64,000 bases of DNA from Escherichia coli (lineage in GTDB: Bacteria > Pseudomonadota > Gammaproteobacteria > Enterobacterales > Enterobacteriaceae), in assembly GCF_003018255.1 (NCBI RefSeq), contig NZ_CP027440.1. The stretch is one strand, 5' to 3'. The notes below the pieces were generated by a model, which made no database searches, was not told the origin of the DNA, and saw only the letters and a program-made list of their open reading frames with translations. The translations under genes were made by a program, and so were the position numbers. Below are positions 1-64,000 of the stretch, one piece after another (within the stretch, counting starts at the first letter, position 1; the number at the start of each line of letters is the position of its first letter).

Positions 1-1509
1 CTTCAGCCCCAGACGTTTCGCCAGCCGATGCAGGTTGGCGACGTCGGTTTCCAGCATCCGCGCACAGGCGGCCCAGTTGTGATGATTTTGCGCCAGTGCC
101 TGACGAATGGTTTCACGCTGGAACGCTTCTGTCGCTTCACGCAGGTTTTGCTTAACGATAGGCACCGCCGCCGCTTCTGGCGGCGGCAACGTCACCTCAG
201 GAAAAGCAAAATGTTGCGCCTCAAGAATCACTTCATCGCCGCTGCGAGTGGCTCTCGACAGTACTACCGCCCGATGAATAGCATGTTCCAGTTCGCGCAC
301 GTTTCCCGGAAAACTGTAGTGTTGCAGTAAATTTCGCGCCCCGGCACTTAATACCACGCGGGAGAGCCCCAGCCGCAAACGACACTGCTCGCAGAAATAC
401 CCCGCCAGCAGAATGACATCATCGCCCCGCTCACGCAGCGGCGGCACCGAAAGTGGAAACACGCTCAGGCGATGAAACAAATCGGCGCGGAATCGCCCTG
501 CCAGCACCTCTTCGCGTAAATCGCGGTTAGTCGCCGCCAGCACGCGCACATCGACCCGCAAACTGCGGTCATCGCCAACGCGCTGAATATCGCCATACTG
601 CAACACCCTCAGCAGCTTGGCCTGCAATGCCAACGACAACTCGCCGATCTCATCGAGAAACAGCGTGCCGTTATCCGCCATTTCAAACTTCCCGCTGCGG
701 TTACTGATAGCACCAGTAAACGCCCCTTTCACATGCCCGAACAACTCACTTTCCGCCACACTTTCCGGCAGTGCGGCACAGTTGAGATAGACCAGCGGAT
801 TCACCGCCCGTGGCGAGGCTTCATGAATCGCTTTCGCCACCAGCTCCTTACCGGTTCCCGTCTCACCGCTAATTAAAACGTTGAGATCGGATGCCGCCAC
901 AATCTCAATCTCTTTTTTCAATTGCGTCATGCCTGGGGACAAACCAATCATCTGCGTCTGTTTCACCGCTTCAAACGGCGCGGCATCGCCTGGCAGCATA
1001 TTCTGGCTTTCCAGTTGTTCAATCAGTAACGCATTACTTAACGCTCCCGCCGCCAGTGCGGCAATCAGCCGTAGCTCTTCGTCGCTGAAAACATCGAACT
1101 GATCGGGCTGCATCCCGTCGAGCGTCAAGGCACCGATCAGGTTTTGCCCGGCAAACAACGGCAAACCAACGCAGGCGTGAACCTTCAGACTCTCCTGCCC
1201 TGGAATCAAACCGTCATAAGGATCGGGCAATTCGCTGTCTGCGGGAAAGCGCACCACATCACCCGCGCGGGCAATCGCTTCCAGCCGTGGATGACCTTCC
1301 AGCGCAAAGCGTCTACCGAGTACATCCTTCGCCAGCCCGTCGATGGCAAGCGGAATAAACTGCCGCGAGTCGTAACGTAGCAACGCAGACGCATCGCACT
1401 CCAGCACCTGACGCAGCGTGGTGATCAGGCGCTGAAAACGATCCTGATGACCAATCCCACGCTGCAATTCGATGGCGATATTCGCCAGCACATCAACGGA
1501 AAAACTCAT
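1..1509 (-). CDS. norR: Anaerobic nitric oxide reductase transcription regulator NorR (sigma54-dependent activator); start ATG at 1509-1507, last ~2 codons and stop lie left of the window
   Basis: Minus-strand frame translated by hand: N-terminus [12 protein letters not shown]..., AAA+ motifs GETGTGKE and GAFTGA, C-terminus ...LAKRLGLK at window edge; divergent from norV. Not in ORF track because no stop codon within window. Confidence 0.9.
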
Positions 1510-1521
1510 CTTTGCCTCACT

Positions 1522-1577
1522 GTCAATTTGACTATAGATATTGTCATATCGACCATTTTATTGATAGTCATTTTGAC
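1522..1577. promoter_or_regulatory. Three NorR enhancer sites (GT-N7-AC inverted repeats) in the norR-norV intergenic region
   Basis: GTCAATTTGAC (1522-1532), GTCATATCGAC (1543-1553), GTCATTTTGAC (1567-1577) read directly from sequence. Confidence 0.85.
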
Positions 1578-1632
1578 TACTCATTAATGAGCACAATTTT
1601 ATTTATAGAGTAAAAACAATTAGATAAAAAAC

Positions 1633-1648
1633 TGGCACGCAATCTGCA
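1633..1648 (+). promoter_or_regulatory. sigma54 promoter of norVW (-24 TGGCAC / -12 TGCA)
   Basis: CTGGCACGCAATCTGCA about 50 nt upstream of norV ATG with GG-N10-GC spacing. Confidence 0.85.
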
Positions 1649-1695
1649 ATCAGCAAGACATCTTTTTAGAACACGCTGAATAAATTGAGGTTGCT

Positions 1696-3135
1696 ATGTC
1701 TATTGTGGTGAAAAATAACATTCATTGGGTTGGTCAACGTGACTGGGAAGTGCGTGATTTTCACGGTACAGAATATAAAACGCTGCGCGGCAGCAGCTAC
1801 AACAGCTACCTCATCCGCGAAGAAAAAAACGTGCTGATCGACACCGTCGACCATAAATTCAGCCGCGAATTTGTGCAGAACCTGCGTAATGAAATCGATC
1901 TGACGGATATCGATTACATCGTAATTAACCATGCTGAAGAGGACCACGCCGGGGCGCTGACCGAACTGATGGCACAAATTCCCGATACGCCGATCTACTG
2001 TACTGCCAACGCTATCGACTCGATAAATGGTCATCACCATCATCCGGAGTGGAATTTTAATGTGGTGAAAACAGGCGACACGCTGGATATCGGCAACGGC
2101 AAACAGCTCATTTTTGTCGAAACGCCAATGTTGCACTGGCCGGACAGCATGATGACTTACCTGACAGGCGACGCGGTACTGTTCAGTAACGATGCTTTCG
2201 GTCAGCACTACTGCGACGAGCATCTGTTCAACGATGAAGTGGATCAGACGGAGCTTTTCGAGCAGTGCCAGCGTTATTACGCCAATATCCTGACGCCGTT
2301 CAGCCGCCTGGTAACGCCGAAAATTACCGAGATCCTGGGCTTTAACTTACCAGTCGATATGATAGCGACCTCTCACGGCGTGGTATGGCGCGATAACCCG
2401 ACGCAAATTGTCGAGCTGTACCTGAAATGGGCGGCGGATTATCAGGAAGACAGAATCACCATTTTCTACGACACCATGTCGAATAATACCCGCATGATGG
2501 CCGATGCTATAGCCCAGGGTATTGCGGAAACCGACCCACGCGTAGCGGTGAAAATTTTCAACGTCGCCCGAAGCGATAAAAACGAAATCCTGACCAATGT
2601 CTTCCGCTCAAAAGGCGTGCTGGTCGGCACTTCGACGATGAATAACGTGATGATGCCAAAAATCGCCGGGCTGGTGGAGGAGATGACTGGTTTACGCTTT
2701 CGTAACAAACGCGCCAGTGCTTTCGGCTCTCACGGCTGGAGCGGCGGTGCGGTGGATCGTCTTTCCACACGCCTGCAGGATGCGGGTTTCGAAATGTCGC
2801 TTAGCCTGAAAGCCAAATGGCGACCGGACCAGGACGCTCTGGAGCTATGTCGTGAACACGGTCGCGAAATCGCCCGTCAGTGGGCGCTCGCGCCGCTGCC
2901 GCAGAGCACGGTGAATACGGTGGTTAAAGAAGAAACCTCTGCCACCACGACGGCTGACCTCGGCCCACGGATGCAGTGCAGCGTCTGCCAGTGGATTTAC
3001 GATCCGGCAAAAGGCGAGCCAATGCAGGACGTTGCGCCAGGAACGCCGTGGAGTGAAGTTCCGGATAACTTCCTGTGCCCGGAATGCTCCCTTGGCAAAG
3101 ACGTCTTTGACGAACTGGCATCGGAGGCAAAATGA
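1696..3135 (+). CDS. norV: Anaerobic nitric oxide reductase flavorubredoxin
   Basis: ORF track 479 aa; metallo-beta-lactamase-like N-terminus, flavodoxin-like core, C-terminal rubredoxin CxxC...CPxC (CSVCQW...CPEC). Confidence 0.96.
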
Positions 3136-4265
3136 GCAACGGCATTGTGATCATTGGTTCGGGCTTCGCCGCCCGCCAACTGGTGAAAAATATTCGCAAA
3201 CAGGACGCCTGTATTCCATTAACCCTGATTGCCGCCGACAGCATGGATGAGTACAACAAACCGGACCTCAGCCATGTTATCAGCCAGAGGCAACGTGCCG
3301 ATGACCTTACCCGCCAGACGGCGGGTGAATTTGCCGAGCAGTTTAATCTGCACCTGTTTCCGCACACCTGGGTAACGGATATCGATGCCGAAGCCCATGT
3401 GGTGAAAAGTCAGAATAATCAGTGGCAATACGACAAGTTAGTGCTGGCAACCGGTGCCAGCGCCTTTGTCCCGCCAGTGCCCGGGCGTGAGTTAATGCTG
3501 ACGTTAAATAGTCAGCAAGAGTATCGCGCCTGTGAAACGCAACTGCGGAATGCCCGACGCGTGTTGATTGTTGGCGGTGGCTTGATTGGTAGCGAACTGG
3601 CGATGGATTTTTGTCGTGCAGGCAAAGCGGTCACGCTAATCGACAACGCTGCCAGTATTCTGGCAGCGTTAATGCCACCGGAAGTAAGCAGCCGCTTGCA
3701 GCATCGGTTGACGGAGATGGGCGTTCATCTGCTGTTAAAATCTCAGTTGCAGGGGCTGGAAAAAACGGATTCTGGCATTCTGGCAACGCTGGACCGCCAG
3801 CGCAGCATCGAAGTGGATGCGGTAATTGCCGCCACCGGACTGCGCCCGGAAACCGCCCTGGCACGACGCGCCGGGCTGACGATTAATCGCGGCGTTTGCG
3901 TCGATAGTTATCTGCAAACCAGTAATGCCGATATTTATGCGCTGGGCGATTGCGCGGAAATTAACGGTCAGGTATTGCCGTTCCTCCAGCCGATTCAACT
4001 TAGCGCGATGGTGCTGGCAAAAAATCTTCTCGGCAATAACACGCCGCTGAAACTCCCGGCGATGCTGGTGAAAATCAAAACGCCGGAATTACCGCTGCAT
4101 CTGGCAGGCGAAACCCAGCGTCAGGATTTACGCTGGCAAATTAATACCGAACGCCAGGGAATGGTGGCGCGCGGTGTTGATGATGCCGACCAGCTTCGCG
4201 CCTTTGTGGTCAGTGAGGATCGGATGAAAGAGGCGTTTGGATTGTTGAAAACGTTGCCGGTGTAG
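3132..4265 (+). CDS. norW: NADH:flavorubredoxin reductase
   Basis: ORF track 377 aa; FAD/NAD dinucleotide-binding GxGxxG motifs ([16 protein letters not shown]); 4-nt overlap with norV stop. Confidence 0.95.
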
Positions 4266-4284
4266 GCGAGCTACAGTGCCCCAA

Positions 4285-4466
<182 letters not shown>

Positions 4467-4488
4467 TGGTGTCCAAATGCAACACGCT

Positions 4489-6741
4489 TTATCCGTTCTG
4501 GACTTCACCCGCTAACCAGCGCGCCGCAGCAATAACCCCCTGCCCCAGAGACAATCCACCATCGCCCGCCGGTAAACTCTGCGGGAAGAGCAACGTAAAA
4601 TCAGCAAGATAATGCGCCAGACGTGCACGCAGCAAACGGTTATGAATAACTCCGCCGCTAAATACCAGCGTAGTGATACCCCGCATCGTGGCCTGCTCAC
4701 GCATCAACGCGGCAAAACCCTGCGCCAGCGCATCATGAAACGCCCACGCGCGTTGATTAACCGGAGCCTGCCAGCTCAGCCACTGCTGCCAGAAAGTGGC
4801 GAGATCCAGTTGATTGTCCACCAGCGGCATCGTCACCGGATGCGTCACTCCGTCGCACGAAGCTGCGAGCGCCTCCAGAGCACAAGCCGCTTCACCTTCA
4901 TAACTTAACGTGGCTGGCGCACAGCCCAGTCCCGCCGCCACAGCATCGAACAAACGCCCACACGATGACGCCAGCGGCGCGTTAATTCCACGCTCAATGG
5001 CCCGCGCCAGCACGCTCCAGTTTTGCTGTTGCACACTTGCCGTTTCAGGGTAATTCTGCCACTCCGGCACAAAGCGCAGGCACTGCGCCAGCAGGTTACG
5101 CCACGGCTGCTTCGCCGCCAAATCGCCCCCAGCAAGCGCCACTGCAGGCAAGCCGCCCAGGTGCTGGCATTCGCGATAGTTCACCCGCAGGCACTCGCCG
5201 CCCCACAAAGCGCCGTTCTCCCCCATACCGATACCGTCGAGCGTCAACGCAATGACATCACCGCCATCCAGTGGCCAGTGATGTTCTGCCAGACACGCCG
5301 CCGCATGAGCATGATGATGCAGCACCGTTTGCGTCGGCAGATTCATCTCACGCGCCCACTGGCTGGAGACATAGCCCGGATGCGCGTCATGCACAACGTA
5401 TTGCGGGGTGAAATCGTAGATGTTTTGCATCAGGCGTAACGCTTCGCGCCACTGCATCTGGATGCCATCGTCACTTAAATCGCCCAGATGCTGGCTCAAC
5501 ACCGCTTGTTCACCGCGCACCAGGCAGAAGGTATTTTTCAGATCCGCGCCGAGACACAGCACAGGCGGAACATTTTTAAAGCCCGGAGGCAAAGCCAGCG
5601 CATCCGGCACATACCCCCGCGAACGGCGCAGCATTTCGCCGCTTTCGCGCACCACCGAATCATCCATCCGCTGCACGATGTCGCGGTTATGTATCAAGAA
5701 TCCGTCGGCAATGCCCTGCAAATCCGCCAGCGCCTGTTCGTTGCTGATAGCCGGTGGTTTACCGCTCAGGTTGCCGGAGGTCATCACCAGCGGGCATTGC
5801 AGTTCCTGTAACAGCAAATGCTGGAGCGGGTTCGCAGGCAACATCACCCCAACTTCGTTAAGGCCAGGGGCGATATCATCACAAAGCTCAGGAACGTATT
5901 TTTTATCCACCAGCACAATCGGCGCGGCGGGTGTGGTAAGCAACTGACGGGCAGCGTCTGGTAAACCTTCTGCCACTGGCAACATAACCGCCAGCGGTTT
6001 CGCCGGGCGATGTTTGCGCGCCCGCAGTGTCGCCACCGCGTTACTGTTACGCGCATCGCAGGCGAGATGAAATCCGCCAATCCCTTTGATGGCGACAATG
6101 TTGCCCATTTTTAACTGTGCGATAGCTGCCTGTAATGCCGCCTCTTGTTCTGCATGTTCACCATGACTTACCCATTCAAGATGGGGGCCACACTCCGGGC
6201 AGGCCACCGGCTGGGCGTGGAAGCGACGATCGAGCGGGTCACGGTACTCTTTGTCACAGGCCGGACACAGCGGAAACGCCGCCATCACGGTAAACGGGCG
6301 GTCGTAAGGCATGGCGCGAATAATGGTGAAACGCGGACCACAGTGAGTACAGTTGATAAACGGATAACGCCAGCGTCGTTCGCCTGGGGTATTCATTTCG
6401 GCAAGACAAGCAGGGCAAGTCGCGGCATCCGGGACAATTTGCGTATTCATGACGCCACCCGCGCTCTGGCGGATGGTGAACTCAGTGGGCAGTTGTGACC
6501 AGATAAACGGCTCACGCTCGACGCTATCAATACGCGCCAGTGGCGGGCAGTGCTGATGCAACTGCACAAGAAACGTTTCCGGATCTTCCAGCAGCCGGAC
6601 TTCTACGCCATCGCCGTCATTACAGACATCGCCGTGAAGATTTAATTGCTGTGCCAGTTGCCAGACAAACGGACGAAAACCGACGCCCTGCACTTTGCCA
6701 CGAATACGCAGTTGGACACCGCAAGATGTGTTTTTTGCCAT
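4489..6741 (-). CDS. hypF: [NiFe]-hydrogenase maturation carbamoyltransferase HypF
   Basis: ORF track 774 aa frame; start placed at internal Met ([19 protein letters not shown]...) giving 750 aa; acylphosphatase domain, two CxxC zinc-finger pairs, YrdC and Kae1-like regions. Confidence 0.94.
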
Positions 6742-6893
6742 TGAGTTATTCCCGCCATCATGAATTGCGTAACCCGCCCAGCCGGACACGACAGCGTCGC
6801 ATCCGGCAGTCACAGGTCGGCGATACTGCCCGCTTCGTATTCTACGAATATTTCCGGGAATTCCTTTGATGCCAGAACAGTTCAGTAAGATTT

Positions 6894-7421
6894 TTAGAAC
6901 ATCAGCGCCGTACGGCGACGTTTTTCTGCGCTCAGTTGTTCAAGTTTATTACGATCGACACAAATCAGCGCATGGGTCGGGCAAGCCGCCATACACGCCG
7001 GGCCGTCTTCACGATGGTTGCACAGGTCGCATTTATTGGCTTCGGCTTTGTCAGCCCGTACATTCAGCCCCGCGCCGCTGTTGCGAATCACCGGACGTAC
7101 CACCACTTCCATCGCGCCATACGGGCAAGCCACAACGCAGGTTTTGCAACCAATACAACGTTCCTGCATCACATGAACAAACCCTTTATCACGACTGATA
7201 GCACCATTCGGACAGACGTTAGCGCACGGTGCATCTTCACACTGACGGCAAACTGTCGCCGTGGAAATGTTCACACCTTTAATGACATGGATTCGCGGTA
7301 AAAAAGTTTCCGGGGTCAGCGATGCACAGTCCTGATTTTCCTGATGAGAAACCACGCACGCCACTTCACAGGTACGGCAACCAATACATTTACTCGCGTC
7401 AGCAATGATGAAACGGTTCAT
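6894..7421 (-). CDS. hydN: Electron transport protein HydN (4Fe-4S ferredoxin-type)
   Basis: ORF track frame 180 aa, start placed at [15 protein letters not shown] (175 aa); multiple CxxCxxCxxxCP ferredoxin motifs; upstream of hypF in same orientation. Confidence 0.93.
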
Positions 7422-7569
7422 CAAATTCTCCAGCAATGACAGTTAATGCGCCGATACATTCACAAATCATGCCAGTTTTTAATTTACTGTTATTTAAAGA
7501 AATTAAATTCTGTAATGCAGGAAAAACGATGTCATCGACACTAGTGACGATGACATGTGATGACAATGT

Positions 7570-8580
7570 TTATCGCGAAAGAGCAATGAGGGAGTCGCGG
7601 CGGATCAGTTTTCCGCTGAAGGTTTTCGGCGGTGTGTAAGCACCACCATCGAGCATAAATATCAGCCGCCCAATTATTTCCTGAATCATCTCAGTCACCG
7701 GAATTTTTACGCTGGAGAGCGCCGGAACGGTGTAGGGGGCAATAGCGATATCATCGAATCCGATAACTGACACCTGCTCTGGCACCGCTACGCCGCGCTC
7801 GTGTAACGCTTTCATCGCACCTATCGCCATATCGTCGTTACTGGCAACTAACGCGCTAAATTTAGCCCCACGTTCGAGCAACATTTCTACCCCTTCGGCC
7901 CCGCTGGCAGGCGTCCATTTACCGTTAGCGATAAGTTTTTCATTGAGCGCAATACCATGCTGCGCCAGCGCGTCTTTATACCCGGCAAGACGTTCAACGC
8001 TGGTGGGGGAATCCATCGAACCGGTAAGGAAAGCAATCTCCTGATGTCCGGCGTTTATCAACTCTGCCACGGCGTTAAAGCTGGTCTGTTTATGATCGCA
8101 CCAGACGCTATGGCTGCTGTTTTTGCGCAGGCGGCGATTAAGCACCATTATCGGCTGACTGTGTGCGTCAATGATGTCATCAATCTCATCCACGCTTAAA
8201 AAACGCGGGTAAATCATAATGGCGTCGCAGCGCAAATCCAGCAGATACTGAATCGCCTGGCGCTCTTCTTCGGCGCTGTGTTTACCATCTGCCAATAGCA
8301 ACTGTCGCCCTTTCTCTTCCGCCATTCGCGCGGCATGAAAGAGTAATTCACTAAAATAAATGCCGTGGTAAAGCGTGTTGGTCACGACCAGCCCCAGCGT
8401 CTGAGTACTCTTCGCCGACAGATTGCGCGCCAGCAAGTTTGGACGGTAACCGCTCTCTTCTACCGCCTGAAACACGCGATCTTTAGTCTCCTGGCTGACG
8501 TAGCCATTACCTGAAAGCACGCGGGAAACGGTCGCTTTTGAAACCCCGGCGCGCTTCGCCACTTCCAGCATCGTCGTCAT
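7570..8580 (-). CDS. ascG: LacI/GalR-family repressor of the asc operon
   Basis: ORF track frame 358 aa; start placed at MTTMLEVAKRAGVSKATVSRV (HTH) giving 336 aa; divergent from ascF. Confidence 0.92.
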   Translation of the reverse strand: MTTMLEVAKRAGVSKATVSRVLSGNGYVSQETKDRVFQAVEESGYRPNLLARNLSAKSTQTLGLVVTNTLYHGIYFSELLFHAARMAEEKGRQLLLADGKHSAEEERQAIQYLLDLRCDAIMIYPRFLSVDEIDDIIDAHSQPIMVLNRRLRKNSSHSVWCDHKQTSFNAVAELINAGHQEIAFLTGSMDSPTSVERLAGYKDALAQHGIALNEKLIANGKWTPASGAEGVEMLLERGAKFSALVASNDDMAIGAMKALHERGVAVPEQVSVIGFDDIAIAPYTVPALSSVKIPVTEMIQEIIGRLIFMLDGGAYTPPKTFSGKLIRRDSLIALSR

Positions 8581-8839
8581 CATTTTCATCCCTTTACACG
8601 CAATCAACGCAGTGTACTGCACCGTTTGCCGATTGTCCTTGCGCAATCGGCGGGAAAAATATTCAGGTGACCGGTTTCACAAATATAAAAAATGAACAAT
8701 TAACTCTCTTGCTTATTCAGTGACAACTATTCATGATTTTGTGAAACCGGTTTCCTAATTCCGTTTCAGCATCGGCATTTTTCCGTCACGTCGACTGATA
8801 ACAACTACATCTACCCTACTGATAACAGGATAAAATCCG

Positions 8840-11730
<2,891 letters not shown>

Positions 11731-11739
11731 GTAACAGTG

Positions 11740-11822
11740 CCGGATGCGGCGTGAACGCCTTATCCGGCCTACATGTCGCACGAACCAGGTAGGCCCGATA
11801 AGCGCAGCGCATCGGGCAATCT
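11740..11822. repeat. REP elements between ascB and hycI
   Basis: GCCGGATGCGGCGTGAACGCCTTATCCGGCCTAC and inverted partner GTAGGCCCGATAAGCGCAGCGCATCGGGCA. Confidence 0.85.
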
Positions 11823-11887
11823 GGCGTTTGCTATCAGTTCTGATTCCCTCATCAAGAACATCCCTGTCCTGATTCCTTACTGAAAAA

Positions 11888-12358
11888 CTACTCTTCTTCC
11901 ACCGCTAACTGCGCGAATCCGCCATTCCCTTCCCAGCCTTCCAGTCGTTGATAAACGGTTTCTACCGCATCTTTAATCGGCTGGGTCATCGGGTAGTAAA
12001 AGCCGACGATATCCGGCTGGATGCCGAGGAAAATCACTTCGCCAATGTCTTCTTTTAACTGGTCGATAAGGTAGTTCAACGGCATGTTATGGGTAGTCAT
12101 CATAAACATCTCGGCGATATCATCCGGATCGATGATGCGGATCTCGCCGGGGTTTAACCCCATATCCGTGGCGTCGACAATCAGCAGCCGTGTCGGGCGC
12201 AGTTCGCGGATGGCGACGATGTCGTTTTCCGGAGCGCTACCGCCGTCAATCACCACCCAGTTACCTTTCGGCGCGGCGGCGCACTTTTCCGCCAGCAGCG
12301 GGCCTGCGCCATCATCGCCCATCATGCTATTGCCAACACAAAGTAAAACGTCAGTCAC
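11888..12358 (-). CDS. hycI: Hydrogenase 3 large-subunit maturation endopeptidase
   Basis: ORF track 156 aa; [23 protein letters not shown]-terminus typical of HycI/HybD protease family; last gene of hyc operon. Confidence 0.95.
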   Translation of the reverse strand: MTDVLLCVGNSMMGDDGAGPLLAEKCAAAPKGNWVVIDGGSAPENDIVAIRELRPTRLLIVDATDMGLNPGEIRIIDPDDIAEMFMMTTHNMPLNYLIDQLKEDIGEVIFLGIQPDIVGFYYPMTQPIKDAVETVYQRLEGWEGNGGFAQLAVEEE

Positions 12359-12761
12359 GCAGTCTCCTCACCATCAAATAGATGGCGTTTTCCTGATGAA
12401 TATCATGCAGCATACTTAACAGCATTGTACTCCATTCTTTCTGCTGCGAAGTTTGCGCTGCCCGGGCTTTATCGAATGCGTTAGCCAGCATCGGCACATG
12501 GTTAATGTCGATGACGATCTCACCATATTTCGGCACGCCTTCCATTTTGCGGCGGGCTTCGCTGCCCGCCTCCAGAGTGGCAATCCATGCCAGATAGTCA
12601 TCCCACGGGCAGGTAAGCGCCGCTTCCAGGCAATCGATAACCCCAAGGTGGTGACCAATCGCCAGGCTGTAATAGACCACCTGCTGCGCCTCGGCGGGCG
12701 TAGCATCGTTCTCATCAATAAATTTACGGCTCAGTTGACTGAACACCACCTTTTCACTCAT
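12351..12761 (-). CDS. hycH: Formate hydrogenlyase maturation protein HycH
   Basis: ORF track 136 aa; position between hycG and hycI, overlapping junctions. Confidence 0.92.
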
Positions 12762-13525
12762 CGGATACGCGCCTCTTCAACAACATGATTCAGATGGCTG
12801 ACAATCTCGTTCAGACGCGGATCGTTTTCCGCTTCCAGCCAGCGTGCAACCTGTTCTTCGCCCTGCCCTAACTGTGTAAGGTAATCATCGGCAATCTGAC
12901 GACCGTAACGATAACCCGCCAGGCGGCGTGCTTCGCGATCCACTTTCACACGCAGCGGCTGCACCATATCGCCATGCAGGATCTCCGCCGGTTGTTCATC
13001 CTGCTCACCCGGCCCACGGGCGTGAATTTTCTGCTCCAGCAGGCCGAGCGCCATTGCAAAGCCGTATAGCGTAGCGGCAGGCGTTGGCGGGCAGCCAGGG
13101 ATGTAGACATCTACCGGGACGATTTTATCCGTACCGCCCCACACGCAGTAGAGATCGTGGAAGATCCCACCACTGTTACCGCAGGCACCGTAGGAGATAC
13201 AGATTTTCGGGTCCGGCGCGGACTGCCACGCACGCAGCGCAGGGGATCGCATTGCACGGGTGACCGCGCCGGTAAACAGTAAAATATCCGCATGACGCGG
13301 TGAAGGAACGACTTTAATGCCGAAGCGTTCTGCATCAAACAGCGGCGAAAGCGTGGCGAAAATTTCGATTTCGCAGCCGTTGCAGCCACCGCAGTCCACG
13401 CGGTAAACGTAGGCAGAACGTTTGATTTTTTTCAGTAACGACGCCTTCATGCTGGCGATGGATTCATCCACCGTCATCGGGACCGGAATGCCGTTGGCGT
13501 CACGGGGGCCTAATAAATTGCTCAT
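12758..13525 (-). CDS. hycG: Formate hydrogenlyase (hydrogenase 3) small subunit
   Basis: ORF track 255 aa; NuoB-like small subunit with conserved Cys ([14 protein letters not shown]). Confidence 0.95.
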
Positions 13526-14067
13526 CAGATGGCCTCTTTCATATGGCGAGTCAGTTCAATACGGTCGGACGGCACCAGGCATTTCTGGCGCTTACATTCC
13601 GGGCAAGTCTCAAAGCTTTCGCGGTGGTTTTCCGCGCGGCTGTCACCATTGTGCTTAAGCAGCGCAATGGCGTAGTCGATCTCTTTCTGGACGGCGAAAG
13701 GACGATTGCAGACGCGGCAGTTGCACAGCGCGAAGCGGGACTGTTGGAGGAAGTCTTCTTTCTTCCACACCGCCAGTTCGTACTCTTGCGACAGTTTGAT
13801 CGCCGCCGTCGGGCAAACTTCTTCGCAGCGTCCACAGAAGATGCAGCGCCCGAGATTAAACTCCCAGGCCAGCTCTCCTGTGGCGAGGTCGGTTTCAACC
13901 GTTAAGGCGTTTGACGGGCAGGCATTGACGCAGGCCGCGCAGCCGATGCACTGCTGCGGGTTCTGCTCTGGCTTACCACGGAAGTTTTTATCAACCGCAA
14001 TCGGCTCCAGCGGATAAGACGAGGTCGCCGTGCCGGTTTTGATGACTTTTTTGATAAAGGTAAACAT
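13525..14067 (-). CDS. hycF: Formate hydrogenlyase iron-sulfur subunit
   Basis: ORF track 180 aa; two 4Fe-4S CxxCxxCxxxCP motifs. Confidence 0.95.
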
Positions 14068-14076
14068 GGCGATTCC

Positions 14077-15786
14077 TTATTTCAGCGGCGAGTTTTTACG
14101 CTCAATGCTGTAACGCTCGAGTTCTTTGTACGGCACCACTTTGCTCTTCTTCTTACGCACATCGACCACGGTCATGCGGTCGGTACAGGAGTAGCAAGGG
14201 TCCAGGCTACCGATAATCAGCGGCGCATCGGAAACGGTGTTGCCGCGCAGCATGTAGCGCAGGGTCGGCCAGTTCGCGTAGGTCGCGGCACGGCAGCGCC
14301 AGCGGTACAGCTTCTGGTTGTCGCCGGTCATGCTCCAGTGGATATCGTCGCCGCGCGGCGCTTCGGCAAAGCCCAGCGCAAAACGGTGCGGAATGTAGGT
14401 AAAACCTTCTACCATCAACGGACCGCCCGGCAGGTTATCCAGACCGTAGTCGATCATGTTCAGCGCGGTATAGACCTCGTTGATTCGCACTTTCAGACGG
14501 GAAATAACGTCGCAGCCCTGCTCGCTGTGGACTTCCATTGGCAGCAGGCCATAACCGACAAACGGGTGATCGGCGCGAGTATCGCGGGCGTGACCGCTGG
14601 CGCGAACCATCGGGCCAACGTTACTGAAATCGCGGGCGATTTCCGGGTCCAGACGACCAATGCCGACGGTGCGCTGTTCCATGTTCGGTGTGCTCAGCAG
14701 CACATCCACCAGCTCCTGCACTTCACGACGCATCTGTTGTGCCAGATGGCGGGTCTGGATCATGTCGTCTTTCAGCAGATCGCGACGAATCCCGCCGATC
14801 AGGTTCAGGCCGTAGGTTTTACGTGCACCGGTAAGGATCTCTGCCATTTTCATGGAGGTTTCACGCACGCGGAAGAACTGCATAAAGCCGGAGTCGAAGC
14901 CGGTAAAGTGACAGGCGAGGCCGAGATTGAGCAGATGCGAGTGCAGGCGTTCCACCTCCAACAGAATGGCGCGGATCATCTGCGCACGTTCTGGCACCTG
15001 AATACCCATCGCGTTTTCCACCGACGTGGTGTAGGCGGTGCTGTGAGCAAAGCCGCAGATCCCGCACACACGGTCAGAGAGGAAGGTCACTTCGTTGTAA
15101 CCCATACGGGTTTCCGCCAGTTTTTCCATGCCGCGATGGACGTAGAACAGGCGGTAGTCGGCGTCGATAATGTTTTCACCATCGACAAACAGACGGAAGT
15201 GACCCGGTTCGTCAGAAGTGACGTGCAGGGGACCAATCGGCACGACGTTGTTTTTCTTGTCGCCCAGTTCGTTGATGAACTCGTAGGTTTCAGCATCGGT
15301 AGTCGGTGCCGGACGCTGACGATAATCCATGCTGTCTTTACGCAGAGGATAAAGTTCATCCGGCCAGTCATCCGGCAGCACCAGACGGCGTTCATCCGGC
15401 AGACCAACCGGAATCAAACCGTACATATCGCGCACTTCACGCTCGCCCCACACTGCCGCCGGAACGCGCGGCGTCACGGAAGGATACTCCGGTTTGTTGG
15501 CGTCAACTTCGACGCGCACCGTTACCCAACACTTAGTCCCCTTCTCCATCGACAGCACGTAATAAACGGCGTAATGACCATTCAGTTTGCGTTCGTCGTT
15601 ACCAAACAGCACCGACAGCCAGCCCCCCTGCTTGTAGTAGAGAAACTCCACCACTTCCGGCAGGTAGTTCACCTTCACGGTCACGGTCAGCTGATCTTTG
15701 GTCTGCCAGGCGTGGTCCAGCACGACGCCCGGAAATGCCTCATTCAGCGCGGCGAGATAATGTTGACCTAATTTTTCTTCAGACAT
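14077..15786 (-). CDS. hycE: Hydrogenase 3 [NiFe] large subunit
   Basis: ORF track frame 576 aa, start placed at MSEEKLGQHY (569 aa); N-terminal RxCGxC and C-terminal DPCxSCxDR nickel-binding motifs (DPCYSCTDR). Confidence 0.96.
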   Translation of the reverse strand: MSEEKLGQHYLAALNEAFPGVVLDHAWQTKDQLTVTVKVNYLPEVVEFLYYKQGGWLSVLFGNDERKLNGHYAVYYVLSMEKGTKCWVTVRVEVDANKPEYPSVTPRVPAAVWGEREVRDMYGLIPVGLPDERRLVLPDDWPDELYPLRKDSMDYRQRPAPTTDAETYEFINELGDKKNNVVPIGPLHVTSDEPGHFRLFVDGENIIDADYRLFYVHRGMEKLAETRMGYNEVTFLSDRVCGICGFAHSTAYTTSVENAMGIQVPERAQMIRAILLEVERLHSHLLNLGLACHFTGFDSGFMQFFRVRETSMKMAEILTGARKTYGLNLIGGIRRDLLKDDMIQTRHLAQQMRREVQELVDVLLSTPNMEQRTVGIGRLDPEIARDFSNVGPMVRASGHARDTRADHPFVGYGLLPMEVHSEQGCDVISRLKVRINEVYTALNMIDYGLDNLPGGPLMVEGFTYIPHRFALGFAEAPRGDDIHWSMTGDNQKLYRWRCRAATYANWPTLRYMLRGNTVSDAPLIIGSLDPCYSCTDRMTVVDVRKKKSKVVPYKELERYSIERKNSPLK

Positions 15787-15803
15787 GCTCAAACTCTCTT
15801 TAA

Positions 15804-16727
15804 TCACGCCGCCAGCAAGGAGACGAACGCTAAAAATGCAAAGCCAAAACCAGCCCAGGTAATGCGTGGAGTAATATCAAGACGCAAACGGGCCATGCTG
15901 TTTTCGAACAGCGCGATAACCAGTACGCCGACCACCAGTTTGACGATGGCAATCACCAGCGCCAGCAGCAGCCCACCGACGGTGAAGGTTTCCATTTGTC
16001 CCCACGGAATAAACACCCCGACGAACATCTGCAACACCACCAGCTGTTTCAGGCTGATGCCCCATTTCATGACGCCAAAGCCGCTGCCGCTATACTCAGA
16101 GAGCGGACCTTCCTGCAACTCCTGCTCGGCTTCCGCCAGGTCGAACGGCAGTTTGCCCATTTCGATAAAAGTGGCGAACGCACAGGCACAAAGCGCCAGC
16201 ACCAGCGGGATGCTCTGGCTCAGTGGCCAGTGATAAACGGTGTCGGTGATGTTGCTGATGTTGGTGGAACCGGCAACCTGTGCGGCGACCCACAGACCAA
16301 GCAGCAGCATCGGTTCAACCAACACGCCAAGCATCGCTTCACGGCTCGCGCCGATAGCGGTAAACGGGCTACCAGTATCCAGACCAGAAATGGCAAAGAA
16401 GAAACGCGCGATGGCGAAGAGATACAGTAAGGTGATCAAATCGCCCAGTTGCGGCAGCGGAGAGCCGACGGTCACCACCGGCAGCGCAGTGGCGATAGTC
16501 AGCATGACGCCCACCATCACATACGGCGTCAGGCGGAACACCCAGCCGGAGGCATCCGGGCCAACGCTCTGACGCCCCAGCAGTTTGATAATGTCGCGAT
16601 ACTCCTGCAACACGCCCGGCCCACGACGGTTATGCAAGCGGGCGCGCGCTACGCGGGTAATACCGGAGAGCAGCGGCGCAACGGCAAATAACACCAGCGC
16701 CTGAATTAACGGATATAAAACACTCAT
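15804..16727 (-). CDS. hycD: Formate hydrogenlyase membrane subunit (NuoH-like)
   Basis: ORF track 307 aa, hydrophobic multi-pass protein in hyc operon position. Confidence 0.94.
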   Translation of the reverse strand: MSVLYPLIQALVLFAVAPLLSGITRVARARLHNRRGPGVLQEYRDIIKLLGRQSVGPDASGWVFRLTPYVMVGVMLTIATALPVVTVGSPLPQLGDLITLLYLFAIARFFFAISGLDTGSPFTAIGASREAMLGVLVEPMLLLGLWVAAQVAGSTNISNITDTVYHWPLSQSIPLVLALCACAFATFIEMGKLPFDLAEAEQELQEGPLSEYSGSGFGVMKWGISLKQLVVLQMFVGVFIPWGQMETFTVGGLLLALVIAIVKLVVGVLVIALFENSMARLRLDITPRITWAGFGFAFLAFVSLLAA

Positions 16728-16729
16728 TC

Positions 16730-18556
16730 TCAGGCTCCTCGTGAAACAATAATCACCACCAGTACCGCCAGTTCAACCAGCGCCATCCGGCGGAACAGCA
16801 ACGCACTCCCCTCGCACTGCCAGCCCGGCACCAGCGACACCGGATTCAGCCATTTGCGTAGTTTCAGCACCGGCGCAAACGCCTGTTTCACCGGCATGGC
16901 AAAACCGTGAGCGGTAATCACCATTGATTTTTCATGATCGTAGCCGCACACCCAGGCCGCGCCGCGGGAACGCGACGGCAAACGATCGCCTTTGCAAATC
17001 GCCATAATGATGAATGGCAGCAGCGGGCAGGCAATCAGCAGCAACGTGATCATGGGTTGAGAAACGGTGGTGTTAGCAGGCTCCAGCGGCAGAGGTACAG
17101 CAGCAGAGAGCATCGGCAGTAGCCACGGCGCAGCAACACCGCCAATTACGCAGCAAATCGCCAGTGCCACTACGCTTACGCTCATCAGGAGCGGCGCACA
17201 GGTGGCGTTTTCGGCCTCTTTGGTACGCGGCGCGCCGAGGAAAGTAACGCCATAAACTTTCGCCATACACATCACCGCCAGCGCACCGGTAATTGCCAGC
17301 CCCACGGCGAGCAGCGGCCCGAGAAGACGGGCAACAAACGCGCCACTATTGCTCAGTTTGAAGAAGGATTGATAGATAACCCATTCCCCGGCAAACCCGT
17401 TCAGCGGCGGCAGCGCAGCCATTGCCATCAGCCCGACTAACATGGCGATGGAGATAACCGGCATTTTCTTGCCAATACCACCGAGTTTTTCGATATCGCG
17501 ATGACCGGTACGGAACCAGACGCTCCCCGCACCAAGGAACAGTACGCTCTTGAACAGGCTATGGTTAAGCAGATGGTACAGACCACCAACCAGACCAAGG
17601 GCAATCAGCGCCGGTTGTTCGAGCGCGATACCCGTTACGCCAGCGCCCAGCCCCAGCAGGATGATGCCGATATTTTCCAGGGTGTGGTAAGCCAGCAGAC
17701 GTTGGATATTATGTTCCATCAACGCATACAGACCGCCGACGAATGCGGTGATCATGCCGAGTACCAGCAGTGCGATCCCCCACCACAGCGGTGCATTACC
17801 GCCCAGTAGTGACAGAGTTAAAATGCCCAGCAGGCCAATTTTCATGACTACCGTGGAAAACAGCGCGGCAGCTGGCGCAGAGGCGTTGGCATGTGCCTGT
17901 GGCACCCAGCCGTGCAGCGGAATAATCCCGGCCAGCAGGCCAAAGCCAATCACACCGAGCAGCCAGATATCGGAACCGAGCGGCAGCTGTTGCATACGCA
18001 TATCCAGCAGGCGCAGATCCAGCGTGCCGTAACGCTGCCACAGCAGCCAGCAGGCAATCGCCAGCAGCAGAGTGCCAAGACGCCCCAGCGCAAACCACAG
18101 TTTGCCCTCTTTGCTGTTGCTGGTGAGGAACACCGCACACAGGGCCATGATTTCGGCCATTACCACGAACATGCCGAGGTTGCTGGCGATGACGGCGCAG
18201 ACGGCGGCAGCCATCAACATATTGATCTGCAAGCCGTTGCACTTCACCTGCGCGTGGCGATGCCAGTCAATGTTGTAGAGGCTGACAAACAGACCGCATA
18301 GGCCGAGCGTAATCAGCCAAATCGCATTAAGCGGAGAGATTTGCACATCGTAGCTTACCAGCGACAGCGCACCGCTCACGCCAACCGCGCCAGTCAGCAC
18401 TGTGAAGCCCGCGGCTGCCGTATACAGGCTACCAACCGCGCCGCCAATTCCGGCTATCCAGCCGCTTAGCGCCTTTTGAAAAGAAAAGAGAAATGCCAGA
18501 ACAGCGGCGGCGACAAACCACGCCACGCCGCTATTGATCAGGGAAATTGCGCTCAT
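16730..18556 (-). CDS. hycC: Formate hydrogenlyase membrane subunit (NuoL/antiporter-like)
   Basis: ORF track 608 aa, highly hydrophobic, operon position. Confidence 0.94.
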   Translation of the reverse strand: MSAISLINSGVAWFVAAAVLAFLFSFQKALSGWIAGIGGAVGSLYTAAAGFTVLTGAVGVSGALSLVSYDVQISPLNAIWLITLGLCGLFVSLYNIDWHRHAQVKCNGLQINMLMAAAVCAVIASNLGMFVVMAEIMALCAVFLTSNSKEGKLWFALGRLGTLLLAIACWLLWQRYGTLDLRLLDMRMQQLPLGSDIWLLGVIGFGLLAGIIPLHGWVPQAHANASAPAAALFSTVVMKIGLLGILTLSLLGGNAPLWWGIALLVLGMITAFVGGLYALMEHNIQRLLAYHTLENIGIILLGLGAGVTGIALEQPALIALGLVGGLYHLLNHSLFKSVLFLGAGSVWFRTGHRDIEKLGGIGKKMPVISIAMLVGLMAMAALPPLNGFAGEWVIYQSFFKLSNSGAFVARLLGPLLAVGLAITGALAVMCMAKVYGVTFLGAPRTKEAENATCAPLLMSVSVVALAICCVIGGVAAPWLLPMLSAAVPLPLEPANTTVSQPMITLLLIACPLLPFIIMAICKGDRLPSRSRGAAWVCGYDHEKSMVITAHGFAMPVKQAFAPVLKLRKWLNPVSLVPGWQCEGSALLFRRMALVELAVLVVIIVSRGA

Positions 18557-19164
18557 TTAGCCTCTCCACTTTGAGCCTGCTGAAACAAGGTGAGATCGCC
18601 AAAATCCGTGTTAAAAGTCAGCTCACGCTTACGTTTGCTGACGCGGGCGATATCGGTGTTATCCACCAGATGCAGGGCTTTAGTCGGGCACATCCGCACG
18701 CAGGCCGGACCTTGTTCATCAAAGCTACAAAGGTCACATTTGACGGCGATCGCGCGAATACCTGGCACCCAGTCAAGCAATGTGCTGACACGCGCCGGAG
18801 CAGGCGGTGCCGGTGGCGCTTTCGGGGTATTGGCGTTTGCCGGAATATCCAGCGGACGGCTGCCGGAAAATTCAATTGCGCCAAACGGGCAGGCGATGCC
18901 GCACAGTTTGCAGCTTACGCACAGACTTTCATTCAACTGCACGGCCCCATCAACGCGGGTGATGGCGTTAACCGGGCAAACCACCGCACAGGGCGCATCT
19001 TCACAGTGGTGACAGAGCTGCGGCGCAGATTCTTTTTCATTGAGCATCACTCGCAGGCGCGGCATTGATTGCAGGCCGTGCTGGCGATGCGTCTCTGAAC
19101 AGGCGGCCTCACAGGTGTGGCAGCCGATACAGAGCGTGGAGTCAGCAATTACAAAACGATTCAC
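18553..19164 (-). CDS. hycB: Formate hydrogenlyase 4Fe-4S ferredoxin subunit
   Basis: ORF track 203 aa; four CxxCxxCxxxCP ferredoxin motifs. Confidence 0.95.
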   Translation of the reverse strand: MNRFVIADSTLCIGCHTCEAACSETHRQHGLQSMPRLRVMLNEKESAPQLCHHCEDAPCAVVCPVNAITRVDGAVQLNESLCVSCKLCGIACPFGAIEFSGSRPLDIPANANTPKAPPAPPAPARVSTLLDWVPGIRAIAVKCDLCSFDEQGPACVRMCPTKALHLVDNTDIARVSKRKRELTFNTDFGDLTLFQQAQSGEAK

Positions 19165-19183
19165 CAGGCATTCCTCAGGTGAT

Positions 19184-19247
19184 TGTCATTTTTGACGAAA
19201 ACATGCCGATGAAATGTCATTTTCGACACTCATCGACACGCCCATCC
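19184..19247. promoter_or_regulatory. FhlA-type upstream activating motifs in the hycA-hycB intergenic region
   Basis: TGTCATTTTTGACG and TGTCATTTTCGACACTCATCGACACG; same motif family as the site at 19861-19888. Confidence 0.65.
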
Positions 19248-19288
19248 CCAAACAGGCGTAACGCCTGCAAAACGGGCAAAGCCTCAGC

Positions 19289-19750
19289 TCATGCTGCCGG
19301 GCTTTGTCCCTTTACCAGTTGGCTTAAATTCACCGGCACATTGTTTTCAATGGCGGTGTATAAGCTGTCGTAAACGCCAGCGATTTTTTCGAGATAGTGT
19401 TCCAGAACCTGTTCGCGATCGCGGATGTTGACCTTGCCATCAATCATGCCGTCAATGCTCAGTTGCGCCTGCGCAATCCGCTGTTTGTCTTCACCATCTT
19501 TTGTTTCGACGTAATACTCGATGGTGTGGCTGTTAAAGCCATCCGCCAGGGTGACGTAAATACGAAAATGTTCAAAAAGGACGAAACAGAGTTCTTTGTC
19601 CGGCGCGCAGCTCATGGCGTGATGCAGGCGCGCTTTCGATAACGTGATTCCCTGAACCAGCGAATTGCAGTAGATGTGCCACTGGTCCTGTAGGCGACGA
19701 TGCCGCTGTGCGATGTAATCGGCTTTCTCGCTTATTTCCCAAATAGTCAT
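19289..19750 (-). CDS. hycA: Formate hydrogenlyase regulatory protein HycA
   Basis: ORF track 153 aa (MTIWEISEKADYIAQRHRRLQDQWH...); first gene of hyc operon, divergent from hypA. Confidence 0.94.
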   Translation of the reverse strand: MTIWEISEKADYIAQRHRRLQDQWHIYCNSLVQGITLSKARLHHAMSCAPDKELCFVLFEHFRIYVTLADGFNSHTIEYYVETKDGEDKQRIAQAQLSIDGMIDGKVNIRDREQVLEHYLEKIAGVYDSLYTAIENNVPVNLSQLVKGQSPAA

Positions 19751-19786
19751 TGTCAGGTTACCCGTTTAACAGAGATGCCAGCTTTA

Positions 19787-19802
19787 AGCATTTTTTGTGC
19801 CA
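19787..19802 (-). promoter_or_regulatory. sigma54 promoter of the hyc operon
   Basis: Reverse complement reads TTGGCACAAAAAATGCT (GG-N10-GC) about 40 nt upstream of hycA start. Confidence 0.8.
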
Positions 19803-19860
19803 ACTTTTAATTTATTGTTATTAAAGCGATTTTTAAGCTAAAGATGAATTTCGTCGCCGT

Positions 19861-19888
19861 GTCGACGTGTCATTTCGACATCATCGAC
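19861..19888. promoter_or_regulatory. FhlA-type upstream activating sequence between hycA and hypA
   Basis: GTCGACGTGTCATTTCGACATCATCGAC, repeated TCGAC half-sites. Confidence 0.7.
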
Positions 19889-19915
19889 ATTATTCACCGC
19901 AGGGATAATCAACAC

Positions 19916-19931
19916 TGGCACAATTATTGCT
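19916..19931 (+). promoter_or_regulatory. sigma54 promoter of the hyp operon
   Basis: CTGGCACAATTATTGCTT (GG-N10-GC) about 30 nt upstream of hypA ATG. Confidence 0.8.
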
Positions 19932-19961
19932 TGTAGCTGGCAATAGTTAATGGGAGGCGAT

Positions 19962-20312
19962 ATGCACGAAATAACCCTCTGCCAACGAGCACTGGAATTG
20001 ATCGAACAGCAGGCCGCAAAACACGGCGCAAAACGCGTAACTGGGGTCTGGCTCAAAATTGGCGCATTTTCTTGTGTCGAAACCAGCTCTCTTGCCTTTT
20101 GTTTTGATCTGGTTTGCCGCGGCAGCGTGGCGGAAGGTTGTAAACTGCACCTCGAAGAACAAGAGGCCGAATGCTGGTGTGAAACATGCCAACAGTATGT
20201 GACGCTACTGACCCAGCGCGTCCGCCGCTGTCCACAGTGTCATGGTGACATGCTACAGATTGTGGCAGACGACGGTTTACAGATTCGGCGGATAGAAATA
20301 GACCAGGAGTGA
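19962..20312 (+). CDS. hypA: Hydrogenase nickel-insertion protein HypA
   Basis: ORF track frame 120 aa; start placed at MHEITLCQRALE (116 aa); MHE N-terminal nickel site and two CxxC zinc motifs. Confidence 0.95.
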   Translation: MHEITLCQRALELIEQQAAKHGAKRVTGVWLKIGAFSCVETSSLAFCFDLVCRGSVAEGCKLHLEEQEAECWCETCQQYVTLLTQRVRRCPQCHGDMLQIVADDGLQIRRIEIDQE

Positions 20313-20315
20313 GCG

Positions 20316-21188
20316 ATGTGTACAACATGCGGTTGCGGTGAAGGCAACCTCTATATTGAGGGTGATGAACATAACCCTCATTCCGCGTTTCGTAGCGCGC
20401 CATTTGCCCCGGCGGCACGCCCGAAGATGAAAATCACCGGCATTAAAGCGCCTGAATTTACCCCCAGCCAGACTGAAGAAGGCGACCTGCATTACGGTCA
20501 TGGCGAAGCGGGCACTCACGCGCCGGGCATGAGCCAGCGTCGGATGCTGGAAGTCGAAATTGACGTGCTGGACAAAAATAACCGTCTGGCTGAACGCAAC
20601 CGCGCGCGCTTTGCTGCCCGCAAGCAACTGGTGCTCAACCTGGTTTCCAGCCCTGGTTCCGGTAAAACCACCCTGCTGACGGAAACTTTAATGCGCCTGA
20701 AAGACAGCGTTCCGTGCGCGGTTATTGAAGGTGACCAGCAAACCGTGAACGATGCCGCACGCATTCGCGCTACCGGCACCCCAGCGATTCAGGTGAACAC
20801 CGGTAAAGGCTGCCATCTTGACGCACAGATGATTGCCGACGCCGCGCCGCGCCTGCCACTGGACGATAACGGTATTCTGTTTATCGAAAACGTCGGTAAC
20901 CTCGTTTGCCCGGCCAGCTTCGATCTCGGTGAAAAACACAAAGTGGCGGTGCTTTCCGTTACCGAAGGTGAAGACAAACCGCTGAAATATCCGCACATGT
21001 TTGCCGCCGCCTCGCTGATGCTGCTCAACAAAGTTGACTTGCTGCCGTATCTCAATTTCGACGTTGAGAAGTGCATCGCCTGCGCCCGTGAAGTCAATCC
21101 AGAAATTGAAATCATCCTTATTTCCGCCACCAGCGGCGAAGGGATGGACCAGTGGCTGAACTGGCTGGAGACACAGCGATGTGCATAG
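20316..21188 (+). CDS. hypB: Hydrogenase maturation GTPase / nickel metallochaperone HypB
   Basis: ORF track 290 aa; N-terminal [10 protein letters not shown] metal-binding motif, P-loop GSGKTTLL. Confidence 0.96.
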
Positions 21189-21451
21189 GCGTTCCCGGCC
21201 AGATCCGCACTATTGACGGCAACCAGGCGAAAGTCGACGTCTGCGGCATTCAGCGCGATGTCGATTTAACGTTAGTCGGCAGCTGCGATGAAAACGGTCA
21301 GCCACGCGTGGGCCAGTGGGTACTGGTTCACGTTGGCTTTGCCATGAGCGTAATTAATGAAGCCGAAGCACGCGACACTCTCGACGCCTTACAAAACATG
21401 TTTGACGTTGAGCCAGATGTCGGCGCGCTGTTGTATGGCGAGGAAAAATAA
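21179..21451 (+). CDS. hypC: Hydrogenase maturation factor HypC
   Basis: ORF track frame 99 aa; start placed at MCIGVPGQI (90 aa), conserved N-terminal Cys2. Confidence 0.94.
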
Positions 21452-22572
21452 TGCGTTTTGTTGATGAATATCGCGCGCCGGAACAGGTGATGCAGTTAAT
21501 TGAGCATCTGCGCGAACGTGCTTCACATCTCTCTTACACCGCCGAACGCCCTCTGCGGATTATGGAAGTGTGTGGCGGTCATACCCACGCCATTTTTAAA
21601 TTCGGCCTCGACCAGTTGCTACCGGAAAACGTTGAGTTTATCCACGGTCCGGGTTGCCCGGTGTGCGTACTGCCAATGGGTAGAATCGACACCTGCGTGG
21701 AGATTGCCAGCCATCCGGAAGTCATCTTCTGTACCTTTGGCGATGCCATGCGCGTACCAGGGAAACAGGGGTCGCTGTTGCAGGCAAAAGCACGCGGTGC
21801 CGATGTGCGCATCGTTTACTCGCCAATGGATGCGTTAAAACTGGCGCAGGAGAATCCAACCCGTAAAGTGGTATTCTTCGGCTTAGGTTTTGAAACCACC
21901 ATGCCGACCACCGCCATCACTCTGCAACAGGCGAAAGCCCGCGATGTGCAGAATTTTTACTTCTTCTGCCAGCACATTACGCTTATCCCGACGCTGCGCA
22001 GTTTGCTGGAACAGCCAGATAACGGTATCGACGCGTTCCTCGCGCCGGGCCACGTCAGTATGGTTATCGGCACTGATGCCTATAATTTTATCGCCAGCGA
22101 TTTTCATCGCCCGCTGGTGGTCGCTGGTTTCGAACCCCTTGATCTACTGCAAGGCGTGGTGATGCTGGTGGAGCAGAAAATAGCGGCCCACAGCAAGGTA
22201 GAGAATCAGTATCGTCGGGTGGTACCGGATGCCGGTAACCTGCTGGCGCAACAGGCGATTGCCGATGTGTTCTGTGTCAACGGCGACAGTGAATGGCGCG
22301 GCTTAGGCGTGATTGAATCTTCTGGCGTGCACCTGACGCCGGATTATCAACGATTCGATGCCGAAACACATTTCCGCCCGGCACCGCAGCAGGTCTGCGA
22401 TGACCCGCGTGCGCGTTGTGGCGAAGTCTTGACGGGCAAATGTAAGCCGCATCAATGCCCGCTGTTTGGTAACACCTGTAATCCTCAAACCGCGTTTGGT
22501 GCGCTGATGGTTTCCTCCGAAGGAGCGTGCGCCGCGTGGTATCAGTATCGTCAGCAGGAGAGTGAAGCGTGA
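21451..22572 (+). CDS. hypD: Hydrogenase maturation factor HypD
   Basis: ORF track 373 aa; conserved CGxH, GPGCPVC and C-terminal Cys motifs. Confidence 0.95.
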   Translation: MRFVDEYRAPEQVMQLIEHLRERASHLSYTAERPLRIMEVCGGHTHAIFKFGLDQLLPENVEFIHGPGCPVCVLPMGRIDTCVEIASHPEVIFCTFGDAMRVPGKQGSLLQAKARGADVRIVYSPMDALKLAQENPTRKVVFFGLGFETTMPTTAITLQQAKARDVQNFYFFCQHITLIPTLRSLLEQPDNGIDAFLAPGHVSMVIGTDAYNFIASDFHRPLVVAGFEPLDLLQGVVMLVEQKIAAHSKVENQYRRVVPDAGNLLAQQAIADVFCVNGDSEWRGLGVIESSGVHLTPDYQRFDAETHFRPAPQQVCDDPRARCGEVLTGKCKPHQCPLFGNTCNPQTAFGALMVSSEGACAAWYQYRQQESEA

Positions 22573-23579
22573 ATAATATCCAACTCGCCCACGGTAGCGG
22601 CGGCCAGGCGATGCAGCAATTAATCAACAGCCTGTTTATGGAAGCCTTTGCCAACCCGTGGCTGGCAGAGCAGGAAGATCAGGCCCGTCTTGATTTGGCA
22701 CAGCTGGTAGCGGAAGGCGACCGTCTGGCGTTCTCAACCGACAGTTACGTCATTGACCCGCTGTTCTTTCCTGGCGGTAATATCGGCAAGCTGGCGATTT
22801 GCGGCACCGCCAATGACGTTGCGGTCAGTGGCGCAATTCCGCGCTATCTCTCCTGTGGCTTTATCCTCGAAGAAGGATTGCCGATGGAGACACTGAAAGC
22901 CGTAGTGACCAGCATGGCAGAAACCGCCCGCGCGGCAGGCATTGCCATCGTTACTGGCGATACCAAAGTGGTACAGCGCGGCGCGGCAGATAAACTGTTT
23001 ATCAACACCGCTGGCATGGGCGCAATTCCGGCGAATATTCACTGGGGCGCACAGACGCTAACCGCAGGCGATGTATTGCTGGTTAGCGGTACACTCGGCG
23101 ACCATGGGGCGACTATCCTTAACCTGCGTGAGCAACTAGGGCTGGATGGAGAACTGGTCAGCGACTGCGCGGTGCTGACGCCGCTTATTCAGACGCTGCG
23201 TGACATTCCCGGCGTGAAAGCGCTGCGTGATGCCACCCGTGGTGGTGTAAACGCGGTGGTTCATGAGTTCGCGGCAGCCTGCGGTTGTGGTATTGAACTT
23301 TCAGAAGCGGCACTGCCGGTTAAACCTGCTGTGCGCGGCGTTTGCGAACTGCTGGGACTGGACGCCCTTAACTTTGCCAACGAAGGCAAACTGGTGATCG
23401 CCGTTGAACGCAACGCAGCAGAGCAAGTGCTGGCGGCGTTACATTCCCATCCATTGGGAAAAGATGCGGCGCTGATTGGCGAAGTAGTAGAACGTAAAGG
23501 TGTTCGTCTTGCCGGTCTGTATGGCGTGAAACGAACCCTCGATCTACCGCACGCCGAACCGCTTCCGCGTATATGCTAA
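22569..23579 (+). CDS. hypE: Carbamoyl dehydratase HypE
   Basis: ORF track 336 aa; PurM-like fold, C-terminal ...PRIC. Confidence 0.95.
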   Translation: MNNIQLAHGSGGQAMQQLINSLFMEAFANPWLAEQEDQARLDLAQLVAEGDRLAFSTDSYVIDPLFFPGGNIGKLAICGTANDVAVSGAIPRYLSCGFILEEGLPMETLKAVVTSMAETARAAGIAIVTGDTKVVQRGAADKLFINTAGMGAIPANIHWGAQTLTAGDVLLVSGTLGDHGATILNLREQLGLDGELVSDCAVLTPLIQTLRDIPGVKALRDATRGGVNAVVHEFAAACGCGIELSEAALPVKPAVRGVCELLGLDALNFANEGKLVIAVERNAAEQVLAALHSHPLGKDAALIGEVVERKGVRLAGLYGVKRTLDLPHAEPLPRIC

Positions 23580-23652
23580 TAAAATTCTAAATCTCCTATA
23601 GTTAGTCAATGACCTTTTGCACCGCTTTGCGGTGCTTTCCTGGAAGAACAAA

Positions 23653-25731
23653 ATGTCATATACACCGATGAGTGATCTCGGACAGCAAGGGTTGTTCGAC
23701 ATCACTCGGACACTATTGCAGCAGCCCGATCTGGCCTCGCTGTGTGAGGCTCTTTCGCAACTGGTAAAGCGTTCTGCGCTCGCCGACAACGCGGCTATTG
23801 TGTTGTGGCAAGCGCAGACTCAACGTGCGTCTTATTACGCATCGCGTGAAAAAGACACCCCCATTAAATATGAAGACGAAACTGTTCTGGCACACGGTCC
23901 GGTACGCAGCATTTTGTCGCGCCCTGATACGCTGCATTGCAGTTACGAAGAATTTTGTGAAACCTGGCCGCAGCTGGCCACAGGTGGGCTATACCCCAAA
24001 TTTGGTCACTATTGCCTGATGCCACTGGCGGCGGAAGGGCATATTTTTGGTGGCTGTGAATTTATTCGTCATGACGATCGCCCCTGGAGCGAAAAAGAGT
24101 TCAATCGTCTGCAAACATTTACGCAGATCGTTTCTGTCGTCACCGAACAAATCCAGAGCCGCGTCGTTAACAATGTCGACTATGAGTTGTTATGCCGGGA
24201 ACGCGATAACTTCCGCATCCTGGTCGCCATCACTAACGCGGTGCTTTCCCGCCTGGATATGGACGAACTGGTCAGCGAAGTCGCCAAAGAAATCCACTAC
24301 TACTTCGACATTGACGATATCAGCATCGTCTTACGCAGCCACCGTAAAAACAAACTCAACATCTACTCCACTCACTATCTTGATAAACAGCATCCCGCTC
24401 ACGAACAGAGCGAAGTCGATGAAGCCGGAACCCTCACCGAACGCGTCTTCAAAAGTAAAGAGATGCTGTTGATTAATCTCCACGAGCGGGACGATTTAGC
24501 CCCCTATGAACGCATGTTGTTCAACACCTGGGGCAACCAGATTCAAACCTTGTGCCTGTTACCGCTGATGTCTGGCGACACCATGCTGGGCGTGCTAAAA
24601 CTGGCGCAATGCGAAGAGAAAGTCTTTACCACTACCAATCTGAGCTTACTGCGCCAGATTGCCGAACGTGTGGCAATCGCTGTCGATAACGCCCTCGCCT
24701 ATCAGGAAATTCATCGTCTGAAAGAACGGCTGGTTGATGAAAACCTCGCCCTGACCGAGCAGCTCAACAATGTTGATAGTGAATTTGGCGAGATTATTGG
24801 CCGCAGCGAAGCCATGTACAGCGTACTTAAACAAGTGGAAATGGTGGCGCAAAGTGACAGTACCGTTCTGATCCTCGGTGAAACTGGTACAGGTAAAGAG
24901 CTGATTGCCCGCGCGATCCATAATCTCAGTGGGCGTAATAATCGCCGTATGGTCAAAATGAACTGCGCGGCGATGCCTGCCGGATTGCTGGAAAGCGATC
25001 TATTTGGTCATGAGCGTGGGGCTTTTACCGGTGCCAGCGCTCAGCGCATTGGTCGTTTTGAACTGGCGGATAAAAGCTCACTATTCCTCGATGAAGTGGG
25101 CGATATGCCGCTGGAGTTACAGCCGAAGTTGCTGCGTGTATTACAGGAACAGGAGTTTGAACGTCTCGGCAGCAACAAAATCATTCAGACGGACGTACGT
25201 TTAATTGCCGCGACTAACCGCGATCTGAAAAAAATGGTCGCCGACCGAGAGTTCCGTAGCGATCTCTATTACCGTCTGAACGTATTCCCGATCCACCTGC
25301 CGCCACTACGCGAGCGTCCGGAAGATATTCCGCTGCTGGCGAAAGCCTTTACCTTCAAAATTGCCCGTCGTCTGGGGCGCAATATCGACAGCATTCCTGC
25401 CGAGACGCTGCGCATCCTGAGCAACATGGAATGGCCGGGCAACGTGCGTGAGCTGGAAAACGTCATTGAGCGCGCGGTATTGCTAACACGCGGCAACGTG
25501 CTGCAGCTGTCATTGCCAGATATTGCTTTACCAGAACCTGAAACGCCGCCTGCCGCAACGGTTGTCGCCCAGGAGGGCGAAGATGAATATCAGTTGATTG
25601 TTCGCGTGCTGAAAGAAACAAACGGCGTGGTTGCCGGGCCTAAAGGCGCTGCGCAACGTCTGGGGCTGAAACGCACGACTCTGCTGTCACGGATGAAGCG
25701 ACTGGGAATTGATAAATCGGCATTGATTTAA
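23653..25731 (+). CDS. fhlA: Formate hydrogenlyase transcriptional activator FhlA (sigma54-dependent)
   Basis: ORF track frame 704 aa; start placed at MSYTPMSDLGQQG (692 aa); GAF-type N-terminal region, AAA+ GETGTGKE and GAFTGA motifs, C-terminal HTH. Confidence 0.95.
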   Translation: MSYTPMSDLGQQGLFDITRTLLQQPDLASLCEALSQLVKRSALADNAAIVLWQAQTQRASYYASREKDTPIKYEDETVLAHGPVRSILSRPDTLHCSYEEFCETWPQLATGGLYPKFGHYCLMPLAAEGHIFGGCEFIRHDDRPWSEKEFNRLQTFTQIVSVVTEQIQSRVVNNVDYELLCRERDNFRILVAITNAVLSRLDMDELVSEVAKEIHYYFDIDDISIVLRSHRKNKLNIYSTHYLDKQHPAHEQSEVDEAGTLTERVFKSKEMLLINLHERDDLAPYERMLFNTWGNQIQTLCLLPLMSGDTMLGVLKLAQCEEKVFTTTNLSLLRQIAERVAIAVDNALAYQEIHRLKERLVDENLALTEQLNNVDSEFGEIIGRSEAMYSVLKQVEMVAQSDSTVLILGETGTGKELIARAIHNLSGRNNRRMVKMNCAAMPAGLLESDLFGHERGAFTGASAQRIGRFELADKSSLFLDEVGDMPLELQPKLLRVLQEQEFERLGSNKIIQTDVRLIAATNRDLKKMVADREFRSDLYYRLNVFPIHLPPLRERPEDIPLLAKAFTFKIARRLGRNIDSIPAETLRILSNMEWPGNVRELENVIERAVLLTRGNVLQLSLPDIALPEPETPPAATVVAQEGEDEYQLIVRVLKETNGVVAGPKGAAQRLGLKRTTLLSRMKRLGIDKSALI

Positions 25732-25775
25732 CAGATGTGGTTATACTCGATCAACATTCAATGAAAGGAGGCAGT

Positions 25776-26204
25776 ATGGCAGTTTCAGCAAGAAATCAAT
25801 TAACCGGAACAGTTAGCACAGTAGCAATGGGCGCTGTGAATGATGAAGTAGAACTGACGCTGGCAGGTGGTGCAAAGCTGGTGGCAATTGTGACTCACAG
25901 CAGCCAGCAAGCGCTGGGTCTGGCGAAAGGGAAAGAAGCGATTGCCCTGATTAAAGCCCCGTGGGTCACGCTGGCAACGGAAGACTGTGGACTGAAATTC
26001 TCTGCTCGCAACCAGTTTGCTGGCAGCGTGTCGACAATCACCGAAGGCGCAGTGAACGCCACTGTCCATATCAAAACGGATGCGGGTTTTGAAATTGTGG
26101 CAGTGGTAACAAATGAAAGTCAGGATGAAATGAAACTCACCACTGGCTCGCGCGTTATTGCATTGATCAAAGCATCAGCCATCCTGATTGCCACCAAAGC
26201 GTAA
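25776..26204 (+). CDS. Small di-Mop (tandem TOBE-domain) molybdate/tungstate-binding protein (molbindin)
   Basis: ORF track frame 25737..26204; start placed at ATG 25776 preceded by AAAGGAGG; two tandem ~70-aa repeats each beginning SARNQ(L/F)xG..S and ending ALIKA (MAVSARNQLTGTVS...ALIKAPWV / FSARNQFAGSVS...ALIKASAI). Confidence 0.75.
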   Translation: MAVSARNQLTGTVSTVAMGAVNDEVELTLAGGAKLVAIVTHSSQQALGLAKGKEAIALIKAPWVTLATEDCGLKFSARNQFAGSVSTITEGAVNATVHIKTDAGFEIVAVVTNESQDEMKLTTGSRVIALIKASAILIATKA

Positions 26205-26215
26205 ACGCCTTATTT

Positions 26216-26250
26216 GCCGGAGAGTATGGCTCTCCGGCAGATTTATTTCT
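26216..26250 (+). terminator. Rho-independent terminator after the di-Mop gene (convergent with ygbA)
   Basis: GCCGGAGAG-TATGG-CTCTCCGGC hairpin followed by AGATTTATTTCTTT. Confidence 0.65.
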
Positions 26251-26587
26251 TTGGACGATATTTTTCTGGCAACTCCGGCACCGGACGCTTGTCATCGATG
26301 AGATGACGCACGGTTAAGATCGGATGACGCCACAGCATTCTCGGCCCGGCCCAACGCATAATCTGTTTCATCTCTTCACGCTTTGCAGGCTGGTAACAGT
26401 GCACCGGACACTGCTTACAGGCTGGTTTCTCTTCACCGAACACACATTTATCCAGCCGCTTTTGCGCGTAAGCAAACAACGCCTCGTAATGCTCCGGCTC
26501 TGCTGACGCCTGCGGGCATTTCGCTTGATAAAGATCGATCATTTTTTTAATCGTCAGTTTTTCACGAGAGATACGCTTGCCGGACAT
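26243..26587 (-). CDS. ygbA: Nitrous oxide-stimulated promoter family protein YgbA
   Basis: ORF track 114 aa; Cys-rich small protein (CPQ...CKQCPVHCYQ); position between fhlA region and mutS, divergent from mutS. Confidence 0.88.
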   Translation of the reverse strand: MSGKRISREKLTIKKMIDLYQAKCPQASAEPEHYEALFAYAQKRLDKCVFGEEKPACKQCPVHCYQPAKREEMKQIMRWAGPRMLWRHPILTVRHLIDDKRPVPELPEKYRPKK

Positions 26588-26604
26588 GCTGCCTCCATAC
26601 TCTT

Positions 26605-26627
26605 AAGGTGCATTTATATTACAACTT
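26605..26627. promoter_or_regulatory. NsrR-like operator (imperfect 11-1-11 inverted repeat) in the ygbA promoter region
   Basis: AAGGTGCATTTATATTACAACTT lies 18-40 nt upstream of the ygbA start codon; resembles the NsrR consensus as I recall it (AAGATGCATTT-N-AAATGCATCTT). Confidence 0.55.
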
Positions 26628-26872
26628 AATTTTAAAGGGGACTATGGCTCTGAAGGAGGAGGTTTCTTCAACCGACGAATTTGGCGATCTTGTTTCATCG
26701 TCATCACGCAAAAGCTGCAAAGCAGCATTTTTCGCGGAACCGACATCAAGAACTCACCTTTCGCGTCTTCCCCTGAAATGATTAACTCCGGTATCATGTG
26801 CGCCTTATGTGATTACAACGAAAATAAAAACCATCACACTACATTTAACATCAGGGAGCCGGACTTAACCCC

Positions 26873-29434
26873 ATGAGAACAATAGAAAATTTCGACGCCC
26901 ATACGCCTATGATGCAGCAGTATCTCAAGCTGAAAGCCCAGCATCCCGAGATCCTGCTGTTTTACCGGATGGGCGACTTTTATGAACTGTTTTATGACGA
27001 CGCAAAACGGGCGTCGCAACTGCTGGATATTTCACTGACCAAACGCGGTGCTTCAGCGGGAGAGCCAATCCCGATGGCGGGGATTCCCTACCATGCGGTG
27101 GAAAACTACCTCGCCAAACTGGTGAATCAGGGCGAATCGGTTGCTATTTGTGAACAGATTGGCGATCCGGCGACCAGCAAAGGGCCGGTCGAGCGCAAAG
27201 TTGTCCGTATCGTTACGCCGGGCACCATCAGCGATGAAGCGCTGTTGCAGGAACGTCAGGACAACCTGCTGGCGGCTATCTGGCAGGACAGCAAGGGGTT
27301 CGGCTACGCCACGCTGGATATCAGCTCCGGGCGTTTTCGCCTGAGCGAACCGGCGGACCGCGAAACGATGGCGGCAGAACTGCAACGTACGAATCCAGCG
27401 GAATTACTGTATGCGGAAGATTTCGCCGAGATGTCGCTGATTGAAGGTCGCCGCGGCCTGCGTCGTCGCCCGCTGTGGGAGTTTGAAATCGACACCGCTC
27501 GCCAGCAATTGAACCTGCAATTTGGCACCCGAGATCTGGTCGGTTTTGGTGTGGAGAACGCACCACGCGGACTTTGTGCTGCCGGTTGTCTGTTGCAGTA
27601 TGCGAAAGATACCCAACGCACGACCCTGCCGCATATTCGTTCTATCACTATGGAACGTCAGCAGGACAGCATCATTATGGATGCCGCGACGCGTCGTAAC
27701 CTGGAAATTACTCAGAACCTGGCCGGCGGTGCGGAAAATACGCTGGCTTCAGTGCTCGACTGTACTGTAACGCCGATGGGTAGTCGTATGCTGAAACGCT
27801 GGCTGCATATGCCAGTGCGCGATACCCGCGTGTTGCTTGAGCGCCAGCAAACTATTGGCGCATTGCAGGATTTCACCGCCGAGCTGCAGCCGGTACTGCG
27901 TCAGGTCGGCGACCTGGAACGTATTCTGGCGCGTCTGGCTTTACGAACTGCTCGTCCACGCGATCTGGCCCGTATGCGTCACGCTTTCCAGCAACTGCCG
28001 GAGCTGCGCGCGCAACTGGAAGGTGTCGATAGCGCCCCGGTACAAGCACTGCGTGAGAAGATGGGCGAGTTTGCCGAACTGCGCGACCTGCTGGAGCGAG
28101 CAATCATCGACACGCCGCCGGTGCTGGTACGCGACGGTGGTGTTATTGCGACTGGTTATAACGAAGAACTGGATGAATGGCGCGCGCTGGCTGACGGCGC
28201 GACCGATTATCTGGAGCGTCTGGAAGTCCGCGAGCGTGAACGTACTGGCCTGGACACCCTGAAAGTCGGCTTTAACGCGGTTCATGGTTATTACATTCAG
28301 ATCAGCCGTGGACAAAGCCATCTGGCACCCATCAATTACATGCGTCGCCAGACGCTGAAAAACGCCGAGCGCTACATTATTCCAGAGCTAAAAGAGTACG
28401 AAGACAAAGTTCTCACTTCAAAAGGCAAAGCACTGGCACTGGAAAAACAGCTTTATGAAGAGTTGTTCGACCTGCTGTTGCCGCATCTGGAAGCGTTGCA
28501 ACAGAGCGCGAGCGCGCTGGCGGAACTCGACGTGCTGGTGAACCTGGCGGAACGGGCCTATACGCTGAACTACACCTGCCCGACCTTTATTGATAAACCG
28601 GGTATTCGCATCACCGAAGGCCGCCATCCGGTGGTTGAACAGGTGCTGAATGAGCCGTTTATCGCCAACCCGCTGAACCTGTCGCCGCAGCGTCGCATGT
28701 TGATCATTACCGGTCCGAATATGGGCGGTAAAAGTACCTATATGCGCCAGACCGCACTGATTGCGCTGATGGCCTACATCGGCAGCTATGTACCGGCACA
28801 AAAAGTCGAGATTGGACCTATCGATCGCATCTTTACCCGCGTAGGGGCAGCGGATGATCTGGCATCCGGGCGTTCAACCTTTATGGTGGAAATGACCGAA
28901 ACCGCCAATATTTTACATAACGCCACCGAGTACAGTCTGGTGCTGATGGATGAGATTGGGCGTGGAACGTCCACTTACGATGGTCTGTCGCTGGCGTGGG
29001 CGTGCGCGGAAAATCTGGCGAATAAGATTAAAGCGTTGACGTTGTTTGCTACCCACTATTTCGAGCTGACCCAGTTACCGGAGAAAATGGAAGGCGTCGC
29101 CAACGTGCATCTCGATGCACTGGAGCACGGCGACACCATTGCCTTTATGCACAGCGTGCAGGATGGCGCAGCGAGCAAAAGCTACGGCCTGGCGGTTGCA
29201 GCTCTGGCCGGCGTGCCAAAAGAGGTTATTAAGCGCGCACGGCAAAAACTGCGTGAGCTGGAAAGCATTTCGCCGAACGCCGCCGCTACGCAAGTGGATG
29301 GTACGCAAATGTCTTTGCTGTCAGTGCCAGAAGAAACGTCGCCTGCGGTCGAAGCACTGGAAAATCTCGACCCGGATTCACTGACTCCGCGTCAGGCGCT
29401 GGAGTGGATTTATCGCTTGAAGAGTCTGGTGTAA
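26873..29434 (+). CDS. mutS: DNA mismatch repair protein MutS
   Basis: ORF track 853 aa; Walker [10 protein letters not shown], conserved mismatch-binding N-terminus (GDFYELF). Confidence 0.97.
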
Positions 29435-29440
29435 TAACAA

Positions 29441-29475
29441 TTCCCGATAGTCTTTTGCTATCGGGAATATTAACG
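29441..29475 (+). terminator. Putative mutS terminator hairpin
   Basis: TTCCCGATAG-TCTTTTG-CTATCGGGAA perfect 10-bp stem 7 nt after the mutS stop; weak U-tract. Confidence 0.5.
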
Positions 29476-29539
29476 ACAACTGACGAATCAAATAAAAATA
29501 CCCTGTATAATAGGAAATCTTATTTTACAGGGTAAAACC

Positions 29540-30196
29540 ATGCCATCTACACGCTACCAAAAAATCAATGCCCATCACTATCACCATATATGGGCCGTTG
29601 GTGATATTCATGGTGACTATCAATTATTACAATCCCGCTTACATCAACTCTCTTTTTGTCCTGAAACCGACTTGCTTATTTCTGTCGGCGATAACATCGA
29701 TCGTGGGCCCGAGAGTCTTAACGTGCTGCGCCTGTTAAACCAGCCCTGGTTTATCTCCGTCAAAGGCAACCACGAAGCGATGGCGCTTGAGGCATTCGAA
29801 ACTGGCGATGGAAATATGTGGCTTGCCAGCGGTGGTGACTGGTTTTTCGATTTAAATGATTCAGAGCAACAAGAGGCAATAGATCTGTTGCTGAAATTCC
29901 ATCACCTTCCACATATTATTGAAATCACTAACGACACCATAAAATATGTCATCGCACATGCAGATTATCCGGGGAAGGAGTATCAGTTTGGCAAAGAAAT
30001 AGCGGAGAGCGAATTACTCTGGCCTGTTGATCGTGTGCAGAAATCACTTAATAGCGAATTACAAAAAATAAACGGCGCTGATTATTTTATATTTGGACAT
30101 ATGATGTTTGATAACATTCAGACGTTCGCAAACCAGATTTATATTGATACCGGATCGCCGAAAAGCGGGCGGCTGTCATTTTATAAAATAAAGTAG
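29540..30196 (+). CDS. pphB: Serine/threonine protein phosphatase 2 (lambda-PPase-like metallophosphatase)
   Basis: ORF track 218 aa; metallophosphatase motifs GDIHG, GDNIDRG, GNHE; AT-rich relative to neighbours. Confidence 0.92.
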   Translation: MPSTRYQKINAHHYHHIWAVGDIHGDYQLLQSRLHQLSFCPETDLLISVGDNIDRGPESLNVLRLLNQPWFISVKGNHEAMALEAFETGDGNMWLASGGDWFFDLNDSEQQEAIDLLLKFHHLPHIIEITNDTIKYVIAHADYPGKEYQFGKEIAESELLWPVDRVQKSLNSELQKINGADYFIFGHMMFDNIQTFANQIYIDTGSPKSGRLSFYKIK

Positions 30197-30246
30197 TCTC
30201 ATGCTTCTTCTGTGAAGCATGAGTAACCCGGCGTTATTGCAGGTCA

Positions 30247-31016
30247 TTATTCATTTTTCGCTACCAGCAAAGAGAGATCCAGCTTCGCCAGCGCGCGGCT
30301 GGCACTCTCCGGCAGACCATCGTCAGTAATGATCTGATCAAACTCGCTTAATGGTAACGCCAGCCATGTCGCCACCTGTCCATATTTCGTCGCATCACAG
30401 ACCAAAACTCGCTGGCGGCTGGCACTGGCAATCGCCCGTTTCACCGTGACTTTATCTTCTGCTGGCGTAGAGATCCCCCGCACACTCCATGACGATGCAG
30501 AAATAAAAGCCTGATCAATCATCAGGCTACGCAGCATGGTCGCAGCGGCTTCCCCAACACAGGAACGGTTTTCCCGACACACTGCGCCGCCAGTGTGAAT
30601 AATTGTGCAATTACTGTTGTCGAGCAAGTAGTCCGCAATAACGAAGTCGTTAGTAACCACTGTGAGTGGCTCCATGTGAGTCAGATGCTGTGCAATCGCT
30701 AACGTGGTCGTTCCCGCATCCAGATAGATACAACGTCCCGGCTGAACAAGACTTGCCGCCAGCTTGCCAATAGCCGCTTTTTGCGTCATTGCCAGCGCAG
30801 TTTTTACCTGATGAGAAGGTTCATGCGCCACCCGTCCCGGAGACTGGACGCCCCCGGACACCAACACAACGGCTCCCTGCTGCTCCAGTTTTTGTAAATC
30901 CCGACGAATGGTCATATGTGACACATTCATTCTGTCCGTTAGTTCAGCAATACTAACAATGCCTTTTTCAGCTACCATCTCAAGGATGATTTGGCGACGC
31001 TCTACGGGTATCAACT
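30247..31016 (-). CDS. ygbI: DeoR-family transcriptional regulator
   Basis: ORF track frame 30247..31044 (265 aa from ATG); the conserved N-terminus as I recall it (MIPVERRQIILEMV...) would correspond to a TTG start at 31016 preceded by AGGAAGGA; DeoR HTH plus sugar-binding domain. Start codon uncertain (31016 vs 31044). Confidence 0.85.
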
Positions 31017-31209
31017 TTTGCTCCTTCCTTTGTCCTGCTGACATTCTACGCTATTTGCCTGCGAAACGTGCGCGGCGCAACTAACGCTTAGTTCACATAA
31101 AATAACATACAATGTTAATTTTTGTGAATCAGCTCACCATATCGTTATCTTTCCGCGCTTATATTCACAACATCAAACAAAATATCACTTAAATTAACAA
31201 GGAGAGCAG

Positions 31210-32118
31210 ATGAAAACGGGATCGGAGTTTCATGTCGGTATCGTTGGCTTAGGGTCAATGGGAATGGGAGCAGCACTGTCATGTGTCCGCGCAGGTCTTT
31301 CTACCTGGGGCGCAGACCTGAACAGCAATGCCTGCGCTACGTTGAAAGAGGCAGGTGCTTGCGGAGTTTCTGATAACGCCGCGACGTTTGCCGAAAAACT
31401 GGACGCTCTGCTGGTGCTGGTGGTCAATGCGGCCCAGGTTAAACAGGTGCTGTTTGGTGAAACAGGCGTTGCACAACATCTGAAACCCGGTACGGCAGTA
31501 ATGGTTTCTTCCACTATCGCCAGTGCTGATGCGCAAGAAATTGCTACCGCTCTGGCTGGATTCGATCTGGAAATGCTGGATGCGCCAGTTTCTGGTGGTG
31601 CAGTAAAAGCCGCTAACGGTGAAATGACTGTCATGGCCTCCGGTAGCGATATTGCCTTTGAACGACTAGCACCCGTGCTGGAAGCCGTTGCCGGAAAAGT
31701 TTATCGCATAGGTGCAGAACCGGGACTAGGTTCGACCGTAAAAATTATTCACCAGTTGTTAGCGGGCGTACATATTGCTGCCGGAGCCGAAGCGATGGCA
31801 CTTGCAGCCCGTGCGGGGATCCCGCTGGATGTGATGTATGACGTCGTGACCAATGCCGCCGGAAATTCATGGATGTTCGAAAACCGGATGCGTCATGTGG
31901 TGGATGGCGATTACACCCCGCATTCAGCCGTCGATATTTTTGTTAAGGATCTTGGTCTGGTTGCCGATACCGCCAAAGCCCTGCACTTCCCGCTGCCATT
32001 GGCCTCAACAGCATTGAATATGTTCACCAGCGCCAGTAACGCGGGTTACGGGAAAGAAGACGATAGCGCAGTTATCAAGATTTTCTCTGGCATCACCCTA
32101 CCGGGAGCGAAATCATGA
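31210..32118 (+). CDS. ygbJ: NAD-dependent beta-hydroxyacid dehydrogenase (L-threonate dehydrogenase-like)
   Basis: ORF track 302 aa; N-terminal Rossmann GxGxxG (VGIVGLGSMG), 3-hydroxyisobutyrate dehydrogenase family. Confidence 0.92.
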   Translation: MKTGSEFHVGIVGLGSMGMGAALSCVRAGLSTWGADLNSNACATLKEAGACGVSDNAATFAEKLDALLVLVVNAAQVKQVLFGETGVAQHLKPGTAVMVSSTIASADAQEIATALAGFDLEMLDAPVSGGAVKAANGEMTVMASGSDIAFERLAPVLEAVAGKVYRIGAEPGLGSTVKIIHQLLAGVHIAAGAEAMALAARAGIPLDVMYDVVTNAAGNSWMFENRMRHVVDGDYTPHSAVDIFVKDLGLVADTAKALHFPLPLASTALNMFTSASNAGYGKEDDSAVIKIFSGITLPGAKS

Positions 32119-33377
32119 TCAAGATTGGCGTTATCGCCGATGATTTTACCGGCGCGACGGATATCGCCAGTTTTCTGGTGGAAAACGGTCTACCAACGGT
32201 ACAAATTAACGGTGTTCCAACAGGTAAAATGCCGGAAGCAATCGACGCACTGGTGATCAGCCTGAAAACGCGCTCCTGTCCGGTGGTTGAAGCCACACAG
32301 CAATCGCTGGCGGCTCTGAGCTGGTTGCAACAGCAAGGTTGCAAACAGATCTATTTCAAATACTGCTCTACTTTCGACAGTTCGGCGAAAGGTAATATCG
32401 GCCCGGTTACCGATGCATTAATGGATGCTCTCGACACGCCGTTTACGGTCTTCTCTCCGGCCCTGCCGGTCAACGGACGTACGGTTTATCAGGGGTATTT
32501 GTTCGTAATGAATCAACTGCTGGCCGAATCCGGGATGCGCCATCACCCGGTAAATCCCATGACCGACAGCTATCTTCCCCGTCTGGTTGAAGCGCAATCC
32601 ACAGGGCGCTGCGGCGTCGTTTCGGCACATGTTTTCGAACAAGGTGTGGATGCCGTTCGTCAGGAGCTGGCTCGCTTACAGCAAGAGGGCTACCGCTACG
32701 CGGTGCTTGATGCGCTGACCGAACACCATCTGGAAATTCAGGGAGAAGCCTTGCGCGATACCCCACTGGTAACGGGCGGTTCTGGTCTGGCGATTGGCCT
32801 TGCCCGGCAGTGGGCGCAAGAAAACGGTAACCAGGCTCGCGAAGCAGGGCGTCCGCTCGCTGGGCGCGGCGTAGTGCTCTCCGGTTCATGCTCTCAAATG
32901 ACCAACCGCCAGGTGGCACATTACCGTCAAATTGCACCAGCCCGTGAGGTTGATGTGGCACGCTGCCTCTCAACCGAAACTCTGGCCGCTTATGCACACG
33001 AGCTGGCAGAGTGGGTTCTGGGCCAGGAAAGTGTACTTGCTCCACTGGTTTTTGCCACCGCCAGCACTGACGCATTGGCAGCAATTCAACAGCAATACGG
33101 TGCACAAAAAGCCAGTCAGGCAGTGGAAACACTGTTTTCTCAACTAGCGGCGCGGTTAGCAGCGGAAGGCGTGACACGCTTTATTGTCGCAGGCGGTGAG
33201 ACCTCCGGCGTAGTCACACAGAGCCTGGGCATAAAAGGTTTTCATATTGGCCCAACCATTTCCCCCGGCGTGCCGTGGGTAAACGCACTGGATAAGCCTG
33301 TCTCACTCGCCCTTAAATCTGGCAACTTCGGTGATGAAGCCTTTTTTTCACGAGCCCAAAGAGAGTTTTTATCATGA
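32115..33377 (+). CDS. ygbK: DUF1537-family acid-sugar kinase (3-oxo-tetronate kinase-like)
   Basis: ORF track 420 aa; N-terminal MIKIGVIADDFTGATD typical of the four-carbon acid sugar kinase family; operon position. Confidence 0.9.
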   Translation: MIKIGVIADDFTGATDIASFLVENGLPTVQINGVPTGKMPEAIDALVISLKTRSCPVVEATQQSLAALSWLQQQGCKQIYFKYCSTFDSSAKGNIGPVTDALMDALDTPFTVFSPALPVNGRTVYQGYLFVMNQLLAESGMRHHPVNPMTDSYLPRLVEAQSTGRCGVVSAHVFEQGVDAVRQELARLQQEGYRYAVLDALTEHHLEIQGEALRDTPLVTGGSGLAIGLARQWAQENGNQAREAGRPLAGRGVVLSGSCSQMTNRQVAHYRQIAPAREVDVARCLSTETLAAYAHELAEWVLGQESVLAPLVFATASTDALAAIQQQYGAQKASQAVETLFSQLAARLAAEGVTRFIVAGGETSGVVTQSLGIKGFHIGPTISPGVPWVNALDKPVSLALKSGNFGDEAFFSRAQREFLS

Positions 33378-34012
33378 GCGATTTCGCAAAAGTAGAGCAG
33401 TCTTTGCGAGAGGAGATGACGCGGATTGCCAGTTCATTCTTTCAGCGCGGATATGCAACTGGTTCGGCTGGCAATCTGTCGCTGCTTTTACCTGACGGGA
33501 ATTTACTGGCGACACCGACAGGTTCATGCCTGGGCAATCTCGATCCGCAGCGGCTTTCCAAAGTCACCGCGGATGGCGAATGGTTAAGTGGTGACAAACC
33601 CTCGAAAGAGGTGCTCTTTCATCTGGCGCTGTATCGCAACAATCCGCGCTGTAAAGCGGTAGTGCATTTGCACAGTACGTGGTCGACGGCGCTTTCCTGC
33701 CTGGAAGGGCTGGACAGCAATAACGTTATTCGGCCGTTCACACCATACGTGGTGATGCGGATGGGAAACGTCCCGCTGGTGCCCTATTACCGACCGGGCG
33801 ATAAACGCATCGCACAGGATCTGGCGGAACTGGCAGCAGACAATCAGGCTTTTTTACTGGCAAATCATGGCCCAGTGGTTTGCGGTGAAAGCCTGCAAGA
33901 AGCCGCCAACAATATGGAAGAGCTAGAGGAAACGGCAAAGCTGATTTTTATTCTCGGTGACCGCCCGATCCGTTATCTGACCGCAGGTGAAATTGCGGAA
34001 TTAAGGAGTTAA
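33374..34012 (+). CDS. ygbL: Class II aldolase/adducin-family protein (3-oxo-tetronate 4-phosphate decarboxylase-like)
   Basis: ORF track 212 aa; class II aldolase fold signatures (HLHS, NHG), operon position. Confidence 0.9.
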
Positions 34013-34016
34013 TGCA

Positions 34017-34793
34017 ATGCCTCGTTTTGCAGCTAATTTATCCATGATGTTCACCGAAGTGCCTTTTATTGAACGCTTCGCCGCAGCGCGAAAAGCCGGG
34101 TTCGATGCTGTGGAGTTTCTGTTTCCCTATGACTACTCCCCCCAGCAAATCCAGCAGCAACTGGCGCAAAACCACCTGACGCTGGCGCTGTTCAATACCG
34201 CTCCCGGAGATATTAATGCGGGAGAATGGGGATTATCCGCCCTTCCCGGACGTGAGCACGAAGCACGTGCAGACATCGACCTGGCACTGGAATATGCATT
34301 GGCGCTCAATTGTGAACAAGTCCATGTGATGGCAGGCGTCGTGCCCGCTGGCGAAGATGCTGAACGGTACCGGGCAGTATTTATTGATAATCTCCGCTAC
34401 GCTGCCGACCACTTTGCGCCACACGGCAAGCGAATATTGGTTGAAGCACTCAGCCCCGGCGTTAAGCCTCATTATCTCTTCTCCAGCCAGTATCAGGCAC
34501 TGGCTATTGTTGAAGAGGTTGCGCGAGATAACGTTTTTATTCAACTAGATACTTTCCATGCGCAAAAAGTAGATGGCAACCTGACGCATTTAATCCGCGA
34601 CTACGCCGGGAAATATGCGCACGTACAAATTGCCGGACTACCTGATCGACATGAACCGGACGATGGAGAAATCAACTATCCGTGGCTGTTCCGCCTGTTC
34701 GATGAAGTGGGATATCAGGGCTGGATCGGTTGTGAATACAAACCTCGTGGCCTCACCGAAGAAGGACTTGGCTGGTTTGACGCCTGGCGCTAA
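34017..34793 (+). CDS. ygbM: Hydroxypyruvate isomerase-family protein (2-oxo-tetronate isomerase-like, TIM barrel)
   Basis: ORF track 258 aa; [13 protein letters not shown]-terminus of Hyi/OtnI family. Confidence 0.9.
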
Positions 34794-34881
34794 TTCGTTA
34801 AATCCCCAATTACAACGTACCCATACATCCCCCCATCTACGGATGGGGTAGGTTAACTATAACTTTCAGACAGGGTTTCCC

Positions 34882-36246
34882 ATGTCCACAATTACATTGT
34901 TATGCATTGCGTTAACTGGCGTAATCATGCTGTTGCTGCTGGTCATCAAGGCAAAGGTACAACCATTCGTTGCTCTGCTCCTCGTCAGCCTGTTAGTCGC
35001 ACTTGCGGCGGGTATACCGGCGGGCGAAGTGGGTAAAGTGATGATCGCCGGGATGGGCGGTGTGCTTGGTTCCGTCACTATTATTATTGGTCTGGGCGCT
35101 ATGCTGGGGCGTATGATCGAACACTCTGGTGGTGCAGAGTCACTGGCTAATTATTTCAGTCGCAAGTTAGGCGACAAACGAACTATCGCTGCGCTGACTC
35201 TGGCAGCGTTCTTCCTCGGTATTCCCGTCTTCTTTGATGTCGGCTTTATTATTCTTGCGCCAATCATTTACGGTTTTGCCAAGGTTGCCAAAATATCACC
35301 ACTCAAATTTGGTCTGCCTGTCGCTGGGATCATGCTCACTGTTCACGTGGCGGTACCGCCTCATCCAGGCCCTGTCGCCGCAGCGGGGTTACTCCACGCA
35401 GACATCGGCTGGCTAACCATCATCGGTATTGCGATTTCTATTCCCGTAGGGATTGTTGGCTACTTTGCAGCGAAAATAATCAATAAGCGCCAATATGCGA
35501 TGTCGGTCGAGGTACTGGAACAGATGCAACTGGCTCCGGCCAGTGAGGAAGGCGCGACAAAATTAAGCGATAAAATAAATCCACCGGGCGTCGCGCTGGT
35601 CACCTCGCTAATTGTTATTCCTATCGCGATTATCATGGCGGGTACGGTTTCCGCAACACTGATGCCGCCTTCGCATCCCCTGCTTGGTACGCTACAGCTG
35701 ATCGGCTCACCAATGGTAGCTCTAATGATTGCGCTGGTGCTGGCATTCTGGTTATTGGCTTTACGTCGCGGCTGGAGCTTACAACACACCAGCGACATTA
35801 TGGGCTCAGCCCTTCCCACTGCGGCGGTAGTGATTTTGGTTACTGGTGCTGGAGGGGTATTTGGCAAAGTGCTGGTGGAATCGGGCGTCGGTAAAGCCCT
35901 TGCCAACATGTTACAAATGATTGACCTGCCTCTGTTACCAGCCGCATTTATTATTTCACTGGCGCTGCGTGCATCGCAGGGGTCAGCAACCGTAGCAATC
36001 CTGACAACCGGCGGGTTACTCTCAGAAGCGGTGATGGGATTGAATCCAATTCAGTGCGTATTGGTGACGCTGGCAGCCTGCTTTGGTGGGCTTGGCGCGT
36101 CACATATTAATGACTCAGGGTTCTGGATTGTGACCAAATATCTGGGGTTGTCGGTAGCAGACGGGCTGAAAACCTGGACAGTGTTAACGACCATTCTCGG
36201 TTTTACCGGATTCTTAATTACCTGGTGCATATGGGCGGTAATTTGA
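34882..36246 (+). CDS. ygbN: GntP-family acid-sugar permease
   Basis: ORF track 454 aa, multi-pass hydrophobic, GntP-like. Confidence 0.9.
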   Translation: MSTITLLCIALTGVIMLLLLVIKAKVQPFVALLLVSLLVALAAGIPAGEVGKVMIAGMGGVLGSVTIIIGLGAMLGRMIEHSGGAESLANYFSRKLGDKRTIAALTLAAFFLGIPVFFDVGFIILAPIIYGFAKVAKISPLKFGLPVAGIMLTVHVAVPPHPGPVAAAGLLHADIGWLTIIGIAISIPVGIVGYFAAKIINKRQYAMSVEVLEQMQLAPASEEGATKLSDKINPPGVALVTSLIVIPIAIIMAGTVSATLMPPSHPLLGTLQLIGSPMVALMIALVLAFWLLALRRGWSLQHTSDIMGSALPTAAVVILVTGAGGVFGKVLVESGVGKALANMLQMIDLPLLPAAFIISLALRASQGSATVAILTTGGLLSEAVMGLNPIQCVLVTLAACFGGLGASHINDSGFWIVTKYLGLSVADGLKTWTVLTTILGFTGFLITWCIWAVI

Positions 36247-36253
36247 CCTTAAT

Positions 36254-36290
36254 AAAAGGTCCGATGGGCATCGGACCTTTTATTTAGCGC
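36254..36290. terminator. Bidirectional terminator between convergent ygbN and ecdD
   Basis: AAAAGGTCCGAT-GGGC-ATCGGACCTTTTATTT: stem flanked by A-run and T-run, usable on both strands. Confidence 0.75.
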
Positions 36291-36520
36291 TTACCTTCCG
36301 CCAGCAGCGGCGGGATGCTCGGCACCATCGGCGCGTCATCAATATCTTTCTGCGTCATGCGGAACGCTTCGGGATAATGTTCGCGGCTGGTGCGGCGTAG
36401 CGGTTCGGTATCGCGCCAGGTATAGAGGCAATGCTGGCACTGGTAGACCATCCAGACATCTTTTACCGGCGATTTCGCCATCACTTCAATCTGTTCATCG
36501 GCACAACGTGGACAAATCAT
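36284..36520 (-). CDS. ecdD: Small subunit D of hydroxyarylic-acid (4-hydroxybenzoate/vanillate-type) decarboxylase
   Basis: ORF track 78 aa with zinc-ribbon-like Cys pairs (CPRCADEQ ... CQHC); immediately downstream of UbiD-like gene in same operon. Confidence 0.72.
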   Translation of the reverse strand: MICPRCADEQIEVMAKSPVKDVWMVYQCQHCLYTWRDTEPLRRTSREHYPEAFRMTQKDIDDAPMVPSIPPLLAEGKR

Positions 36521-36530
36521 CTTGTTCTCC

Positions 36531-37958
36531 TTATTGACGTGCGGCCAGCATAGCGGTCAGTTTTTCAGCCCAGGCTTTGGTTTCCGGTAAGTCCACCACC
36601 GGCTGGCTGTAGTGACCACGGTTGTCCGGGGCGACAGGCGTGGTGGCGTCGATAATCAGCTTGTCGGTGATCCCCGCCGGACTTGAGCCAGGGTCGAGTT
36701 CCAGCACGGACATATTCGGCAACTGTACCAAATCCCCTGCCGGGTTCACTTTCGAGGAGAGCGCCCACATCACCTGCGGCAGGTTGAACGGATCAACGTC
36801 TTCATCGACCATAATCACCATCTTCACGTAGCCCAGACCGTGCGGCGTGGTCATCGCACGCAGGCCCACCGCGCGGGCAAAGCCGCCGTAGCGTTTTTTG
36901 GTGGAGATAATCGCCAGCAGGCCGTGGGTGTACATGGCGTTTACCGCCTGCACTTCCGGGAACTCGGCTTTCAGTTGTTGATACAGCGGCACGCAGGTGG
37001 CAGGCCCCATCAGGTAGTCGATTTCGGTCCACGGCATACCAAGATAGAGCGATTCGAAAATCGGTTTGGTACGGTAAGAGACTTTATCGATACGCACCAC
37101 GGTCATGTTACGCCCGCCGGAGTAGTGGCCGGTAAACTCACCGAACGGCCCTTCAATCTCACGTTTACGACTTTCGATAACCCCTTCGAGGATCACTTCC
37201 GAGCCCCACGGCACATCAAAACCGGTCAGCGGGGCGGTGGCGATCGGGTACGGGCTTTCGCGCAGCGCGCCTGCCATTTCGTACTCAGACTGATCGTATT
37301 TCAGCGGCGTGGCCCCCATTAGGGTGATGATCGGATCGTTACCGAGTGTGATGGCAATCGGCAGATCTTCACCGCGCTCTTCTGCTTTATGCAGATGCAG
37401 GGCGATATCGTGCATCGGCACCGGTTGCAGGCCGAGCTTACGCTTGCCCTTCACTTCCATGCGGTAGATGCCGACGTTCTGCTTGCCGAAGTTATCCGGG
37501 TCGAGCGGATCGCGGGAAACCACGCACGCTTTATCGAGATAGAAACCGCCATCACCGTCGTTTAAACGAAACAGCGGCAGAATATTGAACAGGTTGATCT
37601 CGTCGCCATCGACGGTGTTCTGCGCCCAGGCTGGATTGGCGCGGCGCTCCGGGGCAATGGGGAAGTTATCCCAGCGGCGGATAAACTCATCAATCTGTTT
37701 TTTAACCGGGGTGTTTGGCGGCAGGCCGAGGGAAATCGCGTGGTTCTGCCAGGAACCGATGGTGTTCATTGCCACGCGGGCATCGATAAAGCCGCGAATA
37801 TTATCAAACCAAAGCGCGGGCGCGCCGTCGCCGATACGCCCGGTGGCGTTGGCTGCGGCTGCCAGATCCGGTTCCGCGTTCACCTCTTCGCTGATTTTCA
37901 GTAACTGGCCGTGGTCATCAAGCGCCTGTAAAAAGCTGCGTAAATCATCAAATGCCAT
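36531..37958 (-). CDS. ecdC: UbiD-family (prenylated-FMN-dependent) decarboxylase, subunit C of hydroxyarylic acid decarboxylase
   Basis: ORF track 475 aa; UbiD-family length and layout; between UbiX-like gene and small D subunit. Confidence 0.88.
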   Translation of the reverse strand: MAFDDLRSFLQALDDHGQLLKISEEVNAEPDLAAAANATGRIGDGAPALWFDNIRGFIDARVAMNTIGSWQNHAISLGLPPNTPVKKQIDEFIRRWDNFPIAPERRANPAWAQNTVDGDEINLFNILPLFRLNDGDGGFYLDKACVVSRDPLDPDNFGKQNVGIYRMEVKGKRKLGLQPVPMHDIALHLHKAEERGEDLPIAITLGNDPIITLMGATPLKYDQSEYEMAGALRESPYPIATAPLTGFDVPWGSEVILEGVIESRKREIEGPFGEFTGHYSGGRNMTVVRIDKVSYRTKPIFESLYLGMPWTEIDYLMGPATCVPLYQQLKAEFPEVQAVNAMYTHGLLAIISTKKRYGGFARAVGLRAMTTPHGLGYVKMVIMVDEDVDPFNLPQVMWALSSKVNPAGDLVQLPNMSVLELDPGSSPAGITDKLIIDATTPVAPDNRGHYSQPVVDLPETKAWAEKLTAMLAARQ

Positions 37959-38551
37959 TATTCATTCTCCTGAGAAAAATTCCGGGCCTGCGGCAATCCT
38001 TGCCAGCGCCTGGCGTGAGGATGTTCGAGGCCAAATTGATCCAGCACGCGGGCTACCACGTGGTGGACAATGTCATCTACCGTTTCGGGATGGTTATAAA
38101 AGGCAGGCATCGGCGGCACCATCGCCACGCCCATGCGCGAAAGTGCGAGCATATTTTCGAGATGGATTGTGCTAAGCGGCATTTCACGCGGCACCAGCAC
38201 CAGTTTGCGGCCTTCTTTGAGCACGACGTCCGCCGCGCGCCCCACCAGGCCATCGGCGTAACCAGCGCGGATACCGGCGAGCGTTTTCATACTGCATGGA
38301 ATAACGATCATGCCGTCGGTACGAAAGGAGCCGGAAGAGATAGTCGCCGCCTGATCCGCCGGGTTATGGCTGAAGTCTGCGAGGGCGGCAACATCGCGAG
38401 CGCTGTAAGGCGTTTCCAGTTCAATCGTGATTTTCGCCCACTTCGACATCACTAGATGAGTCTCGACATTCGGCATCTCCCGCAGCGCTTGCAGTAATGC
38501 CACACCAAGAGGCGCACCGGTAGCCCCTGTCATCCCGACGATCAGTTTCAT
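37958..38551 (-). CDS. ecdB: UbiX-like flavin prenyltransferase (Pad1-type), subunit B
   Basis: ORF track 197 aa; MKLIVGMTGATGA flavoprotein N-terminus typical of UbiX/Pad1. Confidence 0.9.
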   Translation of the reverse strand: MKLIVGMTGATGAPLGVALLQALREMPNVETHLVMSKWAKITIELETPYSARDVAALADFSHNPADQAATISSGSFRTDGMIVIPCSMKTLAGIRAGYADGLVGRAADVVLKEGRKLVLVPREMPLSTIHLENMLALSRMGVAMVPPMPAFYNHPETVDDIVHHVVARVLDQFGLEHPHARRWQGLPQARNFSQENE

Positions 38552-38697
38552 TGCTTACTCTCTTAATTGTTCGTATACGAACGTTATTATTAACATACTC
38601 CTTCATTTCCACAGCGGCAAGGATTGAAAAGTAACAACATCTTCTTCGTCACTGAAAAACCGCTATGATAGCGACAGAGAATTAGCCCGGAGTTTAC

Positions 38698-39105
38698 ATG
38701 GCGTTACGAAATAAAGCGTTCCATCAGTTACGACAGCTTTTTCAGCAGCATACAGCTCGCTGGCAGCACGAGTTACCTGACCTGACCAAACCACAGTACG
38801 CGGTGATGCGCGCCATTGCTGATAAGCCTGGTATCGAACAGGTGGCACTGATAGAAGCAGCAGTCAGCACCAAAGCAACGCTGGCAGAAATGTTGGCAAG
38901 AATGGAAAATCGTGGCTTAGTCAGACGTGAACATGACGCCGCTGACAAGCGGCGACGCTTTGTCTGGCTGACTGCCGAAGGAGAAAAGGTACTTGCTGCG
39001 GCGATCCCCATTGGTGACAGTGTGGATGAGGAATTTTTGGGGCGTTTGAGTGCAGAAGAGCAGGAGCTGTTTATGCAGTTGGTGCGCAAGATGATGAGCA
39101 AATAG
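38698..39105 (+). CDS. MarR/SlyA-family transcriptional regulator
   Basis: ORF track 135 aa; winged-helix region (LTKPQYAVMRAIADKPGIEQVAL ... RREHDAADKRR); divergent from the decarboxylase operon. Confidence 0.82.
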   Translation: MALRNKAFHQLRQLFQQHTARWQHELPDLTKPQYAVMRAIADKPGIEQVALIEAAVSTKATLAEMLARMENRGLVRREHDAADKRRRFVWLTAEGEKVLAAAIPIGDSVDEEFLGRLSAEEQELFMQLVRKMMSK

Positions 39106-39167
39106 GATGCTGATTGCCGGGTAGGACGCTGACGAGTCTTATCCAGGCGACAAAACACACCGACTTC

Positions 39168-39207
39168 CCAAACAAAAGAAAAAGGCCAGCCTCGCTTGAG
39201 ACTGGCC
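39168..39207 (-). terminator. rpoS rho-independent terminator
   Basis: Minus-strand reading: GGCCAGTCTCAAGCGAGGCTGGCC hairpin followed by TTTTTCTTTTGTT. Confidence 0.8.
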
Positions 39208-39225
39208 TTTCTGACAGATGCTTAC

Positions 39226-40218
39226 TTATTCGCGGAACAGCGCTTCGATATTCAGCCCCTGCGTTTGCAGGATTTCGCGCAAACGGCGCAGGCCTTCAAC
39301 CTGAATCTGGCGAACACGTTCACGGGTGAGGCCAATTTCACGACCTACATCTTCCAGTGTTGCCGCTTCGTACCCCAGCAAACCGAATCGACGTGCCAGT
39401 ACTTCACGCTGTTTGGCGTTCAGCTCGAACAGCCATTTGACGATGCTCTGCTTCATATCGTCATCTTGCGTGGTATCTTCCGGACCGTTCTCTTTTTCAT
39501 CGGCCAGGATGTCCAGCAACGCTTTTTCGGAATCACCACCCAGCGGGGTGTCTACCGAGGTAATGCGCTCGTTAAGACGAAGCATACGGCTGACGTCATC
39601 AACTGGCTTATCCAGTTGCTCTGCGATCTCTTCCGCACTTGGTTCGTGGTCCAGTTTATGGGACAACTCGCGTGCGGTTCGCAGGTAAACGTTCAGCTCC
39701 TTTACGATGTGAATAGGCAAACGAATAGTACGGGTTTGGTTCATAATCGCCCGTTCGATCGTCTGGCGAATCCACCAGGTTGCGTATGTTGAGAAGCGGA
39801 AACCACGTTCCGGGTCAAACTTCTCTACCGCGCGGATCAGCCCCAGGTTGCCCTCTTCGATCAGGTCCAGCAACGCCAGACCACGATTGCCATAACGGCG
39901 GGCAATTTTTACCACCAGACGCAAGTTACTCTCGATCATCCGGCGGCGGGAGGCAACATCTCCACGCAGTGCGCGACGCGCAAAATAAACTTCTTCTTCG
40001 GCCGTTAACAGTGGTGAATAACCAATCTCACCAAGGTAAAGCTGAGTCGCGTCCAGCACACGCTGTGTGGCTCCCTGCGATAACAGTTCCTCTTCGGCCA
40101 AATCGTTATCACTGGGTTCCTCTTCTACTAAGGCCTTTTCGTCAAAAACCTCAACTCCGTTCTCATCAAATTCCGCATCTTCATTTAAATCATGAACTTT
40201 CAGCGTATTCTGACTCAT
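39226..40218 (-). CDS. rpoS: RNA polymerase sigma factor RpoS (sigma-38)
   Basis: ORF track frame 342 aa; start placed at [21 protein letters not shown] (330 aa); sigma70-family regions 2-4. Confidence 0.97.
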
Positions 40219-40790
40219 AAGGTGGCTCCTACCCGTGATCCCTTGACGGAACATTCAAGCAAAAGCCTGGTTCCGCCGATTTATCGCTGCGGCAAATAAC
40301 GCAGCGGGTTTACGGATTTCCCCTTGTAACGAATTTCAAAATGCAAGCGTGTTGAACTGGTTCCGGTGCTACCCATGGTTGCTATTTTTTGCCCCGCCTT
40401 CACTTCTTGTTGTTCCCGGACCAGCATTGTGTCGTTATGGGCGTAGGCACTCAGGTAATCATCATTATGTTTGATGATAATCAGATTACCGTAGCCGCGC
40501 AGCGCGTTACCGGCATAAACAACGCGGCCATCTGCGGTCGCGATAATTGCCTGTCCTTTGCTGCCTGCGATATCAATCCCCTTGTTGCCCCCCTCAGAAG
40601 CGCCAAAGGTTTCGATCACTTTGCCCTCAGTCGGCCAGCGCCAGGTGGAGATAGGCGTACTGGTTGATGTACTGCTGACAGTCGGCTCGGTTGTGCTTGC
40701 TGTTGGTACCGTTACAGGCGCTGTGACCGTGGTCGCAGTTGGCTTGTTGTTCGGCAACATTTTGTTAGCACTCTGTTCACCCGAAGACTC
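40219..40790 (-). promoter_or_regulatory. rpoS long 5' leader and main promoter, embedded in the nlpD coding region
   Basis: From established E. coli knowledge (rpoS transcribed from a promoter inside nlpD with a leader of several hundred nt); only the gene arrangement is seen here, the promoter itself was not mapped. Confidence 0.5.
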
Positions 40791-41420
40791 AGAATACGTA
40801 ATTGTCGGTTGCGACGCAACAGCAACGGTGGAATTTTGTGCAGGCTTGATCACAACTCCTTGCTCTGCTGCGTCGGCCTGGGTAATGGCATTTCCGCCAG
40901 TGATTGGCGTACCGGAAGCATTACCCACCTGTAAGGTCTGACCGACGTTCAGCGCGTATGGTGCCTGAATATTGTTGCGCTGAGCAAGGTCACGGAAATC
41001 GTTGCCAGTAATCCAGGCGATATAGAAAAGTGTGTCGCCTTTTTTCACGGTATAGGTACTGCCGCTATAACTGCCTTTCGGAATGTTCCCATACTGACGG
41101 TTGTAGACGATGCGTCCGTTTTCCATCTGTACCGGCTGCTGAGCTACTGGCTGTACTGGCTGGATTTGCGGTTGTTGAGTAGCCTGAATTTGTGGCTGCT
41201 GTACCGGCTGAATTTGCGGTTGCTGCGCTGTAGACGTCGTCCCCATTTTCGGCGGCGGCGTAATCAACATACCAGAATTGGTATTTGCAGGCGCATTGCC
41301 ATTAACGGAGCTGACCGGTGCCGGTGGATTTGAAGTGTCAGAACAGCCTGCCAGCCATAGCGAAACCAGTGACAAAGCCGCAATGCGGCGAACGGTGAAT
41401 TTTGGGCTTCCCGCGCTCAT
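40281..41420 (-). CDS. nlpD: Murein hydrolase activator lipoprotein NlpD (LysM + M23 peptidase-like)
   Basis: ORF track 379 aa; lipobox LAGCS, Q/P-rich repeat linker, LysM and LytM domains. Confidence 0.95.
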
Positions 41421-41559
41421 TTATCCCCCAGGAAAAATTGGTTAATAACCAGTGACATAATTACCGTGCAAGGCACCATACTGAACACTGGAAAAGATGT
41501 TCACGATACGCTGACCTGCGGCAAAATAACCAGGAAAAATCCAGGTATTTCCTCACGTT

Positions 41560-42921
<1,362 letters not shown>

Positions 42922-42941
<20 letters not shown>

Positions 42942-43971
42942 AATCACCTGTTGTGTTGATAAGTTCCCTGACAACGCTGGTTGCAAAACTTCCCGCCGGA
43001 AGCCAGAAACGGATTTCTACGGTGACGTCATCCCACCAGTTCCAGCTTAATTGTTGCGGATACAGCAGCATCGCTCTGCGCGCGGCTTCAACTTTTTCGC
43101 GCACCAGTAAGGTTTGTAATTCAGTTTCTTCGGCGACAGCTGCTTGTTCGAATGCCAGCGCTTCACGCTGAGTTCCCCATTCGCCACTGCCCGGCAATGC
43201 GGCGGTTATCATCAGCTCTTTATCGTTGACGCGACGCTGTAATTCCGCCAGTTCTTCGGTGGTTGCAACAAACCAGCTACCACGTCCGGCTAATTGTAGC
43301 GCATCGCCGTCAACAACTTGATTAACGTCTGCTTTTTTGAGGCGCTCAGCAACAATCTGATTAAACAACGCACTGCGGGCTGCCGACAACCAAAAACTCC
43401 GTTTATTGCGATCGCGCACCGGAGTATTGGTTTGCGCCCAACGCAGCGCGCCCTGCAAGTTGCTACCGCCAATCCCAAAACGTTGGGCACCGAAGTAGTT
43501 CGGTACACCTTTTACGCAAATATCGATCAGACGTTGTTCAACGTCATCGCGATTGCTCACTTCGCGTAGTACCAGGGTAAAGGCGTTACCTTTCAGCGCC
43601 CCTAAACGCAGCTTGCGCTTGTGCCGCGCATACTCCAGCACCTGGCAGCCTTCCAGTTGAAAGGCGCTCAGATCGGGCATCTCTTTGCCCGGCACGCGAG
43701 CGCATAACCACTGTTCCGTAACAGCATGTTTATCTTTTTGCCCAGCGAAGCTGACTTCACGGGCATGAATTTTCAGGAATTTCGCCAGTGCATCCGCCAC
43801 AAAACGGGTATTGCAGCCGTTTTTGAGGATTCTAACCAGAATATGCTCACCTTCACCATCAGGCTCAAAGCCCAAATCTTCCACCACCACAAAGTCTTCC
43901 GGATTGGCTTTCAGCAGCCCGGTGCCTTGCGGTTTACCGTGGAGGTAAGTGAGATTATCAAACTCAATCAT
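42922..43971 (-). CDS. truD: tRNA pseudouridine(13) synthase TruD
   Basis: ORF track 349 aa; operon position between ispF and surE. Confidence 0.94.
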
Positions 43972-44447
43972 TTTGTTGCCTTAATGAGTAGCGCCACCGC
44001 TTCACAGGCAATCCCTTCCCCACGTCCGGTAAATCCCAGTTTTTCCGTAGTAGTGGCTTTCACGTTAACATCATCCATATGGCAGCCGAGATCTTCGGCA
44101 ATAAACACGCGCATTTGTGGAATGTGCGGCAACATCTTCGGTGCCTGAGCGATGATAGTGACATCGACGTTGCCGAGGGCATAACCTTTCGCCTGAATAC
44201 GACGCCAGGCTTCGCGCAACAGCTCGCGGCTGTCGGCACCTTTAAATGCCGGATCGGTATCCGGGAACAGCTTGCCTATATCTCCCAGCGCCGCCGCGCC
44301 AAGCAATGCATCGGTCAACGCATGGAGCGCCACGTCGCCATCAGAATGCGCCAGCAGCCCTTTTTCGTAAGGAATGCGTACGCCACCAATGATAATTGGG
44401 CCTTCACCGCCAAAGGCGTGTACGTCAAAACCGTGTCCAATTCGCAT
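43968..44447 (-). CDS. ispF: 2-C-methyl-D-erythritol 2,4-cyclodiphosphate synthase
   Basis: ORF track 159 aa; [12 protein letters not shown] zinc-binding N-terminus. Confidence 0.96.
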
Positions 44448-45157
44448 TATGTATTCTCCTGATGGATGGTTCGGGTGAGGTAAAATTCGGCCAGCGCCAA
44501 ATCCTCCGGGCGCGTTACCTTGATGTTATCCGCGCGGCCTTCAACAAGTTGCGGATGAAAACCGCAATATTCCAGCGCCGAGGCCTCATCGGTAATGGTA
44601 GCGCCTTCATTTAGAGCGCGCGTCAGGCAGTCATGTAACAGCTCACGAGGGAAAAATTGCGGCGTCAGCGCGTGCCATAAGCCGTTGCGATCAACGGTAT
44701 GAGCAATGGCATTTTTGCCCGGTTCGGCACGTTTCATCGTATCGCGCACCGGCGCAGCGAGGATCCCCCCCGTGCGGCTGGTTTCGCTCAACGCCAACAA
44801 TCGCGCGAGGTCATCCTGATGCAGACAAGGACGAGCGGCGTCATGCACCAATACCCACTGCGCGTCGCCAGCGGCTTTCAGACCTGCCAGCACGGAATCG
44901 GCACGCTCTTCACCACCATCAACAACCGTGATTCGTGGATGATTCGCCAGAGGAAGTTGTGCAAAGCGGCTATCGCCAGGACTTATGGCAATGACGACAC
45001 GTTTCACCCTGGGATGCGCCAGCAGCGCATACACCGAGTGTTCAAGAATGGTTTGATTACCGATTGAGAGATATTGCTTAGGACATTCCGTTTGCATTCG
45101 GCGGCCAAATCCGGCCGCCGGAACCACGGCGCAAACATCCAAATGAGTGGTTGCCAT
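44447..45157 (-). CDS. ispD: 2-C-methyl-D-erythritol 4-phosphate cytidylyltransferase
   Basis: ORF track 236 aa; [11 protein letters not shown] nucleotide-binding motif. Confidence 0.96.
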
Positions 45158-45175
45158 GTTAATTCCCGGGCTGAT

Positions 45176-45487
45176 TTATCGATTATTTTGCCCCGCAGAC
45201 TGTGCGCGCTTTGACGCGTCAGGCACCAGACGATAAAACGTTTCGCCCGGCCTGGTCATGCTGAGTTCATTACGCGCACGCTCTTCGAGCGCCTCCTGGC
45301 CGCCATTGAGATCGTCAATTTCGGCAAAAAGCTGATCGTTTCGCGCTTTAAGTTTCGCGTTTGTAGCTTGCTGTGCCGCCACATCATTATTGACGCGAGT
45401 ATAGTCATGTATACCGTTCTTACCGAACCACAGCGAATACTGTAGCCAGACCAGAATAGCCAGCAACAGCAGCGTTAGTTTACCCAT
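45176..45487 (-). CDS. ftsB: Cell division protein FtsB
   Basis: ORF track 103 aa; N-terminal TM helix then coiled coil. Confidence 0.94.
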
Positions 45488-45679
45488 CCTGCCCCCTGAA
45501 AAACGGCATCTTCATCCCATGCATCCGAAGACGACTCTACATCCTCTGTTGGGGATACCGCGACAACGCGGGCAAATGTACCACATTTGTCCATTGTTAC
45601 GTATACCCAGGGCGTGCAGAACATAATCTCATTATTAGTTACGGATTGAATTATGAACAGAATAGAGAGGAAAGAACAA

Positions 45680-46003
45680 TTAACCCAGTAGCCACATAAA
45701 CAGCGCACCAAACATAATGCCAACCGTCGCCAGAGTGAAAACAATACTGTAGCGTAGCTTTCCGTCCATCAATGAATGCAGTGCAATCCCCACCACTACA
45801 GCGACGGGCATCAGCGCCAGAAAGAAAGGCCAGGTGTAGATAAAAAAGAGCAGCGTGTTAGAGCCATAAATCAACATCGGAATTGCCAACGCGCACAGCC
45901 ACGATAAAAAACCAACCACAGCGCCTGGCAGCGACCATGTGGTGTCTTCAACCTCAGTAAGGCTGTCGTTATTTGTTAATGTAATGTTGTGGCTGTTACG
46001 CAT
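45680..46003 (-). CDS. ygbE: Inner membrane protein YgbE (DUF3561)
   Basis: ORF track 107 aa, three predicted hydrophobic helices; position between ftsB and cysC. Confidence 0.82.
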   Translation of the reverse strand: MRNSHNITLTNNDSLTEVEDTTWSLPGAVVGFLSWLCALAIPMLIYGSNTLLFFIYTWPFFLALMPVAVVVGIALHSLMDGKLRYSIVFTLATVGIMFGALFMWLLG

Positions 46004-46052
46004 ATCTGATCCTGTTACTTTGACGAACCGGGCATGGAAACCCGGCGGTGTC

Positions 46053-46658
46053 TCAGGATCTGATAATATCGTTCTGTCTCAACAGATCTAATAATTGCTG
46101 TACCAAATTTGTTACTAATTGTTCACCATTGAGATGAATTTCTGCCGATTCAGGCGCTTCGTAAACGGAATCTATTCCCGTAAAGTTGCGCAGTTCACCG
46201 GCACGCGCTTTCTTATATAAACCTTTTGGATCGCGGGCTTCGCAAATCGCCAGCGGCGTATCGACAAACACTTCGATAAAGCGCCCTTCTCCTACGCGTT
46301 CGCGAACCATCTGGCGTTCGGCGCGGTGTGGCGAGATAAATGCGGTCAGCACCACCAGTCCGGCTTCAACCATCAAATTCGCCACTTCACCAACCCGACG
46401 GATATTCTCTTTACGGTCGGCATCGCTAAAACCGAGATCGCTGCATAATCCGTGGCGAACGTTGTCGCCATCCAGCAGATACGTACTGACGCCAAGTTTA
46501 TGTAACGCCTCCTCCAGCGCCCCCGCGACGGTTGATTTACCGGAACCAGAGAGGCCGGTAAACCACAGCACAACACCACGATGACCGTGGTGCTGTTCGC
46601 GTTGTTGCGGAGTTACTGGGTGGCTATGCCAGACGACGTTTTCGTCATGCAGCGCCAT
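46053..46658 (-). CDS. cysC: Adenylyl-sulfate (APS) kinase
   Basis: ORF track 201 aa; P-loop GLSGSGKST. Confidence 0.96.
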
Positions 46659-48085
46659 TATTTATCTCCCAGTAAATCGCGCGCACCCCAATGCGGGAAA
46701 TGGCGGCGAACCAGGGCATTCAATTCCAGTTCGAATGCACTGAATTCAGATGGCGCAGCAGTTGCCTGGCTAACTGGTTCGTGCACCATACCGGCACCTA
46801 CGGTCACATTACTCAGGCGATCGATAAAAATCAGCCCACCGGTAACCGGGTTTTGCTGATAACGATCTAACACCAGTGGCTCGTCAAAGGTGAGATCTAC
46901 CAGGCCGATGCCGTTCAGCGGCAGGTTTTCAACTTCGCGTTGGGTAAGGTTATTGATATCAACCTGATAACGAATGCCATCAACACGAGCACGCGTCTTC
47001 TTACCGGCAATTTTGATGTCATAACTCTGGCCCGGGGAAAGCGGCTGTTCCGCCATCCATACCACATCCACCGACGCGCTCTGCACAGCCGGTAACGCTT
47101 CGTCTGCCGCCAGCAGCAGATCGCCACGGCTGATGTCGATCTCATCCGTCAGCACCAGGGTGATCGCTTCTCCGGCAAAGGCTTCTTCGCGATCGCCATC
47201 AAAAGTCACGATCCGCGCGACGTTTGATTCCACACCAGAGGGCAGCACTTTGACACGTTGCCCGACTTCCACGCGACCGGATGCCAGCGTTCCGGCGTAG
47301 CCACGAAAATCGAGATTCGGACGGTTAACGTACTGCACCGGGAAGCGCATTGGCTGAGCATCCACCACTCGCTGGATCTCCACGGTTTCCAGCACTTCGA
47401 GCAGTGTCGGACCGCTGTACCACGGCATACTTTCACTTTGCGAAGCCACATTGTCGCCTTCCAGTGCAGAGAGCGGCACAAAGCGGATATCCAGATTACC
47501 CGGCAGCTGCCCGGCAAACGTCAGATAATCTTCGCGAATACGGGTGAACGTCTCTTCACTGTAACCCACCAGATCCATTTTGTTGATCGCCACGACCAGA
47601 TGTTTGATCCCCAACAGTGTGGAGATAAAACTGTGACGACGGGTTTGATCGAGCACGCCTTTACGGGCATCGATCAGTAAGATCGCCAGTTCACATGTCG
47701 ATGCGCCAGTCGCCATATTGCGGGTGTACTGCTCGTGCCCTGGGGTATCGGCGATAATAAATTTACGCTTCTCGGTAGAGAAATAACGGTAAGCCACGTC
47801 AATGGTGATGCCCTGTTCGCGCTCAGCTTGCAGGCCGTCCACCAGCAGAGCCAGATCCAGCTTTTCGCCCTGGGTGCCGTGACGTTTACTGTCGTTATGC
47901 AGCGATGAGAGCTGATCTTCGTAGATTTGGCGGGTATCGTGCAGCAGGCGACCAATCAGGGTACTTTTGCCGTCATCGACGCTACCACAGGTCAGAAAAC
48001 GCAGCAGGCTTTTATGTTGTTGCGCAATCATCCATGCTTCGACGCCGCCTTCATTGGCGATTTGTTGTGCAAGTGCGGTGTTCAT
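46658..48085 (-). CDS. cysN: Sulfate adenylyltransferase subunit 1 (GTPase)
   Basis: ORF track 475 aa; EF-Tu-like GTPase motifs ([14 protein letters not shown]). Confidence 0.96.
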
Positions 48086-48086
48086 C

Positions 48087-48995
48087 TTAAAAATACCCCT
48101 GACGTTTTTTCAGCTCCATAGACCCCGCCTGGTCGCGGTCAATTACGCGGCCCTGACGTTCACTGGTGGTGGAAACCAGCATCTCTTCGATGATCTCCGG
48201 CAGTGTTTGCGCATTTGACTCCACCGCGCCGGTCAGCGGCCAACAGCCCAGTGTGCGGAAACGCACCATCCGTTTTTTAATCACTTCGCCCGGTTGCAGG
48301 TCGATACGGTTGTCATCAATCATCATCAACATACCGTCGCGTTCCAGAACCGGACGTTCCGCAGCAAGATACAGCGGAACAATGTCGATATTTTCCAGCC
48401 AGATGTATTGCCAGATATCCTGCTCGGTCCAGTTAGAGAGCGGGAAGACGCGGATGCTTTCGCCTTTGTTAATTTGCCCGTTGTAGTTGTGCCACAGCTC
48501 CGGGCGCTGATTTTTCGGATCCCAGCGATGGAAGCGGTCACGGAAAGAGTAGATTCGCTCTTTAGCGCGGGATTTCTCTTCGTCACGGCGCGCACCACCG
48601 AAGGCGGCATCAAAACCGTATTTGTTCAGCGCCTGTTTCAGGCCTTCAGTTTTCATAATATCGGTATGTTTCGCGCTGCCGTGTACGAATGGATTAATCC
48701 CCATCGCCACGCCTTCCGGGTTTTTATGCACCAGCAGCTCGCAGCCGTAGGCTTTCGCCGTACGATCGCGGAACTCATACATCTCGCGGAATTTCCAGCC
48801 GGTATCGACATGCAGCAACGGGAAAGGCAGCGTACCTGGATAAAACGCCTTGCGCGCCAGATGCAGCATGACGCTGGAATCTTTACCGATAGAGTAGAGC
48901 ATCACCGGATTTGAGAATTCTGCAGCCACCTCGCGAATAATGTGGATGCTTTCCGCCTCCAGTTGCCGCAGGTGGGTAAGTCGTTTTTGATCCAT
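48087..48995 (-). CDS. cysD: Sulfate adenylyltransferase subunit 2
   Basis: ORF track 302 aa; PAPS-reductase-like ATP-PPase fold (SIGKDSSV). Confidence 0.96.
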
Positions 48996-49246
48996 AACCG
49001 TTCCTTTGCAATACCGCTATTTTCTTGCCATCAGATGTTTCGACTATAGGGAGCGTAAGAGAACGAATGAAATTACCAATTAGAATGAGTAGTTCCTTAA
49101 CGGAATAACGATTTGGCAAAGCTAATATCAAAAAGTGCTTAAGGCACCGGATTTCGGGCGTTTAGGAAGATTTGAAATTGTTTTAGCGCAGCGGCAGTTT
49201 CATACTATGACGGTAAAAAAATTTGCATGGTATTTAAGGACTCACT

Positions 49247-50284
49247 ATGTTTTCCGCATTGCGCCACCGTACCGCTGCCCTGGCGCTCGGCGTATGCTTT
49301 ATCCTCCCCGTACACGCCTCGTCACCTAAACCTGGCGATTTTGCTAATACCCAGGCACGACATATTGCTACTTTCTTTCCGGGACGCATGACCGGAACTC
49401 CTGCAGAAATGTTATCTGCCGATTATATTCGCCAACAGTTTCAGCAAATGGGTTATCGCAGTGATATTCGGACATTTAATAGTCGGTATATTTATACCGC
49501 CCGCGATAATCGCAAGAGCTGGCATAACGTGACGGGAAGTACGGTGATTGCCGCTCATGAAGGCAAAGCTCCGCAGCAGATCATCATTATGGCGCATCTG
49601 GATACTTACGCTCCGCTGAGCGATGCTGACGCCGATGCCAATCTCGGCGGGCTGACGTTACAAGGAATAGATGATAACGCCGCAGGTTTAGGTGTCATGC
49701 TGGAACTGGCAGAACGCCTGAAAAATACGCCTACCGAGTATGGTATTCGATTTGTGGCGACCAGTGGTGAAGAGGAAGGGAAATTAGGTGCTGAGAATTT
49801 ACTCAAGCGGATGAGTGACACCGAAAAGAAAAATACGCTGCTGGTGATTAATCTCGATAACTTAATTGTTGGCGATAAATTGTATTTCAATAGTGGTGTA
49901 AAAACCCCTGAAGCAGTAAGGAAATTAACGCGCGACAGGGCGCTGGCAATTGCGCGTAGTCATGGAATTGCCGCAACGACCAATCCGGGTTTGAATAAAA
50001 ATTATCCGAAAGGCACTGGGTGTTGTAATGACGCAGAAATATTCGACAAAGCCGGTATTGCTGTACTTTCGGTGGAAGCGACTAACTGGAATCTTGGGAA
50101 TAAGGATGGTTATCAGCAACGCGCAAAAACAGCCGCATTCCCTGCGGGAAATAGCTGGCATGACGTAAGACTGGATAATCAACAACATATTGATAAGGCG
50201 CTTCCTGGAAGAATAGAACGTCGCTGCCGTGATGTTATGCGGATAATGCTACCTCTGGTGAAGGAGTTGGCGAAGGCGTCTTGA
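49247..50284 (+). CDS. iap: Alkaline phosphatase isozyme conversion aminopeptidase (M28 family)
   Basis: ORF track 345 aa; signal peptide, M28 peptidase motifs; located immediately upstream of the CRISPR array as in the classic iap locus. Confidence 0.94.
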   Translation: MFSALRHRTAALALGVCFILPVHASSPKPGDFANTQARHIATFFPGRMTGTPAEMLSADYIRQQFQQMGYRSDIRTFNSRYIYTARDNRKSWHNVTGSTVIAAHEGKAPQQIIIMAHLDTYAPLSDADADANLGGLTLQGIDDNAAGLGVMLELAERLKNTPTEYGIRFVATSGEEEGKLGAENLLKRMSDTEKKNTLLVINLDNLIVGDKLYFNSGVKTPEAVRKLTRDRALAIARSHGIAATTNPGLNKNYPKGTGCCNDAEIFDKAGIAVLSVEATNWNLGNKDGYQQRAKTAAFPAGNSWHDVRLDNQQHIDKALPGRIERRCRDVMRIMLPLVKELAKAS

Positions 50285-50304
50285 TGGGTTTGAAAATGGG
50301 AGTT

Positions 50305-50333
50305 GGGAGTTCTACCGCAGGGGCGGGGAATTC
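50305..50333 (-). repeat. Decayed relic CRISPR repeat (about 19/29 identity) at the leader-distal end of the array, one spacer-length (32 bp) away from repeat 1
   Basis: GGGAGTTCTACCGCAGGGGCGGGGAATTC aligned by hand to the consensus repeat; correct 61-bp phasing. Confidence 0.6.
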
Positions 50334-50365
50334 TAAGTGATATCCATCATCGCATCCAGTGCGCC

Positions 50366-51188
50366 CGGTTTATCCCCGCTGACGCGGGGAACACACATGA
50401 ATGTCGGTTCAGACCGTGTTTTTACCCGGTTTATCCCCGCTGGCGCGGGGAACACGAGGCTGAACAGGGAGGGGGCTACCGGCACAGCGGTTTATCCCCG
50501 CTGGCGCGGGGAACACTTGCCAACCGCCAAAGACTGGAAAACCAATCTCGGTTTATCCCCGCTGGCGCGGGGAACACTTAAACTTGCCGCCGGTATGGGG
50601 GGAACGGGCCGGTTTATCCCCGCTGGCGCGGGGAACTCGTTTCGCGTCGATCGCCTTTTGCGCAATCGCGCCGGTTTATCCCCGCTGGCGCGGGGAACTC
50701 TTTCTTTTTCCATTTAAGTTATTCTAATACCCCGGTTTATCCCCGCTGGCGCGGGGAACTCGATCATGCCTTACTAAAAGGTCCGCTGACGGGCGGTTTA
50801 TCCCCGCTGGCGCGGGGAACTCATCATGACAAAAAGTTACGCTCATCTATTCAACGGTTTATCCCCGCTGGCGCGGGGAACTCTCCATATGTTGCCCCGC
50901 TCGGGACAACACCCCCGGTTTATCCCCGCTGGCGCGGGGAACTCTTAGCGCCGACAAAAGAAGTTGCGGATAACAGCGGTTTATCCCCGCTGGCGCGGGG
51001 AACTCGCCCGTTCCCAGGGAGTGCGGCTCCACCCCCGCGGTTTATCCCCGCTGACGCGGGGAACTCTTCAGTTTCACACTCGGTAATGCCGTTATTTACG
51101 GTTTATCCCCGCTGGCGCGGGGAACTCCTCGGGGCCAGCCTCCCCCATTAACCCGGCACCGGTTTATCCCCGCTGGCGCGGGGAACTC
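50366..51188 (-). CRISPR. Type I-E CRISPR array, 14 direct repeats of 29 bp (plus-strand form CGGTTTATCCCCGCTGGCGCGGGGAACTC) separated by 13 spacers of 32-33 bp; transcribed on the minus strand from the leader at 51189-51293
   Basis: Repeats located by eye at 50366, 50427, 50488, 50549, 50610, 50672, 50733, 50794, 50855, 50916, 50977, 51038, 51099, 51160 (61-62 bp period); repeat is reverse complement of the I-E repeat GAGTTCCCCGCGCCAGCGGGGATAAACCG; adjacent cas2-cas1. Confidence 0.97.
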
Positions 51189-51293
51189 TCTAAAAGTATA
51201 CATTTGTTCTTAAAGCATTTTTTCCCATAAAAACAACCCACCAACCTTAATGTAACATTTCCTTATTATTAAAGATCAGCTAATTCTTTGTTT
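51189..51293 (-). promoter_or_regulatory. CRISPR leader (AT-rich) between last repeat and cas2 stop
   Basis: About 105 bp AT-rich sequence (..AAAGTATACATTTGTTCTTAAAGCATTTTTTCCCATAAAAACAACC..) directly abutting repeat 14, located at the cas2-proximal end. Confidence 0.85.
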
Positions 51294-52497
<1,204 letters not shown>

Positions 52498-52512
52498 TTT
52501 ATTACACCTCAA

Positions 52513-53112
52513 TCACAGTGGAGCCAAAGATAGCAAGCCACATCCCATCGATTTAGCTGGCCCAATACCTTGCTGTACAAGATCTATTAACGCTGGCGCG
52601 TCGTTGATGGTGATCACCCCTTCAAAGCAAACCGTTTGGATCTTTCCACTTTTACCATCACCAGAAAAATACTGTGGCCGTTCCGATATGGGATGCACAT
52701 CTTCAACGCGCGCCGCATTGCCCAATTTACGTTGCAACCACGCGATTTGTTCTGCTTCTTTTATTAACGGAACCCGACAGCGTTTAATATTCCCTTTACT
52801 GTCCAGGCGCTTTTGATTGTCGAGAATAGTTTTGATCGGATTTGCCCGAAGCCGAAAATAGAGTGGAACACCAACCTGAAGTTGAAATTCAACCTGTTTA
52901 GTTTTAATGACTGTCGCAACGGCAGTAGAAACAGGCATTTGCGCTGACTGCAATAAAACATGACAGCCTTCTGGTGTGTTTCGCTTCTCAACATGAAAAA
53001 GAAAATCACGAGCAGCATCCGGTCTGTTTGGAAATAAATGCCATAATCCCTGGTGAAGTTGGTAAAGATCCCTGCTCCAGGCCCTGGCAATGATGACTTT
53101 ACTGAGATACAT
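52513..53112 (-). CDS. cas6e: Cas6e (CasE) crRNA endoribonuclease
   Basis: ORF track 199 aa (MYLSKVIIARAWSRDLYQLH...). Confidence 0.95.
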   Translation of the reverse strand: MYLSKVIIARAWSRDLYQLHQGLWHLFPNRPDAARDFLFHVEKRNTPEGCHVLLQSAQMPVSTAVATVIKTKQVEFQLQVGVPLYFRLRANPIKTILDNQKRLDSKGNIKRCRVPLIKEAEQIAWLQRKLGNAARVEDVHPISERPQYFSGDGKSGKIQTVCFEGVITINDAPALIDLVQQGIGPAKSMGCGLLSLAPL

Positions 53113-53773
53113 CCATACCTCCTTTAATCACATACCATTCTCGGGAAGCAAATTGTCGAGGTAAGGTGATCATCGGTTCGTCGCGCACCGTAAATTTTAA
53201 ATGATGCCCGTCAACTGATTCCTCACTATAAATATCGCCGCCAACGGGCTCATAATTTAATAGCGCCTTCTGAGGATCCGACGCCTGACATGTCCCGAGA
53301 AAAAGCGGTTGTGTTAGCGGACAACTCCTCCGCCCCAGATACGGTGTATACCGAGGCTTTAATACTGCTTTTTCAAGTTCTGACATAACCATCGTTGCCT
53401 GTGGTGTTAACCAGATAGCGACGGTAAAGGAGGCATCACATAAATATTCGCGCCATGTTTGAATCGTTTCATGACTTTTCAAACCACGGTAATCTTCTCG
53501 CGCTCCAAGGACTGTATGGTAATCACGCAACCCCGTTACAGACACACGACGATCGTCAAGAATGAGTTCATCGCAGCGCACTGCAAATTGCACACTCTCT
53601 GATAACGCCTGTAATGAAGAAGTATCATCACGTTGGATCCCAAGACAAGCCCCGAGTAGCCCTAATAACCCGCTTCGGGTCGGAAATCTTCCGGTAGGTC
53701 GCGTTCCTTCAAAGGTCGGCTGCCCCCAGGCTTGCATTGGCCCAGCAAGCCGCAAGATCAAATAAGATCTCAT
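53099..53773 (-). CDS. cas5: Cas5e (CasD) Cascade subunit
   Basis: ORF track frame 226 aa; start placed at MRSYLILRLAGPMQAWG (224 aa). Confidence 0.94.
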   Translation of the reverse strand: MRSYLILRLAGPMQAWGQPTFEGTRPTGRFPTRSGLLGLLGACLGIQRDDTSSLQALSESVQFAVRCDELILDDRRVSVTGLRDYHTVLGAREDYRGLKSHETIQTWREYLCDASFTVAIWLTPQATMVMSELEKAVLKPRYTPYLGRRSCPLTQPLFLGTCQASDPQKALLNYEPVGGDIYSEESVDGHHLKFTVRDEPMITLPRQFASREWYVIKGGMDVSQ

Positions 53774-53775
53774 GT

Positions 53776-54867
53776 TCACGCCTCGCCATTATTACGAACC
53801 CAGGATTTTAACTGTTCTAAAGTAGGCATTTGTTTAACTTGAGCAGTAATTGGGTCTACATCAGATAAGCTGAATTGCGCAGCAGCTCCGTTCAGACCAT
53901 ATCCATTGGCAACGCGATCCCAATATTGATTAAACGCCTGTATAGACGGTTGCAAAAAGCCATCTTTCGCTTTAACCGCTTTTTCAAAAGCATTTGCCAT
54001 AGAAAGTGGCATATCGGAGAAATTAACCATTACCATATCCGCAGGGTTAAAAGCGGCATAAGTACGCTGTTTTGCTCCAGGGACCTCTGTTGCCAGCATA
54101 TGAACAACATGGGTTGCAATTTCCAGAGCCTGCTCCCTGGAGGCACCACCTAAATTTTCCTGAAGTTGAGCGAGGTTAATGTTGGCATAACGATAAAAAA
54201 CACCCGATGAAAATTCCTGAGTTCCCAGATGTGCAGAACCTTGTTCCTGTAAATCATCTACAGCGGTGAACCAGTCAATATCAGAATCAACCTGATGAGT
54301 AGTGATCGCATGCGCAATGGACATTGCACCATCAACTTTTCCCAACTCACTCATCATGCCGCTGGTTGCCATTCTTCCACTAAGCGCAATATCAACACCC
54401 TGCTGTAAATTCACACGTATGGCGGCAATATCTTCCTTAAGAACTTTGAGCAGCTTTTTATCATCCAGATTATCAGCCTCTGCTTTTGCAACCTGCTCAC
54501 AGAACCAGGCTATTTCTCCCACAACCCAGGGAGTAACCGCATCGGCAGAAATCTTTTCGGCTTCATCAACTAATTTACCGGAGAGCAGCGCTAATGTCTT
54601 ATCGATGATTTTTTGGTCAAAACGTTCACCAAGTTTTTGCCGAAGAACATCACGTAATTGTGCAAGATGAATTGTTCTGAGACTGGATTCACCAATATTT
54701 TGTGCGTAATAATCACTTTTACGCATCGCATGTTTAAGGCTTTGACTTGAAATTCTTACTCGTCTTTTCCCGCCGAAAATAGCGTCTTTCTGCATGTTCA
54801 TATCGTCGCGGTTCAGACATGAAGGGCTGTGAGAGATCAGAACATGAATATTGATAAAGTTAGACAT
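53776..54867 (-). CDS. cas7: Cas7e (CasC) Cascade backbone subunit
   Basis: ORF track 363 aa ([22 protein letters not shown]...). Confidence 0.95.
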
Positions 54868-54879
54868 AGAAAGGTTTCC

Positions 54880-55362
54880 TTACGCATTTTTGTTTGTGGT
54901 CAATACAAAATCTTCCAGAAGTTGCTGGCGTTCGCGCTTTCCCCACCAGGTCAACATCCTGGCCATTAATGGCCAGTCAAGTACGGGTTCGGCGTGAGTA
55001 AGTAATCGACGTAACTGGACCATATCGGCTGTTCTGTCAGCCCGAATTAATTGAAAGATACGGCGCTCGTTAATTCTTCCACTATTGGCTAAAGCTCTTC
55101 CCAACGAGATACCTGTTGTTTGCTCCGTTTTTTTGTCCTGATGTCGGATGACATTCTTTCCTGCGCTCAGGCAAAACACCATGCGCAAAAGAGCCTGCTG
55201 GTGACGTGGGTTTTCCCAACCAAAAGATTGCACCAGCCTATAAAACGCAGGGATATCGCGTAATTCATCAGGTTCTGAAACACGTCTAATTTGCGCACAT
55301 GCTCCATTATCCAGTTGTTGCCAGGCTCGATATAAAGCCATTGCATCAATTTCATCAGCCAT
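54880..55362 (-). CDS. cse2: Cse2 (CasB) Cascade small subunit
   Basis: ORF track 160 aa. Confidence 0.94.
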   Translation of the reverse strand: MADEIDAMALYRAWQQLDNGACAQIRRVSEPDELRDIPAFYRLVQSFGWENPRHQQALLRMVFCLSAGKNVIRHQDKKTEQTTGISLGRALANSGRINERRIFQLIRADRTADMVQLRRLLTHAEPVLDWPLMARMLTWWGKRERQQLLEDFVLTTNKNA

Positions 55363-56863
55363 TTGATGGCCCTCCTTGAGGTTTTAACTCCCGTAAATGT
55401 TTGTATAGCGTGGCGCGGGCAAGCGCTAATGTGCTTATTAATTTAGGATGATGTGCATAGGGAGCTACAGATTGATTAAATAGCATTTCACACAATTGAT
55501 GAAGTTTGTCTCGTAAATCAGCTATTACCTCATCAGCTTGGGAAAAATTAATATTCGCCAATACATCGGGAATTAATAATTCACTCTGTCGATAGAAATG
55601 CCTTTCTGCAGTCTCATGAACAGAAACTCCGGCCCCTTTGAAGTCTTTATTTTTAAACCCTTCTGCAAAGGTATATAACGCCTTGCGTAAGGCTGTTTTA
55701 TATCCCAAACCAACAGTCACTATTTCGTTTATCACATTGCCGTATTGTTGCCACCCCTGATTAAACATCAACACATCATGACGCCGTTCAAGAATAGATG
55801 CTTGATTATTACGATATCCCCCCATAATCAATTCAAGAGGACTTTGCGGCGCAATATTTCTGAATTGATTCACAACCGCCGCCACGCGATTTCCATTTTC
55901 ATTTTGAATAATCTTATCTACCACAACTCGGCTGATTTGTGTCCATGATGGTGCGGAGGTGGTGAAAGCAAGAAATTTTTCCTCAACCTCCCCTTTCTTG
56001 ACTGTTACCAGACAAGGGGAATGCGGATGGGGCCATAGCCCATTAACTGTAAAGGTAAATTTTTCCTTAAGAAAACCGGTATAACGCAAATTGCTTTCCT
56101 GACCACAGCAAGAACATTTACCAATCCCAATGGGATCGCATAGTTCAATATGCGCTGGTTGCCAGAATAAACCACGGACAAACCCAATTGAAGAAGCAGG
56201 CACCGATTCATTCGGCTTGACAGGCTTAACCCAGGTAGGTTGGTTTTCCGTATGTAATTCATTGGGAAATTGTTTTTGAAGACGAGGTATTGTGAGGACA
56301 TTGAGTAATACCGTCGAGCGAAGATCGATCCCACATACGAAGGTGGTTATAGGTGTTCCTCCACGTAAACCGCTTTTAAAGCCACCACCAAAACCAGGTG
56401 CCTGATTCGCCTGGTTGAATAACGCAATCGCAGTGCATCCACCACATAATGCTTCACCCTGCCCCGGTTGATTGACAAATGCACAATTCGTCGCGCCGCT
56501 TACCCCAGCCAACAGTTTTTCCATTGGAGTCACATCATTTGCTTTGACACCTTTGGTCTGCATAAAGGGATGTTCTGCGTGATTAAGGTAGAACATATCT
56601 ATCCACGGCGCGATGAGTTGTTGAAACTCATCTTCAGTGAGCGGATTCATTATGCGATGTCGAAATTCAACGTCATCTTTTGCCGGGGCGATAATTTGCC
56701 CAATGCAAACCAGCAGTGCTAAAGTGGCCAGTTCCATATCGTCACGGGGCAAACTTAATCGCCACTGATCTCTACTGCAGTATAGCGATTGCAGATTTAT
56801 GATTTGGACTTTCCCCCCGTTTCGCGGGCGTACAGGGATCCAGTTATCAATAAGCAAATTCAT
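55355..56863 (-). CDS. cse1: Cse1 (CasA) Cascade large subunit
   Basis: ORF track 502 aa (MNLLIDNWIPVRPRNGG...). Confidence 0.95.
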   Translation of the reverse strand: MNLLIDNWIPVRPRNGGKVQIINLQSLYCSRDQWRLSLPRDDMELATLALLVCIGQIIAPAKDDVEFRHRIMNPLTEDEFQQLIAPWIDMFYLNHAEHPFMQTKGVKANDVTPMEKLLAGVSGATNCAFVNQPGQGEALCGGCTAIALFNQANQAPGFGGGFKSGLRGGTPITTFVCGIDLRSTVLLNVLTIPRLQKQFPNELHTENQPTWVKPVKPNESVPASSIGFVRGLFWQPAHIELCDPIGIGKCSCCGQESNLRYTGFLKEKFTFTVNGLWPHPHSPCLVTVKKGEVEEKFLAFTTSAPSWTQISRVVVDKIIQNENGNRVAAVVNQFRNIAPQSPLELIMGGYRNNQASILERRHDVLMFNQGWQQYGNVINEIVTVGLGYKTALRKALYTFAEGFKNKDFKGAGVSVHETAERHFYRQSELLIPDVLANINFSQADEVIADLRDKLHQLCEMLFNQSVAPYAHHPKLISTLALARATLYKHLRELKPQGGPSNG

Positions 56864-57277
56864 TTGTTCTCCTTCATATGCTCCGACATTTCTCCTGCAT
56901 TTCTATGCGTCGGCACACTTCCGTTATCGGTAAAAACAAAGAAAAAATACGGCGTAATTAATTCAATAATCACATTCACTGCAAAAATATATTCATTGGT
57001 TTAATACAATTAACCTATACATATATTAAGATGTGTTGAATTGTTTAAAGACAATAATGCATGCATTTCAAATCTGCAAGTTATTCGTTTTATTATCAAA
57101 GAAATTTTTAGTTATAATAATTACCATAAATTTTATTACATAAAATATTCATACTGTGAATATAAAATCTCATACCGGGAAATTAAAAGAAGATGTACAT
57201 TGTGCACTTTCCCTACTTAAGTAGGGATAAACCGTTATTGGTCTTGTTATCGTCATTGATACCAATCATTCCCGAAG
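56864..57277 (-). promoter_or_regulatory. AT-rich cas3-cse1 intergenic region expected to carry the Cascade operon promoter (Pcas) and H-NS/LeuO control sites
   Basis: 414 bp strongly AT-rich non-coding stretch directly upstream of cse1; regulatory assignment is from established E. coli knowledge, exact promoter positions not determined here. Confidence 0.6.
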
Positions 57278-59944
57278 TTATTTGGGATTTGCAGGGATGA
57301 CTCTGGTCATCCCTTCATCCCGAGTGTAGGTAATAACAATATTATTACCCTGCCAGATCCATCCATCCTGATTCTGTTTCCCTTCCAGCCAAAGTAACCC
57401 ATCTTCATCTACTACTTCAGAAAAATTACGTTTCCAGGTGAAGGGTACATTGACGCGATTAAGTGCTAACGCCTCATACTGCTGTTCATGACTTAGGTCC
57501 TCGTAGACCTGGCCATCGAGCAGTTGTTTACCTGAAGACGTTTGTAAATAAGGCAATAATGGCAGGCTCATTTCCCCATCCCTCGTTACCGCAAGAATTG
57601 TTTCATCGTTATCCTGCAAGCTATATTCTTCAGCCCACTGCAGAACCTTGCGAGCCTTGAACCTCTTTTCACACTCAGCGCTTTCAAACTTATCCATGCC
57701 TTTGATGACCCATTCTGGCTCATCCATTTCAGCATCATCGTAAATGCTATCCAGCCATTGCCGGTAGGCATCGGGGAAAAATAAGGATGCTCCATTAAGT
57801 TCCTCAATATGTTGCTGCGTCCGCCACATGACTCTAACGTTGCTATAAATATGCTCATGTCGTCCGTAACCTTCGCCATCAGGCAGCAAAACGGTGGCAA
57901 GAGGAACCTCAAAACCAGCGGGACGATATTTGCGATGATGGCGATGTAAACGGCCCAATCGTTGGAAAAGTAAATCTGCGGGGCAATGCTGAGTAATTAA
58001 CCAATCAAAATCAACGTCGAGTGATTGTTCCACGACCTGGGTGGCGACAAGTATCCGTCCAACATTTCGCTTCCCATTTTTGCCGAAATTGCTAATAACT
58101 CGATTCTCTTTTTCACGACGATCGTTCAGCGTAAAGCGCGCATGAAACAAATCTATATCTACTTGCGTGTTATTTAGTTCCTTTAACCGTTGGTGGCATA
58201 GCTGTGCAACATCAACCAAATTGCAGATAAGACAGACTTGTGCACCCGCATTTGCCGCTACGATCATTCGCTCTAACATCCTAAGGTCAGGTAACATGTC
58301 AGCTAAATAAATAGGTTCTGGCCGAATCGAAAAGCGGGGCGGGAGTTGTTCTGAATGAGCTAACAGATCAAAACGTTGTGCACCATTCACACCTCGCCAG
58401 TTAATGAGTGGATATGCGGAGTTATTTTCCTCTGGATCTGTATGCAGACCATAAGTATCCAGAAGTTTCTGTTTTTGTTTCATTGGTAGAGTTGCGGAAA
58501 GAAGAATAACACTCCCCCCCACATCAGCCTGAGCCTTGAGCACAGCCTCCAGCAAGCCGTTCATATACGTGTCGTAAGCATGAACTTCATCAACAATTAA
58601 AACACTTCGACCAATTCCCAAACCACGGATAAAGCGGTGTTTAACTGGCAATACCGATATCAACACCTGATCAATCGTGCAAACGCCGATTTGCCCAAGA
58701 AACACTTTCTTATTGCTTTGTGACAACCACTGACAACACTGAACCCATGCTTCTTCTTGCCCCTGCTCAGTAAATGCGCGTGATTTTATTGATTGAAAAA
58801 GGTGGTTAAAACGTGAATTACCATGAGCAAGAATAAGATTTGGGGAGGTAAATAAACGGCTCGCGTTCGCTTCCATTCTGCTGAGCATTGCATTTGCAGT
58901 AGCTTGTGTAGGGAGGGCAAAAATAACACTATCCGCAAGTTGTTGGTCAATAAGTTTCCAGGCATAGGCCAGCGCAGTTTCAGTTTTACCTGAACCCGTA
59001 GGTGCCTCTATTACCGTCAGCCCGGGCGCTACTGGAAGAGCATCAACTAACACTTGTAATTGTCTGGGTTGATAGCCATTGTCCAGTAGAGCATGAACAC
59101 CTTCATAACATCGCTTATTTGATACAAGGCCGCTCAACTCCAATACCCGGCTCGCATCCTGCTGTCGGTCCTGGAAATACGTTCTTAGAGCATTTATGTT
59201 GGAAGGTGCATCCTCTTTAAACAGAAAGGTATTCGTTGTAGTCCAGGAGCCTAACCAGTCAGCAAGCGAGCAAAAACCTGCTAACAGTGATGAACAATCA
59301 GGTGGTATATCGTTTATAGATAACCCGGCTGGCGTTAAAAATAATGCTTCGAGTACAGATATCCACTCCTCACGAGCCTGTTTATCTTGCGCAGCATAAG
59401 ATGCCAGAGAAGCTGGCATTTCCCAACGCGACTTATCTTGATCCTGGGAATGTAATATAAAACCATGATGTCCTGTAACAGCCTCTACCCATGGAAACCA
59501 GGACTCATAAGGATGAGGAGCGGCATCAAAAAAACTGAAAAAATCCCCGGGAGATTGCTCTGAAAGTGAATCCTGGTTAAACCAATACAGACCGGCTGCA
59601 CCATGATTAAATTTACGGCACATTTGTGTTGATGGACCATTAAGTGATGGCGTTGCAGGATTTAATTTCAGCCAACTTTCTGCTGATTTATATTGGAATC
59701 GTATATCAAACTTTCCGATATCATGAAGGGCAATGAAAAATAACAGCCAGGCTTTCACCTTCTGTTTTGATAGCATTTCATTTCGGCAAAAAGCATTTTG
59801 TAGTACGACTGATTGATCCCACCAGCAATCTGCAACAGCTGCAACATCCAGGCAATGATAAATCAACAGATGAATATCATTTCCTTTCGTCAGGCTTTTT
59901 GAGGATTTCCCCCAGTAATGACATATATATTTAAAAGGTTCCAT
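57278..59944 (-). CDS. cas3: Cas3 HD-nuclease/helicase (type I-E)
   Basis: ORF track 888 aa; HD motif (ALHDIGKFD), Walker A EAPTGSGKTE, DEVH box (LIVDEVHAYD); SD GGGAGG 7 nt upstream of ATG. Confidence 0.96.
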   Translation of the reverse strand: MEPFKYICHYWGKSSKSLTKGNDIHLLIYHCLDVAAVADCWWDQSVVLQNAFCRNEMLSKQKVKAWLLFFIALHDIGKFDIRFQYKSAESWLKLNPATPSLNGPSTQMCRKFNHGAAGLYWFNQDSLSEQSPGDFFSFFDAAPHPYESWFPWVEAVTGHHGFILHSQDQDKSRWEMPASLASYAAQDKQAREEWISVLEALFLTPAGLSINDIPPDCSSLLAGFCSLADWLGSWTTTNTFLFKEDAPSNINALRTYFQDRQQDASRVLELSGLVSNKRCYEGVHALLDNGYQPRQLQVLVDALPVAPGLTVIEAPTGSGKTETALAYAWKLIDQQLADSVIFALPTQATANAMLSRMEANASRLFTSPNLILAHGNSRFNHLFQSIKSRAFTEQGQEEAWVQCCQWLSQSNKKVFLGQIGVCTIDQVLISVLPVKHRFIRGLGIGRSVLIVDEVHAYDTYMNGLLEAVLKAQADVGGSVILLSATLPMKQKQKLLDTYGLHTDPEENNSAYPLINWRGVNGAQRFDLLAHSEQLPPRFSIRPEPIYLADMLPDLRMLERMIVAANAGAQVCLICNLVDVAQLCHQRLKELNNTQVDIDLFHARFTLNDRREKENRVISNFGKNGKRNVGRILVATQVVEQSLDVDFDWLITQHCPADLLFQRLGRLHRHHRKYRPAGFEVPLATVLLPDGEGYGRHEHIYSNVRVMWRTQQHIEELNGASLFFPDAYRQWLDSIYDDAEMDEPEWVIKGMDKFESAECEKRFKARKVLQWAEEYSLQDNDETILAVTRDGEMSLPLLPYLQTSSGKQLLDGQVYEDLSHEQQYEALALNRVNVPFTWKRNFSEVVDEDGLLWLEGKQNQDGWIWQGNNIVITYTRDEGMTRVIPANPK

Positions 59945-60248
59945 TAATAGCCTCCCTGTTTTTTTAGTATTATCGATGATATCAGTGGACTATTTTTCGA
60001 TGCTGCTCATAAATATCGAATTACAGTGATATACACATGTCTTGCCTCCCTGCAAAGAAGAGACTAACATTCGAATTGCTTAGGTTCGAACGCAGGCCTC
60101 AGGTTGATAGAAATATCGCCTGGGGCTTTTGTCCATCTGGAACCTCGCGAATGCTTAACGCCAGACAGCCTCAAGCACCCAACTCCATTCTATACCTGTT
60201 AATTCTCCCTGCGATGTTCACCTTTAAATGCCGGAATGCTGCTCGCAA

Positions 60249-60290
60249 AATAAAAACGCCCCCATCATTTCTGACAGAGGCGTTTAATTT
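60249..60290 (-). terminator. Putative terminator downstream of cysH (end of cysJIH operon)
   Basis: Minus-strand reading: AAACGCC...GGCGTTT 7-bp stem with long loop followed by TTATTTTGCG; weak. Confidence 0.35.
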
Positions 60291-60302
60291 ATCCGGCAAT
60301 AT

Positions 60303-61037
60303 TTACCCTTCGTGTAACCCACATTCCCTTTTTAAGCCAAAGAAACGCGTTTCTTCTTCCGCCATGCCGGGTTCCCATTTACGGGTTGTATGGGTATCAC
60401 CGACCGATAAATATCCTTCGTCCCATAATGGGTGATATTTCAGGCCATGTTTTTGCAGGTACTGATAAATAGTTCGGTTATCCCAGTCGATAATCGGCAG
60501 CACTTTAAATACGCCACGCTGAATTGCCAGCACCGGTAAATTGGCGCGGCTGCCGGATTGTTCACGGCGCAGGCCAGCAAACCAGGTTTGCGCATTCAGT
60601 TCTTTCAGCGCCCGGTTCATCGGTTCGACTTTGTTGATCTCGTTGTACTTCTCAATCCCCTCAACACCCTGCTCCCACAGTTTACCGTAGCGCGCTTCCT
60701 GCCAGGCGGCGCTTTCGGTAGCGCGGTACACTTTCAGGTTGAGCTTGAGTTTGTCCGTTAACTCGTCAATAAAGCGGTAGGTTTCTGGGAACAGATAGCC
60801 GGTATCGGTGAGGATCACCGGAATATCCGGGCGAATCTGATTCACCAGATGCAGGCTCACCGCCGCCTGAATGCCAAAGCTGGAAGAAAGTACATATTCA
60901 CCGGGCAGATTATCCAGCGCCCAGGCAACGCGGCCTTCAGCGTCCAGTTTTTCCAGTTCGGCGTTAGTTTCCGCCAGCGCCAGAATGCGATCTACCTTCG
61001 GCAGTTCGTTCAGGGCGTTTAGATCGAGTTTGGACAT
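60303..61037 (-). CDS. cysH: Phosphoadenosine phosphosulfate (PAPS) reductase
   Basis: ORF track frame 257 aa; start placed at [17 protein letters not shown] (244 aa); C-terminal ECGLH motif. Confidence 0.96.
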
Positions 61038-61057
61038 AGATTCCTCACTGTTTGCCT

Positions 61058-61094
61058 TGCCTGATGCGACGCTCACGCGTCTTATCAGGCCTAC
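61058..61094. repeat. REP element between cysH and cysI
   Basis: GCCTGATGCGACGCTCACGCGTCTTATCAGGCCTAC. Confidence 0.8.
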
Positions 61095-61110
61095 AAGACC
61101 GGGCTAATGG

Positions 61111-62823
61111 TTAATCCCACAAATCGCGCGCCGGATCGAGCACCGGGCGAATGATGCCCGCACGCACCGTAAAGTCGCCGAAGCCTTCACCCGCTTCGCG
61201 CTCTTTCGCCCAGCGCCCTATCAGTTCATCAAGCGACGCCAGGATTTCCGGCTCGGTGATGTTTTCTTTATACATCCGTGGGATACGTGTCCCAATGCGG
61301 TTGCCGCCAAGATGCAAGTTGTAGCGACCTGGCGCTTTACCCACCAGGCCCACTTCCGCCAGCATCGCGCGACCACAACCGTTCGGGCAGCCTGTTACAC
61401 GCATCACGATATGCTCATCGCTGACACCATGTTTCGCCATTAAATTATCGATGTTGTCGATAAAAGACGGCAGGAAACGCTCGGCTTCGGCCATCGCCAG
61501 CGGGCAAGTCGGGAATGACACGCAGGCCATTGAGTTTTCACGCTGCGGCGTGACGGCATTCATTAACCCGCTCTCTTTGGCGATCTTCTCGATCTTCGCT
61601 TTCTCGCTTTCCGGCACACCGGCGATGATCAGATTCTGGTTCGCCGTAATGCGGAAATCGCCTTTGTGGATCTTCGCGATCTCCAGCAGGCCGGTTTTCA
61701 GCGGACGCCCAGGATAATCAAGGATGCGACCATTTTCGATAAACAGCGTCAGATGCCAGTTATCATCAATGCCCTTAACCCAGCCAATACGATCGCCGCG
61801 TCCGGTAAACTCATACGGACGGATCGGTTCAAATTTGATCCCCGCGCGACGCTCCACTTCCGCTTTAAACGTCTCAACCCCCACGCGCTCCAGCGTGTAT
61901 TTGGTTTTGGCATTTTTACGATCGGTTCGGTTACCCCAGTCACGCTGAGTTGTCACGACGGCTTCCGCCACTGCCAACGTATGCTCCAGCGGCAGATAGC
62001 CAAACTCACTCGCGGTGCGGGCGTAGGTTTTCTTGTTGCCGTGTTCGGTGGAAAGCCCACCGCCCACCAACAGGTTAAAGCCCACCAGCTTGCCGTTTTC
62101 GGCGATTGCCACGAAGTTCATGTCGTTGGCGTGCAGATCGATATCGTTCTGCGGCGGGATCACTACCGTGGTTTTGAACTTACGCGGCAGGTAGGTCTGA
62201 CCAAGGATCGGCTCTTCATCAGTAGTGGCGACTTTTTCCTGATCGAGCCAGATCTCCGCATACGCGCGGGTACGAGGCAGCAGATGTTCAGAGATTTTCT
62301 TCGCCCATTCATATGCTTCCGCGTGCAGTTGCGACTCGTAAGGGTTCGAGGTGCAGAGTACGTTACGGTTCATGTCGTTAGCAGTCGCCAGCGCATCAAG
62401 GCCGACCGAGTGCAGCATCTGGTGCACCGGTTTGACGTTCTTTTTCAGAATGCCGTGGAACTGAAACGTCTGGCGGTTGGTCAGGCGAATGCTGCCATAG
62501 ATGGTGTTTTCACCGGCAAATTTGTCTATCGCCTGCCACTGTTTGGTGGTGATCACGCCACCCGGCAGACGGCAGCGCAACAGCATCGCGTGGCGCGGCT
62601 CCAGCTTCTGTTCAGCACGTTCGGCGCGGATGTCGCGGTCATCCTGCTGATACATGCCGTGGAAGCGGATCAGCAGGAAGTTGTCGCCCTTAAAGCCGCC
62701 GGTCAGACCGTCGTTTAAATCTTCCGCAATGGTGCCGCGCAGGTAGTTGCTTTCAAGCTTCATGCGCTCGGCGTCTGTCAGTTTTCCTTCGACCACTAAA
62801 GGCCCTGGATGTTTTTCGCTCAT
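61111..62823 (-). CDS. cysI: Sulfite reductase (NADPH) hemoprotein beta subunit
   Basis: ORF track 570 aa; siroheme/4Fe-4S Cys motifs (CxxxxxC ... CPNGC). Confidence 0.96.
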
Positions 62824-64000
62824 TAGTAGACATCTCGCTGATAACGGCGCTCTACGCGCAGCTCACTTAAAAATTCATCCGCCGCTTCGGTGTCCATGCC
62901 ACCAAATTCGGCAATCACTTCCAGAAGTGCCTGCTCAACGTCTTTCGCCATGCGATTAGCGTCGCCGCAGACATAAATGTGGGCACCGTCATTGATCCAG
63001 CGCCACAGCTCCGCGCCCTGTTCGCGCAGTTTGTCTTGTACGTAAATTTTTTCTTTTTGATCGCGCGACCAGGCAAGATCGATACGCGTCAGCACGCCCT
63101 CTTTGACGTAGCGCTGCCATTCCACCTGGTAGAGGAAATCTTCCGTAAAGTGCGGGTTGCCAAAGAACAGCCAGTTTTTCCCCGGCGCCTCGTCGGCGGC
63201 GCGTTGCTGCATAAAGGCGCGGAACGGCGCGATGCCGGTGCCTGGGCCAATCATAATCACCGACGTTTCCGGATTGGCTGGCAGGCGGAAGTTGTCGTTA
63301 TGTTCGATAAAGACGCGGACTTCACCATCTTCTTCCACACGATCTGCGAGGAAGCTGGAGGCACCACCGGCACGGGCGCGGCCTTCCACGTCGTAACGCA
63401 CCACACCAACGGTAACGTGCACTTCGTTCTCGACTTCCGCCTGCGAGGAGGCGATGGAATACAGGCGCGGGGTCAGCGGGCGCAGCAGGTTAATCAGCGC
63501 TTCGGCATCCAGTTGCGCCGGAGAGAAACGCACCATGTCAACAATCGGCGTGGTCGCGGCGTAATGCTGTAACTTCGCTTTATCGCCCACCAGCGGCAGC
63601 AGCGTTTCGCTGCGGGTAAGCGTGGCGTAGTTCTCAACAATATTCGCGGTGTTGACGGTCAGTTCAAAGTGCCACTGTAGCGCTTCGCTCAGGGTCAGCG
63701 TTTTGCCGTCAACGGTGACAGGTTCATCGCCTTTCAGCCACAGCAGTTCGACAAGTTCTTTCACCAGTGCCGGATCGTTCTGATACCAGACGCCCAGCGC
63801 GTCACCCGGCTGGTAACGCAGGCCAGAGTCACCTAAGTCAATTTCGATATGGCGAACGTCTTTTTCAGAGTTACGCCCGGTAATTTTCTGGTTAACAGAG
63901 AGGCTCGCCACCAGCGGCGCGTCTTTGCTGTACGGGCTGGTGTGGATTTCATTTACCGCGCCAGTAGCGACGGATTGCGAAGGTGCCGCGACAGGCGCAC
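62823..64000 (-). CDS. cysJ: Sulfite reductase (NADPH) flavoprotein alpha subunit, 3' (C-terminal) portion only; gene continues beyond window end
   Basis: Minus-strand frame open to the window edge; FAD/NADPH-binding C-terminal domain ending ...RYQRDVY; overlaps cysI start by 1 nt. Confidence 0.93.

Follow-up and report, generated by a model that had tools for sequence, protein, structure and literature searches.

The divergent norR-norVW intergenic region of an Escherichia coli genome, with three NorR-type enhancer sites and a sigma54 promoter

The question raised by this locus, a short spacer near the left end of a 64,000-nucleotide stretch of DNA (hereafter the window), is whether the sequence between two divergent genes holds the complete and intact elements of a nitric oxide (NO)-inducible switch. 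Positions 1510-1695 form the spacer between the divergent norR and norVW of Escherichia coli. To the left lies norR (1-1509, minus strand; start codon complementary to 1507-1509), which encodes an NO-sensing sigma54 enhancer-binding protein and is cut by the window's edge, 503 of its 504 codons being present and the last codon and the stop missing. To the right, norV (1696-3135, plus strand) encodes the anaerobic NO reductase flavorubredoxin at its full length of 479 aa, and norW (3132-4265, plus strand) the NADH:flavorubredoxin reductase of 377 aa. A Shine-Dalgarno sequence, GAGG (1687-1690, plus strand), stands 5 nt ahead of the norV ATG at 1696, and the norW start overlaps the norV stop (ATGA), which is consistent with a single operon. 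Comparison with NCBIfam equivalog models identified NorR as NF003451 (824 bits against a cutoff of 476), NorV as NF003954 (1046.7 bits against 711, covering 1-479 of 479 residues) and NorW as NF003437 (683.9 bits against 392, full length), and the operon downstream of the spacer is, by the two latter matches, one of genes for NO-detoxifying enzymes. At 479 aa NorV is distinct from the deleted allele that some O157 lineages are known to carry. When a 401-base query centred on the spacer was compared with complete E. coli genomes, the region was found in 5,425 of 5,426, always flanked by genes annotated in RefSeq as norR and norV; K-12 MG1655 has the same norR/norV arrangement. The feature is already known and ordinary, part of a textbook system. 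Directly after the norW stop, and before the convergent hypF, a 96-bp unit is present twice (82% matches) at 4279-4468; the copies resemble REP/BIME-type palindromic elements and may act as a terminator or mRNA stabiliser of the norVW operon.

The regulator encoded beside the spacer has the make-up expected of an NO sensor acting on a sigma54 promoter, with GAF, AAA+ and HTH domains in a divergently transcribed, adjacent gene. Residues R75, D96, D99, C113 and D131, proposed as the iron ligands, and the interdomain residue R81 (PMC4601167, PMC2941729) are all present in the window's NorR, as are the GAFTGA motif (262-267) and the Walker A motif at 215. Identity to the K-12 proteins is 98.6% for NorR (496/503), 99.4% for NorV and 97.3% for NorW. 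Residues 1-176 of NorR, which span the whole GAF domain, are identical to K-12, and the seven substitutions that distinguish it from the K-12 protein all fall outside that domain.

The initial annotation of this DNA had proposed three tandem GT-N7-AC NorR sites, and three consecutive inverted repeats of this type, as defined in PMC2831303, do indeed lie upstream of the promoter described below. Numbered after the primers of Tucker et al. 2010 (PMC2831303), they are site 3 (1522-1532, GTCAATTTGAC), a perfect 5-1-5 palindrome that is promoter-distal and 12 nt from the norR start codon; site 2 (1543-1553, GTCATATCGAC), an imperfect palindrome; and the promoter-proximal site 1 (1567-1577, GTCATTTTGAC). 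In position they needed a small correction, the second and third repeats along the spacer (sites 2 and 1) starting one base earlier than counting by hand would place them. Their centres are 21 and 24 bp apart and fall at about -132 (site 3), -111 (site 2) and -87 (site 1) relative to the predicted norV +1. Those at 1522 and 1567 have the palindromic form GTCA-N3-TGAC and match on either strand; the site at 1543 matches on the plus strand only. The motif GTCANNNNGAC occurred 18 times in the window, against 6.15 +/- 2.58 expected, with 7 of the 18 matches within 1522-1743, and the window has the three-site pattern with its spacers a single time, whereas 100 dinucleotide-preserving shuffles did not produce it at all. 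In direct alignment the 11-mers of all three sites and their immediate flanks are identical to MG1655. They are also, letter for letter, the sites mutated and footprinted in K-12: the three repeats equal the wild-type forms that can be derived from the mutagenic primers Site1+, Site2+ and Site3+ of Tucker et al. 2010 (PMC2831303), the match to the primers breaking only at the polymorphic position 1559, in a spacer outside the 11-mers. In that work, changing GT-N7-AC to GG-N7-CC in any single site abolished induction of norV-lacZ in K-12, maximal NorR ATPase activity and open-complex formation needed all three sites, and site 1 was apparently the one of highest affinity (PMC2831303). Genomic SELEX with NorR showed binding in the norR-norV spacer only (PMC8249747).

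A fourth, perfect GTCA-N3-TGAC sequence, GTCAACGTGAC, lies at 1733-1743, 38 nt into norV, and was rejected as a NorR site. It encodes part of the conserved WVGQRDWEV motif, and the T completing its GTCA occupies the wobble position of a Gly codon; since the Citrobacter loci, and all Enterobacter loci but one, have C, A or G instead, the match reads as a coding by-product. Terminator-like hairpins at 1781-1797 (minus strand) were likewise set aside; they lie inside norV and are at chance level.

Downstream of the enhancer, a sigma54 (RpoN) promoter is found at 1633-1648 on the plus strand, TGGCACGCAATCTGCA, with GG at 1634-1635 (-25/-24), GC at 1646-1647 (-13/-12) and the GG-N10-GC spacing. It matches 10 of the 11 specified positions of TGGCAC-N5-TTGCA and departs from TGGCAC-N5-TTGCW at a single position. 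The promoter had previously been described as a canonical TGGCAC-N5-TGCA; its presence and spacing held up, and its sequence is to be read as TGGCAC-N5-CTGCA, the -12 element being CTGCA and "canonical" meaning one mismatch from consensus. By the -24/-12 convention, norV transcription is predicted to start near 1659. The sigma54 pattern by itself is not enriched in the window (four matches where 2.39 are expected; 22 of 100 shuffles had at least four), and two of the four matches are well placed, the one upstream of norV and another at 19916-19931, about 30 nt ahead of the hypA start. A gSELEX peak for the RpoN holoenzyme has been reported in the norR/norV spacer (PMC8743547).

The A+T-rich tract that the earlier reading had pointed out separates enhancer from promoter. 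It extends from 1578 to 1632, is 80% A+T compared with 47.5% for the whole window, and corresponds to the reported IHF-binding region, located after the NorR sites and ahead of the transcription start (PMC2831303, PMC4601167), where the DNA would loop. The IHF consensus with at most one mismatch gave no match within 1578-1632; the only one nearby was TATCAATAAAATG at 1554-1566 (minus strand), between sites 2 and 1, and the pattern was not enriched in the window as a whole (61 matches against 50.6 expected). A putative IHF-like core, AAACAATTAGATA, lies at 1614-1626 on the plus strand, with two mismatches to WATCAANNNNTTR; we infer this placement because it is based on the alignment of enterobacterial spacers, in which AAACAATTAGATA aligns, as read by eye, with the full IHF consensus AATCAAACAATTA of Citrobacter werkmanii and with near-consensus sequences in other relatives. 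Within the core, the columns A-TCAA...T-AAA are kept in all 10 enterobacterial loci, and E. coli IAI39 and TC_EC10 have AATCAA there.

To see which parts of the spacer vary within the species, nine E. coli haplotypes, 93.6-100% identical to the window's spacer, were aligned. No variation was seen in the three 11-mers, nor in the 16-bp promoter, the 5' UTR or the Shine-Dalgarno sequence, and all polymorphism was located at 1558, 1559 and 1563 (between sites 2 and 1), at 1590-1621, and at 1651 and 1652, most of it in the A+T tract. Against K-12 MG1655 the window differs at 1559 (T in the window, G in K-12), 1590 (A, G), 1594 (C, T), 1621 (T, C) and 1651 (C, T), the last at about -8; all five positions are outside the NorR 11-mers and the -24/-12 element. 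Among the nine haplotypes sampled, C1594 occurs in that of the window only. The claim that all elements are intact was borne out: the sites and the -24/-12 element are identical to K-12, and NorR, NorV and NorW are intact as well.

These differences give rise to an alternative reading, namely that the substitutions of this strain (at 1559, 1590, 1594, 1621 and 1651, and the seven in NorR) materially change inducibility compared with K-12. Five intergenic differences, one of them unique among the haplotypes sampled, could have an effect, and an engineered pNorV variant without a second IHF site is reportedly leakier and more highly expressed (PMC11334186), which indicates that the tract can tune output. 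We nevertheless regard a material change as improbable, given that this haplotype, or one nearly identical, is widespread (368 complete-genome records match the window's spacer at 99% identity or more), that position 1621 is within the N4 of the IHF core, that T1559, A1590, T1621 and C1651 are shared with E. albertii, and that the substitutions leave the NorR half-sites, the GG and GC, the GAF ligands and GAFTGA untouched.

One E. coli genome departs from the invariance of the sites. AF3 (locus L123, NZ_OZ547117.1) carries a 45-bp deletion, aligned to 1522-1566 of the window, by which sites 3 and 1 are joined into a single remaining site; it was the sole genome of the 5,425 in which the spacer match covered less than 80% of the query, and the window is without the deletion. 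Judged by the published mutagenesis, this single-site allele should fail to induce norVW. One may speculate, with rather little confidence, that variation outside the sites (1590-1621 including C1594, and 1651) adjusts the threshold of norVW induction, or its amplitude, from one E. coli lineage to another, AF3 being the NorR-blind extreme. With its sites invariant, its variation confined to the spacers and an enhancer deletion in 1 of 5,425 genomes, the E. coli spacer makes a clean example of footprinting that may be useful.

Elsewhere, the window is a mosaic relative to NZ_CP031215.1, a genome that is 100% identical to it over the norR-norV spacer. Compared with that genome, about 1.3 kb holding two genes between hycI and ascB are absent from the window (at 11774-11867) and about 2.9 kb of the mutS-rpoS variable region (36235-39172) are a different sequence; outside those regions identity is only 96.9-99.0%. 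A CRISPR array at 50367-51190 comprises 14 repeats, CGGTTTATCCCCGCTGGCGCGGGGAAC[A/T]C, with a period of 61. Beside it, at 51294-59944, runs a series of minus-strand ORFs that are cas-like by size, with an ORF of up to 888 aa that would fit cas3, and array and ORFs together resemble a type I-E system located between iap and cysH. The genome with the best match to the norR spacer lacks this whole CRISPR/ORF block. A search against Rfam found no RNA family in or near 1510-1695; its sole match in the window was the sok antitoxin RNA (RF01794, 104.4 bits) at 60024-60180 on the minus strand, a hok/sok-type locus beside cysH.

Conservation beyond E. coli was assessed at two depths. When the spacers of ten enterobacterial loci (E. 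coli, E. albertii, Citrobacter, Enterobacter and the locus L100) were aligned, the conserved islands proved to be the three GTC-N5-GAC sites, the IHF-like core and TGGCACG, the last within a conserved TGGCACG-AA--TG. The GTC and GAC of site 3 were kept in all 10 loci, the GTCATA of site 2 across the enterics, and TGAGGT at the norV Shine-Dalgarno in 9 of the 10. The three-site pattern was then scanned over about 100,000 species, with one genome each, and matched at least 120 loci, in which the three-site span was always 55-57 bp among the matches listed. Conservation of GTCA and GAC in these matches is built into the scan, and the association with norR and with a promoter is the independent result. 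Among the matches listed, a gene for a NorR homologue (45-97% identical to that of the window) starts within 150 nt in 29 of 120 loci; TGGCAY-N6-TG follows within 130 nt in 27 of these 29, and a promoter-like element is present in 11 of the 91 loci that lack a neighbouring norR. In enterics the divergently transcribed target is norV, in Pseudomonas and Comamonas a flavohaemoprotein. Two of the latter proteins, one from each genus, were scanned and match NF009805, the NO-inducible flavohaemoprotein (572.9 and 528.4 bits), and the remaining Pseudomonas and Comamonas targets read as the same globin by eye, in agreement with published statements that hmp is a NorR target (PMC2831303, PMC4601167). 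At four of the 11, from Pseudomonas and Shewanella, namely L007 (1716-1772), L019, L050 and L072, direct reading of the sequence shows triple sites followed by a TGGCAC or TGGCAT promoter with no adjacent norR, and L007 has an IHF-consensus core besides. These four may be unlinked members of NorR regulons, with the qualification that the norR gene of L072 may sit past the end of the fetched locus. Many of the matches not associated with NorR come from metagenome-assembled genomes (MAGs) of Bacteroidota and Actinomycetota, overlap one another and are periodic, and we read them as probable tandem repeats or chance matches.

The wider comparison bears on a second alternative, in which the sites are mainly operators for autoregulation of norR rather than an enhancer of norVW. 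They do lie directly upstream of norR, with its start codon 12 nt from site 3, and their position 12-70 nt from that start fits the reported control by NorR of its own gene (PMC8249747, PMC11334186). The two roles are compatible with each other, activation of norV through these sites has been demonstrated, and hmp of Pseudomonas and Comamonas is driven by this architecture too; a mainly autoregulatory purpose is accordingly very improbable. A scan of 1350-1850 for the sigma70 consensus passed no minus-strand promoter for norR and gave one weak plus-strand match, at 1541-1568, at chance level. The remaining alternative, that the repeats and the GG-N10-GC are chance matches in an A+T-rich spacer without a regulatory role, can draw on the commonness of short degenerate motifs, on the unenriched sigma54 pattern and on the fourth match within norV that is indeed a coding by-product, yet its likelihood is practically nil, as the three-site pattern did not recur in shuffled sequence, the sites are invariant while the adjoining spacers vary, the pattern retrieves norR loci across gamma- and beta-proteobacteria, and mutation of the identical K-12 sites in published work has already refuted it through the loss of induction.

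Together, these data make it almost certain that the region is a sigma54-dependent, NorR-activated, NO-inducible divergent control region for norR and norVW, and none of the results speaks against it. Because the sequences are identical, the mechanism worked out for K-12 (PMC2831303, PMC2941729, PMC4601167) can be applied to the window. Three NorR dimers would bind the three GT-N7-AC repeats at 1522-1577, and the enhancer DNA would favour assembly of NorR into a hexameric AAA+ ring. IHF would bend the tract at 1578-1632 so that the ring meets the closed complex of sigma54-RNA polymerase on TGGCAC-N5-CTGCA (1633-1648). Without NO, the N-terminal GAF domain would repress the AAA+ domain; binding of NO at the non-haem iron of the GAF domain would form a mononitrosyl complex and relieve this repression, and ATP hydrolysis would then lead to an open complex and to norVW transcription from about 1659. 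Since rpoN and ihfA/ihfB lie outside the window, we infer NO-inducibility in this strain from the control region and its regulator, and NorR binding and looping are likewise predicted.

With enhancer, promoter, NorR, NorV and NorW intact, the strain should possess an anaerobic NO-detoxification response. Such a response has reportedly been linked to survival under host NO and to the norV-intact and norV-deleted genotypes of EHEC O157. The locus is a textbook case of a sigma54 promoter with its enhancer-binding protein, and pNorV is widely reused as a part in NO biosensors; confirming it here matters little beyond annotation.

Among known systems, one parallel is TyrR, where, as for NorR, a hexamer is thought to be nucleated by three adjacent dyad sites, an analogy drawn by Tucker et al. 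(PMC2831303); the TyrR hexamer differs in that it represses sigma70 promoters and performs no sigma54 remodelling. The FhlA-dependent hyc and hyp promoters in the same window are likewise served by an enhancer-binding protein with an N-terminal GAF-type region, upstream sites and -24/-12 elements, but the activator, the signal (formate) and the sequence of the upstream activating sites (UAS) are different, and the window's NorR scores 283.5 bits on the FhlA model against a cutoff of 830. In that divergent hycA-hypA region, the hyp promoter is TGGCACAATTATTGCT (19916-19931, plus strand) and the hyc promoter TGGCACAAAAAATGCT (19787-19802, minus strand); an extra sigma54 match, TGGCACATCTACTGCA (19666-19681, minus strand), lies inside the hycA reading frame, and GTCATTTCGAC at 19869-19879 falls within the presumed FhlA UAS. 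RpoN gSELEX peaks are reported at both the hyc and the hyp spacers (PMC8743547). The NorR-hmp systems of Pseudomonas and Comamonas (in the literature, of V. cholerae and P. aeruginosa) share with the window a divergent norR, three GT-N7-AC sites and a TGGCAC promoter. They differ in that their NorR is 45-54% identical to that of the window, their target is Hmp and not NorVW, their sites start 2-5 nt from the norR start, and their promoter is about 25 bp closer (offset of about 99-103 compared with 124). The K-12 norR-norVW region itself (Hutchings 2002; Gardner 2003; Tucker 2004, 2010; Bush 2010) is the same locus with the same gene order and a spacer likewise of 186 bp, and it agrees base for base with the window in the three NorR sites, in the -24/-12 element, and in the 5' UTR with its Shine-Dalgarno sequence.

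What the first reader, a model, noticed from the sequence alone, without database searches (positions are those of the whole stretch)
19165..19961. Shared FhlA-type motif in two intergenic regions with back-to-back sigma54 promoters
The motif TGTCATTT(T/C)CGACA(C/T)(T)CATCGACA occurs in the hycA-hycB spacer (19215-19240) and in the hycA-hypA divergent region (19869-19888). Clear -24/-12 sigma54 elements point leftward (hyc, 19787-19802) and rightward (hyp, 19916-19931). This is the known FhlA/sigma54 architecture, readable directly from the sequence, and it gives an internally consistent picture of the FHL regulon in this strain.
Basis: partly seen in the sequence, partly recalled or inferred. 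Interest (0 to 1): 0.3.

Follow-up and report, generated by a model that had tools for sequence, protein, structure and literature searches.

The report
Known FhlA/sigma-54 control region of hyc-hyp
This is the well-studied E. coli switch that turns on the hydrogen-producing formate hydrogenlyase genes: two divergent sigma-54 promoters plus two clusters of binding sites for the activator FhlA. It is real, conserved and ordinary.

Summary
A 22-24 nt motif occurs at 19215-19238 (hycA-hycB spacer) and 19868-19889 (hycA-hypA spacer). Perfect -24/-12 sigma-54 elements lie at 19787-19802 (-) and 19916-19931 (+).

The window is E. coli. The regulatory DNA is identical to K-12 apart from one SNP (19827) outside all elements, so the K-12 literature applies. 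Both sigma-54 motifs match published ChIP-seq motifs for hycA and hypA.

In 77 hycB-hycA-hypA loci (this window plus 76 from many enterobacterial genera), the motifs and promoters are conserved while the DNA between them is not. The central enhancer keeps a helically phased distance to the hyc promoter even where the hyp promoter has moved away. The unit TGTCAT(T)nCGWCA recurs only at the hydN enhancer. fhlA is intact.

Verdict: already known, interpretation supported, low interest. The assignment of the hycA-hycB enhancer to the hyp promoter rests on my memory of primary papers that I could not read here.

The parts
18553..19164 (-). hycB coding sequence (GTG start at 19164-19162); first structural gene downstream of the hycA-hycB spacer
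19184..19197 (+). UAS-A element A1: palindromic FhlA-type site TGTCATTTTTGACG (core GTCA-TTTT-TGAC). Centre is about -751 from the predicted hyp start and about +585 from the hyc start.
   Evidence: (D5). The block 19185-19200 is >=95% conserved in 52 distinct sequences. It sits 21 nt from the hycB start in 37 loci. The 63-mer containing it is exact in 5362 of 5426 E. coli records.
19215..19238 (+). It starts 31 nt (three helical turns) after A1.
   Evidence: Conserved. The A1-to-A2 spacing is 31 nt in 30 loci.
19289..19750 (-). hycA coding sequence (FhlA antagonist), 153 aa, intact
19787..19802 (-). P_hyc sigma-54 -24/-12 element TGGCACAAAAAATGCT. Predicted start is about 19776, 26 nt before the hycA ATG.
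   Evidence: 0 mismatches. Identical to the ChIP-seq motif for hycA, with distance 26. Present 36-39 nt from the hycA start in most of the 77 loci.
19808..19820 (+). Candidate IHF site TAATTTATTGTTA (one mismatch to YAANNNNTTGATW) in the A/T-rich stretch between P_hyc and UAS-B. Inferred only.
   Evidence: Read. Partial conservation around TTG at 19815-19817. IHF involvement at hyc is from the literature (and my own knowledge).
19860..19889 (+). The core centre at 19874 is about -98 from the hyc start and about -68 from the hyp start.
   Evidence: 19868-19880 is >=80-95% conserved. The cross-genus core is ACRTGTCATTTCGWCA. The distance to the hyc -24 element is quantised at 44, 55-58 or 65-67 nt, and stays at 67 where the hyp promoter is displaced. 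Invariant in divergent E. coli alleles.
19916..19931 (+). P_hyp sigma-54 -24/-12 element TGGCACAATTATTGCT. Predicted start is about 19942, 20 nt before the hypA ATG.
   Evidence: 0 mismatches. Identical to the ChIP-seq motif for hypA, with distance 20. Conserved in all 77 loci.
19962..20312 (+). hypA coding sequence (annotated start MHEITLC; the ORF listing also shows an upstream in-frame ATG at 19950)
23653..25731 (+). fhlA, the cognate activator: 692 aa, no internal stops, C-terminal helix-turn-helix present
7459..7566 (-). Third FhlA/sigma-54 unit in the window. The hydN promoter CTGGCATGATTTGTGAA is at 7459-7475. Its enhancer at 7530-7566 is built from the same unit: TGTCATCGTCAC-TAG-TGTCGATGACA.
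   Evidence: (identical to the ChIP-seq hydN motif),

Best explanation
The 19165-19961 interval is the regulatory core of the E. coli formate regulon. Two divergent sigma-54 promoters fire leftward into hycABCDEFGHI and rightward into hypABCDE(-fhlA), and their -24 elements are 113 nt apart. Sigma-54 holoenzyme binds each promoter as a closed complex that cannot open on its own. The enhancer-binding protein FhlA is encoded at 23653-25731. It is activated by formate and antagonised by HycA. FhlA binds clusters of TGTCAT(T)nCG(A/T)CA-type sites, oligomerises, reaches the promoter by DNA looping and uses ATP hydrolysis to open it. Looping at hyc is probably helped by IHF bending of the A/T-rich spacer. 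There are two enhancers. UAS-B (19860-19889) lies between the promoters, about -98 from the hyc start, and serves hyc. UAS-A (19184-19238, two units three helical turns apart) lies in the hycA-hycB spacer. According to the literature as I recall it, UAS-A serves hyp from about 720-750 bp upstream. Shown here: the sequences, their non-random recurrence, their identity to K-12, their conservation and spacing constraints, and published sigma-54 occupancy. From established knowledge not read here: FhlA footprints, the formate response and the IHF requirement. Inferred: A1 as a genuine FhlA site, and which enhancer serves which promoter.
For: The locus is E. coli hycB-hycA-hypA, and the non-coding DNA is identical to K-12 except at 19827. 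The two perfect -24/-12 elements equal the ChIP-seq motifs for hycA and hypA, and the predicted start-to-gene distances of 26 and 20 match the table. gSELEX shows holoenzyme binding in this spacer. FhlA is named as the activator of hyc, hyp, hydN and fdhF, with consensus CATTTCGTACGAAATG. The half-site CATTTCG(T) is the invariant core of UAS-B across genera. The same unit forms the hydN enhancer palindrome in several genera, which is an independent FhlA target. That unit occurs nowhere else in 64 kb. fdhF in K-12 carries GTCAAAACTGAC, the same GTCA-N4-TGAC layout as A1. Phylogenetic footprint: in about 50 distinct sequences with HycA >=55% identical, only A1, A2, UAS-B, the two promoters and the ribosome-binding sites are conserved. 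Within E. coli, polymorphism avoids the elements. UAS-B is anchored to P_hyc: the distance takes the values 44, 55-58 or 65-67 nt, and stays at 67 in the four loci where P_hyp is 75-190 nt away. fhlA and hycA are intact.
Against: The full 16-mer FhlA consensus has no match at <=3 mismatches in the window, so the sites fit only one half of the idealised palindrome. The primary footprint papers (Schlensog 1994, Leonhartsberger 2000, Hopper 1994, Lutz 1990) were not available. FhlA occupancy of these exact bases, and the assignment of UAS-A to hyp, are therefore not verified here. The spacer inside the unit varies from 0 to 3 T, which is unusual for a rigid dimeric helix-turn-helix site. The core GT-N7-AC is shared with NorR sites, so the core alone does not discriminate between activators. 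The candidate IHF site is a weak match.
Confidence: 0.9

Rival explanations
1. Shared or crossed enhancers. UAS-A does not serve only hyp: it also, or instead, activates P_hyc from about 555-585 bp downstream inside the transcription unit. UAS-B, only about 68 bp from the hyp start, also contributes to hyp. On this view the two clusters work as one bidirectional enhancer system rather than one enhancer per promoter.
For: Enhancer-binding proteins act independently of orientation and position (general knowledge). The UAS-B to P_hyp distance is also quantised, at 46-48 nt in 40 loci and 58-62 in 13. The gap between the two -24 elements changes in steps of about 11 nt: 91, 101-102, 113-115, 125-126. 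This suggests a face-of-helix constraint on both sides. [quoted passage not shown] A1 is the best-conserved non-coding element and is tied to hycB, not to hyp.
Against: In four loci P_hyp sits 75-190 nt from UAS-B while the UAS-B to P_hyc distance is unchanged at 67, so UAS-B is not held to hyp. As I recall Schlensog et al. 1994 (not verified here), the hycA-hycB site is the hyp enhancer. The weak expression has other possible causes, such as the fusion construct or the loss of hycA.
Confidence: 0.2
2. The repeated motif is bound mainly by another sigma-54 activator with a similar site (NorR, core GT-N7-AC, or the FhlA paralogue HyfR), not by FhlA.
For: GTCATTTCGAC in copy 2 satisfies the minimal NorR core GT-N7-AC. 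The three NorR enhancers at 1522-1577 are found by the same GTCA-W3-4-YGAC pattern. HyfR is an FhlA paralogue (my own knowledge).
Against: The longer unit TGTCAT(T)nCGWCA excludes the NorR sites and picks out only hyc, hyp and hydN. The reviews read assign hyc, hyp and hydN to FhlA. NorR needs its three-site arrangement upstream of norV.
Confidence: 0.03
3. The two copies are a chance repeat or a neutral duplication remnant with no function.
For: Short A/T-rich TGTC/GACA words are individually common: TGTCATTT occurs 4 times against 2.8 expected, and CATTTCG 11 times against 15.6.
Against: The composite motif has 0 matches in 100-200 shuffles. It is conserved across genera while its flanks diverge, and it is invariant in E. 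coli genomes while neighbouring DNA is polymorphic.
Confidence: 0.01

Closest known systems
The E. coli K-12 hyc-hyp divergent sigma-54 (NtrA-dependent) promoters and their FhlA upstream activating sequences (Lutz et al. 1990; Schlensog et al. 1994; Leonhartsberger et al. 2000, cited from my own knowledge and)
   Same: It is the same locus. Sequence is identical over all elements, the sigma-54 motifs match ChIP-seq, and the gene order is the same.
   Different: One SNP at 19827 (C here, A in K-12), in the unconserved spacer between P_hyc and UAS-B. This allele of the 19776-19858 segment is exact in only 264 of 5426 E. coli records.
FhlA enhancers of hydN-hypF and fdhF
   Same: A sigma-54 promoter with a cluster of TGTCAT..CGWCA or GTCA-N4-TGAC units about 100 bp upstream.
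   Different: The hydN enhancer is a compact, nearly perfect inverted repeat with no T-run. The hyc and hyp sites are direct repeats with 2-3 T between half-sites. UAS-A is about 720-750 bp from the promoter it is said to serve.
NorR enhancers upstream of norV (GT-N7-AC, three sites plus IHF; PMC2831303)
   Same: A GAF-domain sigma-54 activator, multiple sites with a GTCA-N3-YGAC core, a divergent regulator/target arrangement, and an IHF site between enhancer and promoter. They are present in the same window at 1522-1577.
   Different: A different activator and signal (NO versus formate). NorR sites have an 11-bp fixed spacing and lack the TGTCAT...CGWCA extension.

Membership tests
FhlA-dependent sigma-54 promoter/enhancer unit (formate regulon) | -24 GG / -12 GC sigma-54 promoter element upstream of the regulated operon | tested here: met
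   Two zero-mismatch TGGCAC-N5-WTGCW matches at 19787-19802 (-) and 19916-19931 (+). They are identical to the ChIP-seq motifs and conserved in most of the 77 loci (hyp element in all; hyc element undetected in two).
FhlA-dependent sigma-54 promoter/enhancer unit (formate regulon) | Upstream activating sequence matching the FhlA binding consensus (CATTTCGTACGAAATG, Leonhartsberger 2000 as quoted in PMC4987338) | tested here: inconclusive
   The full 16-mer has no match at <=3 mismatches. The half-site CATTTCG is exact in copy 2, and CATTTCGT is the cross-genus core. The same unit builds the hydN enhancer.
FhlA-dependent sigma-54 promoter/enhancer unit (formate regulon) | Sequence identity with the K-12 DNA on which FhlA binding and formate induction were demonstrated | tested here: met
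   19165-19961 is identical to NC_000913.3 except at 19827.
FhlA-dependent sigma-54 promoter/enhancer unit (formate regulon) | Direct FhlA occupancy of the sites (footprint or ChIP) and formate/FhlA/RpoN-dependent transcription | not testable with these tools
   The primary papers are not held. Only sigma-54 occupancy could be read.
FhlA-dependent sigma-54 promoter/enhancer unit (formate regulon) | Cognate activator FhlA and antagonist HycA encoded and intact | tested here: met
   fhlA is 692 aa with no internal stops and has its helix-turn-helix. hycA is 153 aa.
FhlA-dependent sigma-54 promoter/enhancer unit (formate regulon) | IHF site between the enhancer and the hyc promoter | tested here: inconclusive
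   Only a one-mismatch candidate, TAATTTATTGTTA at 19808-19820, in an A/T-rich and partly conserved stretch.
NorR enhancer | Three GT-N7-AC inverted repeats upstream of a NorR-regulated sigma-54 promoter (norV/hmp/norA) | tested here: not met
   Copy 2 fits GT-N7-AC, but copy 1 and A1 have N8 spacing. The context is hyc/hyp, and the genuine NorR triplet is at 1522-1577.

The most novel reading that the evidence does not exclude
The palindrome A1 (19184-19200) is the most conserved non-coding element of the locus, and it is fixed 21 nt from the hycB start codon inside the hyc transcript. It may do more than act as a remote hyp enhancer. FhlA bound there could also activate P_hyc from downstream. 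Alternatively it could modulate read-through or translation into hycB relative to hycA. The helical-turn quantisation of the P_hyc / UAS-B / P_hyp spacing could then reflect one phase-locked bidirectional enhancer complex rather than two independent units.
Probability: 0.1. Interest if true: 0.35.

Novelty: already known. Interest (0 to 1): 0.08.

Why it matters
It matters little beyond confirmation. The finding re-reads, correctly, a textbook regulatory region characterised in the 1990s. The check adds three things:
- A cleaner parts list: three or four FhlA-type units rather than two.
- A cross-genus footprint showing which bases are constrained.
- Comparative evidence that the central enhancer is spaced relative to the hyc promoter.

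This could help anyone engineering formate hydrogenlyase expression, because replacing hycA and the hycA-hycB spacer removes a conserved enhancer.

Tried and rejected
it matches only copy 1. The cause is indels, not absence of copy 2.
- **Literal 16-mer FhlA consensus:** no hit at <=3 mismatches, so it is an idealised palindrome and not usable as a scanner.
- **Primary FhlA/IHF papers:** not held. Six further literature searches found only reviews and sigma-54 mapping papers. None states which enhancer serves hyp.
- **Sigma-54-like site inside hycA:** TGGCACATCTACTGCA at 19666-19681 (-) encodes W-H-I-Y-C. The Cys codon alternates between TGC and TGT, and His changes to Arg or Gln across genera. 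There is no ChIP-seq entry for it. Rejected as a coding coincidence.
- **Rfam scan of the whole window:** nothing in this region.
- **Sigma-70 and terminator scans of 19000-20400:** at chance level.
- **Inverted repeat across the hycA stop (19265-19318, I3):** not conserved, not pursued.
- **The 4-codon ORF created by ATG inside the palindrome:** dismissed, because the half-site TGTCAT always reads ATGACA on the other strand.

Full report
**What is there.** Reading 18900-20300 and listing ORFs shows hycB (18553-19164, -), hycA (19289-19750, -) and hypA (19962-20312, +). A 901-nt query matches the annotated hycB/hycA/hypA region in 5425 of 5426 complete E. coli genomes at 95-99.9% identity. Gene order around it is norR-norVW-hypF-hydN-ascGFB-hycI..A-hypA..E-fhlA-...-mutS-...-rpoS. 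Against K-12 MG1655 the region is 98.4% identical. The differences are almost all in coding DNA. Between 19165 and 19961 the only non-coding difference is 19827 (C here, A in K-12).

**The observation.**
- Copy 1 is TGTCATTTTCGACACTCATCGACA at 19215-19238. Copy 2 is TGTCATTTCGACATCATCGACA at 19868-19889.
The written consensus is not: as a pattern it matches only copy 1, because copy 2 differs by two single-base deletions.
- The sigma-54 elements are exactly as stated: TGGCACAAAAAATGCT at 19787-19802 (-) and TGGCACAATTATTGCT at 19916-19931 (+). They are the only perfect matches to TGGCAC-N5-WTGCW in 64 kb. One-mismatch matches occur at the chance rate, 6 against 6.9 expected.
One is TGTCATTTTTGACG at 19184-19197, 31 nt before copy 1 (D5). 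The other is TGTCGACG at 19860-19867, directly before copy 2.
- Both enhancers therefore have the same order of parts: a TGTC..GACG element, then TGTCATTT(T)CGACA, then (C)TCATCGACA.

**Agreement with published mapping.** The sigma-54 ChIP-seq study PMC4591121 lists TTGGCACAAAAAATGCT for hycA and CTGGCACAATTATTGCT for hypA. It gives distances to the genes of 26 and 20. These are the window's sequences. The distances equal those from the starts I predict from the -12 GC (19776 and 19942) to the two ATGs. The same table gives the norV and hydN motifs, both found in the window at 1633-1648 and 7459-7475. gSELEX also places holoenzyme in the hycA/hypA spacer. Reviews name FhlA as the activator of hycA-I, hypA-E, hydN-hypF and fdhF, and quote the enhancer consensus CATTTCGTACGAAATG from Leonhartsberger et al. 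2000. That 16-mer has no match at <=3 mismatches in the window. Its half CATTTCG(T) is, however, the heart of copy 2.

**Is the motif 'FhlA-type'?** Other FhlA targets give an independent test.
- K-12 fdhF carries GTCAAAACTGAC upstream of its promoter, the same GTCA-N4-TGAC layout as A1.
- The hydN enhancer in the window (7530-7566) reads TGTCATCGTCAC-TAG-TGTCGATGACA. In Citrobacter and Mangrovibacter it is an almost perfect palindrome of TGTCATCGTCAC.
- The unit TGTCAT-T(0-3)-YGWCR occurs five times in the window: twice at hydN, twice in the hycA-hycB spacer and once in the hycA-hypA spacer. It occurs nowhere else (0.38 expected; 0 of 200 shuffles reach 5). The pattern was formulated after seeing the sites, so the figure is generous.
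- A looser pattern, GTCA-W(3-4)-YGAC, gives 10 hits against 0.69 expected. It also picks up the three NorR enhancers at 1522-1577. The core is therefore shared between the two GAF-domain activators, and only the longer unit is specific.

**Conservation.** A scan of one genome per species with a degenerate hypA N-terminal pattern gave 120 loci. Of these, 76 keep hycB-hycA-hypA.
- Both sigma-54 elements are present in almost all of them. The hyc element is 36-39 nt from the hycA start in most.
- I aligned 51-52 distinct sequences with HycA >=55% identical to the window's. The >=95% conserved blocks are 19185-19200 (A1), most of 19215-19228 and 19233-19239 (copy 1), 19868-19880 (copy 2), the two -24/-12 elements and the ribosome-binding sites. 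The DNA between them is not conserved.
- Within E. coli, the 63-mer spanning UAS-A is exact in 5362 of 5426 records. The 80-mer spanning UAS-B and P_hyp is exact in 4320. The 83-mer spanning P_hyc and the A/T-rich spacer is exact in only 264.
- In the most divergent alleles the changes fall at 19822-19844, 19898-19900 and 19933, never in an element.

**Geometry and mechanism.**
- The UAS-B core centre (19874) is about -98 from the hyc start and about -68 from the hyp start. A1 and A2 (centres 19190.5 and 19221.5) are about -751 and -720 from the hyp start, and +585 and +555 from the hyc start.
- Across genera the gap between the two -24 elements clusters at 91, 101-102, 113-115 and 125-126 nt.
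- The distance from the UAS-B core to the hyc -24 element is 44, 55-58 or 65-67 nt, that is, steps of one helical turn. In the four loci where insertions push the hyp promoter 75-190 nt away it is still 67. UAS-B is thus spaced relative to P_hyc, which fits its role as the hyc enhancer.
- A1 lies 21 nt from the hycB start in 37 loci, and A1-to-A2 is 31 nt in 30 loci, putting them on the same face of the helix.
- The mechanism is the standard one for enhancer-binding proteins. Formate-activated FhlA assembles on the sites, loops to the closed sigma-54 complex and opens it by ATP hydrolysis, while HycA counteracts FhlA.
- That the hycA-hycB enhancer serves hyp is my recollection of Schlensog et al. 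1994 and Lutz et al. 1990. I could not read them here, and no held paper states it. A non-exclusive rival, that the enhancers are shared between the promoters, cannot be excluded from sequence alone.

**Verdict.** fhlA is intact at 692 aa, so the regulon is complete in this strain. This is an already known system, and interest is low.

Noticed in passing
window 1522-1577 and 1633-1648: Three NorR enhancer sites (GTCAATTTGAC, GTCATATCGAC, GTCATTTTGAC) and the norV sigma-54 promoter TGGCACGCAATCTGCA. They share the GTCA-N3-YGAC core with the FhlA-type sites, so a short-core scan cannot tell the two activators apart.
   Followed up: partly
window 7459-7566 (-): The hydN sigma-54 promoter, and an enhancer that starts a few bases after the ascG stop codon (7571-7573). 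The enhancer is a near-palindrome of TGTCATCGTCAC, conserved in Citrobacter and Mangrovibacter loci.
   Followed up: partly
window 19666-19681 (-), inside hycA: A one-mismatch sigma-54-like sequence TGGCACATCTACTGCA pointing toward hycB. It encodes W-H-I-Y-C and shows no conservation beyond the protein constraint, so it is probably a coincidence.
   Followed up: yes
window 19776-19802 and 19916-19942: The two divergent promoters are mirror images beyond the -24/-12 elements (27 nt, 81% complementary). Both have AGCTGGCA at about -7 to +1. This extension is not conserved outside Escherichia.
   Followed up: partly
window 19827 and 19776-19858: The only non-coding difference from K-12 in the region (C versus A). 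This allele of the P_hyc to UAS-B spacer is exact in only 264 of 5426 E. coli records, while the flanking enhancers are nearly invariant.
   Followed up: partly
window 20553-20564 (-), inside hypB: One further GTCAATTTCGAC match to the loose FhlA/NorR-type core, within coding sequence. Not examined for conservation.
   Followed up: no
loci L023, L024, L046, L065, L108, L120 and others (Rahnella, Serratia, Hafnia group): In distant Enterobacterales (HycA about 40% identical) the hyc promoter region reads as a sigma-54 element on both strands (TGGCACGCTTTATGCCA-like palindrome). The enhancer units change to GTCAAAGRTGAC and CGACAWATATGWC. The two-enhancer layout seems to persist with a different site sequence.
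   Followed up: no
window about 25776-26204 and about 36300-39100 (coordinates inferred from L002 minus 901): A TOBE-domain gene directly after fhlA, and hydroxyarylic acid decarboxylase B/C/D genes plus a MarR regulator in the mutS-rpoS variable region. Both are absent from my recollection of the K-12 map at these positions.
   Followed up: no
window 60024-60180 (-): An Rfam sok antitoxin RNA (RF01794, 104 bits) between cas3 and cysH. It indicates a chromosomal hok/sok-type locus.
   Followed up: no
window 50366-51190 and about 51300-59600: A type I-E CRISPR array (about 14 repeats of CGGTTTATCCCCGCTGGCGCGGGGAAC, 61-nt period) next to cas2-cas1-cas6e-cas5-cas7-casB-casA-cas3. The window is about 367 nt longer than the best-matching genome over 40000-64000, possibly because of extra spacers.
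   Followed up: partly
window 4279-4468: A 96-nt unit repeated twice (82% match) between norW and hypF. It looks like REP/BIME-type palindromic repeats.
   Followed up: no

Follow-up and report, generated by a model that had tools for sequence, protein, structure and literature searches.

The 64,000-nt stretch of Escherichia coli DNA analysed here (the window) carries a small gene, mop, between fhlA and ygbA. The first-pass annotation had described a 142-aa open reading frame with a good ribosome-binding site at this position. This reading frame was recovered, with its ATG at 25776, a stop codon that ends at 26204 and the Shine-Dalgarno sequence AAGGAGG upstream. The two neighbours that had been named were also supported by Pfam, which recognised on the upstream side a sigma-54 activator that carries a GAF and an HTH_8 domain and a member of the YgbA_NO family on the downstream side. 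The interval originally reported, 25732-26242, is the entire fhlA-ygbA gap, and consists of a leader, the gene and a terminator. The features of the locus are as follows.

23653-25731, plus strand: fhlA, the upstream neighbour (Pfam Sigma54_activat, GAF and HTH_8; 99% identity to K-12-type FhlA)
25732-25775, plus strand: fhlA-mop spacer of 44 nt
25742-25747, plus strand: TATACT, a -10-like hexamer, 34 nt before the ATG
25765-25771, plus strand: Shine-Dalgarno sequence AAGGAGG, read directly from the sequence, with the ATG 4 nt further on
25776-26204, plus strand: coding sequence of a di-Mop (ModG-type) molbindin of 142 aa, stop codon included (open reading frame, two matches to Pfam TOBE, two matches to TIGR00638 Mop, match to ModG 1h9j)
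25776-25988, plus strand: Mop/TOBE domain 1, aa 1-71, with ligand positions S4, R6, A20-V21-N22, T40 and K60-A61
25989-26201, plus strand: Mop/TOBE domain 2, aa 72-142, with ligand positions S76, R78, A92-V93-N94, T112 and K132-A133
26212-26242, plus strand: intrinsic terminator from the terminator scan, a 14-bp stem followed by TTATTTCTTT, between the convergent genes mop and ygbA
26243-26587, minus strand: ygbA, convergent and downstream, 114 aa (Pfam YgbA_NO)

A RefSeq record that is 100% identical at the locus lists the product as WP_001561928.1, 'TOBE domain-containing protein'. The (A)GGAGG motif ahead of mop is kept at nearly all orthologous loci. A scan of both strands of 25400-26950 against Rfam gave no match at E<=1, and antisense open reading frames across the mop region were dismissed as unconserved by-products.

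The terminator scan found no terminator-like site in the spacer between fhlA and mop of the window. In contrast, mop is followed by a strong terminator, whose hairpin folds at -25.4 kcal/mol (z = -4.46), a value reached by none of 200 shuffled sequences. The short spacer without a terminator and the strong terminator after mop argue for read-through from fhlA, and in the simplest reading the hyp-fhlA unit would end with mop as its last cistron. The K-12 unit has an FhlA- and formate-dependent sigma-54 promoter before hypA and an FNR-dependent internal promoter. Among 13 fhlA-linked loci with a measured spacer, 10 fall at 38-56 nt. The spacer extends to 74-104 nt in Citrobacter amalonaticus (L011), Enterobacter soli (L032) and Lelliottia (L033), and in Lelliottia a hairpin lies between fhlA and mop.

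A promoter scan of the fhlA-mop spacer found no canonical sigma-70 promoter and no -35 element. The hexamer TATACT is possibly a weak promoter dedicated to mop; the pattern TATA[AC][ACT] recurs exactly at -34 in 14 loci, comprising the window and loci from Escherichia, Citrobacter, Pseudocitrobacter and Pluralibacter-like genomes.

In Azotobacter vinelandii, modG is controlled by ModE via a TATAT-N7-TAYAT operator, and we therefore searched for a ModE operator at mop. Upstream of mop, matches to TATAT-N7-TAYAT and to the modA operator pattern were no better than in shuffled sequences. The best match upstream of mop in the window had 3 mismatches, and the mean over 40 orthologous upstream regions was 2.98 mismatches versus 3.22 in shuffles, whereas the modA operator, used as a control, gave 0 mismatches. 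A sequence that resembles the left half-site, GTTATAC, is present upstream of mop.

Several other features of the window and its relatives were recorded. At 50361-51191, between iap and cysH, lies a type I-E CRISPR array whose 14 repeats (CGGTTTATCCCCGCTGGCGCGGGGAAC) have a 61-nt period. Its spacer set is common to no complete E. coli genome, and the best match reaches 81% over the array. In matching records cas2e is annotated beside the array, and the cas genes of the window presumably extend up to about 60000. The gap between hycI and ascB is 157 nt long in the window (11731-11887), whereas an ST80 genome (L052 20397-21642) and strain IAI1 (L062 7409-8654) carry two extra genes here, encoding a 251-aa hypothetical protein and a 139-aa HTH protein. 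We regard this gap as the site of a second small presence/absence polymorphism, which borders the hyc operon. Across the fhlA-ygbA region the window and the ST80 genome are 100% identical, whereas they differ in the rest of the window. The ST80 record annotates hycE as frameshifted (L052 16454-18165), in contrast to an intact open reading frame of 576 aa in the window (14077-15807). Furthermore, PGAP labels the formate hydrogenlyase activator 'flhA' or 'FlhA' in every non-K-12 E. coli record seen (L001, L002, L062, L064). The slip is systematic, and the symbol clashes with that of flhA, a gene of flagellar export.

Protein family and ligand residues

The tandem Mop/TOBE repeats proposed in the first-pass annotation were borne out by profile searches. 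Both the Pfam family PF03459 (TOBE; 117 bits versus a cut-off of 22.3, E=3.7e-34) and the NCBIfam family TIGR00638 (Mop; 142 bits versus a cut-off of 55, E=4.1e-42) matched the protein over two stretches. The two halves share 31 of 70 residues (44%) at an offset of 72 residues, and SARNQ...GAVN...VT..S...ALIKA is present in each of them.

The best match was ModG of A. vinelandii (PDB 1h9j), with E=1.7e-32 over residues 1-140 and a gap-free alignment in which 67 of 140 residues are identical (48%). ModE of E. coli ranked second with its di-Mop domain (E about 4e-15), ahead of the single-domain Mop/Tub proteins. An AF2 model of the monomer, calculated with a 20-sequence alignment as input, had a mean pLDDT of 96. 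It superposed on ModG 1h9j with a TM score of 0.95 and an rmsd of 1.3 A over 142 columns, and on the di-Mop part of ModE with TM scores of 0.83-0.90 (0.88-0.90 when only entries with bound molybdate or tungstate are counted). The length of exactly 142 aa is the same in every one of the 45 orthologues. The full-length match to ModG and this uniform length place the domain call far beyond chance.

Three other assignments were considered and rejected. The protein has no N-terminal winged helix as in the ModE transcription factor, and the ModE profile NF007957 matched only at profile positions 124-261 of 263, with 87 bits versus a cut-off of 369. Profiles of ModC/WtpC ATPases with a C-terminal TOBE domain matched only in their last ~70 positions, far below the cut-offs. 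Finally, the chains of single-domain Mop/Tub hexamers each contain a single TOBE domain of about 70 aa, versus two here. Since the protein has no DNA-binding or ATPase domain, and its matches to the ModE and ModC profiles are confined to the TOBE parts and lie below the cut-offs, we classify it from its sequence as a ModG-type di-Mop molbindin, and neither as ModE nor as a transporter subunit.

Like Mop, ModG (PDB 1H9J/1H9K/1H9M) is a chain of about 140 aa made up solely of two fused Mop domains, and its type-1 and type-2 ligand motifs are retained in both domains of Mop. The genetic settings differ. The mop gene follows fhlA and has no detectable ModE operator upstream, whereas modG is part of the modEABC transport cluster of a nitrogen fixer. 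The di-Mop part of ModE (PDB 1H9R/1H9S, 1O7L, 1B9M), a paralogue in the same genome, has the same tandem-TOBE fold and 32-35% identity, but ModE has an N-terminal DNA-binding domain that is missing from Mop. Each half of Mop also aligns with MopII of Clostridium pasteurianum (1GUG), Mop of Sporomusa (1FR3) and Tub of Eubacterium limosum (9BEB), with E values of 2e-9 to 3e-5. Identity to Tub is about 40%, and the ligand positions S4, R6, A20-V21-N22, S/T40 and K60-A61 are equivalent. In these single-domain proteins of 67-78 aa the cage is a hexamer; by analogy, with two domains fused, three chains instead of six would build the cage of Mop.

In Tub, the type-1 (axial) site is formed by the backbone of A20-V21-N22 and the type-2 (interface) site by S4, R6, S40 and K60-A61, and these tungstate/molybdate ligands are stated to match those of ModG, Mop and ModE (PMC11980592). 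All named ligand positions of Tub and ModG were found in both domains of the Mop protein described here, and they are invariant in 44-45 of the 45 orthologues. In contrast, the SARN, GAVN, T and K ligands are gone from the second Mop domain of ModE, while our protein retains them like ModG. Lerminiaux et al. (2020) reported a 'modE' between fhlA and ygbA, which they treated as an insertion at a hotspot (PMC7232297). This label is a misnomer for mop, because the Mop protein is without a DNA-binding domain and the second domain of ModE is without the ligands that are kept here.

Mop/TOBE sites take either molybdate or tungstate, and structures of Tub, MopII and ModE exist with each. Shao et al. 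(2025) divided W/Mo storage in gut microbes into three types, of which the ModG/TudG architecture is one, and proposed that versions of the ModG architecture in these microbes bind W (PMC11980592). Mop might thus be chiefly a tungstate binder like TudG, which would either sequester tungstate entering via ModABC, and so shield the molybdoenzymes in the gut, or supply a tungstoenzyme. However, the scheme of Shao et al. predicts a role in W where TupA or a tungsten oxidoreductase is present, and a preference for Mo or W is not separable by sequence alone. We regard a chiefly tungstate-binding function as rather improbable.

Conservation across the Enterobacteriaceae

We scanned synteny with one genome per species. 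The gene order hypD-hypE-fhlA-mop was found at more than 30 species-level loci from about ten genera. Taxa in which mop follows fhlA include E. albertii, a cryptic Escherichia clade, Citrobacter, Pseudocitrobacter, Klebsiella/Raoultella, Kluyvera, Pluralibacter, Yokenella, Enterobacter, Lelliottia and Kosakonia. Across these fhlA-linked taxa the identity of the Mop protein is 80-98%, in step with the adjacent genes. Estimates of dN/dS against orthologues are 0.03-0.12 (0.03-0.09 within Escherichia), and mop evolves under strong purifying selection. The dS value to E. albertii, 0.37, is in the range expected between species. The GC content of mop (50.6%) resembles that of fhlA and ygbA (50-52%), and we saw no repeats or mobility genes flanking mop at the window locus. 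The conserved fhlA-mop synteny, the low dN/dS and the flank-like GC content indicate that mop is ancestral in the Enterobacteriaceae.

Other loci retain mop without its usual neighbour. In Phytobacter, mop directly follows hypE and there is no fhlA. One of these loci (L047) has a perfect palindrome, CTATACCCAT-N9-ATGGGTATAG, about 60-100 nt upstream of mop, which is a possible operator or hairpin; two other Phytobacter loci (L035, L040) are each one base off this palindrome. In Raoultella sp. BIGb0138, the last ~50 nt of fhlA remain (L014 5950-6000) and mop is intact, while PTS and 6-phospho-beta-glucosidase genes replace the hyc/hyp/fhlA region. This layout implies that mop was kept after the formate hydrogenlyase genes were lost. 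Similarly, fhlA is wholly missing from one Enterobacter strain that has kept mop, and in Serratia, Cedecea and Edwardsiella mop is sited without hyp, fhlA or ygbA nearby. Salmonella enterica copies (L054 6001-6429, L055 4025-4453) are 88% identical and lie away from fhlA, in a different island. An IS21 IstB fragment lies alongside the copy in L055, and a gene pair encoding a YedY/MsrP-like molybdoenzyme (Oxidored_molyb) and a cytochrome b is found about 1 kb (L055) to 3 kb (L054) from mop.

Presence and absence within Escherichia coli

Within E. coli, mop is carried by 1,889 of the 5,426 complete genomes, while its flanks were matched in 5,420. Hence, about 65% of the complete genomes are without the gene. 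In total, 1,892 genomes contain any part of it, and in 1,889 of these at least 80% of the 511-bp query region is covered. The RefSeq annotation of mop in all 1,889 genomes is either 'TOBE domain-containing protein' or 'molybdopterin-binding protein'.

That the gene might be a decaying, functionless relic in E. coli would agree with its dispensability in 65% of the genomes. It is at odds with the nearly complete coverage in 1,889 of the 1,892 carriers, the full length of 45 out of 45 orthologues, the dN/dS of 0.03-0.09 in Escherichia, the invariant ligand residues, and the strong ribosome-binding site and terminator. We consider decay extremely improbable.

The first-pass annotation had described K-12 as having no annotated gene at this position, and this proved correct: in MG1655, fhlA (b2731) is followed by ygbA (b2732) without an intervening gene, at a distance of 36 nt. 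The gene is also absent from IAI1 and from one O157:H7 strain, and present in SMS-3-5, ATCC 25922, ATCC 11775, APEC O1 and PCN033. Judged from the phylogroups of these individually checked reference strains, mop appears to be present in B2, D and F and absent from A, B1 and E.

The gene c3292 of CFT073 is the same gene as mop of the window. Ewers et al. (2014) listed c3292 as a 'putative molybdenum-pterin-binding protein', and used it as a size marker only; the fhlA-mutS amplicon is 1,673 bp long in CFT073 versus 1,208 bp in MG1655 and EDL933, and the long amplicon was tied exclusively to 'pattern III' of phylogroup B2 (PMC4209514). The window strain is of 'pattern IV', yet it carries mop, which contradicts this exclusive association. 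SMS-3-5, which is not a B2 strain, also carries mop. The pattern IV region of the window, adjoining rpoS at 36531-39105, contains genes for UbiD-like (475 aa) and UbiX-like (197 aa) hydroxyarylic-acid decarboxylase proteins, with a MarR/SlyA-like regulator. Such a UbiD/UbiX-like set beside rpoS is the 'pattern IV' mutS-rpoS polymorphism of Ewers et al. (PMC4209514).

Pairwise alignment of alleles with and without mop delimited the following segment.

25730-26203, no strand assigned: segment of about 474 bp missing from K-12-type E. coli, with boundaries ambiguous by 3-4 nt

The ambiguity arises because both ends read TAA(A)C, at the stop codon of fhlA and at that of mop. We aligned the mop-less junctions of a K-12-like strain, Z1323CEC0019 and 357900, and read that of O157:H7 directly. 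The junction, fhlA-TAA-C joined to TGCAAATTGCC, is identical in the three aligned strains, which have differing flank haplotypes, and the O157:H7 junction is identical to these three. Every sampled mop-less match spans 734 bp. Furthermore, the C-terminus of YgbA is altered in the same way in all the mop-less alleles examined, with a length of 117 aa versus 114 aa in the window.

The first-pass annotation had regarded mop as a strain-variable addition. The variability stands, with 1,889 carriers in 5,426 genomes. In contrast, synteny, purifying selection, flank-like GC content and one junction among the sampled gene-less strains argue against an addition, and imply that K-12 lost mop. Thus, the gene appears to have been removed once, in the lineage that includes K-12, the B1 strains and O157:H7, and to be ancestral yet dispensable.

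A recently acquired, strain-specific accessory gene beside the formate hydrogenlyase regulon, as envisaged in that annotation, would also vary in presence within E. coli. The fhlA-mutS interval is a known island hotspot (PMC7232297), and the Salmonella copies occur in a different, IS-associated context. However, mop occupies the same position in E. albertii, cryptic Escherichia, Citrobacter, Klebsiella and Kluyvera, and its divergence tracks that of its neighbours. It also has flank-like GC content, no flanking repeats or mobility genes, and one shared mop-less junction. We consider recent acquisition refuted by the fhlA-mop synteny, and give it a very small residual probability.

The sequence next to the junction shows a further difference between the two alleles. 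When 26205-26270 of the window is compared with 3230-3300 of L001, a non-K-12 E. coli record, ~60 bp past the junction are strongly diverged, whereas the flanks are 94-97% identical. The final codons of ygbA fall within the diverged stretch, as does the terminator hairpin. The hairpin stems of the two alleles differ by compensatory changes (GGAGAG/CTCTCC versus GGACAG/CTGTCC), and the K-12 form of the hairpin resembles that of Citrobacter amalonaticus (L011). The event that removed mop may have been a replacement instead of a simple deletion.

Proposed function and implications

The reading that we favour, and consider probable, is that Mop is a cytoplasmic molybdate/tungstate buffer of the ModG type, encoded by the last cistron of hyp-fhlA, ancestral, and lost once in the K-12-type lineage. 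We infer its oligomeric state, oxyanion binding, co-transcription with fhlA and physiological role as follows. Like ModG of A. vinelandii, Mop would assemble as a trimer (a pseudo-hexamer), and the trimer would bind up to eight molybdate or tungstate oxyanions. Two of the eight sites would lie on the three-fold axis and be formed by backbone amides of GAVN, while the other six would lie at the subunit interfaces, where the SARN, VT..S and IKA motifs would contribute Ser, Arg, Thr and Lys-Ala. Synthesis of Mop would accompany that of the hydrogenase-maturation proteins and FhlA, when formate and anaerobiosis turn on the formate hydrogenlyase regulon. During fermentative growth Mop would then serve as a high-affinity intracellular buffer or store of molybdate. 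The buffered molybdate would be available to cofactor synthesis for the molybdo-selenoenzyme FDH-H and for other molybdoenzymes. In addition, Mop may compete with ModE for free molybdate, which would shift the set-point of modABC, moa and hyc.

The part that ModG plays in Mo homeostasis has been summarised (PMC11980592). Our search of the literature on the enterobacterial Mop protein yielded two passing mentions (PMC4209514, PMC7232297) and no study of its function.

A connection between Mop and the supply of molybdate for formate hydrogenlyase is plausible. It is supported by the conserved adjacency to fhlA and by the probable co-transcription with fhlA. The connection is not obligatory, because mop is kept in genomes without fhlA and in other contexts, and because K-12, like about 65% of E. 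coli, manages without mop and still controls hyc by molybdate.

Mop could also act as a regulatory partner instead of a passive store, and signal molybdate status directly to hyc/fdhF or to the cofactor pathway, either in mixed oligomers with the di-Mop part of ModE or by contact with FhlA or with MoeA/MogA, which insert the cofactor. The two proteins share a fold and 33-35% identity, the dimer interface of the ModE di-Mop part forms molybdate sites, and mop is tightly conserved beside the gene of the formate hydrogenlyase activator. Interactions between Mop and ModE-like regulators have been reported in Rhodobacter capsulatus, and K-12 genetics left a molybdate-dependent factor for hyc expression unidentified. 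However, molybdate-dependent control of hyc operates in K-12 without mop and, since the gene is absent from K-12, Mop cannot be this missing factor. Moreover, a closed trimer of the ModG type with all eight sites would have no obvious free interface, mop persists in genomes that lack fhlA, and we found no literature on interactions of the enterobacterial protein. A role as a regulatory partner therefore seems unlikely to us, and the buffer function remains our preferred reading.

A further and stronger proposal is that Mop is an active part of formate hydrogenlyase control in most Enterobacteriaceae, where, encoded at the end of a hyp-fhlA operon that FhlA autoregulates, it would set the free molybdate or tungstate available to ModE, MoeA and FDH-H. 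We put this forward as a long shot.

The gene has already been annotated and mentioned in print, and its family is structurally well understood. Our analysis adds the polarity of the polymorphism, in which an ancestral gene was lost once, and shows how widely mop is syntenic with fhlA, that its ligand residues are fully conserved and that it also occurs outside pattern III. Apart from the status of K-12 as a deletion variant, mop is an ordinary and correctly recognised member of a well-understood family.

To our knowledge, K-12 was the strain used in all classical work on how molybdate controls the genes hyc, fdhF, moa and modABC. Our results imply that K-12 is a deletion variant without a conserved molybdate-binding protein that is encoded behind fhlA. 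If Mop buffers molybdate or tungstate, then the molybdenum economy, H2 and formate metabolism at low molybdate, and the response to treatment with tungstate may be different from those of K-12 in the extraintestinal-pathogenic lineages B2, D and F, as well as in most other enterobacteria. Tungstate serves as an experimental suppressor of enterobacterial blooms in the inflamed gut. If Mop were active in the control of formate hydrogenlyase, H2 production would have a different molybdate threshold in the lineages that carry it (B2, D and F E. coli, Citrobacter and Klebsiella) than in K-12-type strains, and sensitivity to tungstate would differ as well. The textbook molybdate regulation of K-12 would then be a derived, simplified circuit.

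Follow-up and report, generated by a model that had tools for sequence, protein, structure and literature searches.

The published NsrR operator of ygbA in an Escherichia coli ygbA-mutS spacer and its conserved placing across the Enterobacteriaceae

NsrR is an NO-sensing repressor of the Rrf2 family that carries an iron-sulfur cluster, and nitrosylation of this cluster by NO releases the protein from DNA. Membership of ygbA in the NsrR regulon has long been established for both E. coli and Salmonella, and the exact site through which the gene is regulated is in print. Rodionov et al. (2005; PMC1274295) already recorded ygbA as an NsrR target, by way of a personal communication, and in Salmonella the ygbA mRNA is 31.8-fold up in an nsrR mutant (PMC2884951). 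PMC5320621 describes ygbA as "known to be regulated by NsrR" and cites, for E. coli K-12, binding of the ygbA promoter in a ChIP-chip experiment and reporter results on NsrR-dependent expression. Mehta et al. (2015; PMC5320621) list in their Table 4 a total of 27 predicted NsrR sites of the 11-1-11 type in E. coli CFT073, one of which lies at ygbA. The text of the same paper places ygbA among the most highly up-regulated CFT073 genes during growth with nitrate, an NO-generating condition, with reference to its Table 1, which in its retrieved form has no row named ygbA. ChIP-seq in CFT073, whose 23-mer at ygbA is identical to the one analyzed here, gave no peak at ygbA, a result that the authors judge to be a probable false negative (PMC5320621).

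Here, we describe an analysis of this site in a 64,000-nucleotide stretch of an E. coli chromosome (assembly GCF_003018255.1, contig NZ_CP027440.1), which we refer to in its whole length as the window. The feature is the NsrR operator of ygbA that has already been published, and in that respect nothing in it is new. Our own analysis supplies the match to the NsrR motif, its ranking among the matches in the window and the conservation of its position; the binding of NsrR in K-12 and the NsrR- and NO-dependent expression of ygbA come from the literature, and the work of Bodenmiller & Spiro (2006), Partridge et al. (2009) and Karlinsey et al. (2012) enters as it is cited in PMC5320621, PMC2884951 and PMC7082413. 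We put at roughly 0.93 the probability that positions 26605-26627 are the operator by which NsrR controls ygbA and that the operator serves ygbA only; repression would then occur by occlusion of the predicted promoter and be relieved by NO.

According to the RefSeq annotation of its best match, the window runs from norR, which is cut by the left edge, through norV, norW, hypF, hydN, ascGFB, hycI-A, hypA-E and fhlA to a gene for a TOBE-domain protein, followed by ygbA, mutS, pphB and ygbI-N. The right part carries a hydroxyarylic acid decarboxylase cluster, rpoS, nlpD and, further on, cysDNC, iap, a CRISPR array, type I-E cas genes and cysHIJ; the CRISPR array was recovered by a repeat search and was missed by Tandem Repeats Finder. 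The regulated gene, ygbA, is annotated by RefSeq at 26243-26587 on the minus strand and encodes a protein of 114 amino acids that matches the Pfam family PF11756 (YgbA_NO; E=4e-41), and mutS occupies 26873-29434 on the plus strand. As the initial annotation had stated, the two genes are divergent and are separated by a spacer of 285 bp, exactly 26588-26872. Several complete E. coli chromosomes match the 801 bases around the operator with 100% identity, and of 5426 complete E. coli genomes 5419 contain some version of this region. A spacer of the window type, at an identity of at least 99%, was found in 971 of the 5417 matching records. Within the genus Escherichia the spacer is a mosaic, in which positions 26628-26760 are highly variable (8-13 variable columns per 20 nt in the most variable part), 26768-26807 are invariant, and the mutS leader hardly varies. 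A scan of 26200-27000 against Rfam gave no match at E<=1.

The operator is the 23-mer AAGGTGCATTTATATTACAACTT at 26605-26627, an 11-1-11 imperfect inverted repeat, AAGGTGCATTT-A-TATTACAACTT, that ends 17 nt ahead of the ygbA ATG. Its identification rests on identity with a published site, on its weight-matrix score and on conservation. The ygbA entry in Table 4 of PMC5320621, a predicted site of CFT073, is the same 23-mer, letter for letter. The main weight matrix used for scoring was palindromised and built from 24 published sites, the ygbA and hycB sites being omitted because both lie in the window. With this matrix the operator scores 22.2 bits and is the top match of the 64-kb window, the runner-up reaching 14.5 bits; the training sites themselves span 12.7-32.1 bits, so that the score of the operator falls inside their range. 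By exact tail probability, about 0.001 matches at 22.2 bits are expected per 64 kb, and that score was reached in none of 300 Markov-1 random windows, whose maxima averaged 13.8 bits and went no higher than 20.9 bits. A second matrix, made from 15 ChIP-seq-positive sites only, again ranked the operator at the top (22.85 bits). The initial annotation had proposed an NsrR-like operator at ygbA and a weight-matrix scan as a check; the scan places the site clearly above background, and the operator is borne out as well by the identical published 23-mer and by the conserved placing described below.

Scored with a half-site matrix, the operator resolves into two inverted half-sites with a 1-bp gap, one of which is weak. 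The strong half-site, AAGGTGCATTT (26605-26615, plus strand; 14.7 bits), is proximal to ygbA and covers the predicted transcription start; a score of at least 12 bits is attained at only 6 of the 128,000 strand positions in the window. The weak half-site, AAGTTGTAATA (26617-26627, minus strand; 7.4 bits), overlaps the predicted -10 hexamer. The repeat is complementary at only 7 of its 11 positions, a level of symmetry that 0.85% of the 23-mers in the window equal; 2.2 such 23-mers are expected in the spacer and three are seen. We therefore rejected the bare palindrome as evidence, its symmetry being at the level of chance. The inverted repeat that the initial annotation had pointed out ahead of ygbA is indeed present at 26605-26627, but what goes beyond chance, and far beyond it, is the match to the NsrR motif and not the inverted repeat itself.

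Conservation of the operator was assessed at loci found by a YgbA protein scan with one genome per species, which returned 80 loci from about 25 genera of the Enterobacteriaceae, including Escherichia, Citrobacter, Salmonella, Enterobacter, Klebsiella, Raoultella, Kluyvera, Lelliottia, Leclercia, Pluralibacter, Hafnia and others. When the 400 nt upstream of ygbA were searched, 78 of the 80 genomes had their best match to the NsrR matrix 15-22 nt from the ATG of ygbA, and most of these matches scored 17-27 bits. Alignment of the 79 distinct sequences on the site revealed flanks that are essentially unconserved and a sharp island of conservation with the same extent as the 23 bp. In the orientation of ygbA, the positions that are invariant or nearly so among the 79 sequences are AA (1-2), GTA (6-8), AT (11-12), TGCA (16-19) and TT (22-23). 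The K-12 operator is AAGATGTATTTATATTACATCTT, from which the window allele differs at three degenerate positions, 4, 7 and 20; these differences lower the symmetry from 9/11 in K-12 to 7/11 and the score from 23.1 to 22.2 bits. Most Escherichia alleles are separated from one another by substitutions at these same positions, and their scores stay at 21.5-23.6 bits. Escherichia sp. MOD1-EC7003 has a further difference, at position 8, and its score is down to 17.0 bits.

The neighborhood of ygbA differs between genera. [quoted passage not shown] Since the operator is retained where islands part the two genes, it travels with ygbA and not with mutS. These comparisons amount to a tidy confirmation of a known site and introduce no new principle; what they contribute is the fixed placing over about 25 genera and the indication that one half-site doubles as a promoter element.

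That indication comes from the pattern of conservation inside the site. At positions 7-12 most genera have TATTAT and Escherichia has TAATAT, and positions 1, 2, 5 and 6 of this hexamer (T, A, A and T) show no or almost no variation among the 79 genomes. The A and T at site positions 11 and 12, invariant in 78-79 of the 79 genomes, are off the consensus of the NsrR half-site but suit a -10 hexamer. In the 79-genome profile, a small peak of conservation, TTG, stands exactly 17 bp upstream of the hexamer, and most genera have TTGnnn there. From these comparisons we infer that the conserved TATTAT/TAATAT and TTG are the -10 and -35 elements of the promoter of ygbA. The window has TAATAT (26616-26621, minus strand) as the predicted -10 hexamer and a poor TAGTCC (26639-26644, minus strand) as the predicted -35 hexamer; a simple sigma-70 promoter scan of 26150-26950 found no consensus promoter for either ygbA or mutS. 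A -10 element at 26616-26621 would place the start of ygbA transcription near 26609, inside the strong half-site, so that the operator would overlap both the -10 element and the start. The predicted leader would then be about 22 nt long (26588-26609, minus strand), with a Shine-Dalgarno sequence, GGAGG, at 26592-26596.

These positions suggest how the operator may work. NsrR bearing an intact cluster would occupy 26605-26627 and block access of RNA polymerase to the ygbA promoter, the weak half-site doubling as the -10 hexamer and the strong half-site covering the start near 26609. On exposure to NO the cluster would be nitrosylated, NsrR would depart, and ygbA would be transcribed with its leader of about 22 nt. 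The operator serves ygbA only; the mutS promoter and leader lie 170-270 bp off and have published controls of their own in Hfq, ArcZ and SdsR. As the -10, -35 and +1 positions are predictions, occlusion as the mode of repression is a prediction as well. The gene for NsrR lies outside the window.

The mutS-proximal third of the spacer is a known regulatory element that had been missed initially, the leader of mutS controlled by Hfq and ArcZ. Chen & Gottesman (2017; PMC5580658) describe a mutS 5' untranslated region of 74 nt with an Hfq-binding (AAN)3 motif, ARN1, at -50 to -42, and an ArcZ pairing site that overlaps a second motif, ARN2, at -26 to -18. Mapped by alignment on the strength of its homology with K-12, this leader occupies 26799-26872 on the plus strand of the window, with ARN1 as AATAAAAAC at 26823-26831. 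In RNAduplex, the complete ArcZ RNA and the entire mutS leader formed long, uninformative duplexes, and a run restricted to the seed gave a clean pairing of 14 bp with 26844-26859 (around -29 to -14) at -19.7 kcal/mol, versus -18.1 kcal/mol in K-12. Two single-base differences from K-12 within the ArcZ site preserve the pairing, a U.G pair becoming C-G and an A-U pair becoming G.U.

The operator reading has to be weighed against other accounts of this spacer. It could be argued that the AT-rich DNA of the ygbA -10 region simply resembles the NsrR motif, that NsrR does not bind the B2/CFT073-type allele and that ygbA is induced by NO in some other way; the missing ChIP-seq peak in CFT073 despite an identical 23-mer, the chance-level 7/11 symmetry of the palindrome and the 7.4 bits of one half-site would all fit such an account. 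It leaves unexplained, however, why matrices untrained on the ygbA site give 22-23 bits, less than one bit below the ChIP-chip-positive K-12 allele (22.2 versus 23.1 bits), and why arms of the form AA..GTA and TGCA..TT, which exceed the needs of a -10 hexamer, are conserved in 78 of 80 genomes. The induction of ygbA in CFT073 under NO-generating conditions, together with the judgement of the authors that the missing peak is a false negative, also argues against it, and we consider a mere resemblance highly improbable. A different proposal is that NsrR at 26605-26627 is shared by the two genes and acts on the divergent mutS promoter as well, which would couple NO stress to mismatch repair. The divergence of ygbA and mutS across 285 bp is all that speaks for this. 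The operator is centered about 183 bp upstream of position 26799, the mutS start given by the 74-nt leader (PMC5580658), no NsrR half-site above 5 bits is present near the mutS promoter, and the controls of mutS described in PMC5580658, by Hfq, ArcZ and SdsR, are post-transcriptional. In addition, ygbA retains the operator in Salmonella, Citrobacter and Klebsiella, where islands such as SPI-1 and sitABCD come between the two genes. Control of mutS by NsrR was rejected on the grounds that no half-site is found near its promoter and that, where the genes lie apart, the operator stays with ygbA, and we give it next to no credence.

The conserved DNA might, alternatively, reflect coding constraint from a real small-protein gene in the spacer, and two open reading frames come into question. 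The one on the plus strand (26644-26781) had been given 44 codons and dismissed as unlikely to be real; it has 45 codons and a stop, and the dismissal holds, since the frame is truncated or shifted in K-12, E. whittamii and another Escherichia lineage. Its 45 codons in the window and in E. albertii are reduced to 7 in K-12 and 25 in E. whittamii and are frameshifted to 76 codons in Escherichia sp. MOD1-EC7003, so that the frame is not kept open in relatives; its variable sites are spread over the codon positions as 19/18/15, it has no Pfam match, and gene finders call it on only a handful of contigs. The AAAGGGG ahead of its ATG is a point in its favor. This ATG overlaps the predicted -35 element of ygbA. 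The second frame, on the minus strand (26642-26797), had gone unmentioned. It comprises 51 codons in the window and 44 in K-12-type alleles, for which PGAP calls it a "hypothetical protein" (WP_000611932.1 and WP_000611926.1); it is so called in many E. coli genomes and on more than 1000 contigs, and is open in all seven of the Escherichia spacers compared, at 43-59 codons. Several of its pairwise pN/pS values are below 1. Yet a frame of this kind has a chance of about 0.65 per lineage of staying open through some 12 substitutions, its variable sites are flat over codon positions 1/2/3 (14/11/15), and pN/pS, from very small counts, ranges from 0.1 to 1.5 as against 0.04 for ygbA. The C-terminus varies in length and frame between species. 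The first 10 codons are invariant in DNA, synonymous sites included, which places the constraint there on the DNA rather than on a protein; this invariant stretch immediately precedes the mutS start and probably represents the promoter of mutS. The minus-strand start codon lies 2 nt from the mutS start site, so that expression would need a promoter antisense to the mutS leader, and the frame has no relative outside Escherichia/Shigella, no Pfam match and no name other than "hypothetical protein". Neither frame was accepted as a gene, the plus-strand one for its truncation and the minus-strand one for its want of a coding signature; the minus-strand frame is probably non-coding, with only a slim chance of a real product, and a small-protein gene on either strand as the source of the conserved DNA is very unlikely. 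We regard as similarly unlikely the proposal that the minus-strand frame is a genus-restricted small protein or upstream ORF or, in a milder variant, that the B2-type operator weakens NsrR occupancy. Were the frame real, a transcript antisense to the mutS leader would run into ygbA, hinder mutS initiation and tie the two genes together; were the milder variant true, the three-base difference between the B2-type allele (the window and CFT073) and K-12 would explain the missing CFT073 ChIP-seq peak. In practical terms, both frames in the spacer are without a coding signature, and one of them is annotated by RefSeq pipelines in many genomes.

The operator at ygbA is one of several NO-related sites in the window. 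At the left end, norR (1-1509, minus strand, cut by the window edge) is followed by norV (1696-3135) and norW (3132-4265), norVW being divergent from norR. A pattern search of the control region between norR and norV (1510-1695) found three NorR boxes of the form GT-N7-AC, GTCAATTTGAC at 1522-1532, GTCATATCGAC at 1543-1553 and GTCATTTTGAC at 1567-1577, the consensus being the one described in PMC1274295, and, downstream of the boxes, a sigma-54 promoter (GG-N10-GC), CTGGCACGCAATCTGCAA at 1632-1649. The second-best match to the NsrR matrix, at 14.5 bits, is another site of the 11-1-11 type, AACATGCCGATGAAATGTCATTT, between hycA and hycB at 19200-19222; its reverse complement appears in Table 4 of PMC5320621 as the "hycB" site, marked as ChIP-seq positive in CFT073, and it is a candidate for a third NO-related site of the window. 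The initial annotation had seen two separate NO-responsive units, ygbA and norRVW. Both stand, norRVW with its genes, its three NorR boxes and its sigma-54 promoter all in place, but the published NsrR site at 19200-19222 had been overlooked, and the window appears to hold three NO-related control sites rather than two. The link that had been drawn between ygbA and the other NO genes holds as far as a common signal goes, but the sites are 7-25 kb apart and are read by different regulators.

Set beside the systems described elsewhere, the site adds little beyond correct annotation. The control of norVW by NorR and sigma-54, intact at 1510-1695, is likewise NO-responsive and follows the opposite logic, an enhancer-binding activator acting at a sigma-54 promoter as against a repressor that would occlude a sigma-70 promoter at ygbA; the two belong to independent regulons, 25 kb apart, one under the NorR activator and the other under the NsrR repressor. 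The leader of mutS controlled by Hfq, ArcZ and SdsR (PMC5580658) retains both ARN1 and the ArcZ site within 26799-26872, and this control is separate, post-transcriptional, and acts on mutS and not on ygbA. The ygbA operator of K-12 and CFT073 (Bodenmiller & Spiro, 2006, and Partridge et al., 2009, as cited; PMC5320621) is matched in gene, position and 11-1-11 layout, the window allele departing from the K-12 operator only at positions 4, 7 and 20 and scoring less than one bit lower. The NsrR operators of ytfE, hmp and hcp, with the consensus AAGATGCATTT-N-AAATGCATCTT, belong to the same motif family and are promoter-proximal repressor sites; in comparison, the ygbA site is more asymmetric, one of its halves being degenerate because, on the promoter predicted here, it would double as the -10 hexamer.

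Ranking the window with an NsrR weight matrix built from published sites gave a second-best match, surpassed in score by the ygbA operator (26605-26627) alone. This NsrR-type site, AACATGCCGATGAAATGTCATTT, lies in the gap between hycA and hycB (19200-19222) and scores 14.5 bits. Read as the reverse complement, it matches the 'hycB' sequence that was positive by ChIP-seq in CFT073 (PMC5320621 Table 4). The initial annotation had counted two NO-responsive units, norRVW at the left end and the ygbA operator; with the hycA-hycB site, the NO-related control sites in the window number three, not two.

The 285-bp intergenic region separating ygbA from the divergent mutS (26588-26872) is a mosaic within Escherichia, in which positions 26628-26760 are very variable whereas positions 26768-26840 are conserved. 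In the ygbA-proximal and central portion (26628-26760), as many as 13 columns vary within a 20-nt stretch, and indels occur; no variation is seen in the 40 nt surrounding the mutS start (26768-26807), and almost none in the mutS leader (26799-26872). Within this leader, the site that pairs with the small RNA ArcZ (26844-26859) carries two substitutions relative to K-12, which convert a U.G pair to C-G and an A-U pair to G.U; both retain pairing. The predicted ArcZ-mutS duplex is slightly more stable in the window (-19.7 kcal/mol) than in K-12 (-18.1 kcal/mol).

The middle of the spacer contains a small hairpin, GCTGCAAAGCAGC (26709-26731), with a 5-bp stem and T-runs on both strands. It is flagged as terminator-like in either orientation, ranks first among the bare palindromes of this spacer (8/11), and is only partially conserved in K-12; the hairpin may be a chance feature. 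A minus-strand ORF of 51 codons (26642-26797) overlaps, in antisense, the 45-codon plus-strand ORF (26644-26781). K-12-type alleles possess a 44-codon form of the minus-strand ORF, which is labeled 'hypothetical protein' by PGAP (WP_000611932.1) in many E. coli genomes. The reading frame is open in every Escherichia spacer compared but lacks a coding signature.

A cluster encoding hydroxyarylic acid decarboxylase subunits D, C, and B and a MarR-family regulator (36285-39105) lies between ygbN and rpoS and is the non-K-12 version of the polymorphic mutS-rpoS region. Adjoining cas2-cas3 is a type I-E CRISPR array (50366-51190) of approximately 14 repeats, CGGTTTATCCCCGCTGGCGCGGGGAAC, with a 61-bp period. 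The otherwise near-identical record NZ_CP116067.1 has an array shorter by about 370 bp (six units), which marks the window as deriving from another strain. On the side of ygbA away from mutS, whereas the divergent spacer lies on the other, a further element is found. Downstream of ygbA, whose product is 100% identical to E. albertii YgbA, a stem-loop with a strong 14-bp stem followed by a T-run, ATTTGCCGGAGAGTATGGCTCTCCGGCAGAT (26212-26242), is likely a bidirectional intrinsic terminator. It separates ygbA from a convergent gene (25776-26204), located between fhlA and ygbA, that encodes a 142-aa TOBE-domain protein (molybdate-binding, resembling the ModE C-terminus). K-12 differs from the window in lacking this TOBE-domain gene, such that fhlA is followed directly by ygbA.

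What the first reader, a model, noticed from the sequence alone, without database searches (positions are those of the whole stretch)
29435..30246. pphB is a compositional island (AT-rich) between mutS and the ygb cluster
By eye the pphB gene and its upstream region are markedly AT-richer than mutS and ygbI on either side, and it is flanked by hairpins at both ends (29441-29467 and 30198-30223). The lambda-phosphatase-like enzyme therefore looks like an old horizontally acquired single-gene insertion in the variable mutS-rpoS region.
Basis: partly seen in the sequence, partly recalled or inferred. Interest (0 to 1): 0.3.

Follow-up and report, generated by a model that had tools for sequence, protein, structure and literature searches.

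The report
pphB: old AT-rich acquired phosphatase gene
The AT-rich stretch after mutS is the known E. coli phosphatase gene pphB, an old foreign gene now kept by nearly all E. coli; this is ordinary and mostly already known.

Summary
Region 29435-30246 is 41.5% GC against 52.5% for the window. pphB (29540-30196) has the lowest GC of 52 ORFs (42.5%). Both hairpins are real.

- **Distribution.** pphB sits 3' of mutS in all Escherichia species sampled and in 5411 of 5426 complete E. coli genomes. It is absent from that site in 61 of 73 judged Enterobacteriaceae loci, several of which have mutS and rpoS directly adjacent.
- **Composition.** Orthologues stay at 41-48% GC in every host. The low GC comes mainly from codon positions 1 and 2; GC3 is only moderately low (z -1.25).
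- **Relatives.** Lambda NinI, P1 Ppp and PphA are 43-49% identical. Closer relatives (55-67%) are cargo of integrase/AlpA-type mobile islands.
- **Salmonella.** Its "pphB" lies upstream of mutS and groups with an island copy (bootstrap 200/200), so it is not a positional orthologue.
- **Function.** The gene is under purifying selection (dN/dS 0.08-0.19) with intact catalytic motifs.
- **Hairpins.** They are not island ends. The left one looks like the mutS terminator; the right one belongs to the neighbouring 6.1-kb ygb segment.

In passing I found an E. coli island that integrates into the 5' end of mutS and carries a PphB-like gene.

The parts
26873..29434 (+). mutS, the core gene on the left flank (55.9% GC)
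   Evidence: 853-aa ORF; annotated mutS in matching E. coli records; GC
29440..29468 (+). Hairpin directly after the mutS stop codon (ATTCCCGATAG / CTATCGGGAAT). Best read as the mutS terminator or a REP-like element, not an island boundary.
   Evidence: -18.2 kcal/mol, z -6.8. The same CCCGA...TCGGG arms lie within 60 nt of the mutS stop in 19 of 76 loci, 11 of them without pphB. The U-tract on the + strand is weak.
29469..29539 (+). pphB upstream region: perfect -10 hexamer TATAAT at 29506-29511 inside an imperfect inverted repeat (29499-29515 / 29518-29534), then the ribosome-binding region
   Evidence: The spacer is 92% conserved per column across Escherichia species, more than the coding sequence. 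TATAAT-type boxes sit at the same distance upstream of PphB-clade genes in other hosts. Promoter function is inferred, not shown.
29540..30196 (+). pphB (prpB), a 218-aa PPP-family, lambda-phosphatase-like Ser/Thr protein phosphatase; 42.5% GC
   Evidence: NCBIfam NF007425 equivalog, 469 bits against a cutoff of 332. Pfam Metallophos 4e-17. PDB 1g5b (lambda phosphatase) 1e-56. Motifs GDIHG21, GDNIDRG50, GNHE76, H140 and H187 intact; dN/dS 0.08-0.19.
30198..30223 (-). Hairpin CTCATGCTTC / GAAGCATGAG. It is the left end of the 6.1-kb ygb segment and probably the ygbI terminator (its T-richer tail is on the - strand). It is not part of the pphB segment.
   Evidence: It is present in K-12-type genomes that carry ygbI and is replaced by a different hairpin in O157-type and other genomes.
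30196..36276 (.). ygb segment (ygbI, ltnD/ygbJ, otnK, otnC, ygbM, ygbN), a separate insertion/deletion polymorphism that starts at the last base of the pphB stop codon
   Evidence: Homology to O157-type genomes stops at 30195 and resumes at 36277. In those genomes a 34-bp terminator hairpin stands in its place.
30247..31044 (-). ygbI, a DeoR-family repressor convergent with pphB (51.9% GC)
   Evidence: Pfam DeoRC and HTH_DeoR; record annotation

Best explanation
The region is pphB (prpB). It encodes a functional, metal-dependent PPP-family Ser/Thr protein phosphatase related to the phage lambda phosphatase, and it has its own upstream promoter-like region.

It is an old horizontal acquisition. 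A one-gene, AT-rich (about 42% GC) cassette was placed between the convergent core genes mutS and rpoS in an ancestor of the genus Escherichia. The source was a pool of PphB-clade genes that today travel as cargo of integrase/AlpA-type mobile islands. Since then the gene has been kept by nearly all E. coli under purifying selection. It has also been swapped between genera by recombination through the highly conserved flanks.

Shown here: the composition, the distribution, the phylogeny, the selection and the intact catalytic motifs. Inferred: the donor type, the recombination route, the promoter and the enzyme's cellular targets.

The two hairpins are ordinary terminators of neighbouring units (mutS on the left, the ygb segment on the right). 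They are not ends of a mobile element.
For: Identity: NF007425 PphB equivalog at 469 bits, 93% identical to K-12 PphB, lambda phosphatase 1g5b at 1e-56, and all PPP motifs present.

Composition: lowest GC of 52 ORFs. Orthologues are 41-48% GC in every host while the mutS 3' end is 54-59%. Island-borne and Salmonella relatives are also 41.9% GC.

Distribution: pphB is present 3' of mutS in 12 of 73 judged loci. These are 5 Escherichia species representatives, 2 Pseudocitrobacter, K. spallanzanii, UBA5654 and Superficieibacter, plus 2 E. coli-like contigs filed under non-Escherichia MAGs that are probably contamination. It is absent in 61 loci, including 19 Citrobacter, 14 Enterobacter, 5 Klebsiella and 2 Salmonella. 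Trabulsiella, C. braakii and others show empty sites with mutS 70-180 bp from rpoS. It is core in E. coli: 5411 of 5426 genomes.

Phylogeny: the PphB clade has 200/200 bootstrap support and is separate from PphA and from lambda and P1 phosphatases (43-49% identity). Members at 55-67% identity lie in AlpA-type islands, one of which also carries a tyrosine integrase.

Exchange between genera: between the window and P. vendiensis, dS is 0.48 for pphB but 0.80 for mutS. Between the window and the E. coli Sel1-linked allele, dS is 0.85 for pphB but 0.095 for mutS. That allele is 92-93% identical to a Pseudocitrobacter MAG, although their mutS genes are only 86.6% identical.

Selection: dN/dS is 0.08-0.19.
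Against: - No mobility gene, direct repeat, att site or tRNA adjoins the window's pphB, so the insertion mechanism cannot be read from the sequence.
- The low GC is driven mostly by codon positions 1 and 2. It is shared by the whole phosphatase family (PphA 47.8%, lambda NinI 44.9%), so composition alone is weak evidence of foreignness.
- GC3 and codon deviation lie within about 1.3 sd of the window mean.
- The presence/absence survey covers one locus per species, not whole genomes.
- The tree is neighbour-joining only.
- The group that shares the mutS-3' position has only 152/200 bootstrap support.
Confidence: 0.8

Rival explanations
1. pphB is an ancestral Enterobacteriaceae gene that most genera lost. 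Its low GC reflects only the amino-acid composition of this enzyme family and weak codon selection, not foreign origin.
For: GC1 and GC2, not GC3, drive the low GC. All family members are AT-rich whatever their host. The gene is core in E. coli and under purifying selection. PMC7232297 calls pphB 'ancestral at this locus'.
Against: - This reading needs many independent, clean losses: 61 of 73 loci are empty, some with mutS and rpoS 70-180 bp apart.
- Within Klebsiella only K. spallanzanii has the gene, and within Pseudocitrobacter 2 of 3 do.
- Salmonella's copy is on the other side of mutS and groups 200/200 with an island-borne E. coli copy, and 0/200 with the Escherichia group.
- dS is discordant between pphB and the adjacent mutS.
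Confidence: 0.1
2. pphB is the last remnant of a decayed lambdoid (or P1-like) prophage whose ninI/ppp phosphatase gene was left behind next to mutS.
For: Best PHROG is 246, 'NinI-like serine-threonine phosphatase', at 1.5e-72. 1349 phage records hold a homologue. The solved lambda phosphatase is the best PDB match.
Against: - No phage record exceeds 47% identity.
- Lambda and P1 phosphatases fall outside the PphB clade.
- No other phage gene, att site or integrase adjoins the gene.
- Closer relatives (55-67%) are on non-phage islands that carry defence genes.
Confidence: 0.07
3. There is no meaningful island. The dip in GC is ordinary gene-to-gene variation plus normally AT-rich intergenic spacers.
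For: Intergenic spacers here are generally AT-rich; ygbI-ygbJ is 37.6%. GC3 is z -1.25 and the codon deviation resembles that of the neighbouring ygb genes.
Against: The coding sequence alone has the lowest GC of 52 ORFs (z -2.6). The 812-bp stretch is in the 2.5th percentile. Distribution and phylogeny independently show a foreign origin.
Confidence: 0.03

Closest known systems
E. coli K-12 PphB / PrpB (b2734), phosphoprotein phosphatase 2
   Same: Same gene at the same position (mutS-pphB-ygbI). The protein is 93% identical (204 of 218 residues) and the 105-bp spacer is 97% identical. It matches the NCBIfam equivalog model.
   Different: This is an allelic variant, 94% identical in nucleotides. 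The exact allele is found in only 2 of 5426 complete genomes.
Bacteriophage lambda Ser/Thr phosphatase (NinI / lambda PP, PDB 1g5b)
   Same: Same PPP fold family, same length class and the same metal-binding and catalytic motifs. It aligns end to end at 1e-56 with about 44% identity.
   Different: It is phage-borne, in the nin region, and falls in a separate clade. It is not the direct donor.
E. coli PphA / PrpA (b1838)
   Same: Paralogous 218-aa PPP phosphatase. From my own recollection (not checked here, paper not held), PrpA and PrpB were described together by Missiakas and Raina in 1997. PMC6610125 ascribes modulation of CpxRA and htrA to PphA.
   Different: 44% identity. It lies at a different locus (next to sdsR/ryeA) and forms its own clade with Enterobacter proteins.
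Salmonella enterica pphB (PrpB) at the SPI-1 / mutS boundary
   Same: A PphB-clade member (60% identity), 41.9% GC, also adjacent to mutS in a known hotspot for horizontal transfer (PMC7232297; PMC3569456).
   Different: It lies upstream of mutS, not downstream. It groups with an island-borne E. coli copy (67% identity, bootstrap 200/200) and not with Escherichia PphB, so it probably reflects a separate acquisition.
Polymorphic mutS-rpoS region of E. coli (the ygb 6.1-kb segment and the decarboxylase / MarR segment)
   Same: The same mosaic region. This window carries both segments. The mosaic and the horizontal transfer of mutS are described in PMC4209514.
   Different: pphB is the nearly invariant, mutS-proximal edge. 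The known presence/absence polymorphisms begin exactly at its stop codon.

Membership tests
PPP-family (lambda-phosphatase-like) protein phosphatases | Signature motifs GDxHG, GDxxDR(G) and GNH(E/D) | tested here: met
   GDIHG at residue 21, GDNIDRG at 50 and GNHE at 76
PPP-family (lambda-phosphatase-like) protein phosphatases | Calcineurin-like metallophosphoesterase domain, with the later metal-binding histidines conserved | tested here: met
   Pfam PF00149 at 63.6 bits against a cutoff of 21.5. H140 and H187 align with the lambda phosphatase histidines. The ligand numbering for lambda comes from memory.
PPP-family (lambda-phosphatase-like) protein phosphatases | Mn2+-dependent phosphoprotein phosphatase activity | not testable with these tools
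   Needs an enzyme assay. Activity was reported for K-12 and Salmonella PrpB in papers that are not held here.
PphB equivalog (NCBIfam NF007425 / PRK09968) | Full-length score above the curated cutoff | tested here: met
   469.2 bits against 332. The PphA model scores 233 against 326 and so is not met.
Genomic island (classical definition) | Atypical base composition | tested here: met
   Lowest GC of 52 ORFs, 2.5th percentile. GC3 is only moderately low.
Genomic island (classical definition) | Sporadic phylogenetic distribution at the locus | tested here: met
   Present in 12 and absent in 61 of 73 judged loci
Genomic island (classical definition) | Mobility genes (integrase or transposase), flanking direct repeats, or tRNA/att adjacency | tested here: not met
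   No such ORF lies next to pphB. There are no flanking repeats and no tRNA in the window. The two hairpins are unrelated sequences.
Lambdoid prophage remnant | Other phage genes nearby, or close (over 60%) identity to a phage gene | tested here: not met
   The best of 1349 phage records is 46.6% identical. The neighbours are mutS and ygbI.
Intrinsic terminators (the two hairpins) | G+C-rich stem-loop followed by a U-tract on the transcribed strand | tested here: inconclusive
   The stems are strong. The scan calls both only on the - strand, and the + strand tails are poor in T.

The most novel reading that the evidence does not exclude
pphB and mutS may be neighbours because PphB-clade phosphatases are cargo of a family of tyrosine-integrase islands that use the 5' end of mutS as their attachment site.

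- One such island, about 41 kb, sits in E. coli GPEC389. It has about 44-nt mutS-5' repeats at both ends and carries AbiP2, PD-Lambda-4, a HipA-domain gene and a PphB-like gene.
- Homologous integrases lie directly upstream of mutS in five other Enterobacteriaceae loci.
- Remnants of the integrase are found in 35 E. coli genomes.

On this reading, Salmonella's pphB and possibly the Escherichia copy are domesticated relics of such islands. The phosphatase might originally have served conflicts between mobile elements and phages or toxins, for example by countering Ser/Thr kinases, rather than envelope-stress signalling.
Probability: 0.2. Interest if true: 0.5.

Novelty: already known. Interest (0 to 1): 0.2.

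Why it matters
For the finding itself, little. pphB is a named, characterised gene, and the mutS flanks are a textbook mosaic region. The analysis confirms a routine case of an old, domesticated foreign gene.

Two by-products have modest value. First, the Salmonella and Escherichia 'pphB' genes are probably separate acquisitions rather than one ancestral gene that changed sides of mutS. Second, an integrase-bearing island inserts into the mutS 5' end and re-supplies the start of the gene. That would give a concrete mechanism for the fhlA/-/mutS insertion hotspot, where a 2020 study (PMC7232297) saw no integration site. It could also affect mutS expression.

Tried and rejected
- **Hairpins as island ends or att sites.** Rejected. 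The two hairpins are unrelated in sequence. The left type also follows mutS in genomes without pphB, and the right one belongs to the ygb segment.
- **Flanking direct repeats, tRNA genes, Rfam RNAs.** None found.
- **Conserved RNA structure in the spacer inverted repeat (29499-29534).** In E. albertii the right arm changes without compensation. I therefore read the region as a promoter rather than a structured RNA.
- **Remnant of the Sel1 gene in the window's 105-bp spacer.** I saw no similarity.
- **Defence-system models for PphB or the Sel1 protein.** No PADLOC family matched PphB, and the Sel1 protein gave only a chance-level hit.
- **A phage carrying a close PphB-clade gene.** None is above 47% identity, for either PphB or the island copy.
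- **The original papers on the mutS-rpoS region and on PrpA/PrpB** (PMC94221, PMC110980, PMC95552, PMC1169771). They are not held in the library, so statements about them rest on memory or on citing papers.
- **A regex search of the window for the O157-type terminator hairpin.** It is absent, because the ygb segment replaces it.

Full report
**1. What is there**

The window is an E. coli chromosome segment. Gene order is hyc/hyp, fhlA, ygbA, mutS (26873-29434, +), pphB (29540-30196, +), ygbI (30247-31044, -), ygbJ to ygbN, the hydroxyarylic-acid decarboxylase genes, rpoS, nlpD, and further on cys and cas genes. The finding's coordinates run from the first base after the mutS stop codon to the base before the ygbI stop codon.

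**2.

- The 812-bp stretch is 41.5% GC against 52.5% for the window. That is the 2.5th percentile of all 812-bp windows, and only the cas region is as low.
- pphB is 42.5% GC, the lowest of 52 long ORFs (z -2.6). mutS is 55.9% and ygbI 51.9%.
- The deficit lies mainly at codon positions 1 (z -2.1) and 2 (z -2.7), both the lowest in the window. GC3 is 44.3% (z -1.25, rank 8 of 52) and the synonymous-codon deviation ranks 9 of 52.
- Both hairpins are real and far more stable than shuffled controls. 29440-29468 gives -18.2 kcal/mol (z -6.8). 30198-30223 gives -16 to -17 kcal/mol (z -3.4 and -4.2).

**3. The gene**

The product matches the NCBIfam PphB equivalog (469 bits, cutoff 332) and fails the PphA model. 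It has a Metallophos domain. It aligns end to end with the solved lambda phosphatase 1g5b (1e-56). It keeps GDIHG, GDNIDRG, GNHE and both later histidines. It is 93% identical to K-12 PphB. dN/dS against seven other Escherichia and Pseudocitrobacter alleles is 0.08-0.19, so the gene is under purifying selection, though it is far less constrained than mutS (0.000-0.013).

**4. Distribution**

pphB matches in 5411 of 5426 complete E. coli genomes, and 5375 of these cover at least 80% of the gene.

I anchored a scan of one genome per species on the MutS C-terminus and obtained 80 Enterobacteriaceae loci. A tblastn search of these loci found pphB just 3' of mutS in 12 of 73 judged loci:
- five Escherichia species representatives;
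- two of three Pseudocitrobacter;
- Klebsiella spallanzanii, alone among six Klebsiella loci;
- Enterobacteriaceae UBA5654 and Superficieibacter;
- two E. coli-like contigs in MAGs that are probably contamination.

pphB is absent from that site in 61 loci, including 19 Citrobacter, 14 Enterobacter, 5 Klebsiella, 3 each of Raoultella, Trabulsiella and Kluyvera, and Salmonella arizonae and diarizonae. In Trabulsiella, C. braakii and several others, mutS and rpoS are only 70-180 bp apart and share a terminator. This looks like the empty site. In Superficieibacter and UBA5654, pphB is the only gene between mutS and rpoS; in one Escherichia lineage (L006) only a decD remnant accompanies it.

**5. 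Composition is a family trait**

Orthologues are 41-48% GC in every host, while the adjoining mutS 3' end is 54-59%. The island-borne and Salmonella relatives are 41.9%, lambda NinI 44.9% and PphA 47.8%. The gene has therefore not moved toward host composition. By itself, though, GC is a weak marker of foreignness for this family.

**6. Relatives**

No phage record exceeds 47% identity to PphB.

In a neighbour-joining tree of 39 proteins with 200 bootstraps:
- the PphB clade (55-100% identity) is fully supported (200/200) and separate from PphA and from the lambda and P1 phosphatases;
- Escherichia plus Pseudocitrobacter form a group (200/200);
- the group that shares the mutS-3' position has moderate support (152/200);
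- Salmonella PphB groups with an E. coli island-borne protein (200/200) and never with the Escherichia group (0/200).

Salmonella's gene lies upstream of mutS, next to SPI-1 invH. This agrees with PMC7232297 and PMC3569456, which also list it at 41.7% GC in a variable cluster.

**7. Exchange between genera**

Between the window and P. vendiensis, synonymous divergence is 0.48 for pphB but 0.80 for the adjoining mutS.

About 225 E. coli genomes carry a pphB allele only 80-90% identical to the window's. In the two I inspected, a Sel1-repeat gene (38% GC) lies between mutS and pphB. That allele differs from the window by dS 0.85, although the mutS genes differ by only 0.095. It is 92-93% identical to the cassette of a Pseudocitrobacter MAG whose mutS is only 86.6% identical.

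I infer that recombination through the very conserved flanks moves the segment between genera. This fits the published view of the mutS region (PMC4209514; PMC7232297).

**8. The hairpins are not island ends**

A hairpin follows the mutS stop codon in most loci. The same CCCGA...TCGGG arms occur within 60 nt of the stop in 19 of 76 loci, 11 of them without pphB. I therefore read the left hairpin as the mutS terminator or a REP-like element.

Homology to O157-type genomes ends at 30195, the second base of the pphB stop codon, and resumes at 36277. In those genomes a 34-bp terminator hairpin replaces the whole 6.08-kb ygb segment. The right hairpin is therefore the end of the ygb segment, probably the ygbI terminator.

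No direct repeats, tRNA or Rfam element flank pphB.

**9. Verdict**

pphB is an old, horizontally acquired, single-gene, AT-rich insertion that has become a core Escherichia gene. The hairpins and codon usage add little to the argument. The gene, its family, the mosaic nature of the mutS flanks and the low GC of the Salmonella homologue are all already described, so this is known biology and of low interest.

**10. By-product**

In E. coli GPEC389 an island of about 41 kb lies between ygbA and mutS.
- Its ygbA-side junction keeps the original mutS leader plus the first ~44 nt of mutS.
- Its other junction supplies a variant copy of those ~44 nt fused to the intact gene. A tyrosine integrase lies about 220 bp upstream.
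- The island carries the PphB-like gene. The same genome also has the canonical pphB.
- Homologous integrases (62-68% identity) lie directly upstream of mutS in five other loci. MutS N-termini fall into two discrete types that are distributed patchily across genera.
- 35 E. coli genomes, including strain 536, hold this integrase or a truncated copy; position next to mutS was checked only in GPEC389 and strain 317.

This points to site-specific integration into the mutS 5' end as one cause of the fhlA/-/mutS hotspot. It offers a route for the Salmonella copy. Whether it explains the Escherichia copy is untested.

Noticed in passing
L095 (NZ_CM142810.1 1045970-1086626) and L096; corresponds to window 26873-26916 (mutS 5' end): E. 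coli GPEC389 has an island of about 41 kb inserted into the 5' end of mutS. A copy of the first ~44 nt of mutS sits at each end, the island-side copy being a sequence variant that restores the ORF. A tyrosine integrase lies about 220 bp upstream of mutS. Cargo includes AbiP2, PD-Lambda-4, a HipA-domain gene, RadC, DUF2787 and a PphB-clade phosphatase. 35 of 5426 E. coli genomes hold this integrase or a truncated copy, including strains 536 and F11.
   Followed up: partly
mutS start in L001-L085; window 26873-26947: MutS N-termini fall into two discrete types: 'MS[TAV]I[ED]N[FL]DAHTPMMQ' (853 aa) and 'M[NKQ]ES[IFL]DKD[FL]S.HTPMMQ' (855 aa). They are distributed patchily across and within genera. 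Homologous integrases abut mutS in L017, L019, L022, L070 and L072. C. sedlakii (L029) has a second partial mutS 5' copy 1.7 kb upstream. These may be scars of island integration.
   Followed up: partly
L003 3113-4657 (E. coli MS1050); L031 10384-11926: A second E. coli haplotype has a 287-aa Sel1-repeat gene (38% GC) inserted between mutS and a divergent pphB allele (85% nucleotide identity to the window). About 225 genomes carry an allele that divergent. The cassette is 92-93% identical to one in a Pseudocitrobacter MAG. K. spallanzanii also has Sel1/TPR-like genes upstream of its pphB.
   Followed up: partly
window 30196-36276: The ygb (L-threonate / 3-oxo-tetronate) segment is a clean 6.08-kb insertion/deletion with a hairpin at each end (30198-30223 and about 36250-36283). 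In O157-type genomes a 34-bp terminator hairpin stands in its place.
   Followed up: yes
window 12758-18556, 26873-29434, 29540-30196: The strain is a divergent E. coli lineage and a local mosaic. The hyc operon is only 97-98% identical to all genomes except JNE23-011. The mutS allele is at least 99% identical in 75 genomes but about 94% identical to K-12. The exact pphB allele occurs in only 2 genomes.
   Followed up: partly
window 29435-29539: The 105-bp mutS-pphB spacer is more conserved across Escherichia species (92% per column, 97% to K-12) than the pphB coding sequence. An invariant AAATAAAAATACCCTGTATAATAG block holds a perfect -10 box within an imperfect 17-nt inverted repeat.
   Followed up: partly
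window 51580-59944: The CRISPR-associated (cas) gene block is the most AT-rich and most codon-atypical part of the window (GC 43-50%, GC3 35-42%), more so than pphB.
   Followed up: no
L004, L016, L056: There are probable mislabelled or contaminated public records. An 'Oscillospiraceae' MAG contig and a second contig of a Citrobacter MAG carry E. coli-type mutS-pphB. A 'Chryseobacterium sp. 18061' contig is an Enterobacteriaceae mutS-rpoS locus.
   Followed up: no
L002 7979-8971; hit H40: E. coli O157:H7 Vac_07.1 has rpoS annotated as a pseudogene with an internal stop. In O157:H7 Balcarce_14.2 only 50 bases of the query match, and mutS and nlpD are annotated under that match, which suggests a deletion of the whole mutS-rpoS interval.
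   Followed up: no

Follow-up and report, generated by a model that had tools for sequence, protein, structure and literature searches.

The region 30247-36246 of the window (the whole stretch of 64,000 nucleotides of Escherichia coli DNA analysed here) is, with a probability of about 0.93, the ordinary and already described E. coli ygbI/ygbJKLMN locus, in which the repressor YgbI is translated from the TTG codon at 31014 as a protein of 255 aa. Nothing new was seen, as the cluster, the TTG start and the repression of ygbJKLMN by YgbI are all already known. An earlier note, made from the sequence, had described a DeoR regulator gene divergent from five genes, and the six open reading frames are indeed present, the regulator's on the minus strand. 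The families named there (DeoR, dehydrogenase, DUF1537 kinase, class II aldolase, isomerase and GntP) were borne out by a profile search, in which six out of six cluster proteins exceeded the curated NCBIfam equivalog cut-offs, and the RefSeq gene names agree with the profile-based identities. The gene ygbI (30247..31014, minus strand) was assigned to the DeoR/GlpR-family repressor YgbI from NCBIfam NF040890, Pfam, RefSeq and orthologs. On the plus strand follow ygbJ (ltnD in RefSeq) for L-threonate dehydrogenase (31210..32118; NF043037, 473.6 bits, cut-off 350), ygbK (otnK) for 3-oxo-tetronate kinase of the DUF1537 type (32115..33377; 420 aa; NF043035, 597 bits, cut-off 350), ygbL (otnC) with a class II aldolase fold (33374..34012; NF043034, 335 bits, cut-off 250; Pfam Aldolase_II), ygbM (otnI) for 2-oxo-tetronate isomerase (34017..34793; NF043033, 399 bits, cut-off 325; Pfam AP_endonuc_2), and ygbN for a GntP-family permease, presumably an acid-sugar importer (34882..36246; NF007332, 827 bits, cut-off 524; Pfam GntP_permease). 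At the Pfam level, the five products are an NAD-binding dehydrogenase, a DUF1537-type kinase (SBD_N+NBD_C), a class II aldolase fold, a xylose-isomerase-like TIM barrel and a GntP permease. YgbM also matches the structure 1K77 in the PDB, titled 'hypothetical protein ygbM', and OtnK is full-length here, its 420 aa matching 3DQQ (421 aa) over residues 1-418. At the gene junctions, ygbJ/ygbK and ygbK/ygbL each overlap by ATGA, and gaps of 4 nt and 88 nt separate ygbL from ygbM and ygbM from ygbN, respectively. No terminator-like site was found in the 88-nt gap, no attenuator is proposed there, since the hairpin folds no better than shuffled sequences (z -0.47), and an Rfam scan at gathering thresholds found no known RNA elements in 29400-36700.

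The locus in E. coli K-12, ygbI (b2735) with ygbJKLMN, has the same genes, arranged in the same order and orientation and at the same place (mutS-pphB-ygbI...). Over the 1061-bp ygbI segment the two strains are 96.6% identical, and the region comprising the ygbI promoter, ATG, Shine-Dalgarno sequence and TTG is identical. Two differences lie elsewhere. In K-12, a 1-bp deletion in a run of five C (window positions 33262-33266) shortens OtnK to 388 aa, whereas the 420-aa frame here overlaps otnC; and ygbN is followed directly by rpoS in K-12 but by hydroxyarylic acid decarboxylase genes here. The cluster of Salmonella enterica likewise carries a divergent ygbI with a TTG start, encoding an 87% identical protein; it shares ltnD-otnK-otnC-otnI with the present cluster, as well as the operator-like boxes. 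Unlike the present cluster, it includes an equivalog of D-erythronate dehydrogenase (DenD), scoring 451 bits, and its GntP-family permease is a different one.

This last difference bears on the substrate. The cluster had been proposed to match a catabolic module for four-carbon acid sugars, threonate or erythronate. The L-threonate part of the proposal stands, as the four-step module (LtnD, OtnI, OtnK and OtnC) is complete at the equivalog level, with activities predicted by homology. The D-erythronate part does not: a tblastn search of the 64-kb window found no match to the Salmonella DenD equivalog at E<=1e-3, and no entry of D-erythronate is therefore predicted. The chemistry of the pathway comes from Zhang et al. 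2016 (PNAS 113:E4161), here in the form in which PMC12540250 summarises it. By that scheme, LtnD would convert L-threonate to 2-oxo-tetronate, OtnI would isomerise this to 3-oxo-tetronate, OtnK would yield 3-oxo-tetronate 4-phosphate, and OtnC would release dihydroxyacetone phosphate (DHAP) and CO2, and YgbN would serve as the GntP importer. Equivalog-level matches to the four enzymes of Zhang et al. are gathered here in one cluster with a presumed transporter and a repressor. In E. coli, the physiological substrate is inferred to be L-threonate, and the effector of YgbI is likewise inferred; the literature examined contained no report of E. coli growth on L-threonate or of the activities of the E. 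coli enzymes. The operon might instead serve to break down a different C4 acid, for example L- or meso-tartrate, since deletion of ygbI in K-12 confers growth on L-tartrate (PMC8464067) and ygbI mutations arose in both m-tartrate evolutions (PMC6452873). We regard this as improbable, because the scores of the four enzymes all clear the cut-offs of the L-threonate-pathway equivalogs by a wide margin, whereas the tartrate phenotypes require de-repression, have been described as promiscuous or underground activity (PMC6452873) and come from K-12, in which otnK is truncated.

The regulation of the L-threonate operon by YgbI has been documented in K-12. ChIP-exo detected a single YgbI peak, located between ygbI and ygbJ, and deletion of ygbI de-repressed all five genes of ygbJKLMN together (PMC8464067); increased ygbJKLMN expression in ygbI mutants was also reported in PMC6452873 and PMC6892915. 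YgbI resembles the DeoR/GlpR-family proteins GlpR, AgaR and SrlR in combining an N-terminal HTH_DeoR domain with a C-terminal DeoRC sensor domain, and, like YgbI, each of these is a local repressor of a neighbouring catabolic operon. Nevertheless, YgbI falls far short of the GlpR/AgaR/SrlR-type equivalog cut-offs (167 against 260 for AgaR) and constitutes an equivalog family of its own, scoring 478.4 bits against NF040890 (cut-off 400). In the intergenic region, we identified a 37-bp imperfect palindrome, TTCACATAAAATAACAT/ATGTTAATTTTTGTGAA (31092..31128), as a candidate YgbI operator containing two TCACAnAAATTAACA-type boxes. It corresponds to the inverted repeat I1, whose 17-nt arms are 88% complementary, and is kept across genera. 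The box recurs twice more, at 31163-31179 and at 31185-31199 (within 31163..31199; repeat families D1, I2 and I3); these copies overlap the putative ygbJ -10 box and transcription start site (TSS) and the 5' UTR, and show strong cross-genus conservation. The four TCACAnAAATTAACA-like boxes are likely YgbI sites. A CRP-like site, TGTGA-N6-TCACC on the plus strand (31123..31138, centre 31130.5), was read from the sequence about 41.5 bp upstream of the start predicted from the ygbJ -10 candidate TATATT (31160-31165). Read on the other strand, as GGTGA-N6-TCACA, it also occurs in E. albertii, Salmonella and Dickeya; the TATATT hexamer is invariant in five taxa, and the CRP-like site overlaps one candidate operator box. 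The ygbJ promoter may depend on CRP through 31123..31138. As shown in K-12, YgbI binds the ygbI-ygbJ intergenic region and represses the divergent operon, here probably at boxes that overlap both the putative ygbJ promoter and the CRP-like site.

The start codon of ygbI was the one feature that the earlier note had called uncertain, but it was settled in favour of TTG after the TSS mapping of 2009 (PMC2760140), and RefSeq uses TTG. The two codons compared there do exist: an in-frame ATG at 31044 opens the long frame of the open-reading-frame list (30247-31044, minus strand; 265 aa), and the preferred TTG lies in the same frame 30 nt, or 10 codons, downstream, its first base being 31014 rather than 31016 as had been written. 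A strong ribosome-binding site does precede the TTG: the Shine-Dalgarno sequence AAGGAAGGAG (31021..31030, minus strand), 6 nt upstream, forms an anti-Shine-Dalgarno duplex of -8.0 kcal/mol with a spacer of 5, compared with -2.6 kcal/mol and a spacer of 12 for the ATG; E. albertii, Entomohabitans and Salmonella retain this sequence. In K-12, Mendoza-Vargas and co-workers mapped the ygbI TSS to +9 relative to the formerly annotated ATG, 21 nt ahead of the corrected start codon, and they called the old annotation wrong (PMC2760140). Their Table 2 gives the promoter as 'atagCGTAGAATgtca', with CGTAGAAT as the -10 box. Since the window and K-12 are identical over the whole stretch that runs from the -10 box to the end of the start codon, we transferred the TSS to 31035..31036 and the sigma-70 -10 hexamer TAGAAT to 31043..31048, both on the minus strand; the GCGTAGAAT/GCGTAAAAT sequence at the -10 region is kept across Escherichia, Entomohabitans and Salmonella. 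The last two bases of TAGAAT together with the following G form the misleading ATG, and it is because of this coincidence that calling the longest open reading frame over-extends ygbI by 10 codons. The supposed N-terminal extension (31015..31044, minus strand) consists of the ygbI 5' UTR and the -10/discriminator part of the promoter, as the K-12 TSS and the orthologs both indicate. The ygbI mRNA begins some 21 nt ahead of the TTG and comes from a weak sigma-70 promoter whose -10 box (31048-31043) overlaps the ATG; this weak promoter, the non-ATG start and autoregulation would together hold YgbI at few copies per cell, for which 2-6 have been reported (PMC7567609).

Protein comparisons place the conserved N-terminus at the TTG, as had been claimed. 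Positions 1-253 of the NF040890 profile align with residues 11-263 of the long frame, and 21 YgbI ortholog sequences (from Salmonella, Entomohabitans, Scandinavium, Serratia, Yersinia, Pectobacterium, Dickeya, Brenneria, Erwinia, Pantoea and Citrobacter) share an N-terminus that reads MIPVER or nearly so; a single gene call is longer, and its extension is unrelated. This set was gathered via protein matches; a contig search with the single protein gave four loci. In the six loci read as DNA, ygbI begins with TTG in Escherichia, Entomohabitans and Salmonella and with GTG in the other three, from Serratia, Yersinia and Dickeya, and none of the five loci read from Entomohabitans, Salmonella, Serratia, Yersinia and Dickeya has an in-frame ATG, GTG or TTG upstream. 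In Entomohabitans, ATT takes the place of the upstream ATG of Escherichia, and in Salmonella an in-frame TAA interrupts the would-be extension upstream of the TTG. The pair of codons had also been presented as a property of this particular sequence. Both are present here, but the same pair occurs in K-12, and of the 4587 complete E. coli genomes having the locus, 4323 share the identical 91-bp start region. The RefSeq ygbI CDS is 768 nt long, the 255-aa TTG form, both in an identical strain and in K-12. We conclude that TTG 31014 is the real ygbI start, that the current 255-aa annotation is right, and that the 265-aa YgbI is an artefact of open-reading-frame calling, because ATG 31044 lies outside the mapped transcript. 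As to the concern that the start choice affects the helix-turn-helix (HTH) context, the 10 extra residues would precede the HTH, and HTH_DeoR itself (PF08220, residues 16-69 of the 265-aa form, with the DeoRC sensor, PF00455, at residues 86-241) would therefore be unchanged by the choice.

Both starts could be in use if a promoter further upstream produced a small amount of a longer mRNA that gave a 265-aa proteoform beside the main 255-aa protein. A simple consensus scan found two promoter-like matches where 0.6 would be expected, which is weak evidence, and, owing to a poor -35 element, missed the ygbI promoter that experiment supports. One match, TTCACA-18-TATTTT with an extended -10 on the minus strand upstream of ygbI (31128-31099), could in principle yield a longer mRNA that includes the ATG, and low-level initiation at ATG 31044 would be compatible with all the data; the TRAINSPOTTER and INRI-seq supplements make no mention of ygbI, either for the site of translation initiation or for an N-terminal peptide. 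We consider such dual initiation very unlikely, as the promoter-like site falls within the candidate palindromic operator and would be occluded, the ATG of the longer proteoform is without a Shine-Dalgarno sequence, and the non-conserved 10-residue extension implies no function. That the TTG or GTG start, seen in all six genera examined, and a weak autoregulated promoter form a selected device for holding YgbI at few molecules, with the ATG allowing a rare 265-aa read-through proteoform, is a speculation to which we give little credence. Finally, ATG 31044 as the true and only start of a 265-aa YgbI, as in the original K-12 annotation, can practically be dismissed: although no other start codon separates it from the preceding in-frame stop, and although it is a stronger initiator than TTG and is found in nearly all E. 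coli and in E. albertii, the promoter accounts for its conservation inside E. coli, and the codon lies within the -10 box upstream of the mapped K-12 TSS, has no Shine-Dalgarno sequence, precedes the family profile and all orthologs by 10 residues, and is missing in all non-Escherichia orthologs read.

In summary, the analysis confirms the current annotation of a 255-aa YgbI with a TTG start and the names ltnD, otnK and otnC for the genes under its control. K-12, which was used in all published ygbI/ygb experiments, has a lineage-specific frameshift in otnK, and L-threonate catabolism of E. coli would therefore be better tested in a strain with an intact otnK, such as this one.

The ygbI regulator gene starts at a TTG codon (31014), not at the in-frame ATG further upstream (31044), and five independent lines of evidence agree on this assignment: the family profile, the orthologous proteins, the DNA of orthologous loci, the Shine-Dalgarno duplex, and the transcription start site (TSS) of K-12. 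The minus strand at the start reads TAG CGT AGA ATG TCA GCA GGA CAA AGG AAG GAG CAA AAG TTG ATA CCC GTA GAG, and counting from the first ATG gives a long ORF of 265 aa (30247–31044, minus strand). The YgbI family profile of 253 positions begins aligning at residue 11 of this ORF, and RefSeq has ygbI as 768 nt encoding 255 aa. An alignment of orthologous YgbI proteins supports the same start: all 21 ortholog sequences (from Salmonella, Entomohabitans, Scandinavium, Serratia, Yersinia, Pectobacterium, Dickeya, Brenneria, Erwinia, Pantoea, and Citrobacter) share the start position with MIPVER or a close variant, and the single longer gene call among them carries an unrelated N-terminal extension. 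At the DNA level, Escherichia, Entomohabitans, and Salmonella use TTG as start codon, whereas Serratia, Yersinia, and Dickeya use GTG; no in-frame ATG, GTG, or TTG was found upstream of this codon in the orthologous loci read outside Escherichia. The position of the E. coli ATG reads ATT in Entomohabitans, and in Salmonella a TAA stop interrupts the frame five codons 5' of the TTG. The Shine-Dalgarno duplex for the TTG has an energy of −8.0 kcal/mol with a spacing of 5 nt, on par with ygbJ and ygbM, compared with −2.6 kcal/mol and 12 nt for the ATG.

The origin of the misleading ATG can be traced to the promoter. In K-12, Mendoza-Vargas et al. (2009) placed the ygbI TSS at +9 of the ATG annotated as start at that time, and thus 21 nt 5' of the shorter start, gave the −10 element as CGTAGAAT, and called the longer annotation incorrect because orthologs were 10 residues shorter (PMC2760140). 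The window is identical to K-12 base for base across the mapped TSS, −10 element, and start. The ATG is therefore made up of the AT that ends the −10 hexamer TAGAAT (31048–31043) and the G after it, and lies outside the mapped mRNA. The 91-bp start region is identical in 4323 of the 4587 E. coli genomes carrying the locus, and the ATG is conserved within E. coli because it is embedded in the promoter. A search for YgbI in ribosome-profiling and N-terminomic data, TRAINSPOTTER and INRI-seq among them, gave no record, which fits its abundance of 2–6 copies per cell (PMC7567609). The earlier note, which preferred the TTG but placed it at 31016 and called the start uncertain, made a real observation and interpreted it essentially correctly; the question was settled by the 2009 mapping, and the whole observation is already known and present in current annotation.

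The window is E. coli chromosome, with a 1061-bp ygbI segment 100% identical to JNE23-011 and 96.6% to K-12. The ORF listing confirmed the previously given coordinates of ygbI and the five plus-strand genes ygbJ (31210–32118), ygbK (32115–33377), ygbL (33374–34012), ygbM (34017–34793), and ygbN (34882–36246). All six proteins exceed curated NCBIfam equivalog cut-offs, including the YgbI repressor (478 bits versus 400), L-threonate dehydrogenase LtnD (474 versus 350), 3-oxo-tetronate kinase OtnK (597 versus 350), class II aldolase-fold OtnC (335 versus 250), 2-oxo-tetronate isomerase OtnI (399 versus 325), and the GntP-family transporter YgbN (827 versus 524). Their Pfam architectures are consistent with these identities, and RefSeq uses the same gene names in the identical strain and K-12. 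In RefSeq the TIM-barrel protein YgbM is called "HPr family phosphocarrier protein", a name that comes from the description of NCBIfam NF007441 (PRK09989); it looks wrong, since YgbM matches the isomerase equivalog, Pfam AP_endonuc_2, and PDB 1K77.

The locus lies between mutS-pphB and hydroxyarylic acid decarboxylase genes, in the known variable mutS-rpoS region. Of 5426 complete E. coli genomes, 839 lack the ygbI region; the rest carry one chromosomal copy. The genes for decarboxylase subunits D, C (UbiD-like, 36531–37958), and B (UbiX-like, 37958–38551) occupy 36284–38551 on the minus strand, directly after and convergent with ygbN, whereas rpoS immediately follows ygbN in K-12; this segment belongs to the polymorphic mutS-rpoS segment. 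The formate hydrogenlyase activator gene (labelled "flhA" rather than fhlA in RefSeq) and ygbA are separated by a TOBE-domain gene at about 25776–26204 (plus strand; 2577–3005 in the identical strain locus L001), which is without annotation in K-12 W3110. The 9.3-kb contig RKCM01000024.1, labelled as an Oscillospiraceae MAG, is probably a mis-binned E. coli contig: its YgbI shares 98% identity with that of the window, and the sequence upstream of its ygbI is the same as here.

ChIP-exo located one genomic YgbI site, between ygbI and ygbJ and overlapping the ygbJ promoter, and ygbI deletion up-regulated all of ygbJKLMN (PMC8464067). Both laboratory evolutions on m-tartrate gained ygbI mutations, with raised ygbJKLMN expression (PMC6452873; PMC6892915). 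Within the 195-bp intergenic region, a repeat search identified four related boxes with a consensus of about TCACAnAAATTAACA, two forming a 37-bp palindrome (31092–31128) and two further copies at 31163–31179 and 31185–31199. These boxes, the element CTATATTCACA with a −10-like TATATT (31160–31165) invariant in the alignments, and a conserved CRP-like TGTGA-N6-TCACC (31123–31138) form conserved islands in comparison with E. albertii, Salmonella, and Entomohabitans, and recur in Serratia and Dickeya. Judged from the sequence, the four boxes are a candidate YgbI operator that would occlude RNA polymerase and a putative CRP site in class II position. Serratia and Dickeya also have such a box (AATCACAATTATTATCAC / AATCACAATAGTTATCAC) about 25–40 nt 5' of the ygbI GTG, immediately 3' of a TAAAAT −10-like hexamer of ygbI, which suggests that YgbI directly represses its own promoter in these genera, whereas the closest E. 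coli box is ~45 bp upstream of the ygbI −10 element.

The ygbJ/ygbK and ygbK/ygbL junctions are ATGA overlaps, ygbL and ygbM are 4 nt apart, and the 88-nt ygbM-ygbN gap contains no terminator-like site. K-12 has a 1-bp deletion in otnK (C5 to C4 at window 33262–33266; compare 10046–10082 in the K-12 locus L002), which shortens the 420-aa OtnK to 388 aa at the expense of its C-terminal nucleotide-binding domain and leaves a 91-nt gap ahead of otnC. The window carries the intact 420-aa allele, with which OtnK homologs of solved structure (413–421 aa) align end to end. The intact allele is found exactly in 3782 of 4580 genomes and the K-12 allele in 371, of which the 25 listed are laboratory strains, MG1655, C600, J53, and ER1709 among them, or isolates with no stated origin. 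The lesion may partly underlie the separate ygbJK and ygbLM transcription units quoted for K-12 (PMC8464067), the background of all the published ygb experiments consulted.

The Salmonella enterica cluster (L007, 726–3169) differs in having an additional D-erythronate dehydrogenase equivalog (451 bits versus 325) and a different GntP-family permease, scoring 280 bits on the YgbN model, under its cut-off of 524; it adjoins a MarR-family gene, ecdBCD-like genes, and rpoS. The Yersinia pseudotuberculosis ygbI ortholog (L009, 7001–7771; 62% identical, GTG start) is solitary, with no ltnD, otnK, otnC, or otnI within 7 kb on either side.

LtnD, OtnI, OtnK, and OtnC together constitute the four-step L-threonate pathway, in which, as summarised in PMC12540250 from Zhang et al. 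(2016), these enzymes, in this order, turn L-threonate into 2-oxo-tetronate, 3-oxo-tetronate, 3-oxo-tetronate 4-phosphate (the phosphorylation by OtnK), and finally DHAP and CO2. The threonate/erythronate assignment proposed earlier is half right, as the 64-kb window has no homolog of the Salmonella D-erythronate dehydrogenase. Published E. coli phenotypes concern tartrate, after de-repression (PMC6452873; PMC8464067), so that L-threonate as the putative native substrate in E. coli rests on equivalog homology.
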